A DNA stretch of 64,000 bases, from positions 838,834-902,833 of the forward strand of contig JAUHZY010000001.1 in NCBI GenBank assembly GCA_030425825.1. The letters run 5' to 3'. Within the stretch, counting starts at the first letter, position 1. Each line of letters starts with the position of its first letter. This stretch comes from Alphaproteobacteria bacterium (GTDB lineage Bacteria; Pseudomonadota; Alphaproteobacteria; JAUHZY01). Shown here piece after piece: positions 1 to 64,000 of this stretch. Both the position numbers and the translations under genes were made by a program. Below the pieces are notes generated by a model that had not been told where the DNA came from, did no database searches, and worked only from the letters and a program-made list of their open reading frames with translations.

Positions 1-8722: not shown

Positions 8723-10801
8723 ATGTTTAATGAATTTAAAAAAGAAATTGAATGGGGCGGACGCACCTTAACACTTGAAACGGGCAAGGTTGCACGTCAA
8801 GCAACTGGCGCTGTCGTTGCCACTTATGGCGAAACGACTGTCCTTGCAACGGTTGTTGTTGCAAAAGAAGCTAAGCCTGATGCTGACTGGTTGCCACTAA
8901 CTGTCAACTTCCAAGAAAAACTTTATGCTGCAGGTAAAATTCCTGGTGGCTTTTTCAAGCGTGAAGGACGCCCAACAGAAAAAGAAACTCTAATCTGTCG
9001 TCTGATTGACAGGCCGATCCGTCCTCTTTTTGTTAAAGGTTTTTATAACGAAGTTCAGGTTATTATTAACGTCTTAAGCCATGATACTGAAAATGAAGCT
9101 GATATCCTTGCACTTGTTGCAACATCTGCTGCCTTGACGATTTCTGGCGTTCCATTCTTGGGTCCAGTCGGCGCTGCGAAAATTGGTTACAAAGATGGCG
9201 AGTTCATCCTAAACCCAACAATCCAGCAGGTTAAAGATTCTGAGCTTGAACTTATGCTTGCAGGAACATCTGAAGGTGTTCTTATGGTTGAATCAGAAGC
9301 AAATGAGCTTTCTGAAGAAGTGATGCTTGACGCTGTTAAATTTGGTCATGAAGCATTCCAACCTGTCATTGAGGCAATTATTGATCTTGCGGAACATTGT
9401 GCGAAAGAGCCAATGGATGCACCAGAAAAAGAAGATGGCTATGACGAACTGCATAAGAAAATCCAAGACATTGTTACTGAGCCTTTGAAAAAAGCATATA
9501 AAATTGTTGAAAAGCAAGATCGTCAAAATGCAATTTCAGAAGCAAAAGCTGCTGCTGTTGAAGCGCTTGCGAATGATGAGATTGGCGAAGCTGAAATCAT
9601 GCCTCACTTTAAAGAAATCGAAAGTGATATTGTTCGTAAGGATCTTCTAGAGAACAGCGTACGTATTGATGGCAGAAGCCCAACTCAAATTCGTCCAATT
9701 TTGTCTGAGGTCTCTTACCTTAAAAGAGCACATGGTAGCGCCCTATTTACACGTGGCGAAACACAGTCTATTGGCGTAACGACAATTGGTGATGAAAAAG
9801 AACAGCAGATGATTGACGCTATCACGGGTAAATACGATGAACGCTTTATGCTTCACTATAACTTCCCTCCTTTCTCTGTTGGTGAATGTGGCCGCACAGG
9901 TGGCGCAAGCCGTCGTGAAATTGGGCATGGTAAGCTTGCATGGCGCGCAATGAATCCTGTCTTGCCAAGCTGGGATGAATTCCCTTGTGCAATTCGCATG
10001 GTTTCAGAAGTGACTGAGTCAAACGGTTCATCTTCAATGGCAACTGTTTGTTCTGCCTCTCTCAGCATGATGGATGCGGGTATTCCTATTAAGCGTCCAG
10101 TTGCAGGTATTGCAATGGGTCTAATCAAAGAAGGAGACAAGCATCTTGTTCTTTCAGACATTCTTGGTGATGAAGATCACCTTGGTGATATGGACTTTAA
10201 GGTTGCAGGTACTGAAGAAGGTATTACGTCTCTTCAAATGGATATTAAGATTACATCCATTACGCAAGACATCATGAAAACAGCTCTTGACCAAGCAAAA
10301 GATGGGCGCCTTCATATTCTTGGTGAAATGGCAAAAACAATTACTGAGCCTCGTGAAGAAATCTCTGAACATGCGCCAAGAACTGTCTTCGTACAAATTC
10401 CACGCAGCAAGATTGCTGAAGTTATTGGAAGTGGTGGAAAAACAGTTAAAGGTATTGTTGAGAAGTCTAAGGCAAAAGTTGACATTAATGATGATGGTAA
10501 AATCAAAATCTTTGGTGCCAACAAAACGTCTGCCGAAATTGCTGTAAAAATGATTGAAGAAATCACTGTTGATCCTGAAATCGGAACAATTCATGACGGT
10601 AAAGTCATTAAGATTTTTGATTTTGGCGCGATGGTTTCTTTCTTTGGCAGCCGTGCTGGTTTGGTTCACATCAGTGAACTTGCACAAGAAAAAGTTGCTA
10701 AAGTTGAAGACGTTGTTCAAATCGATGATGAAGTCACAGTAAAAGTTGTTGGCTTTGATGATCGTGGACGCATCCAACTAAGCATCAAGCAAGCTTCTTA
10801 A
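8723..10801 (+). CDS. pnp: Polyribonucleotide nucleotidyltransferase (PNPase)
   Basis: 692 aa with two RNase PH domains, a KH domain ([15 protein letters not shown]) and C-terminal S1 domain. Confidence 0.95.
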
Positions 10802-11061
10802 ATGAAGCTGTTTTCTAGGCCTGACACAAGCATTGTGTTGGGCCTAAAAAACCAATAAATCCAAAGAGGTTTATCAAAATAATCCCCAAGCATTACATTT
10901 AATTCATACTTCTTCTGAGAACACCATAACGCTCATATGGAAAAATAAATTATTTATTTAAAATCAATAACTTAAAAAGCGTGCTTGTTTTTTCAGCACA
11001 TCATAAAAATTTGAGTGTTTCTGTCATTTTTTAAGCATTTGGATGTTTTATACACAAACTT

Positions 11062-11089
11062 ATCCACAGATTTTGTGGATGGTTTTTTA
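11062..11089 (+). terminator. Rho-independent terminator (ATCCACA-gattt-TGTGGAT + T-run) at end of pnp 3' region
   Basis: Perfect 7-bp stem followed by GGTTTTTTA. Abuts the stop of the convergent gene. Confidence 0.4.
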
Positions 11090-11091
11090 TG

Positions 11092-12096
11092 CTAAACCTT
11101 AACGTGTGAACATAATATTTTATGTACAAAAAGTAAGACAAAAATAACGCTTAAAACAAACGAAATTCCAGACATAATAAACAAGCTTAAAATAGCCAAA
11201 CAAATCAGAACTATGTTACACAAAAGAATTTGACTTGAAACATAAGAGTGCCCTCTCCCCCCATCAACTGCTTTTTGATAAAAGTGTTGGCGGTGTCCTT
11301 GGAAAACATTTTCGCGGTGCCTTAAACGCGAAAACAACGTGTATCCAGAATCAAACACATAATACATTGGCAAAATTATAGCAGCCTCAACGAATCCACT
11401 ATACGCCAACAAAATCAATAACCAGGCCATCATAAAGCCTAAAGGAACAGATCCAACATCTCCTAAAAACAGTTTGGCCGGCGCCCAGTTAAAATATCCA
11501 AAGGCAAGGATTGCAGAAAAAACACTTAAATATGGTATTAAACTGCTATATGAGTACCCAGCAACAAACAGCACAACAGCTGAACCCAAAGCAATAGAAG
11601 CGGTTTCAACAACCGTTATACCATCTATACCGTCCATAAAGTTATATAAGTTAATAAACCAGACCCACCCTATTACAATGAAGGCCTTTTCTAGGTGATA
11701 AGGAAGAATATCAGGAAACACTTGCTGTCCTTTAAATCCACCAACAGCTAGGGCACATAAAATAAAGTGTGCACAAAGCCTTACTTTTGGAGAAACGCCT
11801 TCTGTATCGTCACTCCACCCAAGAACACCCAGAAGAATCACCCCACCAACTAGCATTAATAAAGGCTTTGTTTGACCGAGAGGTGAAAGATGTGCATATA
11901 AAACTAAAGAAGGTACAACGGCAAACAAAACGGCAAGACCGCCACCTCTTGGGATTGGTTTTTTATGTGAACTACGATGATTCGGAACATCGAGAACATC
12001 TTTGTGAGCAAGATATGTTTTAAGAAAATAGGTCGTACAAAAAGAAACAATGAAAACCGCTGCAAGCCACAAAAAAAGTATTAAGGGCGTAAGCAT
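11092..12096 (-). CDS. Glycosyltransferase family 4, undecaprenyl-phosphate HexNAc-1-phosphate transferase (WecA/WbpL-like)
   Basis: [19 protein letters not shown] motif and about 10 TM segments. Confidence 0.8.
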
Positions 12097-12737
12097 TTCA
12101 TATTCTCAGCATATTTTGTTGGCCCACCTTTAAAAGTGGCTGACCCCGCTACTAAAATTGAAGCCCCAGCAGCAGTAATATCTGCAGCGTTTTCTTTATT
12201 CACACCGCCATCTATCGAAATATCAATTTCAAAACCGTTCTCATCAACAATTGATTTTAGTTTTTTTATTTTTTCTAATACAGCAGGTATAAAGCTCTGG
12301 CCGCCGAAACCCGGATTCACACTCATCAACAAAACTAGATCAATATCTTCGTAAACATAATCCAGCACCTCAAGTGGTGTTGCCGGGTTCAGTGAAACAC
12401 CTGCTTTCTTGCCGAAAGACTTAATCAACTGAATAGACCTATGCAAATGTGGTCCAGATTCTGGATGCACAGTAATCATATCTGCACCAGCATCAACATA
12501 ATCAGGAATATATTGATCAACATTTTCAATCATTAAGTGCACATCAAACGGCAGATTTGTATGCGACCTTAGGGCCTTAATAACTGCAGGGCCAATTGTC
12601 AAATTGGGAACATAATGACCGTCCATCACATCCACATGAATCAAGTCTGCGCCTGCTTCGGTCACATCTTTTAATTCTTGGCCAAGTTTGGCGAAGTCCG
12701 CAGATAAAATAGAAGGTGCAATTTTTACATTTGTCAT
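12081..12737 (-). CDS. rpe: Ribulose-phosphate 3-epimerase
   Basis: [14 protein letters not shown]...[17 protein letters not shown]. Confidence 0.9.
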
Positions 12738-12782
12738 AAGCCAAAGATAATCACAAAGGGAACGAACGGCAAGAAGATTTAT

Positions 12783-13574
12783 CTAAGAGCGATCTTTAAT
12801 GAGGGCTTGTGGGTTCACTTTTGGCTTTTCTGGCTCTAACGTGTGACCATTAAGCATTGCTTTCCACTCTTGCGGGCTGCGACTTTCCCAGTTACCTGTC
12901 AGCAAAGAAGGATTCTTCAATAAAGTTTTTAATGTTCCAAACCCTAGATTATTGACCATACTCATGACAGCTTGAAGATTGGGGTTCTTCCGAATATCTT
13001 CTGGCAAGGCCATATAGCTTTTTTGCATTGCCTTAGACATTTTATCGATTTGTATTTCCATTGAACCATCTGACATTTCTTTAACTTCTCGCTCTGTCAG
13101 TTTTGAAGCATACTTCTGAAGGACTTTTGATTTTTTCAGGCGCCCCTTAACGGCATCTTTATTAAAGTCACCTAGCTTTTGTGAAATATTTTGCCATTTT
13201 TCTGCCTTCATATGGAAGGAGTTGTTTTGTTGAGCCATTTGAATGATAACATCCCAGCGTCTTTTCTGATCTTCTTGGTGCTCTTTTTCTTTTTTAAGGC
13301 CGTCTAATATATCTTCAGGAATTTTATTAAAGCTTTTTAAGATACCTAGCTGTTGAACTTTTGCAAAAATATCATCCGGCATTTCCTTTAAAATATCGAT
13401 TTGATCTTTGCTTAATTCGCCTGGCGCAAAAGTTTCATTGATAACGCTCATACGTTGCTCTTGAGACAACCCACCCTCTGATTGAGATGATGATTCATTC
13501 GTTAGTTCATCTGTTGTCTCATCTTGATCCATAAAGTGACCTATACTTCTTTCAAGACTGGGCTTTGAAAACAC
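12783..13574 (-). CDS. Hypothetical hydrophilic protein (263 aa; start uncertain, GTG or internal ATG at 13532)
   Basis: Long ORF with no recognisable family. Rich in K/E/Q. Confidence 0.5.
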   Translation of the reverse strand: MFSKPSLERSIGHFMDQDETTDELTNESSSQSEGGLSQEQRMSVINETFAPGELSKDQIDILKEMPDDIFAKVQQLGILKSFNKIPEDILDGLKKEKEHQEDQKRRWDVIIQMAQQNNSFHMKAEKWQNISQKLGDFNKDAVKGRLKKSKVLQKYASKLTEREVKEMSDGSMEIQIDKMSKAMQKSYMALPEDIRKNPNLQAVMSMVNNLGFGTLKTLLKNPSLLTGNWESRSPQEWKAMLNGHTLEPEKPKVNPQALIKDRS

Positions 13575-13921
13575 TCAATCATAAACTTCGTGTAATCACC
13601 AAGTGTTAAGTCCCCTAGGCGACTTTGTGATTTCATCGTTAAACGCTCTGCGGGTGTTTTTTTAAAATACCCCTCCCAAACTTCACACGGAAAACTTGCT
13701 GGCTCTATTCCTTGCTCTACAAGGTGCTTCACCTCTTCTTCCGTTAATTCTTTCAAAAGATCTTGGTCCAAAAAACATTCTTTCAGTGCCGCAATATCTT
13801 TAGAAGAAAGAGGATATTGCTTACATTCATTAAACCAGGCCATTACCTTCTTTATTTCGCTAGACTGTTCCTCAGATAGCTCCCAATCTTGGCTTCCTGC
13901 AACTTGCTTCAACGTTGTCAT
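13541..13921 (-). CDS. Hypothetical protein (126 aa)
   Basis: RBS GGGAG upstream. No recognisable family. 3' end overlaps the next ORF. Confidence 0.5.
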   Translation of the reverse strand: MTTLKQVAGSQDWELSEEQSSEIKKVMAWFNECKQYPLSSKDIAALKECFLDQDLLKELTEEEVKHLVEQGIEPASFPCEVWEGYFKKTPAERLTMKSQSRLGDLTLGDYTKFMIECFQSPVLKEV

Positions 13922-13933
13922 AAGTTTCTCCCT

Positions 13934-14587
13934 CTATAAACTTTTAACTTCTGGTAATTCTATAAACTCTCGCAAAGATTGCAAAATATATTTTGCTTTA
14001 AATACAGGATCTTGTGAAGGCAACTCCATACCAGGTGCCTTAACTCTAACAGCTTCACACCCAATATTGTGCGCTGTCTCCATGTCAATCACAGAGTCTC
14101 CAACATACCAAACTGAATCATCTACAATAAAATCTGTGTCTTTCAAAGCAAGATACATGGGATCAGGCTTTGGTTTATCATAGGGTGCATCTGTCGCACC
14201 AACAACTGCAGAAAAGTATTTCTCCCAACCCATTTTTTCAACTTCTTGGCGCAGGTACTTTCCTGTCTTGTTACTGACAAGCGCAACAAAAACATCCTTA
14301 TTATATAGATAATCCACAAGCTCTTGAGCGCCATCGATCAGTGTTGTTTTTTCTAAATGTATTTCGTTAAAATGACGATAGTACACATCGCGTGCCTTTT
14401 CCCAATCATCTCCAAAAATAATAGGAAACTGGTCTCGGAGGGACTTTCCTAAAATACGGCGGGATTTTTCATAAGACCAGACTTCTTGTCCCATTTCTTC
14501 TTGAGCTTTTTGAAAAGATTCAACAATGACCCCCCAGCTATCAACCAAAGTTCCATCCCAATCAAATAATATCGCCTTTAATGTCAT
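13934..14587 (-). CDS. HAD-superfamily hydrolase (phosphoglycolate phosphatase-like)
   Basis: Motif [11 protein letters not shown]; motif III/IV K...[10 protein letters not shown]. Confidence 0.8.
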
Positions 14588-15063
14588 GAGTCTTTATCCC
14601 CTTTTAAGATCCGCGCTTTATCTCTCTGCCAGTCACGTTCTTTTATTGTCTGTCGCTTATCATGCAACTTTTTACCTTTAGCAAGCCCTATTTGTAACTT
14701 TGCACGCCCATTACGGTCAAAGTACATACGGAGTGGAACGGCAGTCATGCCGTCTTTCTGGATTGCACTGAAAATTTTATTAAGTTCACGACGATGCAGT
14801 AGCAGCTTGCGGTGGCGCCGTGGCGCATGATTCATTTTATTAGCATTTTTATATTCTTCAATATGCGCATTAATGAGAAAAAGCTCGCTATCTTCTTCAT
14901 CGGCGTAGGATTCGTTAATACTTGCTTTACCAAGGCGTAAAGACTTCACCTCTGAACCAAAAAGTTCTATACCAGCTTCATATGTATTGAGAATTTCATA
15001 ATCAAAGCGCGCCCTTTTGTTTTGAGCGATCAAGGATTTAGAGCTGTCTTTTTTTTTTGACAT
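14584..15063 (-). CDS. smpB: SsrA-binding protein
   Basis: [22 protein letters not shown]. Confidence 0.9.
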
Positions 15064-15064
15064 C

Positions 15065-15955
15065 TTAAATCAAACCAACTTTTTGCATGGCTTCTTGTAC
15101 TTTCCTTTTTGATGCCTCTGAAATCTCAACCAACGGTAAACGTACATTCGGATTAATCTTTTTAATCAATGACAATGCATACTTTGCAGGCGCTGGATTG
15201 GTTTCACAAAACATTGCTTCGTGTAGGGGAAGAAGCATTTCATTGATCTCAATAACGCGGTCTAAATTACCTTGCGTCCAAGAGTTGTGAAGATCAGCAC
15301 AAAGTTTCGGTGCAACATTAGCGGTCACAGAAATACACCCAACACCACCTTGACTTAAGAACGGAACAATCGTTGTGTCCTCGCCAGAAAGCTGGAAAAA
15401 GTTATCTCCCAGGGCACATTTTGTTCTTAGTGGCTGCTCTAAATCGCCTGTCGCATCTTTGATGCCAACAACATGAGGCAAGCCAGCAATTCTTTCGATT
15501 GTATCGTCTGACATTCTAATGACAGAGCGCCCTGGAATATTATAAAGAATGATTGGAATTTCAACGCTGTCATGAACGGCTTTAAAATGTTGATACAATC
15601 CCTCAGCATTCGGCTTGTTATAATATGGCGTGACCAGCAAAACAGCATTGGCACCAGCATCTTTCGCAATTTGCGTTAATTGAATTGTTTTTGCCGTTGA
15701 GTTAGAGCCGGCACCAGCCATTACCGGAATACGCCCTGCAGAAGCTTCCACAGCAATTTCAATCAGCCTTTTTTGCTCTGACTCACTAATCGTTGGCGAT
15801 TCACCTGTCGTACCGCAAGGCACCAAACCATGTGTTCCTTGCTCAACATGCCACTCAACCATTTCTGCAAATGATGTTTCATCAATTTTCTCACCACCAT
15901 TCTTAAATGGTGTAACAAGCGCAACGTAAGATCCTTTAAACATTTTTCTATCCAA
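15065..15955 (-). CDS. dapA: 4-hydroxy-tetrahydrodipicolinate synthase
   Basis: [10 protein letters not shown]...[13 protein letters not shown]...NIPGRS. Confidence 0.9.
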
Positions 15956-18900
15956 AATAATCTGTTATATTTTCAACCTCAGGAATATTCAGCATATCCT
16001 GTCTAAAGTGTGCAGACAATGGATATGTTTTCTTCAAATTAATTTCAATCGTCTTACCCATTAACTCAACAACAAGTCGGACACGACCTTTTTTTCCTGT
16101 TTTTTGTGAGGCAATCGCTGTCTTTATCTCCTCAAGATCTACCTTTTCAGTAATATGAATACTAAAACCATTAATACTGCGTAAAGCAACCTTATCAAGC
16201 GGCTCTACTGTATGTGCTGTCAGCCTTAAGTTATCTCCCTCTATACTCCCATCAACAGTTAGGTAAACAGCTTTTCCTGGCTCAAGGTATTCTCTTGCGG
16301 AGGCCAGGGTTTCAGAAAACATTGTGACCTCATATGTTGCTGTTTGGTCTGACAAGGTTACAAATGCATACTTTGAACCACGTGCAGAAATACGCTCCTT
16401 TTTTGACGTAACGATGCCAGCAAGCCTCAAATGACCTTTTACATGTTTAAGGTTTTCAGCAATAACGGCTGCAGGAATAATTCCTAATTGCGACAAAGTA
16501 TCACCGTAGCTTGTCAAAGGGTGTGCTGACAGGTAAAAACCAACAGCATCAAATTCCATTCCTAACTTTTCGACAAGAGGCCACTCTTTTCTAGGTGGTA
16601 ATTCAATATTATCTTGCCCAAACTCTTCACCACCAAACATATTTTCCTGTGATGAGTGCTTGTCCTGGTAAATTGTTTGAGCATGCATGATCAGCTTATC
16701 AATATTGTCATAAACCTCTGCTCTGTTAGGATAAATCGAATCAAAAGCACCCGCTGAAACAAGATACTCTAGCTGTCTTTTATTCATCGTTTTAGGATCA
16801 ACACGTTTAACAAAATCACTCAAGTCTTTGAATTTTCCGTTTTCTTGGCGCTCTTTCACCAAAAGCTCCATTGCCTGCTCACCAACGTTTTTAAGCGCAC
16901 ACAAAGCATATCTCACAGCCAACTTTTCTTCATATTCTTCCACCGAAAAAACAACATCTGACGCATTGATATCTGGTGGCAGCAATTCAATACCAAGCCT
17001 TTCAAGCTCTTGCTTAAAAAGGCCAAGCTTGTCTGTGTTCCCCATATCATACGTCATACACGCCGCCAAAAATGCAACAGGATAATTTGCTTTTAGATAC
17101 GCCGTTTGATAGGCAATCAACGCATAAGCAGCCGCATGTGACTTATTAAAACCATACCCTGCAAACTTATTTACTTGATCAAAAATATGATTTGCCTGAT
17201 CGCTAGGAACATCTTTTTTTGCAGCACCTTCAATAAAGATTTTTCTTTGTGCATCCATTTCTTCTTTGATCTTTTTACCCATTGCGCGACGCAACAAATC
17301 AGCGCCCCCCAACGAATAGCCTGATAAGACCTGTGCAATTTCCATGACTTGCTCTTGATAAACCATAATACCAAATGTTTCTTCTAATATTGGCTTCAAA
17401 GATTCATGAAGATAATCTGGTTTTTCTTCACCTTTTTTTACTGCGATAAAATGTGGGATATTATCCATTGGTCCAGGACGGTATAAGGCAACCAAGGCAA
17501 TAATTTCTTCAAATCGATCTGGTTCTAATTTTTTAACGACATCCCTCATACCCGAGCTCTCAAGCTGAAAAACGCCTGTCGTTTCGCCACGCGAAAGCAT
17601 TTTATATGTTTTTTCGTCATCAATTGGAAGCGTTGCTAGATCGACCTCAACCCCCCTCACCTTGCCAACCAAGTCACACGCCGTAGCAAGAATTGTCAAT
17701 GTCTTCAGTCCCAAAAAGTCGAACTTCACGAGACCCGCTGCTTCTGCATATTTCATATTAAACTGTGTGATCGGCATATCAGAACGCGGATCACGATACA
17801 AAGGAGCCACCTCATAAAGGGGTCTATCACCAATAACCACACCAGCAGCATGCGTAGATGCATGGCGGTATAAGCCTTCAAGCTTCAATGCAATGTCAAG
17901 CAAGCGGCGAACTGTTTCATCGTCACGCGCTTGATCACTTAGCTCTCGTTCAGTCTTGATGGCTTCATTCAAAGACATTGGGTTTGCTGGATTGTTTGGC
18001 ACAAGCTTACAGATACGATCTACTTGGCCATATGGCATCCCCAGCACACGACCAACATCACGCAAAGCCGCACGTGCCTGCAACTTACCAAATGTAATGA
18101 TTTGCGCCACGTGATCACGACCATATTTCTTCTGCACATAGCGAATAACTTCATCACGGCGATCCTGGCAGAAATCAATATCAAAGTCAGGCATAGAAAC
18201 ACGCTCGGGATTCAAGAAACGCTCAAAAAGCAATCCCCAGCGCAAAGGGTCTAGGTCTGTAATTTTCAATGCCCATGCAACAACTGAACCAGCACCTGAA
18301 CCACGGCCAGGGCCAACGGGAATGTCATTATTTTTTGCCCATTTAATAAAATCAGAAACAATGAGAAAATAACCAGGGAACCCCATTTGCTGGATCGTTT
18401 TAAGCTCATGCTCTAAGCGATCTTTGTAAGCCTGCTGACTATCTTCAGCTATTTTTTCTTGCAAAAATCTTTCTTCCAGCCCTTCATGCGACCAATATGC
18501 AAGCTCGTCCGCTTGGGTACGCCCCCCTTCAGTCTCAAAATCTGGCAACATAGGTGCATGTTTTTCTGGGAAAAAGTGACAGCGCTTCGCGATTTCTACT
18601 GTATTTTGAATTGCTTCGGGAAGATCTTTAAACAGCTCAATCATTTGCCGTTGATCTTTGAAATAATGGTGTGATGTTAATCGTTTACGCTTTTGATCTG
18701 CAAGTGTCGTTCCTTGTGCAATGCACATTAAAACTTCATGCGCTTCGTGCATTGACTGGCTACCAAAATACACGTCATTCGTTGCGACAAGGGGCAAATT
18801 ATGCGCGTATGCCAGCTCTATCATTTCTTTTTCTATTTTGTCTTGGGCAGATGTATGGTGACGCATAATCTCGACATAAAGGCGTCCGTCAAAAATATTC

Positions 18901-19361
18901 TTAAGTGTAAGAAGAATCTGTTCGGCCTTATCTTTTTGTCCATGAGACAAATAATGCCCCATAGGACCAATCTCTCCACTGGTTAGAAAGAGCAGACCAG
19001 CACTGTGTGACTTTAACGTATCCAGCGTCACACTGATCTCAACAAGTGTTTCGTCCATATATGCGTCTGAAATCATTTTTAGAAGATTTTTATACCCAAC
19101 TTCATCTTGCACCAGTAAAAGAATCGGAACATATGTTTCTTTTTCTATTTCAAGCTGTATCTGGGAACCAATGATAGGTTGAACCCCTCTAGCTTGAGCA
19201 GCGACAGAGAATTCTAGCGCACCGAAAAGGTTATTATTATCACTAACCCCAACAGCAGGCATTTTATTTTTTGCAGCCATTGAAACGACTTGCGCTGGAT
19301 GTAAAGCGCCTTGCGACAATGAATAAGATGAGTGCACACGAAGATGTATAAACTGGGCCAT
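15948..19361 (-). CDS. dnaE: DNA polymerase III alpha subunit
   Basis: 1137 aa. PHP N-terminus FIHLRVHSSYSL..., polymerase core, OB fold. Confidence 0.95.
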   Translation of the reverse strand: MAQFIHLRVHSSYSLSQGALHPAQVVSMAAKNKMPAVGVSDNNNLFGALEFSVAAQARGVQPIIGSQIQLEIEKETYVPILLLVQDEVGYKNLLKMISDAYMDETLVEISVTLDTLKSHSAGLLFLTSGEIGPMGHYLSHGQKDKAEQILLTLKNIFDGRLYVEIMRHHTSAQDKIEKEMIELAYAHNLPLVATNDVYFGSQSMHEAHEVLMCIAQGTTLADQKRKRLTSHHYFKDQRQMIELFKDLPEAIQNTVEIAKRCHFFPEKHAPMLPDFETEGGRTQADELAYWSHEGLEERFLQEKIAEDSQQAYKDRLEHELKTIQQMGFPGYFLIVSDFIKWAKNNDIPVGPGRGSGAGSVVAWALKITDLDPLRWGLLFERFLNPERVSMPDFDIDFCQDRRDEVIRYVQKKYGRDHVAQIITFGKLQARAALRDVGRVLGMPYGQVDRICKLVPNNPANPMSLNEAIKTERELSDQARDDETVRRLLDIALKLEGLYRHASTHAAGVVIGDRPLYEVAPLYRDPRSDMPITQFNMKYAEAAGLVKFDFLGLKTLTILATACDLVGKVRGVEVDLATLPIDDEKTYKMLSRGETTGVFQLESSGMRDVVKKLEPDRFEEIIALVALYRPGPMDNIPHFIAVKKGEEKPDYLHESLKPILEETFGIMVYQEQVMEIAQVLSGYSLGGADLLRRAMGKKIKEEMDAQRKIFIEGAAKKDVPSDQANHIFDQVNKFAGYGFNKSHAAAYALIAYQTAYLKANYPVAFLAACMTYDMGNTDKLGLFKQELERLGIELLPPDINASDVVFSVEEYEEKLAVRYALCALKNVGEQAMELLVKERQENGKFKDLSDFVKRVDPKTMNKRQLEYLVSAGAFDSIYPNRAEVYDNIDKLIMHAQTIYQDKHSSQENMFGGEEFGQDNIELPPRKEWPLVEKLGMEFDAVGFYLSAHPLTSYGDTLSQLGIIPAAVIAENLKHVKGHLRLAGIVTSKKERISARGSKYAFVTLSDQTATYEVTMFSETLASAREYLEPGKAVYLTVDGSIEGDNLRLTAHTVEPLDKVALRSINGFSIHITEKVDLEEIKTAIASQKTGKKGRVRLVVELMGKTIEINLKKTYPLSAHFRQDMLNIPEVENITDYFG

Positions 19362-19419
19362 GGAAGCATTTTAATGATTTTGACCCATTTGGGAAGATGT
19401 ATTTACTGAATCAGAACAT

Positions 19420-19446
19420 AAAAAAAGGGGCCGAAAATTCGACCCC
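19420..19446 (-). terminator. Rho-independent terminator (minus strand) downstream of the 45-aa ORF
   Basis: GGGGTCGAATTTTCGGCCCC hairpin followed by TTTTTTT on the minus strand. Confidence 0.4.
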
Positions 19447-19472
19447 AAGTTGCCCATAAACTTTTAAGATGA

Positions 19473-19610
19473 TCAGCGTCCTTGATCTGAAACAAATTTT
19501 GCCTGCCTTAAGCTATCATTGTTTTGGCGTTCGTAATCACCAATACTATTAAATGCCTCTGCAAAGCCTTGAATCGTCGTTTTCTCTGTGTCATTTGGAG
19601 AAATAATCAT
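19473..19610 (-). CDS. Small ORF (45 aa) MIISPNDTEKTTIQGFAEAFNSIGDYERQNNDSLRQAKFVSDQGR
   Basis: GGAGG RBS 7 nt upstream of ATG. ATG lies 1 nt after the stop of the upstream 160-aa gene. Terminator downstream. Absent from supplied ORF track (<60 aa). Confidence 0.35.
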   Translation of the reverse strand: MIISPNDTEKTTIQGFAEAFNSIGDYERQNNDSLRQAKFVSDQGR

Positions 19611-19611
19611 A

Positions 19612-20094
19612 TTAAACCTCCACCGCTATTTGTGGGAAACAGTCATTAGCTTCTGCCAGCAGATGAACAAACTGCCTAACATCTTGTGGCGTTGCTTTTT
19701 TCTTTGCTGAACGCCTCAAAGCTTTCTTCAGTCTTTCAAAAAGACCGCTATCTGCATCACGCAAGTCTCTCAAAAATGCTTTTAATGGTTTTGCAGCAAC
19801 TTCTTTGTGCAATCTAGCTTTAATGCTTTTTTCGGCAACCATACGCTGCATAAGCGGCATCGCTATTAACTCTTTATACTTCGTTTGATAGAAAGCATAT
19901 AAGTCATCAATTTTTGTGACATCAATGTTTGTGACAATACCTGCACGCACAACATCCTCGGCAAGTCTCACAAAAGCTTCTCTATCTTGAAGCGTGCTTT
20001 CAAACTCTTTTTGGAATTCTGCGTAAAGAAGTGGCCAACGCACACTGAGTTCTAGAAATGGGTTTACTTGGTTTATCTCTTTTTTTACTGCCAT
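19612..20094 (-). CDS. Hypothetical protein (160 aa)
   Basis: RBS AAAGGAGGGG upstream. No recognisable family. Confidence 0.5.
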   Translation of the reverse strand: MAVKKEINQVNPFLELSVRWPLLYAEFQKEFESTLQDREAFVRLAEDVVRAGIVTNIDVTKIDDLYAFYQTKYKELIAMPLMQRMVAEKSIKARLHKEVAAKPLKAFLRDLRDADSGLFERLKKALRRSAKKKATPQDVRQFVHLLAEANDCFPQIAVEV

Positions 20095-20325
20095 CGTCCC
20101 CTCCTTTTTAGTAAGGTTCTAAGCATTTTTTAAGGTGCCCTCGGCGAGAGAATCTTGGTTTTGGAACTGCCTCAAAAACTACCCTTAAGCTTGTCGCTAT
20201 TGGTGTTTCGTTGCTTCCTCTTCCTTCTTCCATCCCCGAGGGGAAATCGTACTGGGCAAATATTTCTTACAAGGATAAGTATATCAGGTTTTGGGGCAAA
20301 AGACAATGGGTCGGAAAAGTGAAGC

Positions 20326-21192
20326 CTACAAAACTGCTTGTCGCTTCCCTTGAGGGTTAAAAGCTGTGGATTGTTCAAACAACCCCCCTCTTTGCTCTTT
20401 TAGTTGCAGGACTGACCTTTCAAGCTCTCCAAAAAAGTCGCGTGAAGAATGAGGCTTATTTGCCAGCGCAGGGTCTGGAACAAATGTCTGTTCAAATGCT
20501 AAGTTTCCCGTAGCAACATACTTACCTGGTATATCTTTGGAAAAAAACTCAGGAGGAGCAAACTGGTTAAAGGCCTCACTATCGGCACTCAACAGTTTGT
20601 CAACTGGCTGATCTGTTCGCTTGGTTGAGAAGTCTAATAAGAATTTGCAATAAGCAGGGATTGTTTTTTCTCTACCTGCGGAGATACTCTCTAGAATCGC
20701 AACATCTAACGGCAGTTTTGAACACAGAAAAAGTAACTCTAAAAGCGTTGCGCTTTTCTTAATACTTTCGCTTTCTGCACCCATACCATAAATAATCTTA
20801 CCATCAAGACGCTTCGGGCGCACCTTTTTATCAACTTTTGCAAGATCATCTCCGACAAAATATTCGATTTTTCTTGTACCACTCAAGGCCTTAACAAAGC
20901 TATTAGCCAGCTTTTTATAATAAGCGGTTGATTGCTCTACATTCAAATTTAGATGTCTGGATTTATTTATAAGAGTTAACTCAATTGCTTTAATGACCTC
21001 ATAGTCATTAGGATCATTTAACATGATCTTCTCACTCTCAACATCTTTCCTGAACTGCTCAAAAGAAGCAAAAAGATTTTGCGAAAACGTTACAATATTC
21101 ATCAGAGCACTCGTTCTAGAGAACTTTCTGAAGAAACTGTTTATGTTTCCAGCAGGGTTTAAATTAAAAAAACCATATTGTTTGCGTGCCAT
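20326..21192 (-). CDS. Hypothetical protein (288 aa)
   Basis: Long ORF divergent from lnt. No recognisable family. Confidence 0.5.
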   Translation of the reverse strand: MARKQYGFFNLNPAGNINSFFRKFSRTSALMNIVTFSQNLFASFEQFRKDVESEKIMLNDPNDYEVIKAIELTLINKSRHLNLNVEQSTAYYKKLANSFVKALSGTRKIEYFVGDDLAKVDKKVRPKRLDGKIIYGMGAESESIKKSATLLELLFLCSKLPLDVAILESISAGREKTIPAYCKFLLDFSTKRTDQPVDKLLSADSEAFNQFAPPEFFSKDIPGKYVATGNLAFEQTFVPDPALANKPHSSRDFFGELERSVLQLKEQRGGLFEQSTAFNPQGKRQAVL

Positions 21193-21315
21193 GATTTCAT
21201 TCCATATTTTTTGCTACAATCTACCCACTCGTTTCCTTATTGTCAACACAATAATAAGTTGTATTTCAATCTGTTGTTTTATGATGAGGCGTTATATGTT
21301 ATCAAGGATGCCGTC

Positions 21316-22671
21316 ATGGCTAAGAAAAACTCTCTATATGTATTTTTACTTGGAAGCTTGCTAACGCTAGGCTTTGCTCCTTTTCATTTTTGGATCACTA
21401 TTTTTTCATATATTGTTTTGCTTTTGATTCTAGAAAACAAAACAGCGCAACAAAGCTTCTTACTTGGCTGGCTATTTGGCTTAGGACACTTCACAACAAG
21501 CTTATACTGGATCGCGAATGCCCTATTGGTACCACCAGCACCTTTCAAATGGGCTGTGCCCTTTGCTATTTTTGGCCTTCCCGTCTTCATTGCACTCTTC
21601 CCCGCTTTTTGTTGTTGGATGTATAAAAAACTAAAACCCAATACCTCCTTTCAACCGCTTGTGTTCTCAACTCTTTGGGTCGTGACAGAGCTTATGCGCA
21701 GCTTCTTTTTCACAGGATTCCCCTGGAACTTAATGGGATATGTATGGCACGGCCCCGCCCTACAAGGCGCTTATATTTTCACAATATGGGGACTTAGCTT
21801 ATTTACAATGCTTTTTGCAACAAGTGGATGGCTTGTGATAAAAAAAGAATATCGGACAGCGGTCATTTATATTTTACCAATCATTTTTCTTGCAACATAC
21901 GGTCAATTACGCCTTGCAAAAACACCTATTGAATACACAGAAAAAACTGTCCGCATTGTTCAACCAAACATTCCTCAGCAAGATAAGTGGAATCGAAAGC
22001 TTGGCCCAGCACATGTAAATAAAATGCTGCGCCTTTCATATCATACACCAGCGCCTCTCAATGCGATTATTTGGCCTGAAGCCGCCTTGCGCTATACCCT
22101 CTCAACCAACCCATTATTACGACAACATATTACAAAATATTTAGATAAAAACACTTTTTTGATTACAGGGGCCATAGAGAAAAAAGGCGGACAATTCACA
22201 AACTCTGTGATTGCACTAAACAATAAAGGTAACATCATCGCACAATACGACAAATATCATCTCGTTCCTTTTGGTGAATATATTCCCTTTCAAGACTATC
22301 TGCCTCTCAAACCTCTCGCGGAGAAGCTCGGCAAAGTATCTGCAGGAAAATCACCCACAACAATGCGCTTGAACGATTTTCCTGTTTTTCAACCATTAAT
22401 TTGCTATGAAGTTATCTTCCCTGAAATCACCTTATCGCAAAAGTCTCAACTTCTGATCAATGTCACAAATGACGCTTGGTATGGAGACTCCACAGGCCCA
22501 CATCAACACTTGCAGATCGCACGCGTACGTGCGATTGAGTCTGGCACACCACTCATTCGTGTTGCGAATACAGGAATCAGTGCCGCGTTCGACGCATTGG
22601 GGCGCGAGCTGGTTAGAATTCCCTTAAACAAAGAAGGTTTTGTGGATGTAAAAATCCCAAAAGCTAAATAG
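21316..22671 (+). CDS. lnt: Apolipoprotein N-acyltransferase
   Basis: N-terminal multi-TM region plus C-terminal CN-hydrolase domain (IIWPEAAL...LICYEVIFPE). Start chosen at MAKKNS; the upstream extension to 21178 would overlap the divergent gene. Confidence 0.8.
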   Translation: MAKKNSLYVFLLGSLLTLGFAPFHFWITIFSYIVLLLILENKTAQQSFLLGWLFGLGHFTTSLYWIANALLVPPAPFKWAVPFAIFGLPVFIALFPAFCCWMYKKLKPNTSFQPLVFSTLWVVTELMRSFFFTGFPWNLMGYVWHGPALQGAYIFTIWGLSLFTMLFATSGWLVIKKEYRTAVIYILPIIFLATYGQLRLAKTPIEYTEKTVRIVQPNIPQQDKWNRKLGPAHVNKMLRLSYHTPAPLNAIIWPEAALRYTLSTNPLLRQHITKYLDKNTFLITGAIEKKGGQFTNSVIALNNKGNIIAQYDKYHLVPFGEYIPFQDYLPLKPLAEKLGKVSAGKSPTTMRLNDFPVFQPLICYEVIFPEITLSQKSQLLINVTNDAWYGDSTGPHQHLQIARVRAIESGTPLIRVANTGISAAFDALGRELVRIPLNKEGFVDVKIPKAK

Positions 22672-23659
22672 CGCCCATAACAGCCGCTGTATCCAACATG
22701 CGCACAGAAAATCCCCATTCATTATCATACCAAGCCATCACACGCACAAGATTGTCACTAACCACTTGCGTTCCCGATACATCAAAAACAGCACTATGCG
22801 GATCATGATTCAAGTCAATTGAAACAATAGGATCTGTTTCAACACTCAGAACACCTTTAAGGTCGCCCTGCGCAGCCGATGTCATAGCAGCATTAATTTC
22901 ATCGACAGAAGTTTTTTTAGAAGGCACAAAAGTCAAATCAACCAACGACACATTTGGTGCAGGAACACGTATAGCAGTACCGTCCATCTTGCCATCAAGC
23001 TCTGGCAAAACAAGGCCAACAGCCTTAGCCGCACCTGTTGTTGTTGGCACCATCGACATGGCCGCAGCACGTGCGCGACGCATATCATTATGCGTTCCAT
23101 CAACAAGGTTTTGATCCCCTGTATAAGCATGAATTGTTGTGACGAAACCCGACTCAATACCAACAGCCTGATTTAAAACATGCGCAACGGGCGCTAAACA
23201 GTTCGTCGTGCAAGATGCATTTGAAATAATTTTATGCTCTGCCGTAATTTTATTATGATTCACACCATAAACAACTGTCAGGTCAGAATTCTTCCCAGGG
23301 GCAGAAATCAGAACTTTTTTTGCACCTGCAGCTAAATATTTTGATGCACCCTCTTTGTCTTTGAATTTTCCTGTACACTCTAGTGCCACGTCAATATCAC
23401 CCCATGGCAGCTCTTCAGGGTTACGCGTCAATGTGACAGGAATTCTTTTTCCATCAATGATCAAGGCATCATCTGTGTGATCAACAGAAAACCCAAAACG
23501 TCCGTGCACAGAATCATATTTTAACAAATGCGCCATCAGCTCTGTTGAACGAGAGCCATTTATTGCAACAAGTTGAATGTCATCACGCGGATGCTCGAAA
23601 AACGCACGCACCGTAAGACGACCAATGCGACCAAAACCGTTTAAAGCAACTTTTATCAT
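22664..23659 (-). CDS. gap: Glyceraldehyde-3-phosphate dehydrogenase
   Basis: KVALNGFGRIGR...ASCTTNCLAP. Confidence 0.95.
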   Translation of the reverse strand: MIKVALNGFGRIGRLTVRAFFEHPRDDIQLVAINGSRSTELMAHLLKYDSVHGRFGFSVDHTDDALIIDGKRIPVTLTRNPEELPWGDIDVALECTGKFKDKEGASKYLAAGAKKVLISAPGKNSDLTVVYGVNHNKITAEHKIISNASCTTNCLAPVAHVLNQAVGIESGFVTTIHAYTGDQNLVDGTHNDMRRARAAAMSMVPTTTGAAKAVGLVLPELDGKMDGTAIRVPAPNVSLVDLTFVPSKKTSVDEINAAMTSAAQGDLKGVLSVETDPIVSIDLNHDPHSAVFDVSGTQVVSDNLVRVMAWYDNEWGFSVRMLDTAAVMGAI

Positions 23660-25647
23660 TTACCTAATCCTTCTAGTGCCTTTTCAACAATATTTTCTGC
23701 TGTAAACCCAAAATGCTTGTACAAATCTTCTGCCGGGCCTGATTCACCAAATGTTGTCATACCAATAACAATACCGTTTTCACCAATATAGTCACGCCAC
23801 CCCATAGGGAATGCAGCCTCGATAACAATTTTATAAGAATTATAACCAAGAACTGTTTCTTTATATTCACGCGGCTGTTCATTAAACAACTTCCAGCATG
23901 GAACTGACACGACAGCTGCGCCAATACCTTTTTCACGCAGCATTTCTTGCGCTTTCATTGCAAGAGAAACCTCTGATCCTGTTGCAATCAATGTCACCTC
24001 TCGCTTTCCTTCTGTGCCAGAAAGAATATAGGCTCCAAGCGTTGAAAGGTTTTCTTCAATATGTTGATCACGCGCAATCGGTAAGTTTTGTCGAGAAAGA
24101 ACAAGGACCGACGGCATCTTTTTTGATAGCAAAGCCAACTCCCAACATTCTGCCGTTTCAACAGCATCTGCAGGACGAAGCACCAATAAATTAGGAATCG
24201 CACGCAATGCTGCAATATGTTCAACAGGTTGATGTGTTGGACCGTCTTCACCTAGGCCAATGGAGTCATGTGTCATAACATAAATAACACGCTTTCCCAT
24301 CAAGGCTGACAAGCGAATGCCTGGTTTACAGTAGTCTGTAAACACCAAGAAAGTGCCACCATAAGGCACAATTCCACCATGTAAAGCGAGGCCATTCATA
24401 ATGGCTGACATTGCATGTTCACGCACACCATAATGCATATAGTTACCATCGTAGTCATCTTTAGAAATAGACTTAGAGACAGACGTAATCGTGTTATTTG
24501 ACCCAGATAAATCAGCAGATCCACCAACAATCTCTGGCACAAGAGGCTTCAAGACTTCTAATGCTTCGCCTGATGCTTTGCGGGTTGAAACAGCTTTCCC
24601 TGCCTTTGTAAATGATTTCTTCAAATCGATTAATGCTTCTTGCCATCCATCGGGAAGCTCACTTGAAAGTTGACGCAAAAATTCTATTTTTTGAGCCGGA
24701 TCAAGCGCATCAAGCTTTTTATTCCATTTTCCAAGATCTTTACTGTTTTTTACACCGGCTTGACGCCAATGTGACAAAATATCGTCAGGAACCTCAAAAG
24801 GCCCATGCGACCATCCAAGGTTTTTACGCGCACCTGCAATTTCATCGGCACCCAACGGCGCGCCATGTGAGCTTGCTTTACCTGCTTTGGTTGGCGCACC
24901 AAACCCTATCGTTGTTTTGCATGCGATCATTGAAGGCTTGGCCGTTTTTTGTACTTTTTTAATTGCTTTTTCAATCGCTTCTGGATCATGCCCATCAATG
25001 GCTTGAACATCCCATCCTGCAGCCTTGAAACGAGCGACTTGATCTTCAGAAGTTGCGAGCGATGTCGCGCCATCAATCGTGATTTCATTATCGTCCCAAA
25101 GAACAACCAACTTACTTAAGCCAAGATGTGACGCCAAAACAATTGCTTCTTGAGAAATTCCTTCACTAAGACAACCATCACCAGCAATGACGTATGTGTA
25201 ATGATTCACCAGGTCATCATTCCAACGCGCATTCATCACGCGCTCACCCAAGGCGAACCCAACGGCATTTGCTAAACCTTGACCTAAAGGCCCTGTTGTT
25301 GTTTCAATTCCCTTCGCATAACCATACTCAGGATGTCCTGCTGTTTTTGAATGAAGCTGACGGAATTTTTTTAAATCATCTAATGTCATATCTTCGTATC
25401 CACTTAGGTATAAAAGTGAATACATCAGCATTGATCCATGACCTGCTGAAAGAACAAAGCGATCACGATCAGGCCAGTCAGGGTCTGAAACATCAAACTT
25501 CAAAAACTTTGTGAATAAAACAGTTGCAACATCCGCCATACCCATCGGCATTCCCGGATGCCCAGACTGCGCTGCCTCTACAGCATCCATCGAAAGCGCA
25601 CGAATTGCATTTGCAAGATCATTATGTGAAACAGAATTTTTGGCCAT
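23656..25647 (-). CDS. tkt: Transketolase
   Basis: GHPGMPMGMADVA...GDGCLSEGIS.... Start probably MAKNSV. Confidence 0.95.
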   Translation of the reverse strand: MAKNSVSHNDLANAIRALSMDAVEAAQSGHPGMPMGMADVATVLFTKFLKFDVSDPDWPDRDRFVLSAGHGSMLMYSLLYLSGYEDMTLDDLKKFRQLHSKTAGHPEYGYAKGIETTTGPLGQGLANAVGFALGERVMNARWNDDLVNHYTYVIAGDGCLSEGISQEAIVLASHLGLSKLVVLWDDNEITIDGATSLATSEDQVARFKAAGWDVQAIDGHDPEAIEKAIKKVQKTAKPSMIACKTTIGFGAPTKAGKASSHGAPLGADEIAGARKNLGWSHGPFEVPDDILSHWRQAGVKNSKDLGKWNKKLDALDPAQKIEFLRQLSSELPDGWQEALIDLKKSFTKAGKAVSTRKASGEALEVLKPLVPEIVGGSADLSGSNNTITSVSKSISKDDYDGNYMHYGVREHAMSAIMNGLALHGGIVPYGGTFLVFTDYCKPGIRLSALMGKRVIYVMTHDSIGLGEDGPTHQPVEHIAALRAIPNLLVLRPADAVETAECWELALLSKKMPSVLVLSRQNLPIARDQHIEENLSTLGAYILSGTEGKREVTLIATGSEVSLAMKAQEMLREKGIGAAVVSVPCWKLFNEQPREYKETVLGYNSYKIVIEAAFPMGWRDYIGENGIVIGMTTFGESGPAEDLYKHFGFTAENIVEKALEGLGK

Positions 25648-25837
25648 TTTTTCTCTTCTTTTTTTCAAGATAAAGTGAAGGGCAAATATGACGTTATCAA
25701 CTCAAAACGTCAAGAAATTCATTGAAGAATTTTCGTCTTAGCCAACACACTGCCAACAGTGTTTTGCGATTAAAGTTCTTGCGCTTCACATTTAATCATT
25801 TAAAATAGGTTTTTTACTTAACTAGTTGATAAAAAAC

Positions 25838-26083
25838 ATGACTGCAAACACATCTCTTGATTCAGCCATACAACGCTTAAACACAGCATTGAATTCGCTT
25901 GAGAAATTAGCTGATGAAAAAATAATTCATGCTGAGACAAACTTGAAAAAAGTCAAAACTGAACTAGCAAGTACAATGAACACCAATGATGTCTTAAGAA
26001 AAAAAACATCCTCAACAATTGGCGCGCTTGACTCTATCATCAATGAAGTAGAGTCTATTCTACGCGACTCGGAGGCAAGCTAA
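25838..26083 (+). CDS. Small coiled-coil protein preceding zapA (DUF4164-like)
   Basis: 82 aa, fully helical and heptad-like. Stop overlaps zapA ATG (TAATG). Confidence 0.45.
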   Translation: MTANTSLDSAIQRLNTALNSLEKLADEKIIHAETNLKKVKTELASTMNTNDVLRKKTSSTIGALDSIINEVESILRDSEAS

Positions 26084-26412
26084 TGGCAATTGTCAGCCTG
26101 GCTCTGAATGGTAGGTCTTATCAAGTTTCGTGTGACCCTGGACAAGAAGAACGCCTACAACTTTTGGCGAAATACGTCGATGAACGTATTCGCAACAAAA
26201 TACCCGCAGGCACAGACGAACACCGCTCACTTCTCTTGATTTCTCTCATTCTTGCTGATGAACTTGTTGAAGCAAAAACGCGCATGCTTGACATTGAAGA
26301 AGATGCCATACCAGCATCAGAACAACAAAGCCGTGAGGCAAAATTAACGGAAGAAATTAATTCTTTGGCAAGTCGCATTGAAAGACTTGTACAATCCATT
26401 AATCCATCATAA
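26083..26412 (+). CDS. zapA: Cell division protein ZapA
   Basis: MAIVSLALNGRSYQVSCDPGQEERLQLLAKYVDERI matches ZapA N-terminal domain plus coiled coil. Confidence 0.8.
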   Translation: MAIVSLALNGRSYQVSCDPGQEERLQLLAKYVDERIRNKIPAGTDEHRSLLLISLILADELVEAKTRMLDIEEDAIPASEQQSREAKLTEEINSLASRIERLVQSINPS

Positions 26413-26439
26413 GCTATTCAGAGGGTGTATGCTGTGTAA

Positions 26440-26625
26440 TTTGTCTGGCGCTTAAATTTCCCAGGTCGATACGCATATCATGGGGGCCATCTCTGTCAGA
26501 ATTGCGGTTCTGTTATACGGCACCCACTTAAATTTACCGGACCGAGGTAAATAACAGCACCGACGGTTAACGTGGCGCACCTACAACTTAAGAGGGTAAG
26601 TTGCTGGCTTGACGTATCAATCAAG
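26440..26625 (+). ncRNA. ssrS: Candidate 6S RNA (ssrS)
   Basis: 250-nt ORF-free gap directly after zapA, the conserved zapA-ssrS synteny. The 5' segment (TTTCCCAGGTCGATACG) and 3' segment (CGTATCAATCAAGACAGTCTAAA) can form a long imperfect closing helix around a central bubble. Confidence 0.45.
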
Positions 26626-26661
26626 ACAGTCTAAATAAGATAAAAAAGAAGGACAAAAACA

Positions 26662-26928
26662 ATGACTCAAGATAAAAATCAAAATGTTCAAGATGTTTTC
26701 CTAAACACAATTCGCAAGCAAAAAGTTCCTGTAACAGTATTCCTTATTAATGGCGTTAAACTGCAAGGTATTATCACATGGTTTGATAACTTTTCTGTAC
26801 TTTTACGTCGTGACGCTCACTCACAACTGGTTTACAAACATGCCATTTCAACTGTCATGCCGATGCATCCAATTCAATTGTATGATGATGAACCTGTTAT
26901 TGAAGAGCAAGAGAGCGAAGAGCAGTAG
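26662..26928 (+). CDS. hfq: RNA chaperone Hfq
   Basis: [40 protein letters not shown]...YKHAIST. Confidence 0.95.
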
Positions 26929-26940
26929 CCCCTTCCACAC

Positions 26941-28212
26941 ATGACAGACCCTCAACCCTCTGGAAAAGCTTTTATTATTCATCCTATTTTTCCGGATGAT
27001 GCCAGCGTTCCTACGCCCGACGAAAAACTAGAAGAAGCCGTCGGGCTTAGCGCAGCGATACACCTTTCTGTTGTTGGGCAACGCATATCAAATTTAAGAA
27101 AAGTAACGCCTTCAACTATTTTCGGCAAAGGCAGCGTAAACGATATTTCTGAGGAAATAGAAGATAGCGGCGCTGACCTTGTTATTATCAACAGAGATAT
27201 TTCACCTGCACAACAACGCAACCTTGAAAAAGCTTGGCAGGTTAAAGTGATTGATCGCACAGGTCTTATTCTAGAAATTTTTGGCGAGCGTGCGGCTACA
27301 CATGAAGGTCGTCTCCAAGTTGAGCTGGCACGTTTAGACTATGAACGCTCTAGGCTGATCAGGACGTGGACACACTTAGAGCGACAGCGTGGTGGTACAG
27401 GGTTTTTAGCTGGGCCAGGAGAAAGTCAATTAGAGATTGACCGACGCCTTCTTAACGGACGCATCTCAAGAATTAAAAAGGACCTAGAAAAAGTAAAGAA
27501 AACCCGCAACCTCCACCGACAAAACAGACAAGCTGTTCCCTTCCCTGTTATCGCGCTTGTTGGTTATACAAATGCTGGAAAATCAACACTCTTCAACCAG
27601 CTGACAGGGGCAAAAGTTTTCGCAAAAGATTTATTATTCGCAACACTGGACCCAACAATGCGCGCGATTAGACTTCCCAACAGTGGTAAAGTTATTCTTT
27701 CTGATACAGTTGGTTTTATTTCCGATCTCCCAACACAGCTTATTGCCGCATTTCGGGCAACCCTTGAAGAAGTAGAGCAGGCAGAGTTAATCTTACACAT
27801 ACAAGATGCCTCTTCTGAAACAGCAGAAGAACAAGCAAAGGCAGTTGAAGAGATCTTAAAAAACATGGATGTTCCAGCCCCTATTTTTAATGTCTATAAT
27901 AAAATTGACCTTCTCTCGGCAGAAGAACAAGAGGCCCTGCAAAACAAATGTACAGGCAAAGAGAAAATGATCAGCATTTCTGCGCAAACAGGCAAAAATG
28001 TAAATGCCCTTTTAAAGAACATTGAGCAAGCTCTTTCAAAAAACAAAACACTTGTTAAATATGATGTCGCATCATCAAATGGGAAAGAAATTGCTTGGGC
28101 CCATGCACATGGGCACATCGTCGATATCACAGAAGATGAAGGCACTACACACTTGCAAGTCTTATATGATGCAAAAAATCATCAGCTCTTAAAAAAACGC
28201 ATCAAGATATAA
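26941..28212 (+). CDS. hflX: GTPase HflX
   Basis: G1 GYTNAGKST, G3 DTVGF. hfq-hflX synteny. Confidence 0.9.
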   Translation: MTDPQPSGKAFIIHPIFPDDASVPTPDEKLEEAVGLSAAIHLSVVGQRISNLRKVTPSTIFGKGSVNDISEEIEDSGADLVIINRDISPAQQRNLEKAWQVKVIDRTGLILEIFGERAATHEGRLQVELARLDYERSRLIRTWTHLERQRGGTGFLAGPGESQLEIDRRLLNGRISRIKKDLEKVKKTRNLHRQNRQAVPFPVIALVGYTNAGKSTLFNQLTGAKVFAKDLLFATLDPTMRAIRLPNSGKVILSDTVGFISDLPTQLIAAFRATLEEVEQAELILHIQDASSETAEEQAKAVEEILKNMDVPAPIFNVYNKIDLLSAEEQEALQNKCTGKEKMISISAQTGKNVNALLKNIEQALSKNKTLVKYDVASSNGKEIAWAHAHGHIVDITEDEGTTHLQVLYDAKNHQLLKKRIKI

Positions 28213-28351
28213 TCCTTTTTCTACCTCCCCAAAGAACCTCGCTGTTAGAATGTTATCAGGTTAGCGACATCGCTATTTCTTTACGGCATTTCAAAATAGA
28301 AGTTCCTTCATTGCAGCAAAATCGCTCATAAATTATTATGGGTTAATAAAG

Positions 28352-28828
28352 ATGACACAAGATATCGGACAAGCACCTGACTTTGAAGAAACACCTTCTG
28401 AGATTTTTATTAAGAACTTTTTGCACATTGAAAAGAAAATGGAATGCGCACTTGAAGCGATGGATGACTTTGTTGACGCCATGCAAAGAAAAGAGCATCA
28501 GCTAAATGACCTTGCTCTTTTAATTAAAGAGTTTGAAGGGTGTGGCAATTCTTACAGAAAAATGAACCGAATCATGAACAGCGATGCTTATATTCGTCGC
28601 GACTTTCAGCGCTTCATTCATGGACAGTCTTTTTATCGCAGCGGCCTGAAAGAGGCTGGGTTTGAAGGCCTAATAAAAGATCCAGGAAAGCTCCTTCTTC
28701 TAAACCATGATACAGCCAAAAATATTACGAAACAGCTTTACTCTATCCAAGATTCTCTGAAAAAACTTCAACACAAAAACAGCTTTACGCCACAGTTTCT
28801 GCACCTTGAAAAAGACAAGAAAGATTAA
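28352..28828 (+). CDS. Hypothetical protein (158 aa)
   Basis: ORF with no recognisable family. Confidence 0.45.
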
Positions 28829-30627
28829 TCGTCGCTGATTTTTAAGGCACTAATAAGCGCTGACTGAGGAATTTCAACATTCCCGAACTGCCTCATACGC
28901 TTCTTACCTTTTTTCTGCTTATCAAGCAATTTGCGCTTACGACTGACATCACCACCATAACATTTCGCCGTAACATCCTTGCGCAGTGCGCTAACTGTTT
29001 CACGAGCGACAACTTTCCCACCAATGGCAGCTTGAATAGCAATCTTGAACATTTGCTTGGGTATCAAGTCCTTCAACTTACCACAAATAGCACGCCCTCT
29101 AGTCTCTGCAGAATCTCTAAACACCACCATTGCAAGTGCATCAACAGGCTCAGAGTTTACCAAAATATCAAGCTTCACAAGATGCCCTGGACGATAGCTA
29201 TCAATGCTGTATTCAAAGCTTGCATAACCACGCGTGACAGATTTAAGGCGATCATAAAAGTCAAAAACGACCTCGTTCAATGGCAAACGATAAACTGCCA
29301 TCGCACGATTCCCGACATATGTTAAATCCATTTGCTCTCCGCGACGCTCTGTACAAAGCGTCAACACAGCACCTAGATACTCATCTGGAACCATAATTGT
29401 TGCTTTAATCCAAGGCTCTTCTATACGTTCAATTTTAACAACGTCTGGTAAATCATTCGGGTTATGCAACTCGATCTTTTCACCACTGTTCATATAGACA
29501 TGATAAACCACAGAAGGCGCCGTCGTGATCAACTCAATATTGAATTCTCGCTCAAGACGCTCTTGAATAATTTCCAGGTGCAAAAGCCCCAAGAAACCAC
29601 AACGAAAACCAAGCCCCAAAGCCGTCGAACTCTGTGGTTCCGCCTCAAAACTAGCATCATTCAACGCTAGCTTATCGATTGAATCACGCAACATGTCATA
29701 CTCACCCGCATCAATTGGGAATAAACCACAAAAAACGACAGGCACACTGGGCTTAAATCCTGACAACACTTCTGCTGCAGGATTTTTCTCATGCGTAATC
29801 GTATCACCAACTTTACAGTCCGCAATTTTTTTCAAGCCACATGTAATAAAGCCCATCTCACCAGGGCCCAACGCCTCAACCTTAAGAGGTTTTGGCGAAA
29901 AAACACCCACTTGATCGACTTGATAGTTACTTCCTGTTGCCATAAATTTTATTTTTTCATTCGGCTTAATTTTACCATCAATCACACGAATCAAAATCAC
30001 AACGCCCAAGTAAACGTCATACCAGCTATCAACTAGTAAAGCTTTTAGGGGACCTTCAACATCACCATGAGGCGCAGGAAGCTTCGTAACAATTGCTTCT
30101 AAAACATCTTCTATACCCAATCCCGTTTTTGCCGATATTTCGACAGCTTCGCTCGTATCAAGACCAACAACATCTTCTATTTGCTGCTTAATACGTGCCG
30201 GTTCAGCGGCAGGAAGATCAATTTTATTAAGAACTGGAATAATTTCATGGTCATTTTCAATTGCTTGGTAAACATTTGCAAGCGTTTGTGCCTCAACACC
30301 TTGACTTGCGTCAACAACAAGCAAGGACCCCTCACAAGCTGCAAGCGAGCGAGAAACCTCATAGGCAAAGTCAACATGCCCTGGTGTATCCATCAAATTG
30401 AGATAATACGTCTCTCCATCACTGGCCTTATAAGTCAGGCGAACAGTTTGCGCCTTAATCGTAATACCGCGCTCACGCTCTAGATCCATCGAGTCTAGAA
30501 CCTGCGCCGTCATTTCGCGATCGCTTAAGCCACCACACATTTGGATCAAACGGTCTGCCAAGGTCGACTTGCCATGATCAATATGTGCAATAATAGAAAA
30601 GTTGCGTATTTTACTTAGATCAGTCAT
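28825..30627 (-). CDS. lepA: Elongation factor 4
   Basis: [20 protein letters not shown]...DTPGHVDF.... Start taken at MTDLSK. Confidence 0.95.
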
Positions 30628-30671
30628 AAAGGGAAATGTATGATGAATATGCCTATGACGCAAGGGAAACG

Positions 30672-31313
30672 ATGAGTATTCAAGTCAAAATATGTGGTCT
30701 TAAAGATGAAAAAACACTTCGTGCAGCAATTGATGCTGGTGCAGATTATGTTGGATTTGTTTTTTATCCTAAATCTCCAAGAAGTATTATGTATCAAACA
30801 GCTGCAAAACTTGGCACAATGGTCCCAACTTCCATTAAGAAAGTCGCGCTGATAGTTGATGCAACTGATCAAGAAATATCACAAATTATGAGCTCTTTGT
30901 TACCAGACTTCCTACAATTGCACGGCGCTGAGTCTGAAGATAGAATAGTAGAAATAAAAAAAACTTACCCAAACATAAAAATTATCAAAGCGGTTAATGT
31001 CGCTGAACAATCTGATCTTGAAGCTGCGCAAAAGTTTTTCAATTGTGCTGATATGATGCTTTTTGATGCAAAGCATAGTGGCCAAGACCTGCCGGGCGGA
31101 AATGGTGTCCCTTTCGACTGGGAAGTCTTAAAAGATTTTGATTGCCCTCTTCCATGGATGCTTGCTGGTGGACTTAGGGTCGAAAACATTGCTCAAGCCA
31201 TCAAAATGACACGCTGTAAAATTATTGATGTTTCATCAGGCGTTGAAAGCGCACCTGGAGAAAAAGATATCAAAAAGATTAAGGCGTTTGTGGAAGCTGT
31301 ATCCCTTCTCTAA
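30672..31313 (+). CDS. trpF: Phosphoribosylanthranilate isomerase
   Basis: VKICGL...[16 protein letters not shown]...LAGGL. Confidence 0.85.
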
Positions 31314-31992
31314 GGATATTACTGATATCGTCCTCTTCATTCTTTTGCTTTGCTTCTTCAACTGATCGCTGTTGCTCTTCCAAAAACTTAGATTTTGGAT
31401 AAAGGCGCTCAACTTGCTGACCGACTTGCCATTTTGCTGCGCGATTTTCTGCACGCAACCAATCTCGTCGTGACATTTTGTTTCGTGACGCTTCCATATT
31501 GTGCTTAGTCTGCGAAACATTTAAATACCCTTGGTTTTGCTTTAACGCCAACTTAAACCAAACATAGGCGCGACCATAGTCTACATCCTGATCACCACGA
31601 CCGTCGGCATACATCATACCAACCGCAGCCATTGCAGGCGCAAATCCTGTCAAGGCAGCACGCTCAAACCATTCAAATGCCTGAACATCATCTTTTTCAA
31701 CACCCCAACCTTCTTCATACATCAGTCCTAGATTGTACTGAGCCCAAGGTTCTTGATCCAATGCAAATGAAAGAAAGCCTGTATGTGCAGCTTTATAGTC
31801 TTTCGCGCGATATACCTCAAAAAGATGATCTATCTTTTCTTCTCGTGTCATAGCCTCCTTAGGCGTAGACGTTTTTTCAGAACCTTCCTCAGAAACCACC
31901 TCTGTAGGCGGATCAAGGTCAACCTTTGGAATACCTTCAGCGTGTAGTGAGCAGCTAAAAAAAACAGTAAATAAAACAACAAAATACTTCAT
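31279..31992 (-). CDS. Secreted Sel1-repeat (TPR-like) protein
   Basis: Signal peptide MKYFVVLFTVFFSCSLHA. Sel1 repeats AQYNLGLMYEEGWGVEKD and AMAAVGMMYADGRGDQDVD. Confidence 0.75.
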   Translation of the reverse strand: MKYFVVLFTVFFSCSLHAEGIPKVDLDPPTEVVSEEGSEKTSTPKEAMTREEKIDHLFEVYRAKDYKAAHTGFLSFALDQEPWAQYNLGLMYEEGWGVEKDDVQAFEWFERAALTGFAPAMAAVGMMYADGRGDQDVDYGRAYVWFKLALKQNQGYLNVSQTKHNMEASRNKMSRRDWLRAENRAAKWQVGQQVERLYPKSKFLEEQQRSVEEAKQKNEEDDISNILREGIQLPQTP

Positions 31993-33002
31993 TAAATATA
32001 ATCCCTCACAAGCACCTCAGCTATTTGAACAGCATTTAAAGCCGCACCTTTCCGCAAGTTATCAGAAACAATCCACATATTTAAGGCATTTTCTGCTGAT
32101 GCATCTTTCCGCAAGCGACTAATAACCGTTGCATCTTCTCCAGCAATCTCAACAGGCGTGACATATCCTCCGTCTTCACGGTTATCAACGACACCTAGGC
32201 CAGGCGACCTACTTAAAACATCTCTTGCCTCTTCTTCACTGATATCGTGTTCAAATTCAATGTTCACCATTTCAGCATGCCCAACAAATACAGGGACGCG
32301 AACACAGTTTGCACAAACTGAAAAGTCTGCGCTCATAATTTTCTTCGTCTCTACATCCATTTTCCATTCTTCTTTTGTGCGACCATCTTCCATAAAAACA
32401 TCAATTTGTGGAATCACATTAAAAGCCATCTGTTTTGTAAAGACCTTCGGTTCAACCTCTTCACCAGAAAAAATTGCACGAGACTGATCAAATAATTCTT
32501 CCATTGACGCACGACCACCGCCTGAAACAGACTGGTACGTTGAAACAACAACGCGCTTGATTGTCGCCAGATCATGCAAAGGCTTTAATGCCAAAACCAT
32601 TTGAATTGTTGAACAGTTTGGGTTGGCGATAATATTTTTCGCTGTATACCCAGCAATCGCATCACTGTTTACTTCAGGCACAATTAGAGGCACCTGCGGA
32701 TCTGTGCGAAAATGTGAAGAGTTATCAATAACAATTGCACCTGCTGCAGCTGCTTTGGGTGCAAACTCTGCAGCAACAGCCCCCCCTGCAGAAGATAAGG
32801 CGATATCTACTTTTGAAAAATCAAACTTATCAAGAGACTCAACCTTGAGTGTTTGCTCACCAAATTCAAGTTCACTACCTTCTGAGCTTGCAGATGCAAC
32901 CGCAAAAACTTCATCAGCCGGGAAGCTTCTTGCCGCTAGTACATCTAGGATTTCTTGACCAACGTTTCCTGTTGCACCAACAACAGCAATCTTATGTCCC
33001 AT
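31992..33002 (-). CDS. asd: Aspartate-semialdehyde dehydrogenase
   Basis: KIAVVGATGNVGQ...NPNCSTI. Confidence 0.9.
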   Translation of the reverse strand: MGHKIAVVGATGNVGQEILDVLAARSFPADEVFAVASASSEGSELEFGEQTLKVESLDKFDFSKVDIALSSAGGAVAAEFAPKAAAAGAIVIDNSSHFRTDPQVPLIVPEVNSDAIAGYTAKNIIANPNCSTIQMVLALKPLHDLATIKRVVVSTYQSVSGGGRASMEELFDQSRAIFSGEEVEPKVFTKQMAFNVIPQIDVFMEDGRTKEEWKMDVETKKIMSADFSVCANCVRVPVFVGHAEMVNIEFEHDISEEEARDVLSRSPGLGVVDNREDGGYVTPVEIAGEDATVISRLRKDASAENALNMWIVSDNLRKGAALNAVQIAEVLVRDYI

Positions 33003-33597
33003 TTTTAACTCCTTCTTTATTTGTTAAGACAATACTTCTTGATATTTGATCATGCAATCCCTGTTTAGAAAAAGAAAACCAGATTGATAAAAGGCTTGAA
33101 ATGAAAAAGATAGAAAAGACACTTAGTAAAGCAAATGGAAAATATGGAATATACAACAAACTTAAAGGTAAAATAATCAACAGCATCTCTGGCCAAAAAG
33201 AATAGCCCAGGTAAATCATGAAAAATGGCAACAAAACGAGAAGATAGAAAACACTATACAAAGGACTTGCCAGCACACGAACAAAAACACGCCCTATTCC
33301 AGCGGCTCTTCCATAATAGTTCGCAACAACAATGTTCATTTTCTTTTGACCGAAGCTACAGCCAAGTTTGAAAAAACAAACGACATAATAAAGCCACATG
33401 CAGCCTATTGTTAAAAACACTTTAAGCAAAAATGCAAATGGCATTTGAACCAATTGAAACAACATGAAAGCATCCTTTGTCACCCAAAAACTGTCAATAA
33501 AAAAGCTGACGACAAAACCCAAAGCAATAAAAACAATAAAATCAATGCAGGCAGCAAGAAATCTGTCTGACAGTGGGGCAAAAGAAAAGTTCATCAT
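32992..33597 (-). CDS. RDD-family membrane protein
   Basis: N-terminal LSDRFLAACIDFIVF and multiple TM segments. Confidence 0.6.
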   Translation of the reverse strand: MMNFSFAPLSDRFLAACIDFIVFIALGFVVSFFIDSFWVTKDAFMLFQLVQMPFAFLLKVFLTIGCMWLYYVVCFFKLGCSFGQKKMNIVVANYYGRAAGIGRVFVRVLASPLYSVFYLLVLLPFFMIYLGYSFWPEMLLIILPLSLLYIPYFPFALLSVFSIFFISSLLSIWFSFSKQGLHDQISRSIVLTNKEGVKNGT

Positions 33598-33607
33598 ATC
33601 CTCGGAA

Positions 33608-33643
33608 TAAAAAAAGCCTGTCTCCAGAATGCCAGAGACAGGC
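33608..33643 (-). terminator. Rho-independent terminator after rplS
   Basis: 9-bp stem GCCTGTCTC...GAGACAGGC with T-run on the minus strand. Confidence 0.6.
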
Positions 33644-33671
33644 TTTAAAATTTTTAAATCTTATTTAAAGA

Positions 33672-34109
33672 CTAGCTCTCTGTTTTTTCTGCAGCTTTTG
33701 GTTTTGATTCAACCTTAGGCGCAGCCTCATCAGCTGTTTTCTTTTTAACATGCGTTCTTTTTTCTGCAATACGTGCTTTTTTACCACGCAATTCACGAAG
33801 ATAGTAAAGTTTTGCACGACGAACGATACCACGACGCACAACTTCAATATTGTCAATCATTGGACCGTAAAGTGGGAAAACACGCTCAACACCTTCGTTG
33901 TAAGAAATCTTACGAACTGTGAAAGATGAGTTTACACCATCATTACTGCGCGCGATACAAACACCTTCAAAAGCCTGGATACGCTCACGCTCACCTTCTT
34001 TAACTTTGATGTTTACACGCAAAGTATCACCAGCAGCAAATTCAGGGATCTCCCTGCCTTCTACCAGTCTTTTAACTTCTTCTTGTTCAACTTGCTGTAA
34101 CAAATTCAT
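33672..34109 (-). CDS. rplS: 50S ribosomal protein L19
   Basis: [30 protein letters not shown].... Confidence 0.9.
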
Positions 34110-34126
34110 TTTCTTCTCCTGGACTT

Positions 34127-34852
34127 TTAAACGTCTTCAGACTTTTTCTTATAATTTTTCCACAAATCGGGGCGCCTCAAACGGGTTATTTCTTCCCTGC
34201 TTTCTAGGCGAAAGCTCTTTATACACGCATGATTGCCCGAAAGCAAGAGAGAAGGTACACTTTTTTTTACTTTTTCTTCACCTTGTAAGACTTCCCAAAT
34301 TTCTGGTCTTGTATAGTGCGGATATTCCAGCAGACCATTTGCAAAACTTTCTTCTTCGTGTGTTTCTTGATTTGAAACAACACCTGGCAACAAACGTACG
34401 CAAGAATCTAGCAAAACCTGTGAAGCCACCTCGCCACCAGACAAAATGTAATCACCAATTGATATCTCAACCATATCATGATGCTCAATCACCCGCTGAT
34501 CAACGCCTTCATAACGTCCACATAGAATTTTTACACCATCCTCTTTGGCAAAAATCTCGACTTGCTCCTGTGTGAGCGGCTTCCCTCTTGGTGTTAAATA
34601 GACAGTTTTTCCCGGTTTATTTGCGAATGCCTGCAAAGCGTTATCAACAACATCTGCACGCATCACCATTCCGGCGCCGCCGCCGTAAGGCGTATCATCA
34701 ACTGTTTTGTGCTTGTCAAAAGCATAATCACGTATTTGAACTGTCTCCAGCGACCAAATATCTTTTTTTAAAGCTCTTCCTGCCAGTGAATACCCTAAAC
34801 TGCCCGGAAACATTTCAGGAAATAGTGTAAAAACCGTTGCTTGCCACGTCAT
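34127..34852 (-). CDS. trmD: tRNA (guanine37-N1)-methyltransferase
   Basis: [17 protein letters not shown]...[13 protein letters not shown]. Confidence 0.9.
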
Positions 34853-34864
34853 TATTTTCTCCAA

Positions 34865-34900
34865 ACAAAAAAAAGCGCACATCAAAAATTATGTGCGCTT
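34865..34900 (-). terminator. Rho-independent terminator
   Basis: Perfect 10-bp stem AAGCGCACAT..ATGTGCGCTT plus T-run on the minus strand, between the 61-aa ORF and trmD. Confidence 0.6.
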
Positions 34901-34935
34901 CTTATTATCAGCTTTAGAGCATCTCTAAAAGCTTC

Positions 34936-35121
34936 TTATCGTTCCATACCCTGCAAAGCCATCGGGTTAACTTGTTGCTGCTCAGAGCCACCCGTCAAAC
35001 CATAAAACATCGAAGAGTCTTTCAGAAACTGGTCTACCACACTATCTCCAGCTGGTTTAACAGCACTGAGGCGGTTTGCCATAAAGCTTGAATTGTTGAA
35101 ATTATCACTCATGTTCTTCAC
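34936..35121 (-). CDS. Small hypothetical protein (61 aa)
   Basis: AGGAG RBS 8 nt upstream. Own terminator. No recognisable family. Confidence 0.45.
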   Translation of the reverse strand: MKNMSDNFNNSSFMANRLSAVKPAGDSVVDQFLKDSSMFYGLTGGSEQQQVNPMALQGMER

Positions 35122-35409
35122 TCCTGTTTTGGGCGTTCAAAGTGGGTCATTTTAACCCTTTATTGCGTCGATAAATCTTCTTTCCAACGTTAGATAAGTA
35201 TGACATAAAAACATCATCTTGTCAATTTAGTGCCAAACAAGATTTTACTATCCTTGATTTTGGCAACAAGTTGTGATCAAAGCCATTTTCATCACAACAT
35301 CTAGTTTAAAGTTTGTTTATTGTTATTTTTTTCGTGACATTAAAACAAAGGCTTGTCTTCCCCCCAGAAGGGGTTATAGAATCCTCTTTAAACAATTTTT
35401 AGACTAAAA

Positions 35410-36477
35410 GTGAAGAATACAATGGATTTTGCCTTACCTTTTTCTGCCCCAGTGTCGCTTGTGAGCTCCAAAGTTCTTGGTAACGCCCCTCTACAGGCAG
35501 AAGCAGAAAACCAAATCGACCCAACGCTAGATTTAGAGGCTGAGATATCTCGCCTTAAAAAAGACATGAATGCTGTTATTCTTGCGCATTACTACCAAGA
35601 TGGCGACATTCAAGATCTCGCAGACTTTGTTGGTGACTCGCTGGACCTTTCGCGCAAGGCTGCGAACACAGATGCGGATGTGATCGTTTTTTGTGGTGTA
35701 AAGTTTATGGCTGAAACAGCCAAAGTGTTGAGCCCCCAGAAACTTGTCCTTCTTCCCGATGAAAAAGCAGGCTGCTCGCTAGAACAGTCTTGCCCGCCAG
35801 CTGACTTTAAAGTTTTTCGCGAAAAATATCCTGACCACATTGCCGTCACTTATATTAATTGCTCAGCAGAAATAAAAGCATTGTCGGATATTATCTGCAC
35901 ATCAACAAATGCAGAGCAAATCATCCGTCAAATTCCCAAAGATCAGCCTATCATCTTTGCTCCAGACCGCCATCTTGGCGCTTACATTTCCAAGAAAACA
36001 GGGCGAGATATGGTCTTATGGCAAGGAACATGCGTTGTACACGAACAATTCTCAGTCAAAGAAATGGTGAAATTGAAAACAATCCACCCTGATGCAAAGG
36101 TTGCGGCACACCCAGAATGCCCAGAAGACCTTTTAAAACATGCTGACCATATTGGCTCAACCTCTTCTCTCTTAAAATATGTAACAGAAGACAGCGCTCA
36201 GAAATACATCATTGCGACCGAACCTGGCATTATTCATCAAATGCAAAAAGCAGCCCCACACAAAGAGTTTATTGGTGCACCAGGTGCAGACGGAAAATGC
36301 TCATGCAACACATGTCCCTTTATGGCATTAAACACGATGGAAAAGCTCTACCTTACAATGAAAAACAAAACACCCGCCATCGAAGTACCTGATACCCTAC
36401 GCGCACAAGCGCTCCTTCCCCTAGATCGCATGTTAAAAATGTCACAAAACATCCCAACCAGTAAAATCTCTACGTAA
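35410..36477 (+). CDS. nadA: Quinolinate synthase
   Basis: NadA family pattern with CSCNTCPFM Fe-S cysteines. Confidence 0.9.
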
Positions 36478-37313
36478 TGCCTTACAACCATCTCATTTCA
36501 CAATTCCTTGCAGAAGACCTGAAAGATGCAGGAGACATCACATCTAAAGCTTTATTCAGCGAACAAGACTTTTTAAAAGCAAACCTAAACTGTCGAGAAG
36601 ACATGGTTATTGCAGGCCTTGAGATTGCGAAAGAAGTTTTTCTTTTTATCGACCCAAACATCACCTTCAAAGCATATGTAAAAGATGGTGATAACGTCAA
36701 AAAAGGAACAACCATTGCCTTGGTTGAAGGCCCTGCCACACCACTTTTATCAGCAGAGAGAACAGCCCTCAACCTTCTACAACACTTATGTGGTATAGCC
36801 ACATATACACGGACATATGTAGAAAAAATTGCACACACTTCTGCAAAGCTGCTTGATACACGAAAAACGACCCCAGGGCTACGTGACTTAGAAAAAATGG
36901 CAACCAAGCTTGGTGGCGCAACCAACCACCGCATGGGGCTTTATGATGCCATTATGATAAAGGATAACCACTTAGCCACTTTAAAAGAAGCATTTCCAAA
37001 TCAAGAAATTGAAAAAGCGATTGAAAAATGCCGAGACGCAGGCCATCACTTTATTGAAATTGAGTGCGATACATTAGAACAGTTTCAACAGGCCTTGCAG
37101 GCAGGTGCCAACCGCATTCTTCTAGACAACATGCCAACAGAAACACTAGCAAAAGCTGTAAAAATCAATCAAGGACAGTGTGAGCTGGAAGCTTCTGGCA
37201 ATGTTTCACTAGAAACAATAAAGTCAATTGCAGAAACAGGTGTAGATTATATCTCAGTTGGCCGCATCACACACTCCGCAGAAGCCGTCGATATCGGTTT
37301 AGATTTTTATTAA
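36477..37313 (+). CDS. nadC: Nicotinate-nucleotide pyrophosphorylase (carboxylating)
   Basis: LLDTRKTTPGLR..., IMIKDNH. Confidence 0.9.
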   Translation: MPYNHLISQFLAEDLKDAGDITSKALFSEQDFLKANLNCREDMVIAGLEIAKEVFLFIDPNITFKAYVKDGDNVKKGTTIALVEGPATPLLSAERTALNLLQHLCGIATYTRTYVEKIAHTSAKLLDTRKTTPGLRDLEKMATKLGGATNHRMGLYDAIMIKDNHLATLKEAFPNQEIEKAIEKCRDAGHHFIEIECDTLEQFQQALQAGANRILLDNMPTETLAKAVKINQGQCELEASGNVSLETIKSIAETGVDYISVGRITHSAEAVDIGLDFY

Positions 37314-38383
37314 GACCGCCTCATCACAGGCTTAAGTTTCAATTCAAAAACAACACGCAGTGACAGCGCGAACAAAACCAATGCCATTGCTTGGTGGAGA
37401 GCACCAAGAAAAACAGGCACATGTAGAAGCAGAGTCAAAATACCCAGGAAAAACTGGAGCAAAACAGCAGCGCATACAAAAAGGCAGATCTGCGAAACAG
37501 GCCACATTCTTTCTCGGCACAAGACATATAAGCGTAAATTCACAGCAAGCGTGATCAACACTGTCAAAACAGCCAAAACACGGTGATTAAACTGTACAGT
37601 CGCAGGGTGCTGGAAAAAGTTCTGCCAAACAGGGTCTAGAAACAGGTAATCATCAGGAACAATATGCCCTCCCATTAAGGGAAAAGTATTATAGATTAGG
37701 CCGGCATCATTTCCGGCGACAAATGCACCGGATAAGATTGTCATAAAAATACAAAAAACAGGGATATAAGAAAGAAAATAAAAAGATTCATTCTTCTTTT
37801 TAAAATGTCTTTCTGTCTTAAATTGTCGCCACCCTACCCAAAACAGAAGACCAAATAAAAAAACAGCAAACCCGAGATGCAAGGTAAGCCTATAAGGGTC
37901 AACAGAAGGAACATCATTCAGGCCACTTTGCACCATAAACCAACCTATAAACCCTTGAAACCCTCCTAAAAAAAGCAATCCTAAGAAGACAAAAAACTGG
38001 CGTTTCGTAAGCGATTTTTTAATAAAAAACCAACAAAGTGGTACAAAGAAAACAATGCCGATAAGCCTTCCCCAAAGACGATGTATAAACTCCCACCAAA
38101 AAATTGATTTAAAATCAGCTAGCGACATCCATGTATTAATTTTTTGAAACTCAGGAGACGCTTTGTAAAGGTCAAAAACACGCAACCATTCGCCCTCAGA
38201 AAACGGGGGGAAAAAACCTGTTAAAGGTCTCCACTCAACCATTGAAAGGCCCGACTCTGTCAGGCGTGTTGCGGCACCAATAACAGCCATAAAGAACACC
38301 ATAACAGCGCAAACGACAAGCCACCAACCAATATAAGGTGTTGTCATATTATGTTTTTCTCTAAAAAAGTTTTTCATACTCAT
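37310..38383 (-). CDS. ctaA: Heme A synthase (COX15/CtaA)
   Basis: Polytopic. TESGLSMVEWRP... conserved His pairs. Confidence 0.85.
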   Translation of the reverse strand: MSMKNFFREKHNMTTPYIGWWLVVCAVMVFFMAVIGAATRLTESGLSMVEWRPLTGFFPPFSEGEWLRVFDLYKASPEFQKINTWMSLADFKSIFWWEFIHRLWGRLIGIVFFVPLCWFFIKKSLTKRQFFVFLGLLFLGGFQGFIGWFMVQSGLNDVPSVDPYRLTLHLGFAVFLFGLLFWVGWRQFKTERHFKKKNESFYFLSYIPVFCIFMTILSGAFVAGNDAGLIYNTFPLMGGHIVPDDYLFLDPVWQNFFQHPATVQFNHRVLAVLTVLITLAVNLRLYVLCRERMWPVSQICLFVCAAVLLQFFLGILTLLLHVPVFLGALHQAMALVLFALSLRVVFELKLKPVMRRS

Positions 38384-38883
38384 TTTTTCGGCAAAACCTT
38401 AAAAAGTTTTGGACCTTCTTTCTTAAGCCATATTCTCGCTTTTTTGTGATCAGGGTATAAGTCATCAACCAAAGACCAAAATTCACGACTATGATTCATG
38501 TGGATCATGTGTGCAACCTCGTGGGCGACAACATACTCTAAAACATAAGGAGGTGCCATGATTAATCGCCAAGAAAATGAAAGATTTTTTTTTGAAGAAC
38601 AACTCCCCCACTGAGAGGTTGTATCTTTTATTGAAACCCTATTGGCTTTTTTATTAATTTTTTTGGTGTAATGATAAACTTTATCCGAAACTTCTTTTTT
38701 TGCCTGTTCTTTTAACCAGTCCATCAACCGCCTTCTTATATATCTTTTTTCCCCTGGAACAAAAAAAGAACCATTTTTGATTTCAACCACGCCCCTTTTC
38801 ATATCGACATGCTCAACGTGAAGCAGCTCTCCTTTAAAAGGTACCCTCTTTAAGGCTAAAAAACCTGAAAAAACAGAAATCAT
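38380..38883 (-). CDS. YgjP-like (DUF45/M48-related) metal-dependent hydrolase
   Basis: VVAHEVAHMIHMNHSREFW HExxH motif. Start set at MISVF; the longer ORF would cover the flgE1 promoter. Confidence 0.7.
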   Translation of the reverse strand: MISVFSGFLALKRVPFKGELLHVEHVDMKRGVVEIKNGSFFVPGEKRYIRRRLMDWLKEQAKKEVSDKVYHYTKKINKKANRVSIKDTTSQWGSCSSKKNLSFSWRLIMAPPYVLEYVVAHEVAHMIHMNHSREFWSLVDDLYPDHKKARIWLKKEGPKLFKVLPKK

Positions 38884-38955
38884 AGTGGCTTCCCCGCAAC
38901 AAACTTGCTTCTCCAACATCAGATTCATCTTGAAAAAAGCGATAAAGACCAAAAC

Positions 38956-38971
38956 TGGCACAAGCACTGCA
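38956..38971 (+). promoter_or_regulatory. Sigma54 (-24/-12) promoter TGGCACaagcaCTGCA upstream of flgE1
   Basis: GG and GC at canonical 10-nt spacing, 40 nt upstream of the flgE1 ATG. Confidence 0.55.
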
Positions 38972-39011
38972 CTGAATATATCGGATTATTTAAAGAAGGA
39001 CTATTTGTTTT

Positions 39012-40520
39012 ATGAGTGTATTTGGTGCGATGACGACGGGTGTATCTGGGCTGAAAGGCTTTGGCGGCGCTTTGAATCATATCTCTGAGAATATATCGAA
39101 TGTGACGACCTTGGGTTACAAGCGTGTTGAGACACGTTTTTCAACGCTTGTAACGACGTCGACATCACGAGTTCATAATGCAGGTGGTGCGAATATTAAG
39201 CCTTCTTTCAGGATCAGCTCTCAGGGTCTTCAACAACAATCTGACGTATCGACACACTTATCTGTAACAGGTGAAGGGATGTTTACGGTCACAGATCAAT
39301 TGCCTGTTTCTGCGATTACATCTTATGGTCGGAACTCGTTTTATACGCGTGCGGGTGATTTTATTGTTGATCAAGATGGGTATTTGAAAAACGGTGCGGG
39401 ATATTATCTGCAGGGTTGGACAACAGATTCAAGTGGTGATGTGATTAACACCTCGCAATTGGCACCATTGCGTGTCACAGATATTGTTGATGCACCAATG
39501 CAGACAACAACGATTGATTATAATGTGAATGTGCCATCCGGGGTACCACAGCCTTCTGATGTTGACCTTTATAATAGCACAAGCCCCGCAGATGCCTTAG
39601 ACCCAACACATGGAGCATATGGCTCTGTCTTTGGCCCAAACCAGATCCTAATCTATGACTCATTAGGTGGCGAGCATTCTCTGAGTATGTACTGGACAAA
39701 AGTCCCTGCAAACAGGGCTGTAGGTGCTGGAAGTGTTTTTGGGAATAATGCCAACCCAAATAAATGGCTTGTTTCCATCATTCCATCCTCCTCGATTCCT
39801 GGCGTTACAATTGAAACAGAATTCAATGGTATTGGTGCAGCACCACAAACAGAGGCACGCGAACTAGGTATTGAGTTTAATTCTGATGGATCAATTGCTG
39901 GCATCTACCGAAACGAGTCACACAATGTTTATAACACAGGCGCAGCAGCTCCTCCAGGGATTGCTGGTTGGTCATCTATGGTTTTAGAACCATCTGCCAG
40001 CGTCGACATAGACTTGGTATATACGGGCGGCACATACTTACCAACAAGCGCACAAACAGTCACCATTGATTTTGGCACCTTGAATGCAACATCAGGCTCA
40101 ACAACACAGTGGAACGAGCCAGATATTTCGATCAGAAATTTCTTGCAGGATGGCAACCCTGCTGGTGCGGTTGAAAATATTGATATTGATGGCGAAGGTC
40201 TGATCAATCTGAATTTTGATAATGGTAATTCAACGCCACGCTATAAAATTCCTATCGCACGTTTTGCAAACTATAATGGCCTTCAACTGATCGACGGCAA
40301 TGCCTACCTTGCAACCAGCTTTTCTGGTGATGCCTTTTATGCAGCAGCAGGTGATAACGGGCTGGGAACAATTACATCAAATAATCTTGAGCTGTCGAAT
40401 GTTGATTTGGCAGACGAGTTCACAAAAATGATCGTTGTACAAAGAGCTTACAGCGGCAATGCACGTGTCGTGACAGTCGCTGCACAATTACTGGAAGAAG
40501 TCACCGCAATTACACGATAG
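39012..40520 (+). CDS. flgE: Flagellar hook protein FlgE (paralogue 1)
   Basis: N-terminal MSVFGAMTTGVSGLKG..ISENISNVTTLGYKR and C-terminal SNVDLADEFTKMIVVQRAYSGNARVV rod/hook motifs. 502 aa. Confidence 0.85.
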   Translation: MSVFGAMTTGVSGLKGFGGALNHISENISNVTTLGYKRVETRFSTLVTTSTSRVHNAGGANIKPSFRISSQGLQQQSDVSTHLSVTGEGMFTVTDQLPVSAITSYGRNSFYTRAGDFIVDQDGYLKNGAGYYLQGWTTDSSGDVINTSQLAPLRVTDIVDAPMQTTTIDYNVNVPSGVPQPSDVDLYNSTSPADALDPTHGAYGSVFGPNQILIYDSLGGEHSLSMYWTKVPANRAVGAGSVFGNNANPNKWLVSIIPSSSIPGVTIETEFNGIGAAPQTEARELGIEFNSDGSIAGIYRNESHNVYNTGAAAPPGIAGWSSMVLEPSASVDIDLVYTGGTYLPTSAQTVTIDFGTLNATSGSTTQWNEPDISIRNFLQDGNPAGAVENIDIDGEGLINLNFDNGNSTPRYKIPIARFANYNGLQLIDGNAYLATSFSGDAFYAAAGDNGLGTITSNNLELSNVDLADEFTKMIVVQRAYSGNARVVTVAAQLLEEVTAITR

Positions 40521-40521
40521 A

Positions 40522-41211
40522 CTAAAGAAGCCCCAAGGACTTAAAGCTTTCATGGCGCTCTAAACCAATAATGATATGATCATGCAAGACGATCCCAACG
40601 GCCTTGGCAGCTTTATTAATTTTCATTGTGATGTCGATGTCTGACTGTGAAGGCTGAGGGTCGCCTGATGGGTGGTTGTGAACCATAACAATACCAGCCG
40701 CGCCAACCTCCAAGCATCTTCTGATCACCTCACGCGGATAAATTGGCGCCTCATTGATGGTTCCTTTACTTTGAAGCTCATCCTTTATGAGCTTATTCTT
40801 ACCATCTAAAAACAAAAGCCTAAACTGTTCTTGTTTTTCATGTGCTAAAACTGTTCTGTAATAGTCTACGACTTGCTGCCAAGAAGAAAAGATTGGCTTT
40901 TTTAAAATTTGCTCTTCACCAAATTTACAAGAGATCAAATGAATAAGCTTAAAAAGTGTCGCAGCATTTTCTCCTATTCGAGGAAACTTTTTCAGCTCTT
41001 CTGTAGACGCTGAAAAAATACGCTCGAAGCTCCCAAAATGTGCCAAGAGGTCTTTTGCCAACGGCTTTACATCAATACGAGGAATGGCATAAAACAAGAC
41101 GAGCTCCAAAAGCTCGTAATCTGCTAACCCCAAGCCTTCGGCCTTTAAGAACTTTTCTTTTAGCCTTTGACGATGTCCATGTTGATGTGGCTTATTCATT
41201 TTTTTCTGCAT
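40522..41211 (-). CDS. radC: DNA repair protein RadC (JAB/MPN domain)
   Basis: HNHPSGDPQPSQSDIDITMK JAMM motif. Confidence 0.85.
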   Translation of the reverse strand: MQKKMNKPHQHGHRQRLKEKFLKAEGLGLADYELLELVLFYAIPRIDVKPLAKDLLAHFGSFERIFSASTEELKKFPRIGENAATLFKLIHLISCKFGEEQILKKPIFSSWQQVVDYYRTVLAHEKQEQFRLLFLDGKNKLIKDELQSKGTINEAPIYPREVIRRCLEVGAAGIVMVHNHPSGDPQPSQSDIDITMKINKAAKAVGIVLHDHIIIGLERHESFKSLGLL

Positions 41212-41989
41212 AAACAAAAGGATTATGCCACCCTTTTGGTGATAAGGTAAAAATTTCACAGCCATCTGATGTAACAGCCATTGTATGCTCGAATTGAGCT
41301 GATAGCGATCTATCTTTTGTTACTGCCGTCCAGCCATCATCTAAAATTTTACAAGCGAACTTTCCTGCATTAACCATTGGTTCAATTGTAAAAAACATCC
41401 CCTCTTCAAGCATCAACCCTGTGCCAGGCTCACCATAATGCACAATAGATGGCTCCATGTGGAATGTTTGACCAATACCATGACCACAAAAGTCCCGAAC
41501 AACTGAAAAACGATGAGATTCTGCATATTCTTGAATAATATGCCCGATATCTCCAAGTGTTGTGCCAGGCTTAACAATATCAATTGCCCTCATCAAAGAA
41601 TCATATGTCACCTGAACAAGATTTTTTGCTTTGACAGATATTTTGTCCCCAACAAAGTACATACGACTTGTGTCACCATGCCAACCATCTACAATAACTG
41701 TCACATCAATATTAACAATATCACCATTTAACAGTTTCTTATCACCAGGTATACCGTGGCAAATCACATGATTGACGGATGTACAAATTGACTTCGGAAA
41801 ACCCTTATAATTTAGCGGTGCAGGAATTGCTCCACGGTCAACGATAAAATCATGGCAAAGCGTATTCAGTTTTTCTGTTGTCACGCCAGGCGCAACAAAC
41901 GGTGTAATATAATCAAGCGTTTCTGCCGCCAGCTTTCCTGCAACACGCATTTTTTCGAAATCTTGTTTTTTATGTATTTTAACATTCAT
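41192..41989 (-). CDS. map: Methionine aminopeptidase type I
   Basis: FKGFPKSICTSVNHVICHGIP..., metal ligands D/H/E. Confidence 0.9.
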   Translation of the reverse strand: MNVKIHKKQDFEKMRVAGKLAAETLDYITPFVAPGVTTEKLNTLCHDFIVDRGAIPAPLNYKGFPKSICTSVNHVICHGIPGDKKLLNGDIVNIDVTVIVDGWHGDTSRMYFVGDKISVKAKNLVQVTYDSLMRAIDIVKPGTTLGDIGHIIQEYAESHRFSVVRDFCGHGIGQTFHMEPSIVHYGEPGTGLMLEEGMFFTIEPMVNAGKFACKILDDGWTAVTKDRSLSAQFEHTMAVTSDGCEIFTLSPKGWHNPFVYAEKNE

Positions 41990-42728
41990 GATCTTCTTCC
42001 CTATAAACTCCACCAAGCTCTTCAACCAGCAATGATACTTTTTTAGAAGCGTCTTTTATTTTATCTTCTTCATACCCTCTAACGACAATACTTACAGAGA
42101 AATCACCTTTCTTGAAGGATGGATAACTGCCAATTTCCAGCATCTCATAATGGCTTTGTATTAATAGAAGCTGATCTGCTATTTGTCCTTCTGTAAGATT
42201 ACACCAAACAGTTTTTGAAAGCATTGGCGTGCCACCATCTAAGCGTTCTTTAATGCCATCAAACATTGCTTGGCAAATCTTAGGGACACCCGCGAGGACA
42301 AAAACATTCTCAATTTGGAAGCCAGGTGCACCACTTAAAGGGTTTTCAATTAAATGAACATTTTCGGGCATATCTGCCATAGATAAACGCGCTTCATTCA
42401 AATCTGCTGGCTTATAATACTTCTCAAGCTCTAAAACCGCATCTTCATTGCGTTGAAAGATCCTCCCAAAAGCTTTTGCGACTGATTTTGACGTAATATC
42501 ATCATGCGTAGGGCCAATTCCACCTGTTGTAAAAACATAATCATATTTCACACGCAAAGCATTTACTGCAGAAGCAATCTCATCTTCTATATCCAAAGAA
42601 ACCCTTGCCTCACAAACGCGCACGCCCTGCTCATTAAGCTTCTCACCAAGATAGCTAAGGTTCGCATCTTTCGTGCGTCCAGAAAGAATTTCATTGCCAA
42701 TCAGTAAAATTGCCGCTGTTTTTTTCAT
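41979..42728 (-). CDS. CinA-like MoCF-binding domain protein
   Basis: MKKTAAILLIGNEILSGRTKDANLSYL MoaB/CinA N-domain. Confidence 0.75.
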   Translation of the reverse strand: MKKTAAILLIGNEILSGRTKDANLSYLGEKLNEQGVRVCEARVSLDIEDEIASAVNALRVKYDYVFTTGGIGPTHDDITSKSVAKAFGRIFQRNEDAVLELEKYYKPADLNEARLSMADMPENVHLIENPLSGAPGFQIENVFVLAGVPKICQAMFDGIKERLDGGTPMLSKTVWCNLTEGQIADQLLLIQSHYEMLEIGSYPSFKKGDFSVSIVVRGYEEDKIKDASKKVSLLVEELGGVYREEDHEC

Positions 42729-42802
42729 ACACATCTCATTATAATTTATTTGTCTTGTATAACCGATGGCTAATATCCTATGATATGGGCTCAATTTCAA
42801 GT

Positions 42803-42887
42803 GCCTTCTTGGCGGAATTGGTAGACGCAACGGACTTAAAATCCGTCGGGAGTATATCCCATCCCGGTTCGAGTCCGGGAGAAGGCA
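42803..42887 (+). tRNA. tRNA-Leu (anticodon TAA)
   Basis: Cloverleaf: acceptor GCCTTCT/AGAAGGC, anticodon loop CTTAAAA, long variable arm, T-arm GGTTCGAGTCC, 3' CCA encoded. Confidence 0.85.
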
Positions 42888-42979
42888 CCATCACTTGATA
42901 CAAAAAATCAATTTCACAGTTGTCGTGCGCCTTAAAAAAAACTAAGTTTAAGAAAGACAAGAAAAGGCACGCACATTAA

Positions 42980-43921
42980 ATGATCAGAGTTCCATTTACT
43001 TTCCAGCCGAAGAAAAAACCTGACTATATTATAGGTATTTACCTTATTCTTATTTCTTCTTTCACTTATGGTTTCAAAAGTACTATTTCAAAAATAGTAT
43101 TTGATGAAGGTGGAGACCCATTCTCTCTTCTTTTTTTAAGCTCTAGCCTGTACTGTCTTCTTTCTTACGCTTGGTTCAAGAAAAAAAATATTCCCTATGA
43201 ACTTTCAAAAAAAATGCGGAAACCAGTCATTATATTGGGGCTTTTATTTACAGCATTTTGTACCTTTTACGCTGCGTCGATTATCTATATTCCCGTCAGC
43301 ATCTCTACACTGATCTTCTTTTCATTTCCTTTCCTAGTTGGTGCACATGCGCACCTGATTATGAAAGACCCTATCCCTGGGAAAAGAGGGATTGCATTCC
43401 TGCTTGCCTTCATAGGACTCTCCCTTATTTTTCTCTCAACAGTTGGAAGCTATCACATTGAAACCATGGGCATTATTCTTTCCGCAACAGGTGCATTTTT
43501 GAAAGCTGCATGTATTATTTACGCACGCCGCCATCAAGACAACAAAACGTCTAGCCTTGTCATTGTTTTCTACATGTGCCTCAGCATGGCTGTGATTACA
43601 GGACTTATCACTTTTATTCGTGGCTTTAATTTACCGCAAACAGCAGAAGGCTATGAAGCACTTTCTTATGCGATTGTTTTCTTTGCGATCGGCATCCCCA
43701 CCTTTTATCTTTCAATACGTTTTATGGGGCCTGTTCGCGTTGCATTCTTTAACTTTCTAGAACCACTTGTAAGTATTTTATCTGCTTATTTCTTACTAGC
43801 CGAAAAGCTGAGTCCTTCACAAGCACTTGGGGCCATACTCATGTTAATTGGCCTAACGCTTATGCCTGTGAGGCGTGGGGCTTACTATTTTAAAACATCA
43901 AAGAAAGTAGACAAAACTTAG
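42980..43921 (+). CDS. EamA/DMT-family transporter
   Basis: 10-TM protein with duplicated EamA-like halves. Confidence 0.7.
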   Translation: MIRVPFTFQPKKKPDYIIGIYLILISSFTYGFKSTISKIVFDEGGDPFSLLFLSSSLYCLLSYAWFKKKNIPYELSKKMRKPVIILGLLFTAFCTFYAASIIYIPVSISTLIFFSFPFLVGAHAHLIMKDPIPGKRGIAFLLAFIGLSLIFLSTVGSYHIETMGIILSATGAFLKAACIIYARRHQDNKTSSLVIVFYMCLSMAVITGLITFIRGFNLPQTAEGYEALSYAIVFFAIGIPTFYLSIRFMGPVRVAFFNFLEPLVSILSAYFLLAEKLSPSQALGAILMLIGLTLMPVRRGAYYFKTSKKVDKT

Positions 43922-44911
43922 CTCAGCAACACGAGATGTCAACTGATAGGAAAGCTCTGTTTGTGTCTGAAGTGATTTCATTTGTGTGACGACTGTCGCA
44001 AGGTCTTCGACAGTATCATTTTTTTCTAAAAACCTTTGGTATATCTGATTCTCTGTTGTGATCTGGTCTATTTTCCGATCAATGAAAACACGCTTGGACT
44101 CTAAACTTCTCAATTCTGCATGATATTGAGATTCGGATGCATTAAGAAGCTGCTCAGCCTGGTCCAGAGATGTTTGCAAAGGCACTGTTGGGTCATTACC
44201 TTCTGCCTTCCTGATGACATCGAGACCATATATTAGATTCTGCAAAAAAGGTTCATATGGTGTAACATCCATTTCAAACAACTGGTCTTGCCCTATATTT
44301 AAATCATATGGTTTATACGTTAAGTATTCGTCTTCTAAGTGTGTCGTATAATCATTAAAATGACTATATGGTGGAATATTCGCAGCGACATCTGGAGGAT
44401 ATAATGGGTCAGCAACAACTGTTGGCAAAGGGTTTAAAGTGTAATCAGTTGTCATATTGCCAATGATTTCAATCGTCATATTCTTTTCTCGCCCATCGCG
44501 ACCATTGAAAAGATAGAAATCTCCTGCGTCTTGAAAGTTCAAAGCATCCTCAATCATTCGCATATATTCTTCAGCGCGCTCCTGCATCTTCAGTGGCGCT
44601 GCCTCATTCAGTGTATCAATCCCCCTAATTGTTTCCTGCATATCATCTATCATATCCTCGAAGAGAGGAAATATATCACTGAACATTTTCAAGCGACGCT
44701 CAATTGTTTCTGCGTTCTGAAGATAACTTTCATTTTTATCAACAATGACCTGAACATTCTTATAGCTTGCCATTTTCGCAGGCGACAAATCTGTATACTC
44801 TTTGATTTTCTCTTGTGAGTTCACTTGGTGCTGAAGATCAGCCATGTTCGACCTATTCGTGTCAAACTCTGTTTGGAAGTGACGAAAAAATGTGGTACTT
44901 GAAATTCTCAT
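43898..44911 (-). CDS. Flagellar hook-associated protein 3 (FlgL-like), paralogue 3
   Basis: N-terminal MRISSTTFF...DL and C-terminal ...QTELSYQLTSRVAELSFVYFL flagellin/FlgL-family termini. No flagellin D0 RINSAKDDAAG motif. Confidence 0.6.
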   Translation of the reverse strand: MRISSTTFFRHFQTEFDTNRSNMADLQHQVNSQEKIKEYTDLSPAKMASYKNVQVIVDKNESYLQNAETIERRLKMFSDIFPLFEDMIDDMQETIRGIDTLNEAAPLKMQERAEEYMRMIEDALNFQDAGDFYLFNGRDGREKNMTIEIIGNMTTDYTLNPLPTVVADPLYPPDVAANIPPYSHFNDYTTHLEDEYLTYKPYDLNIGQDQLFEMDVTPYEPFLQNLIYGLDVIRKAEGNDPTVPLQTSLDQAEQLLNASESQYHAELRSLESKRVFIDRKIDQITTENQIYQRFLEKNDTVEDLATVVTQMKSLQTQTELSYQLTSRVAELSFVYFL

Positions 44912-44912
44912 A

Positions 44913-46673
44913 TTACAAGAACCTATAGAACGACAAGTTGTTCATTGAAGAAGTTGTTTGAAACGACAATTCGATTCTATTCCTCAGCGTCAGCAAGTCT
45001 GCGGCCAGAGCTTCGCTGTCAACGTCGTCCACACCACCAATAATAGATTCATAAATTTCAACTGTTTGATCATGTACCTGCTTTTGATTTTCTAGCATAT
45101 TATGCTGTGAATTAATTTTGTTTTTTGCCTGCTGCAACCCTGTCCTTGCCGCATCCAGGAGTTGCTCTGCAGTTTGCTTAAGCGTGTCAAAATTTGTGTA
45201 GCCAGTAGCGCCAGGTTCCGAAGTTTCAATCGCTTTACGCGCAACATCAAATCCCATAACCAAATTCTGAATAAAAGGTTCATATGCCGACATAGAAATA
45301 TCGACTGTCATCGTATCACTGGTATCAAAATCATAACCGCCATAAGTTTGCGTCTCGTCCTCAAGATGAACATCATGACTATAAAAGTGATTGTATGCAC
45401 CTAGTGTTGCCGCAGATAAAGTTGTCACGACAGATGGCAAAGGTGCGCCATCTGCATAACCATACTTCGATGTGTCCAGAGTCCCCTTCAATGTTCCATG
45501 TTGAACTGCAGCCTCAATATCAAGAAGGTTTGCAGAGGGTGGTGGGCCACTGTAAATCACAATTTCAGAAGTGTAATACTCCGCAAGATCCATCAAGCGA
45601 AAATTGCTTAAAGTTGACGCAGGCGTCCCCGTTAATGTTGAGTTGTTCGTGGCACCATCTACGCGAAAAGAGCTGTTTACGCCATCTTCAACCTGGCTGA
45701 CGACTTGCGCCCCAACATCAAAGTCCGTATTAACAATAGACCCTCCAGTAAAAGTTGCCGTATCTGTTGCGCCATTTAGTTGGAAGCTACCTGCAGCACT
45801 TCCTTCCCAAACCTGTGTGCCACTAACATAATCCACGACACCCGTTACAGCAGCGGAAGCATTTGCTCCTGTACTTGAGGACATACCATCCGTGCCATCA
45901 AAATAAAGCCCAGGCTTTCCTTCGCCAAAATGGTCCAAAACAATCGTGGGACGAAAGCCTGGTGCAATTGGCGTCAAATTATCTCCACCGATTTGATCAT
46001 ACCATATCGATACCTGCCCTGTTGTGCCGTGTAAAAAATCCTCTAAAGCATTTACATCTAAGCGACCTTTATCGTCAAACCCAACATCCAACGTCGCAAA
46101 GTCACTTGTGCGTATAACTTGTATAGCATCGCCTGCATACGTTTCAGACAAACGCCTTAAAGCATAACCATTTTCAGCGCCCGCAACATCATCTACAACA
46201 CGATACGAACCATCTGACGCTTCAAAGAAACGGATATCTGCATCTGCTTTTCGACCATCACGCCCATTAAATAAATAGAAATTATCCTGAATTTTCGAGT
46301 TTAATAGAGCCTCTACTTCACGAAGATAATCGTCAGCAAGGTTGGCCATAATTGTCGCGCTGTCATCATCTCTGTTTGTTGCATCAATAACAGATGTATA
46401 AACATCATCAAGTAATGTTTCAAACTGTTCAAAAACCTTTAAAAAACCTTCAAACCTACTTTGTGCAACTTCAATATTCAAAGCATAGTTTTCATGCTTT
46501 TCGATCATCAGCTGTGCATCACGAAACTGACGAATATTTTTACTTCCAACATCGGCAAGGTCTTTTGTTTTTTGACTTGTTTGAAGTTGTCGCGTCACAT
46601 CGTCAGATTGATCAAGCATTGTTTTATTAAGCTGATTCATCTGAAAAATATATGATTGATTTGTGACGCGCAT
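44913..46673 (-). CDS. FlgL-like hook-associated protein, paralogue 2 (586 aa)
   Basis: N-terminal MRVTNQSYIFQMNQ...KDLADVG, C-terminal ...ELSFQTTSSMNNLSFYRFL. Confidence 0.6.
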   Translation of the reverse strand: MRVTNQSYIFQMNQLNKTMLDQSDDVTRQLQTSQKTKDLADVGSKNIRQFRDAQLMIEKHENYALNIEVAQSRFEGFLKVFEQFETLLDDVYTSVIDATNRDDDSATIMANLADDYLREVEALLNSKIQDNFYLFNGRDGRKADADIRFFEASDGSYRVVDDVAGAENGYALRRLSETYAGDAIQVIRTSDFATLDVGFDDKGRLDVNALEDFLHGTTGQVSIWYDQIGGDNLTPIAPGFRPTIVLDHFGEGKPGLYFDGTDGMSSSTGANASAAVTGVVDYVSGTQVWEGSAAGSFQLNGATDTATFTGGSIVNTDFDVGAQVVSQVEDGVNSSFRVDGATNNSTLTGTPASTLSNFRLMDLAEYYTSEIVIYSGPPPSANLLDIEAAVQHGTLKGTLDTSKYGYADGAPLPSVVTTLSAATLGAYNHFYSHDVHLEDETQTYGGYDFDTSDTMTVDISMSAYEPFIQNLVMGFDVARKAIETSEPGATGYTNFDTLKQTAEQLLDAARTGLQQAKNKINSQHNMLENQKQVHDQTVEIYESIIGGVDDVDSEALAADLLTLRNRIELSFQTTSSMNNLSFYRFL

Positions 46674-46684
46674 GTTTTACTCCC

Positions 46685-47728
46685 TTAAAAAGAAAGAAAC
46701 TCAAGCAAGCTTAAGTTTTTCAGCGTAGCTGTTGTGCTAAAAGAAGCTTCAAGCTGTGTTTGCAAAGAAGCAAGCTTTGTCGCAGCTTCTGTTGTTTCAA
46801 CACCGTCTAAATCAACTAAAACATCTTCAAAAAAGTTAATCTCAGATTGATGGCGTTCTTTAACATTATGAAGACGTAACAGAGAAACTTCAGCCTCACG
46901 AATAGCGTGCGGCAAGCCAGCTTCACTTGTCGCGGTTGCGGTACTTAACTCAGCTTCTTCTAAATACTGTAATGCCGTTGAAACACTTGTTTCGAAAGCA
47001 ACTGTTGGCATTGAATCCAAAGCCTTGCGAGCAATATCAAGGGCATAAACCACCTTTTGAATCTCTTCTTCATAAGGTGTTGCGCTATACGCGATTGACT
47101 CAACATCGCTTACTTGAACTGAATCACGTTGCAAGTCCGAATCTGCAGGGCCAGGCAATGTTGGCGCAGGTGTTTTGTTAGTAATATAATAGGGAATGTC
47201 GCCTGGAACATCGCCACCTGCAAGTGGTATTGGCACATTAATAGGAAACGGATCACCTCCATTATAATCATATGGAGCTGCATCAAACATATCAAAACTA
47301 ATAGGCTCAAAGCGCGTATAACCACCCAACACACGCCCACCATCTGGTGCTTGTGTATTTAATAAGTCCTCTAAAAGATCAAAACTTTTTTCTGCAAACT
47401 CAACCATTTGAGAGGCTGTTGGCTCTGTTGACGTTGTTGTGTTTTTCAACATCCCCTGCACATCATTTACGACAGTCTGAATTGTCTCAAAAATTGTAAT
47501 CGTTTGTGTCAGGCGTGTTTCAGCTTTTTCAATATTTTCGATATAACGATTAGCATTTTTTGTTGCAGATTCAAAATTAATATATTTTTTAACCTCAAAA
47601 CCAACGCCTGCTAGGTCTCTTGCTCTCTCGCCTGTAGAGATTTGAAGCTGCAAGTTAAGCATTTCTGATTTGGTCGCTGTAAAACGATTATTCAAATCAT
47701 AAAAATATCCTGGATTGCTAATTCTCAT
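46685..47728 (-). CDS. flgL: Flagellar hook-associated protein 3 FlgL
   Basis: MRISNPGYF...QISTGERARDLAGVG, C-terminal ...LEASFSTTATLKNLSLLEFLSF. Confidence 0.65.
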   Translation of the reverse strand: MRISNPGYFYDLNNRFTATKSEMLNLQLQISTGERARDLAGVGFEVKKYINFESATKNANRYIENIEKAETRLTQTITIFETIQTVVNDVQGMLKNTTTSTEPTASQMVEFAEKSFDLLEDLLNTQAPDGGRVLGGYTRFEPISFDMFDAAPYDYNGGDPFPINVPIPLAGGDVPGDIPYYITNKTPAPTLPGPADSDLQRDSVQVSDVESIAYSATPYEEEIQKVVYALDIARKALDSMPTVAFETSVSTALQYLEEAELSTATATSEAGLPHAIREAEVSLLRLHNVKERHQSEINFFEDVLVDLDGVETTEAATKLASLQTQLEASFSTTATLKNLSLLEFLSF

Positions 47729-47747
47729 TTTCTATAAATCACCCAAA

Positions 47748-49190
47748 CTATCGACCTACAATGGCTATTAATTGATCCATCAAATCAGAAGCTGTTTGTA
47801 AAACACGAGCAGATGCTGCATATGCTTGCTGCAACTGGATAAGGAAAGCCATTTCTTCATCCAAGTTAACAGCCGAAACATCTAAATAAGCATTTTGCAA
47901 AGACTCATAAGATACTGTGCTGTATTCTGCCTCTTCTCTTGCGTCATAAGTTTGTAAAGCAATATTCTTTGCCAAGTCTTCTATATCTTCAAGCGACCCA
48001 CCTGATGCTTTTATCGCCTGCGCGACTGTCAAAGCTGAGGTTGGCTCAAGATAGGTATTGGCATCTAATTGGTCTGTCGCAACGTAAGCAACACCAGAGC
48101 TAGGATTCGTGAACGGAGGGTTCGTTAATGTATCTAAGTTTCCTGTAACACGTGCAAAGGTAGCCAGTTCGGCTTCCTGGTCTATTGGCAAAGTATAATC
48201 CATTCGAAACAAGGGTGCTGTTGTGTATGTTACGGGTGGGCCAGCTGCCGTTTCAACAACATGGAGTGCAGTTCCTGTATCAGATATCAGTTGGTCTACA
48301 GCCGAATAGAGTTCATTTTGGCGGGCACTTAAAATGCCTGCTGTAGGATCAATCAAACCATAAAGCGAAGATAACTCACCGCTGTTCAAGGTTGACTGAA
48401 TTGGTGACGAAGGTGCCCCCGAGGCATAAAGATTGTAAGGCGCAGCAGGATCGACACTTAACGTTCTTGCAGACACGTCAACAAGAGATATCCCTCCCCC
48501 TGTTAGAACATGAAGCCTATTGTTTGAGCCATTTAATGTTTTTACATCCATTTTTTCAGAAAGCGTCTTCAACAACATATCGCGTTGATCCATAAGCCCC
48601 GTGGGATCGTCTCCTGAAATTGTTAGATTTTCAATTTGATCATTCAACGTTGATATACGCTCTAAAAGGTCATTGACTTCTGTCACGACCGTATTAATCT
48701 CTTCAACGACTTCTATTTCTGTGTCAATAAAGAAGTTATTCAGAGTCAAGACGCGCTCAACAACATCGTCTGCTGCTGCAATCACAAGCTGCTGTTCTGG
48801 CGAACTTGTGTCAGCTAATGGCGAAGCAGCAAAGTCCTCAAATGCAGACAAGAGATCTTCCATCGCACCAAGCACAAAGCCAACACCATCTTTTGATGAC
48901 CCAAAAGCATCATGCATCATATCAATGTATTCAGACGTTTTTGATGCTGCTGCACGCCTAGAATTGCCGTTTAAAACATCTCTATAAAGTGACTCATCCG
49001 TCAATCGTTCAACAGATCGAAGCTGCACACCTGAAGGCTGACCATCAAGGTTTATAGATTCAAGACGTGCGGTTTTCTTTGTGTACCCCTCGGTATTCAC
49101 ATTTGAAATATTTTGAGAGGTATAACGCAACTGTTCCTGAGTGCCTCTTAGCCCAGATGTTGCATTAAATATTGATGACAACAACGTCAT
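47748..49190 (-). CDS. flgK: Flagellar hook-associated protein 1 FlgK
   Basis: N-terminal MTLLSSIFNATSGLRG...QNISNVNTEGYTKK, C-terminal ASARVLQTASDLMDQLIAIVGR. Confidence 0.8.
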   Translation of the reverse strand: MTLLSSIFNATSGLRGTQEQLRYTSQNISNVNTEGYTKKTARLESINLDGQPSGVQLRSVERLTDESLYRDVLNGNSRRAAASKTSEYIDMMHDAFGSSKDGVGFVLGAMEDLLSAFEDFAASPLADTSSPEQQLVIAAADDVVERVLTLNNFFIDTEIEVVEEINTVVTEVNDLLERISTLNDQIENLTISGDDPTGLMDQRDMLLKTLSEKMDVKTLNGSNNRLHVLTGGGISLVDVSARTLSVDPAAPYNLYASGAPSSPIQSTLNSGELSSLYGLIDPTAGILSARQNELYSAVDQLISDTGTALHVVETAAGPPVTYTTAPLFRMDYTLPIDQEAELATFARVTGNLDTLTNPPFTNPSSGVAYVATDQLDANTYLEPTSALTVAQAIKASGGSLEDIEDLAKNIALQTYDAREEAEYSTVSYESLQNAYLDVSAVNLDEEMAFLIQLQQAYAASARVLQTASDLMDQLIAIVGR

Positions 49191-49234
49191 ACTTATGTCC
49201 TCCAAAAATTATTTTCTAGGGGTCTCTCCTAAAA

Positions 49235-50728
49235 TTACTGACCTAATCTTGTTGCTTCTGTTAACAACTCATCCGCAATAGTAACAACCCTTGCATTCGC
49301 TGAATAAGCTCGCTGAACAATAATCATTTTGGTAAATTCATCAGCCAAATCAACATTTGATTTCTCTAGGTTGTTTGAGGTAAACGTCCCCATACCATTG
49401 GTCCCAGCATCTGTGTAGAATGCATCTCCAGAAAGCGATGTTACTGTGTAAGCATTACCATCCGTCAACTGCAAGCCATCAAAGTTGGCAAAGCTTGCTA
49501 CTGGAATTTTATAGAATGGTTTTGTCGTTCCATTATCAAACGCCAACTGAACAAAACCGTCTGAATCAATCGAAAGATTTTCAACTGCACCCGCAGGCAC
49601 ACCGTCTTGTTGGAAGTTACGAATAGATAAATCTGGCTCATTCCATTGTGTGGTACTTCCAGAAGAAGCGCCAATTGTACCCAGGTCAATTGTAATTGTT
49701 TGCGGATTGGTAGGAAGCGTCCCTGTAACAGGATAATCAACGACAACATCAAAACCTGCCGAGTTTAACTGGTTCCACGTTCCACCTGCACCCGCACCAT
49801 AAAGGTTTGCACCTGTATGTGACCACGTATCAATAATTGTTCCATCATCATCAAATTCAACACCCAGCTCAATTTCTGACCTTGTTGCACCTACGGCTTC
49901 GCCAGAATGTCGTAATGTAACAGCACCGCCCGGATCAGGAATCATCGTCAGCAACCACTTATTTGGGTTCACAGCAGGAGCCTGAACACCATCATCAAAA
50001 GCAAGACCATACCCTGCCGTATTAGGAACCTTTGTCCAATACATTGACATTGTATGTTCCCCTCCCAAAGTATCATAAAATAAAATCTGAGAAGGGCCAA
50101 AAATACTGTCGTAACTTCCTGCTGTAGAAGAAACATTAGAAGGGCTTGTAAAACCATTCGTACCATCAATATCTGCTTCCGCAGCAGCAGCGGCAGAAGA
50201 AGGCACATTTGAAACATAGTCAATTGTTGTTGTTGCAACGGGCGCATCAACAATATCAGTCACACGCATTGGAGTCAGTTGAGATGTATTTAAAACCTGC
50301 CCTGTTGCTGTGTCTAATTGCCAACCCTGCAAGAAATATCCTGCACCATTCTTAAGATACCCATCTTCATCAACGCCATAGTCACCTGCACGTGTATAAT
50401 AAAGATTACGTCCAAAACTTACCAAAGGAGATGTATTCACCTCATCTGATACAACAAACATACCTGACCCTGTGATTGACATGTGTGTTGCGACATCAGA
50501 CTGCTCTTGCAAACCTTGAGAATTAATACGGTAAGAAGGCACTGTTGTTGCACCACCTGCACTATGAAGCCTAGGCGTTGAGTTTGTAACAAGCGTTGAA
50601 AATCTTGTCTCAATTCTTTTATAACCAATTGTTGTAACGTTTGATATGTTTTCGGAAATGTGATTCAAGGCATTACCAAACCCCTTCAACCCCGAAACCC
50701 CGGTGTTCATTGCGCCGAAAACACTCAT
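49235..50728 (-). CDS. flgE: Flagellar hook protein FlgE (paralogue 2)
   Basis: Same termini as paralogue 1: about 85% aa identity over the first 90 aa and about 75% nt identity at the 5' end. 497 aa. Confidence 0.85.
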   Translation of the reverse strand: MSVFGAMNTGVSGLKGFGNALNHISENISNVTTIGYKRIETRFSTLVTNSTPRLHSAGGATTVPSYRINSQGLQEQSDVATHMSITGSGMFVVSDEVNTSPLVSFGRNLYYTRAGDYGVDEDGYLKNGAGYFLQGWQLDTATGQVLNTSQLTPMRVTDIVDAPVATTTIDYVSNVPSSAAAAAEADIDGTNGFTSPSNVSSTAGSYDSIFGPSQILFYDTLGGEHTMSMYWTKVPNTAGYGLAFDDGVQAPAVNPNKWLLTMIPDPGGAVTLRHSGEAVGATRSEIELGVEFDDDGTIIDTWSHTGANLYGAGAGGTWNQLNSAGFDVVVDYPVTGTLPTNPQTITIDLGTIGASSGSTTQWNEPDLSIRNFQQDGVPAGAVENLSIDSDGFVQLAFDNGTTKPFYKIPVASFANFDGLQLTDGNAYTVTSLSGDAFYTDAGTNGMGTFTSNNLEKSNVDLADEFTKMIIVQRAYSANARVVTIADELLTEATRLGQ

Positions 50729-50789
50729 TTAGATACCTCCTGAAAGACTAAAACTTAAATATTCTGTCAAAAAATGACGCTGGGTATCT

Positions 50790-50805
50790 TGCAATGACCG
50801 TGCCA
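50790..50805 (-). promoter_or_regulatory. Sigma54 promoter TGGCACggtcaTTGCA (minus strand) upstream of flgE2-flgK-flgL operon
   Basis: Perfect consensus, about 60 nt upstream of the flgE2 ATG. GGAGG RBS follows. Confidence 0.65.
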
Positions 50806-51075
50806 AAAAAAATAAAGAGCGCCATGTTTTCTAAAAAAATCAATCAAAATCAATAATATAAACTTTAAACCAAAACCCAAAACCTCAGTTTAAAGGCCAC
50901 GAAAATAATACTTCGTTTAGCAAGCATCTCCTTAAGCACGGCAAAAACATCAAACACCCTCCTGGCTAGGCAAATTTGGCGGCATATATTACCTATTTTT
51001 TAGGTATTGCAACTATGATATACCACATTTAGTTGCTCGTTTTTTGCAAGAAACAAAATTTGGTATTAACGAACT

Positions 51076-54000
51076 ATGACTGTTTATAAATACACAGAAG
51101 CTCTTAAGTCACCTTGGGCAGTACTTGACTTTGATCCATCAGCAGATGTGCTCAACTTTTCTGGCGTGGCCCTTTCAAAGATATATCTGATTCTTGATGA
51201 TAGAGGCGTTTTGTTTGTCGCACCTAATTATGGTTCTCTGTTTGTTCCAGGCTTATCACTTTCTGAAATATCTGTAGGAGGTGCCAACGCAAATATAGTT
51301 GGCCACGGCAACGCACAGCTTGTTGTTTCAGAAGATAATACAGGTCTCGACACAATGCCAGCAGCCGAATACACCTACGGCGATGGTGGATCAAATAGCC
51401 TTTCAGGCTCTGAGACCACAGACTTTATTTACGGTTTTGAAGGTAGAGACACTATTATTGGTGGTGAAGGTAATGACACCCTCCTCGGGGACGAAGGCAA
51501 TGACTCTATCGTTGGTGGTGATGATGACGATGTTATCCACGGCAATGGTGGCGAAGATGATATTGACGGAGATGATGGACACGACTTTTTACGCGGCGGA
51601 AAAGAAGATGACTCTATAAGGGGCGGCCTTGGGAATGACAGCCTTTATGGAGATAAAGGAAATGATACGCTGCTTGGCGAAAACGGTGAAGACCAGCTTT
51701 ACGGCGGCGAAGGCAATGACAGTCTTGTTGGCGACGACAATAATGATTTTCTTCAAGGGAATGAAGGTGAAGACCAGCTTTATGGTGGCGATGATCACGA
51801 CACAATTCGTGGCGGAAAAGACAATGATACAATTGATGGGGAAGAAGGAAACGACAGCCTGCTTGGCGATCTTGGTGATGACTTTATTGTTGGCAACAGC
51901 GGGCATGACTTTATAGAAGGCGGCGCAAGTCGTGACACAATCGATGGCGGTAATAACAATGATACACTGCAAGGTGGTGAGAACAATGACAGCCTTGTCG
52001 GGGGCATGGGTGATGACTCTATAAGAGGTGGAAAACACGAAGATATTCTTATCGGTGGAAGCGGAAATGACGTCGCAAAAGGCGATCTTGGGGATGATGC
52101 GGTTACTGGAGGGTCCAATAATGACTTCCTAGAAGGTGGTGACGGCACAGATACATTTTATTTTCACTATGATATGTGCGTTGTCAGCAGAGATGCCTCC
52201 ATCGACAACACAGACCAAATTATTGGGGATGGTGACGATACCATTAACGACTTTGAAGCCGCAACTGACCTTTTATATATTGAGTTAAACAATGCCGTCA
52301 CAGTTGTCGACAACGAAGGCGCTTCAGTTTACTACGACGCAGCACAAATATCTGTTGATGCAAGCAGCGGAGATATTTTCATCTGGGCCGCAGGATCGAC
52401 AAACAACCATGCTATACGTCTGGTAGGGCAGGATGTTGCATCTGAAGATTTCAGCGCAACAAACCTGGATCAATTAATAAATGATTATAATTTCAACATT
52501 ACCTTTGACAATATTGATGACGCACAAACAATCAATGGCACCGCTGCTGCAGATGACATCACCGGTGGCAATGCGAATGATATTATTTATGCATCCGGAA
52601 ATGATGATATTGTTGATGGTTATCTTGGTGATGATTCTATCAATGGCGGAGACGGCGATGATACACTAGACGGTGGGGCAGGAAACGACACAAGTCGTGG
52701 AAATACAGGTGATGATATTCTTTATGGGGATGTTGGCAATGACTCTCTTCTTGGGGAAAATGGCAATGATACACTAGATGGTGGCAGTGGTAATGATGCC
52801 CTTATTGGCGGACTGGGCGACGATGTTTATATTATAGATGGTAATGATACAATCACAGAGGCAGCAGCCCAGGGAACAGACGAAGTACAAGCTACAGAAA
52901 GCTATACACTTGCCGCAAACCTTGAGAATCTTACTCTCCTTGGAACAGAAAACTTAAGTGGAACAGGAAACACTTCCGACAACAGTATTACTGGAAATGA
53001 TGGCGGCAATACACTTAATGGCGGGAATGGTGATGATACACTATACGGAGATAGTGGTCATGATACAGCCTATGGTGGTGATGATGATGACAGCATTGAT
53101 GGGGGATCAGGGAATGATGTCTTAGAGGGTGGCGACGGGAATGATACTTTAAGCGGTGGCGATAACAATGACACCTTAGATGGGGGAACAGGAAACGATA
53201 TTATCTTTGGCGGCAGTGGAGTTGATAACATTTTGGGTGGTGAAGGCAACGATATCCTGCGCGGCGGTGATGGAAACGACACCATCGGCGGTGGAGCAGG
53301 CGATGATACAGTCCGCGGAGACAATAATGATGACAGCCTTTTAGGAGGAGATGGCAACGATATCGTCGGTGGCGGAAATGGCGACGACACACTCGAAGGT
53401 AATGCAGGAAATGATAGCCTCCTCGGCGGATCCGGCAATGACAGAATGACTGACAGTTTTGGAGAAAACAGCTTTGCTGCTGGCACTGGGGATGACATCG
53501 TTGTTGCGGGCGATTCTGCTGATGATATTTCTGGCGATGATGGTGATGACACATTAAACGGAAACGACGGTGATGATACAATGCATGGCGGTAGCGGCAA
53601 TGATACCGTGCTTGGTGGCACTGGTGATGACACACTCAATGGTGGCGATGATGATGATACGCTTGAAGGTGGCAACGGAGAGGATAGCATCGCAGGTGAT
53701 AGCGGGAATGATACGCTTGAAGGCGACGATGGGGATGACACACTTTTTGGCAATGACGGCGAAGATACAGTACTTGGTGGAACTGGGGATGATACGCTTC
53801 ATGGCGGCAGCGGGAATGACTCACTAGAAGGTAACGATGGTGACGACAGCATCCTTGGCGGCACAGGAAACGATACATTGTCAGGTAATACTGGTGACGA
53901 CACGCTTCATGGTGGCAGCGGGAATGACTCACTAGAAGGTAATGATGGGGATGATAGCATCCTTGGCGGCACAGGAAATGATACGATCCGAGGGGAAAGC

Positions 54001-54561
54001 GATGATGATACTCTTCTTGGTGGAACTGGAGAAGACAGCATCCTTGGCGGTGATAGCGCTGACGTTATTCTTGGCGGCAAAAGCTCTGATACACTTAGCG
54101 GTGGAACAGGAAATGACTCTATATCAGGTGAATCTGGCGCAGATTACCTCTTTGGCGGCGTTGGCAATGATACGCTTGAAGGTGGCGAAGATGTCGATAC
54201 CTTTGTTTTCTCATACGATATGGGCGACCTAGACTTTGCTGCCAGCAGAGATAAACTAGGCAGTATTACAGGTGATGGATATGACTTTGTTATGGACTTT
54301 TCTGTCGGCACAGACGTCTTAGACATCAGGTTTGACAATACACAAGGCGTCAACAGCGGTGGTGCCCTTGTCAGCTATACAGCAGGACTTGTCTCTATCG
54401 TATCTCAAGGCTTGGGGGTTGTAGACATCTTTATTGACACACAAACAAGTGGCGTTCAGCTTATCAGACTAATGAATCAAGGTGGAATTGCCGGGAACAA
54501 CTTAAGTGAACTAGACAGTATAGATGGTTACAACATTATTTTTAACGGCGTCGTGCTTTAA
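51076..54561 (+). CDS. Giant RTX-repeat Ca-binding protein (putative type I secretion substrate, 1161 aa)
   Basis: Dozens of GGxGxDxxx nonapeptides (GGEGNDTLLGDEGNDSIVGGDDDD...). Two blocks (DTFYFHYDM...GDGDDTINDFEAATDLLYIEL and DTFVFSYDM...DFVMDFSVGTDVLDIRFD) resemble T1SS C-terminal target domains. Confidence 0.85.
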   Translation: MTVYKYTEALKSPWAVLDFDPSADVLNFSGVALSKIYLILDDRGVLFVAPNYGSLFVPGLSLSEISVGGANANIVGHGNAQLVVSEDNTGLDTMPAAEYTYGDGGSNSLSGSETTDFIYGFEGRDTIIGGEGNDTLLGDEGNDSIVGGDDDDVIHGNGGEDDIDGDDGHDFLRGGKEDDSIRGGLGNDSLYGDKGNDTLLGENGEDQLYGGEGNDSLVGDDNNDFLQGNEGEDQLYGGDDHDTIRGGKDNDTIDGEEGNDSLLGDLGDDFIVGNSGHDFIEGGASRDTIDGGNNNDTLQGGENNDSLVGGMGDDSIRGGKHEDILIGGSGNDVAKGDLGDDAVTGGSNNDFLEGGDGTDTFYFHYDMCVVSRDASIDNTDQIIGDGDDTINDFEAATDLLYIELNNAVTVVDNEGASVYYDAAQISVDASSGDIFIWAAGSTNNHAIRLVGQDVASEDFSATNLDQLINDYNFNITFDNIDDAQTINGTAAADDITGGNANDIIYASGNDDIVDGYLGDDSINGGDGDDTLDGGAGNDTSRGNTGDDILYGDVGNDSLLGENGNDTLDGGSGNDALIGGLGDDVYIIDGNDTITEAAAQGTDEVQATESYTLAANLENLTLLGTENLSGTGNTSDNSITGNDGGNTLNGGNGDDTLYGDSGHDTAYGGDDDDSIDGGSGNDVLEGGDGNDTLSGGDNNDTLDGGTGNDIIFGGSGVDNILGGEGNDILRGGDGNDTIGGGAGDDTVRGDNNDDSLLGGDGNDIVGGGNGDDTLEGNAGNDSLLGGSGNDRMTDSFGENSFAAGTGDDIVVAGDSADDISGDDGDDTLNGNDGDDTMHGGSGNDTVLGGTGDDTLNGGDDDDTLEGGNGEDSIAGDSGNDTLEGDDGDDTLFGNDGEDTVLGGTGDDTLHGGSGNDSLEGNDGDDSILGGTGNDTLSGNTGDDTLHGGSGNDSLEGNDGDDSILGGTGNDTIRGESDDDTLLGGTGEDSILGGDSADVILGGKSSDTLSGGTGNDSISGESGADYLFGGVGNDTLEGGEDVDTFVFSYDMGDLDFAASRDKLGSITGDGYDFVMDFSVGTDVLDIRFDNTQGVNSGGALVSYTAGLVSIVSQGLGVVDIFIDTQTSGVQLIRLMNQGGIAGNNLSELDSIDGYNIIFNGVVL
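53794..54009 (+). repeat. 108-nt tandem duplication inside the RTX gene
   Basis: Unit 53794-53876 versus 53902-53984 are near-identical. Each encodes TLHGGSGNDSLEGNDGDDSILGGTGNDT. Confidence 0.6.
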
Positions 54562-55955
54562 CGTCGATCATCAGAGTCAGTTGCTTCCAACAATGTTTCA
54601 AACATTTCATCTGCTGTCTTAACAACTGCAGCATTCGCTTTGTAAGCCGCACTTGCAATCATCATATCGGTTATTTCATCATCCAGGGAAACATTACTCT
54701 GCTCAATCGAATTAGCAGAGATACTACCTATTCCCGCATTGCCTGGTGTTGTTACAAAAGGCTGCCCTGAATACGCAGAAACCTCATATGCATTTCCTCG
54801 CACCTGCTTTAATCCGGAATAATTGTTAAAATCTGCAACAGCAACCTGTGAAACATTTTGCGTTGTTCCATTTTCAAATGAAGCAACTACAGCCCCTTTT
54901 GAATCAATAGAAACATCCTGAAGTTGACCAGACTGCTTGCCATCTTGTGACAGAGCTTGAACGCCGATACTACTTCCTGCAAAACTTGTCGTGCTGGATG
55001 TCACCTTGCCTATTTCTCCAAGATTAATAGAAACATTTTGTGGTGATGCGGGACGATACGTCCCGCCACTGAAGTCAAGCTGTATACCAAATGACCCCGC
55101 ACCTGTCGCAGCGCCGAAAGTGGCTGCCCCTGTACCATGTACTGGCCCGGATGTTGGATAAACACCTGCCAAAGCACCATTTGAATCAAATTCAACCCCC
55201 ACCTCGAAGAAGCTCTGCGATCCCCCTAAACTTGGCGCATCTATTTGCAGATTGGCCCCTGATACTGCAGAGCTTCCCGAAACACTTAGAATATATTTGT
55301 TGCCACCAGCAGAGCCAAACGAAGACGCTAAGCCACCTGCTGGGTCAAGCTTTGTAAAATTAAGTTCCAATGTATGTTCACCACCAAGCGAGTCAACAAC
55401 TTTTGTCTGAATAGGCCCTTGTACATTTGCAAGTGATGATGCGCTGGCAGCCGCAGCAATATCTGCATCTGAAGATGTCGCCGCGTTAGATGGCACGTTG
55501 GCTTGCAAAGATACCTGAGATGTTGGAACAGGACCGCTTGTAAGTTCAGAAACCTTTATTGGAGACAATGCGCCAGCCCCTCCTTCTGATGGGAACCCAA
55601 GCAAATAATAGCCTGCACTATTTCTCAAAAATCCATCTCCGTCTGGCGCAAAATCACCCGATCTTGTGTAAAACTGCCCACCATTCCCATCGGATCTGTC
55701 GCTGACAGCAAAAAGTCCAGGTCCATTAAGGGCTAGATTTGTTGAAACATCTGTTGATGTTTGACTCCCTCCGATGCCCACTGTGTAAACAGGGTGCGTT
55801 TTGACGCCGCCAGAGGATGTTGTTTGGTAACGTGTATCAACACGAGAATAGCCAGAACTTGAAGCGTTTGAGATATTTTGTGAAATATTATTTAAACCAC
55901 GCGAAAAGGCGTTGAGACCTGATACACCGTTAATTAATGAGCTATATAATGTCAT
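54558..55955 (-). CDS. FlgE-like hook-family protein (paralogue 3, divergent)
   Basis: N-terminal MTLYSSLINGVSGLNAF..ISQNISNASSSGYSR, C-terminal SNVSLDDEITDMMIASAAYKANAAVV. 3' end overlaps RTX gene stop by 4 nt (convergent). Confidence 0.75.
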   Translation of the reverse strand: MTLYSSLINGVSGLNAFSRGLNNISQNISNASSSGYSRVDTRYQTTSSGGVKTHPVYTVGIGGSQTSTDVSTNLALNGPGLFAVSDRSDGNGGQFYTRSGDFAPDGDGFLRNSAGYYLLGFPSEGGAGALSPIKVSELTSGPVPTSQVSLQANVPSNAATSSDADIAAAASASSLANVQGPIQTKVVDSLGGEHTLELNFTKLDPAGGLASSFGSAGGNKYILSVSGSSAVSGANLQIDAPSLGGSQSFFEVGVEFDSNGALAGVYPTSGPVHGTGAATFGAATGAGSFGIQLDFSGGTYRPASPQNVSINLGEIGKVTSSTTSFAGSSIGVQALSQDGKQSGQLQDVSIDSKGAVVASFENGTTQNVSQVAVADFNNYSGLKQVRGNAYEVSAYSGQPFVTTPGNAGIGSISANSIEQSNVSLDDEITDMMIASAAYKANAAVVKTADEMFETLLEATDSDDRR

Positions 55956-56055
55956 ATCGTGCGCTCCTTTTTGGCTAGCACTTCGCTTCTCGTTATTAAG
56001 AACAACTTTTGACCATTATAGCACAATTTTTAAGCACATTGAACCCCTGCGGAAG

Positions 56056-57255
56056 CTAGGAAACTTCAAGCCATTTTGACATTTCTTCTTGAATTGAATC
56101 ACTTTTTATCGCCTGGCGAACACTGCTCATTAGATCATTCATAAAATGAATATTGTGAATCGCAAGAAGCTGCATTCCTAACATTTCTTTTGCTTTGAAA
56201 AGGTGATGGATATATCCCCTACTATGTGTCTGGCAAGTATAACAACCGCATGATGTGTCCAACGGCTCTGGATCATTTTTGAATCTGGCATTCACTAAAT
56301 TCAGATTTGTTTCACGCCCCTTTATATAAGCGCTTCCATGCCGCGCAATACGTGTCGGTGTTACACAGTCAAAGGTATCAATCCCACGCTGCACACCTTC
56401 CCAAACATCACGAATACCACCAATTCCTAGAAGGTGTACAGGGCAATCACGGCGCACATAATCCATTGCCATGGATGTTACGTCATACATTTGTTCTTTA
56501 GAGCTTCCAAGACAACCGCCCACAGCAATACCAAAAAAATCTTGCTCTGAAGCAAATTCAGCGCTTTCTTTTCGAAGGTCGGCATAAACACCTCCCTGTA
56601 CGATACCATATAGTGCTTGAGGTTTTTTTGTTGCTGGACTTACAGTATCTTTTCTAAACTGCTCAAGCCCACGCTTTGCCCAACGATGAGACATGCGCAT
56701 TGAGTTTGCTGTATAATCTTTTGTAACATGAAAAGGCGTGCACTCATCAAGAACAAGGATAATATCAGCCCCAATTTTCCGTTGAATCTCGATAGCTGAT
56801 TCTGGTGTTAATGTTTTAATAGATCCATCAATATAAGATTTAAATCTTGCGCCAGACTCGTCAATTCCCAGGAGTGACTTTTTGCGCTTTTGACTTTGCT
56901 GCTCCCCTTTGATTTCTGCAACAACACCACCATGTCCTAGCGAAAACACCTGAAAACCACCAGAGTCCGTCAACATAGGGCCATCCCAACCTGTAAACTT
57001 ATGCAAACCGCCCATTTCACAGATCAGGTCTTCACCTGGCTGCAAATGTAAGTGATACGTGTTGCCTAGAATAATTTGTGTATTTTCATCTTTTGTTTGC
57101 TTGATCGTCGCAATTTTCATTGCAGCTTTGGTCGCACAAAAAATAAAAGCAGGTGTCTCAAGTGGGCCATGAGGTGTGTTTAAGGTCCCAATTCTGGCAC
57201 GACTTTTCTGTGATGTATAATGTATATCGAAAGAAAACTCAGGGTAAGAGTCCAT
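56056..57255 (-). CDS. tgt: Queuine tRNA-ribosyltransferase
   Basis: TDSGGFQV...LGIGG... Zn site CGCYTC..H. Confidence 0.9.
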   Translation of the reverse strand: MDSYPEFSFDIHYTSQKSRARIGTLNTPHGPLETPAFIFCATKAAMKIATIKQTKDENTQIILGNTYHLHLQPGEDLICEMGGLHKFTGWDGPMLTDSGGFQVFSLGHGGVVAEIKGEQQSQKRKKSLLGIDESGARFKSYIDGSIKTLTPESAIEIQRKIGADIILVLDECTPFHVTKDYTANSMRMSHRWAKRGLEQFRKDTVSPATKKPQALYGIVQGGVYADLRKESAEFASEQDFFGIAVGGCLGSSKEQMYDVTSMAMDYVRRDCPVHLLGIGGIRDVWEGVQRGIDTFDCVTPTRIARHGSAYIKGRETNLNLVNARFKNDPEPLDTSCGCYTCQTHSRGYIHHLFKAKEMLGMQLLAIHNIHFMNDLMSSVRQAIKSDSIQEEMSKWLEVS

Positions 57256-57263
57256 AACAGCGG

Positions 57264-58037
57264 TTACCGGCCTTTAGGAACAAAATATTTAGCCAAATAT
57301 AAAAACGGTGTATCAAGTAAAGAAATGACAACACGCAAGCCAAACGTCCCCAAAATATATGTGAAGATAAGCGTATGAGTATCAACAGGGTTATCAGAAA
57401 AAATAATCCAAGCGAAAACGTTGAAAATAATACTATCAATAATAGCTGACAGAATTGTCGAAACATTATTTCTTAGCCACAAGGCACGTTGCCCTGTAAG
57501 ACGCTTCAGCCATGAGAACATCCAAATATCATAATATTGACTGCAAAGATAAGCGATCATACTCGCCGCGAATATAGCAGGCGCAGGCATAAATAAGGAA
57601 GTCATATGACCGTGGTTAGCAACAGCCCAAGACATATCAGGGCCAACAGCAGAAGCTGGTGCAGGCGCATACCCCATGCCCAGAACCATAATAACAGTCA
57701 TTAAGATATAGCCAGAAAAGCCGAGCCAAATACCGCGCCGCGCTTTTTCTTTACCATAAAACTCAGTCAATATGTCTGTACAAAGATATGTAAGCGCGAA
57801 AATTTCTGTGCCCAAAGCCACGGGATGACCATAAAAGGGAAAACTGACGACTTTTAAAACTTGAATATTTGCTGCGATGACACCGACAACAATAAAAACA
57901 TAAAGACCTACTGCGCCAAAAAAGCGCAACATAAACAAAACCGCGGAAAAACAAAAAACTGTCATGAGGCCAAGAACGTAAGGTGTTGGCAACCCTCCCA
58001 AATATGAAACGATTTCGGTTGGGTATAATCCTAACAT
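57264..58037 (-). CDS. yhhQ: Queuosine precursor transporter (YhhQ/DUF165 family)
   Basis: 6-TM protein with the YhhQ-family pattern. Adjacent to tgt. Confidence 0.8.
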   Translation of the reverse strand: MLGLYPTEIVSYLGGLPTPYVLGLMTVFCFSAVLFMLRFFGAVGLYVFIVVGVIAANIQVLKVVSFPFYGHPVALGTEIFALTYLCTDILTEFYGKEKARRGIWLGFSGYILMTVIMVLGMGYAPAPASAVGPDMSWAVANHGHMTSLFMPAPAIFAASMIAYLCSQYYDIWMFSWLKRLTGQRALWLRNNVSTILSAIIDSIIFNVFAWIIFSDNPVDTHTLIFTYILGTFGLRVVISLLDTPFLYLAKYFVPKGR

Positions 58038-58646
58038 CTATTTTTGCCCTTGTTCTTGCTTTTCTTTTCTTTTTTTCTCTTGATGAGCTTTTTTAAGTCT
58101 CTCGTACTCATCTTTTGCATACTGAAAGTTCTTTACAATCACCCAAAAACCACCGTGTTCACCATAGTTTTGAAGCTTTGCAACCATAAAGCGAGATTCA
58201 ATTTTTGGAAACCACCACCCTAATTGCTCTTGAATCAGATGCGCGTTGCGGCCATCTGACAATGTTTTAGCTGCTGGGTATGTTGCAACGTTAAAAAAGC
58301 CATGGCCTTTTGTAACGCGCTGCAAGTCATCAAGAACATTATCAAGTAAGTCAGGCTCAATATGCTCTAGAACATCTGTGCAAACCACAAAGTCTGCGGG
58401 CTCAGCTGGCGCAGAAAGCTCTTCAAAAGCGGGATCGTAACCTTTGATATTCAAGTGAGGAAGAGATCTTGCAAGCGTCTGCTTCCCACATCCATAATCT
58501 AGAATTGTTTCTGCCTTCATATTTGTCGCAAGGCGGTCTATTTTTTTTGCCCATCTAGAGCCCGACACGCCATAAAACTTATTAGATTCATGAAGATCAG
58601 CATTTTGACGTCTGTACTCTTCACTAATCAGTGCATTTGAAGACAT
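58038..58646 (-). CDS. Class I SAM-dependent methyltransferase
   Basis: Motif I ILDYGCGKQTLA, post-I acidic residue. Downstream K/E-rich tail. Confidence 0.7.
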   Translation of the reverse strand: MSSNALISEEYRRQNADLHESNKFYGVSGSRWAKKIDRLATNMKAETILDYGCGKQTLARSLPHLNIKGYDPAFEELSAPAEPADFVVCTDVLEHIEPDLLDNVLDDLQRVTKGHGFFNVATYPAAKTLSDGRNAHLIQEQLGWWFPKIESRFMVAKLQNYGEHGGFWVIVKNFQYAKDEYERLKKAHQEKKRKEKQEQGQK

Positions 58647-58662
58647 TAACTACTCCTTAGAA

Positions 58663-58947
58663 TTAGCTAGCTTTTTTCATTTTTTGCAAACGTTTTTTCA
58701 GCTTTAAAGATTCTGTAGAAAGCTTACTGTTTGCTGTGTTTTCAAGATATGCCTCGATACCACCATTTTTTTCAATCGTACGCAAAGCAGCAACAGAAAT
58801 ACGCATGCTAACTTTACCTAAAGTTTCACTGAAGAACCCGACTGATTGAAGGTTTGGCATAAAACGACGACGTGTTTTATTGTTCGCGTGAGAAACATTA
58901 TTCCCCGTCTGAACAGACTTACCTGAAACTTGACAACGTTTCGACAT
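58663..58947 (-). CDS. rpmB: 50S ribosomal protein L28
   Basis: [26 protein letters not shown]. Confidence 0.9.
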
Positions 58948-59075
58948 TGTTCAATCCCTTTTTTATTTGTTGTAGTGAGCGTGGCATTATATTAGCATTA
59001 ATCTTCTGGTCAAACCTTTTTTTGTAAAAATAACGAACTATATAATAAAAAACAGGATTATAACGAGATTGTAAT

Positions 59076-59624
59076 ATGAGAAAAGCAACCATTGAACATA
59101 CAACACACCACTCTTCTGTCACAATAACCATCAACCTTGATGGCACAGGAGAGCACAATATAGACACAGGCATTGGCTACATGGACCATATGCTTAGCCA
59201 AATGTCAAAACACGGTCGTATCGACTTAGATGTGAAAGCAAAAGGCGACTATGAAGTAGATGACCACCATACGGTCGAAGACATGGGAAACGTCCTTGGT
59301 GAAGCAATTTTAAAAGCCATTGAAACAAACTCTGGCATTGAAAGATATGGTGATTCACTGATTGCCTTAGACGAAAGTCTTGTGCAGTGTGCACTAGACC
59401 TCTCAAACCGCCCCTACCTTGTCTGGAAAGTTGACTTTGAACGCGACAAAGTTGGTAATTTTGATACGGAACTTTTTAAAGAGTTTTTCTACTGCACAGC
59501 AATGTCTTCTAAAATGACGCTTCACTTTCAACAAATAGAAGGCATCAATTGTCATCACATTTCAGAAGCATGCTTTAAAGCTTTTGGGCGCGCTCTTAAA
59601 AAAGCTTGTAAGAAAATATCCTAA
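59076..59624 (+). CDS. hisB: Imidazoleglycerol-phosphate dehydratase
   Basis: IDTGIGYMDHMLSQM...DDHHTVEDMG. Confidence 0.9.
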   Translation: MRKATIEHTTHHSSVTITINLDGTGEHNIDTGIGYMDHMLSQMSKHGRIDLDVKAKGDYEVDDHHTVEDMGNVLGEAILKAIETNSGIERYGDSLIALDESLVQCALDLSNRPYLVWKVDFERDKVGNFDTELFKEFFYCTAMSSKMTLHFQQIEGINCHHISEACFKAFGRALKKACKKIS

Positions 59625-59708
59625 ATTATGTATTGAGCCAAAGGACTAAACTGTATAAAAGGTGAAACCTTCTTAACAATTCCCTTAGAGACCAAAAACG
59701 AATAGATA

Positions 59709-64000: not shown

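Follow-up and report, generated by a model that had tools for sequence, protein, structure and literature searches.

A gene for a large RTX protein lies between two hook genes at positions 51,076–54,561 (plus strand) of the window, the whole 64-kb stretch of DNA analyzed here. Its product resembles an unremarkable secreted surface protein, inserted there in this lineage, rather than a flagellar part, and on balance the findings speak against a functional or regulatory link with the flagellum. The explanation that we favor, with somewhat better than even confidence, is a Ca-dependent secreted RTX β-roll protein of a small undescribed subfamily, served by a T1SS encoded elsewhere in the genome, structural or adhesive at the surface or outside the cell, and placed among the hook genes by a lineage-specific insertion.

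The Gene and Its Domain Architecture

The ORF list and translation give a frame of 1161 aa plus stop from an ATG start. Pfam recognizes 30 HemolysinCabind (PF00353) stretches in the product (E 1.7e-142; 462.8 bits, cut-off 23), which displays 32 GGxGxD motifs by a strict pattern and 57 by a relaxed one, and a 27-nt periodicity is visible in the DNA itself. At 117 kDa, with a pI of 4.05, one Cys, and 253 Asp and Glu residues versus 27 Lys and Arg, it is the acidic 1161-aa protein with Ca-binding nonapeptides that the original prediction described. The accompanying phrase "composed almost entirely" of repeats overstates the case, as the RTX share is only ~744 of the 1161 residues (64%). A Pfam scan of the whole protein retrieved no family besides PF00353, and no catalytic or toxin domain was found with Pfam or NCBIfam. 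A hydrophobic pore-forming region is likewise absent, and no hlyC-like acyltransferase gene was found.

The whole gene and its surroundings (19.4 kb) are identical in the independent Logan assembly ERR3428545. Codon usage is native-like (RSCU r = 0.86, GC3 0.37), and the Shine-Dalgarno sequence ahead of the ATG is weak. Recent horizontal transfer was ruled out, given that GC3 and synonymous codons fall within the range of native genes; the raised GC content (0.47) is an effect of Gly and Asp codons, and the borders of the gene carry no flanking inverted repeats, IS element, or tRNA. Antisense ORFs within the gene (e.g., 53,070–53,753, minus strand) were taken as by-products of repeat composition, and an Rfam scan of 49,000–57,000 returned no RNA family.

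What is not RTX repeat consists of an N-terminal domain, a linker, and two homologous cap domains of ~125 aa, one internal and one C-terminal; all are encoded on the plus strand. The N-terminal non-RTX domain (residues 1–112; 51,076–51,411) is conserved from Met1 across the family, with 70% identity to an ortholog at locus L030 and about 30% to P0004 and P0001, two proteins from other alphaproteobacterial MAGs that share both this domain and the C-terminal end. It matched nothing in Pfam, NCBIfam, or the PDB, where a profile search gave a chance-level E of about 1, and its AF2 model is β-rich at low confidence (pLDDT about 55–65). RTX block 1 (residues ~113–358; 51,412–52,149), placed like block 2 by nonapeptide positions and modeled by AF2 as a β-roll (pLDDT 80–94), leads into the internal cap A (residues 359–484; 52,150–52,527), which opens with the motif DTFYFHYDM. 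RTX block 2 (residues 485–582; 52,528–52,821) is followed by a linker (residues 583–640; 52,822–52,995) displaying a "DVYIIDG...ENLTLLG" motif. [quoted passage not shown] RTX block 3 (residues 641–1040; 52,996–54,195) contains a 108-nt tandem unit at 53,701–54,023, and cap B (residues 1041–1161; 54,196–54,558) forms the true C-terminus, ending in "YNIIFNGVVL". The two caps are homologous (36% identity, E 7e-14), such that a module of RTX repeats plus cap is duplicated inside the protein, with β-roll blocks ending in a cap domain. At a threshold as loose as E ≤ 10, neither cap matched anything in Pfam or NCBIfam.

When the two caps served as queries in an exhaustive profile search, only five relatives emerged among 1.84 billion representative proteins, and the family members examined further were taken from these; two JGI metagenome scans, one with the cap-domain alignment and one with the N-domain alignment, recovered none. 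The L030 ortholog is 59% identical over residues 1–925 but is C-terminally truncated and has no cap B; this could mean that the C-terminal module is not needed there, or that the copy is decaying or was misassembled.

C-Terminal Module and Probable Export Route

The AF2 model of residues 940–1161 (222 aa) has a pLDDT of 90.2 and a pTM of 0.90, with the β-roll above 90. Its best Foldseek matches in the PDB are RTX blocks IV–V of CyaA, AlgE6 R-modules, PML lipase, and serralysins (6sus, 2ml3, 2zvd, 1k7g, 1kap, and 1smp; E 2e-4 to 1e-3, TMq up to 0.5), and these top structures are all RTX/cap modules of T1SS substrates. As read from the sequence, the N-terminus MTVYKYTEALKSPWAVLDFDPS has no basic n-region and no hydrophobic core, and hence no Sec or Tat signal peptide, and the hydrophobic C-terminal tail motif is common to P0004 and P0001. 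Cap B and the C-terminal end are presumed to be a folding nucleus and the T1SS signal region. T1SS signals are too weakly conserved to be called from sequence, and the last 121 residues matched no curated T1SS-signal model in Pfam or NCBIfam at E ≤ 10. The NCBIfam target-domain model (TIGR03661, which we take to be the VC_A0849 subclass of T1SS C-terminal target domains) matched neither the full protein at E ≤ 0.001 nor either cap at E ≤ 10. The proposed resemblance of two internal blocks to that target domain therefore fails against the curated model; two homologous blocks do exist, but only the one at residues 359–484 is internal, the other (1041–1161) being the true C-terminus. The broader view of the protein as a T1SS-like substrate holds as far as sequence and structure allow, on the strength of its acidity, its RTX and cap blocks, the non-Sec N-terminus, and the C-terminal model.

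As predicted, no T1SS ABC, MFP, or TolC gene occurs in the window, where all ORFs ≥ 330 aa were scanned, and the flanks (9 kb on the left, L035; ~3 kb on the right, L002) contain no T1SS genes either. The protein is probably a T1SS-exported surface protein, a reading drawn from its sequence and modeled fold. RTX proteins are exported by T1SSs and are often encoded unlinked to the exporter genes (PMC3034196).

Established RTX biology suggests how export and folding might proceed. The acidic polypeptide, devoid of a Sec signal, would remain unfolded in the low-calcium cytoplasm, and an ABC/MFP/TolC exporter would recognize cap B together with the hydrophobic C-terminal tail ...FNGVVL, with the chain exiting C-terminus first. 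Outside the cell, calcium would fold cap B and then RTX block 3, and cap A would likewise be the folding nucleus for RTX block 1. Three rigid β-roll rods linked by small globular domains would result, with ~744 repeat residues and a combined length of some 20 nm, and the conserved N-terminal domain, the last to leave, would be a candidate anchor or ligand binder. Most likely, the protein ends up at the cell surface or outside the cell, as a structural or adhesive component.

The comparison with known systems is partial in each case. T1SS RTX exoproteins (serralysin/AprA/PrtC proteases, family I.3 lipases, and the CyaA RTX blocks) are likewise acidic and free of a Sec signal, with tandem Ca-binding GGxGxDxUx nonapeptides folded as β-rolls and a non-repeat cap following them. 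The present protein differs in having no catalytic or toxin domain and no cognate T1SS genes nearby, and searches of Pfam, NCBIfam, and the PDB revealed no sequence relatives of its caps or N-domain. The mannuronan C5-epimerase AlgE of Azotobacter vinelandii also reuses a module of RTX repeats and a ~100-aa β extension, both internally and C-terminally. The leading structural matches include AlgE6 R1–R3 and the AlgE4 R-module, and there is a weak sequence match to 2ml2; however, our protein has no epimerase A-module, its RTX blocks are much longer, and the sequences are about 20% identical. S-layer RTX proteins combine an N-terminal non-RTX anchoring domain, RTX repeats, and an uncleaved C-terminal signal, and are acidic and Cys-poor (PMC3034196). 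RsaA of the alphaproteobacterium Caulobacter crescentus, SwmA, and oscillin resemble our protein in being about 100–130 kDa, acidic, and nearly Cys-free, but RsaA contains five RTX repeats where far more are found here, and no rsaD/rsaE-like exporter genes are adjacent. No sequence similarity to RsaA was detected, the N-domain and cap profiles giving nothing significant when searched against the PDB.

Two further systems involve flagella. FrhA of Vibrio cholerae is a flagellar-regulated RTX adhesin (PMC10865825), and the idea that the flagellar hierarchy can govern expression of an RTX protein is not new (PMC10865825, PMC10523503). In contrast to the present protein, FrhA and LapA/MpIBP-type adhesins consist mainly of Ig-like extenders, together with ligand-binding domains and a retention module at the N-terminus, and their RTX block is short and C-terminal; Pfam detected no extenders, retention module, or ligand-binding domains of the LapA/FrhA/MpIBP type here. 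In Magnetococcus massalia MO-1, a glycoprotein of >350 kDa that assembles with calcium is reported to form the flagellar sheath (PMC7175107). The likeness is conceptual only: a large calcium-dependent extracellular protein functionally attached to flagella, in Proteobacteria.

The Hook-Gene Locus

The neighboring genes flgE2 (49,235–50,728, minus strand), the first gene of a flgE2-flgK-flgL-like operon, and flgE3 (54,558–55,955, minus strand) encode true FlgE paralogs according to Pfam and NCBIfam, and the two are 35% identical. The predicted arrangement was borne out on both sides: the RTX gene diverges from flgE2 across a 347-nt intergenic region (50,729–51,075) and converges on flgE3 with a 4-nt overlap (54,558–54,561), in which the RTX stop TAA (54,559–54,561) overlaps the flgE3 stop (54,558–54,560, minus strand). 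No terminator-like hairpin was found near this overlap. The RTX protein itself contains no Flg_bb_rod domain or flagellin-type N- or C-terminal helical domains detectable with Pfam or NCBIfam, which its neighbors match clearly.

Within the intergenic region, a σ54 promoter of flgE2 (TGGCACGGTCATTGCA, 50,790–50,805, minus strand) is the sole zero-mismatch match in the 64-kb window. It is conserved in L030, and a similar site precedes the flgE2-like gene of L031. The RTX strand of the region displays no GG-N10-GC (σ54), TAAA-N15-GCCGATAA-like (σ28), or TTAA-N7-TTAA (CtrA) motif, and neither does that of L030; judged by its motifs, the RTX gene appears to have its own promoter of a non-flagellar type. 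A 22-nt island (CGGCATATATTACCTATTTTTT, 50,980–51,001), unique in the window, is identical in the window and in L030, within a spacer that has otherwise diverged. Located ~75–95 nt upstream of the RTX ATG and ~175–210 nt upstream of the σ54 promoter, it may be either a promoter or operator of the RTX gene or an upstream enhancer of the flgE2 σ54 promoter.

Related loci differ in whether the RTX gene is present. L030, with 75% FlgE2 identity, retains the divergent RTX–flgE2 pair, while its far flank is rearranged. In a relative with 53% FlgE identity (L031–L033), flgE3 (42% identical in L031) is followed directly by the flgE2 ortholog, with a spacer of about 100 nt that contains a σ54 promoter and no RTX gene. 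This uninterrupted junction points to a lineage-specific insertion, in which the RTX gene would have entered an ancestrally contiguous flgE3-flgE2-flgK cluster. Among 24 flgE loci from further afield, alphaproteobacterial and other (best FlgE2 match 37% identity), none has an RTX gene within 10 kb. The distant members of the RTX family (L027–L029) are located away from flagellar genes, and neither P0001 nor P0004 is encoded beside any.

The 1.66-Mb chromosome contig encodes at least six dispersed flgE paralogs as well as FlgL-like paralogs, an unusually elaborate hook/junction gene set, and adjacency of the RTX gene to one of so many paralogs is therefore less special. No RTX gene adjoins the other FlgE paralog loci seen, flgE1 and L034. 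This expansion of hook (at least six FlgE) and FlgL-like paralogs is the more unusual biology close to the RTX gene. Sel1/TPR repeat proteins are also encoded nearby.

Alternative Readings and Meaning

We consider it rather unlikely that the protein is a flagellum-coupled surface protein, co-regulated with late flagellar genes through the 347-nt region and serving as a motility-phase adhesin or a calcium-assembled sheath or coat. The divergent pairing with the flgE2-flgK-flgL-like genes, kept in L030 despite its rearranged far flank, and the perfectly conserved island in the shared spacer argue for such coupling, as do the precedents of FrhA (PMC10865825) and the MO-1 sheath (PMC7175107) and the elaborate hook/junction gene set of the organism. 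Arguing against it are the RTX-free flgE3–flgE2 junction of L031–L033, the placement of distant family members away from flagellar genes, the lack of a flagellar-class promoter on the RTX strand, and the RTX-free surroundings of flgE1, L034, and all 24 distant flgE loci. The original suggestion of flagellar co-regulation or association is divided along the same lines, the L030 pair and the 22-nt island agreeing with it and the junction, the distant members, and the promoter survey speaking against it. That the protein is an accessory of an unusual flagellum, either a Ca-assembled coat or sheath or an adhesive hook or filament appendage, expressed from the region shared with flgE2 with the island as a common control element, is distinctly unlikely, and a variant in which the flagellar channel itself exports the RTX protein is even less likely. 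Flagellar type III export as such, with the conserved N-terminus as export signal and calcium folding the chain once it has passed through the hook/filament channel, strikes us as extremely improbable. In its favor are the lack of T1SS genes in the 64-kb window and its ~12 kb of flanking DNA, an N-terminus whose conservation starts at residue 1, and the adjoining hook genes; against it, the protein bears no likeness to the N or C termini of flagellar axial proteins, family members are found away from flagellar genes, and the C-terminal architecture is of the T1SS-substrate type. We know of no RTX protein that uses this route.

Two other readings leave the flagellum aside. Cytolysins and bacteriocins are found among RTX family members (PMC3034196), and Micavibrio encodes six RTX "hemolysin-related" proteins predicted to use T1SSs (PMC3189940). 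On this view, a T1SS would secrete the protein as a cytolysin, a bacteriocin, or a factor for attacking prey, its gene location being incidental and its producer an alphaproteobacterium with a small genome that may be predatory or host-associated. The contig of only 1.66 Mb and the Sel1/TPR repeat proteins nearby would suit such an offensive exoprotein, but the protein is nearly all β-roll and small β domains, with no pore-forming hydrophobic region, hlyC-like gene, or catalytic or toxin domain detected, and we judge this reading unlikely. Very improbable is the idea that the gene has lost its function or is losing it, and that the two hook genes merely flank a tolerated remnant rich in repeats. 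The truncated L030 ortholog, the weak Shine-Dalgarno sequence, and convergence on flgE3 without a terminator would fit decay, but the frame is intact for 1161 codons despite the repeats, the start and N-domain are conserved, 59% amino acid identity is maintained in frame over 925 codons between species, codon usage is native, and two assemblies agree exactly. Counted against the favored reading, a T1SS-exported surface protein, are the lack of T1SS genes in the window and flanks, caps that match no curated model, the L030 pair and island, which could reflect shared regulation, and the missing cap B in L030.

If the reading as an ordinary secreted surface protein is true, the locus adds a rare, small RTX subfamily, useful mainly for annotation, together with a new N-terminal domain and a reusable β-roll-plus-cap module. 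The gene neighborhood would then be misleading because the RTX gene was inserted into a hook-gene cluster. If the pairing of the RTX gene with flgE2 instead reflects real co-regulation, the protein would be the second RTX surface protein, after Vibrio FrhA, wired to the flagellar program, or a candidate flagellar coat.

Architecture of the RTX protein

The open reading frame at window positions 51076–54561(+) comprises 1161 codons from an ATG start, and its sequence assigns the product to the RTX family, with 30 HemolysinCabind stretches (Pfam, E 1.7e-142) and 32 strict GGxGxD motifs. As originally predicted, the protein is acidic (pI 4.05, with D+E = 253 versus K+R = 27; Gly 20%, Asp 18%); it has a mass of 117 kDa and only one Cys. 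Its repeats, however, account for ~64% of the chain rather than almost all of it, as had been proposed. The gene displays a 27-nt period, mostly with 60–77% identity between repeats, and a younger repeat with a 108-nt unit at 53701–54023. The entire gene falls within 19.4 kb identical to the Logan assembly of ERR3428545.

The protein divides into seven parts: an N-terminal non-RTX domain (residues 1–112), RTX block 1 (113–358), cap domain A (359–484), RTX block 2 (485–582), a linker with a DVYIIDG...ENLTLLG motif (583–640), RTX block 3 (641–1040), and cap domain B (1041–1161), which terminates in YNIIFNGVVL. Because the two caps are homologous (36% identity, E 7e-14), the protein is an internal duplication of an RTX-plus-cap module. 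Neither the caps nor the N-domain matched any Pfam or NCBIfam entry, even at E ≤ 10, and profile searches of PDB sequences with the non-repeat domains were empty.

An AlphaFold2 model of residues 940–1161, built with a six-row family alignment, reached a pLDDT of 90.2 and a pTM of 0.90. Its top Foldseek matches in the PDB were all RTX/cap modules from classical T1SS substrates, namely CyaA blocks IV–V, the R-modules of AlgE6 and AlgE4, Pseudomonas MIS38 lipase, and the serralysins PrtC, AprA, and Serratia protease (E 2e-4 to 1e-3, TMq at most ~0.5). Of the claim that two internal blocks resemble T1SS C-terminal target domains, the two homologous caps and the T1SS-substrate-like C-terminal fold stand, but the curated NCBIfam target-domain model matched neither cap, nor the N-domain, at E ≤ 10. 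The N-domain model is rich in β structure and of low confidence; a fold search with it returned matches via the β-roll only.

An exhaustive two-cap profile search retrieved only 5 relatives among 1.84 billion representatives, and two JGI metagenome scans found none. Two of them, P0001 (2366 aa, annotated at NCBI as "calcium-binding protein" in a MAG from the Alphaproteobacteria) and P0004 (449 aa), have the N-domain from Met1, RTX blocks, a cap, and a hydrophobic ...Y-x-I-x-F-N-G end in common with the RTX protein. The protein belongs to a small family whose termini are conserved. No flagellar or T1SS genes surround the distant members at loci L027, L028, and L029. At L028 the neighbors are mixed metabolic and regulatory genes, and at L029 a frame-broken giant RTX gene lies downstream of rml sugar genes. 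L027 (3060–7420) encodes P0004 in tandem with a second RTX protein of 466 aa; the P0004 gene extends into the beginning of a gene for an FkbM-type methyltransferase, and a 2OG-Fe(II)-oxygenase-like gene comes next, an arrangement that hints that these RTX proteins are modified after translation.

Hook-gene neighborhood and probable insertion of the RTX gene

The RTX gene is flanked by true FlgE paralogs (Pfam, NCBIfam). A spacer measured at the predicted 347 nt separates it from the divergent flgE2 (49235–50728(−)), beyond which lie flgK and three tandem FlgL/flagellin-like genes (43898–44911, 44913–46673, and 46685–47728, all (−)). One of the trio encodes a protein of 586 aa into which a large domain is inserted (weak ArabFuran-catal match). 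The expected 4-nt overlap with the convergent flgE3 (54558–55955(−)) consists of overlapping stop codons at 54558–54561. No terminator-like hairpin was found between these two genes in either direction, so read-through would yield antisense transcripts of both. The region 49000–57000 contains no Rfam families.

The closest other organism (locus L030, FlgE2 75% identical) retains EamA, the FlgL-like trio, flgK, flgE2, and a divergent RTX ortholog (4138–6975(−)) with 59% identity across residues 1–925. This ortholog lacks cap B and is not followed by flgE3; its similarity breaks off exactly where an unrelated 3-keto-disaccharide-hydrolase-like gene begins. The shortening may be genuine, marking a rearrangement breakpoint, or may be an assembly artefact (contig coverage only 3x). 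In a more distant relative (L031–L033; FlgE2-like protein 53% and FlgE3 ortholog 42% identical), the flgE3 ortholog lies directly upstream of the flgE2-like gene, across a 100-nt spacer with a sigma54-type promoter but without an RTX gene. At L031, the place of the FlgL-like trio is taken by two genes for FlgK and several others that lack annotation. No RTX gene lies within 10 kb of flgE at any of 24 loci from more distantly related genomes. The simplest history would be that an ancestral flgE3-flgE2-flgK array received the RTX gene, inserted on the opposite strand, in the lineage to which the window belongs. Recent import was considered and rejected: the gene resembles native genes in GC3 and in its choice of synonymous codons, marks of mobile elements are absent, and the raised GC stems from Gly/Asp codons.

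The alphaproteobacterial source chromosome is small (1.66 Mb, 40% GC), and the species representatives of GTDB r232 include no close relative. Elsewhere in the window are a Sel1-repeat protein (31279–31992(−)), two large TPR proteins (59709–62222(+) and 62219–64000(+)), and a bufferin-type RiPP cluster (4628–8532, equivalent to 13709–17613 of the left-flank locus L035) with DoxX, DUF2063/HvfC, a 385-aa protein without a Pfam match, a small BufA1 (PF10048) precursor, and an MbnB/TglH/ChrH enzyme.

Regulation and the proposed flagellar link

The only perfect sigma54 match in the window, TGGCACGGTCATTGCA (50790–50805(−)), faces flgE2 and is kept in L030; flgE1 has a site with one mismatch (38956–38971(+)). 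The FlgE paralogs differ in this respect, flgE3 having instead a conserved extended −10 box, TTGTGCTATAATGGT. On the RTX strand, GG-N10-GC, sigma28-like, and CtrA-box motifs are absent from both the window and L030. A 22-nt island (50980–51001), unique within the window and perfectly kept in L030, lies 75–95 nt before the RTX start codon and ~175–210 nt upstream of the sigma54 promoter. From its position it could be an RTX promoter/operator or a flgE2 enhancer, the sequence favoring neither.

The original prediction took the location to suggest that the RTX protein is coupled to the flagellum. Conservation of the divergent pair and the island in L030 agrees with this, and precedents exist in FrhA, a flagellar-regulated RTX adhesin (PMC10865825), and in the protein sheath of MO-1, which is assembled with calcium (PMC7175107). 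In Caulobacter, according to titles cited in PMC3096577, the hook operon has sigma54/ftr elements in common with a divergently transcribed unit; by analogy, a control region common to the RTX gene and flgE2 is possible, but it calls for a sigma54 promoter, and the RTX gene is without one. Most tests point away from coupling: the RTX gene is missing from L031–L033, family members sit in non-flagellar contexts, the gene has no flagellar-class promoter, and flgE copies are many and dispersed. On the 1,662,365-bp chromosome contig there are at least six FlgE paralogs at 35–63% identity to flgE2, including, besides flgE2 and flgE3, flgE1 at 39012–40520(+) and one at 3322–4836 of locus L034. Several are single genes amid housekeeping genes, one standing alone between rpoC and glmS. 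The RTX/T1SS-like architecture holds, while flagellar coupling is rather unlikely.

Probable export and function

As first noted, the window contains no T1SS component, every sufficiently large ORF being a housekeeping or flagellar gene. Architecture and structural resemblance suggest that the RTX protein is probably a T1SS substrate, the search for exporter genes having covered ~76 kb. The protein lacks pore-forming and catalytic domains; acidic, Cys-poor, ~117 kDa in size, and with a conserved N-terminal domain, it resembles S-layer/surface RTX proteins more than toxins. The calcium-ratchet model, known from work on CyaA, describes export of this kind. The best-supported reading is an RTX β-roll exoprotein of a rare subfamily; by established RTX biology (PMC3034196), a T1SS whose genes lie elsewhere would probably export it, the C-terminus leading, and calcium would fold it outside the cell, where each cap would act as the folding nucleus for the preceding block.
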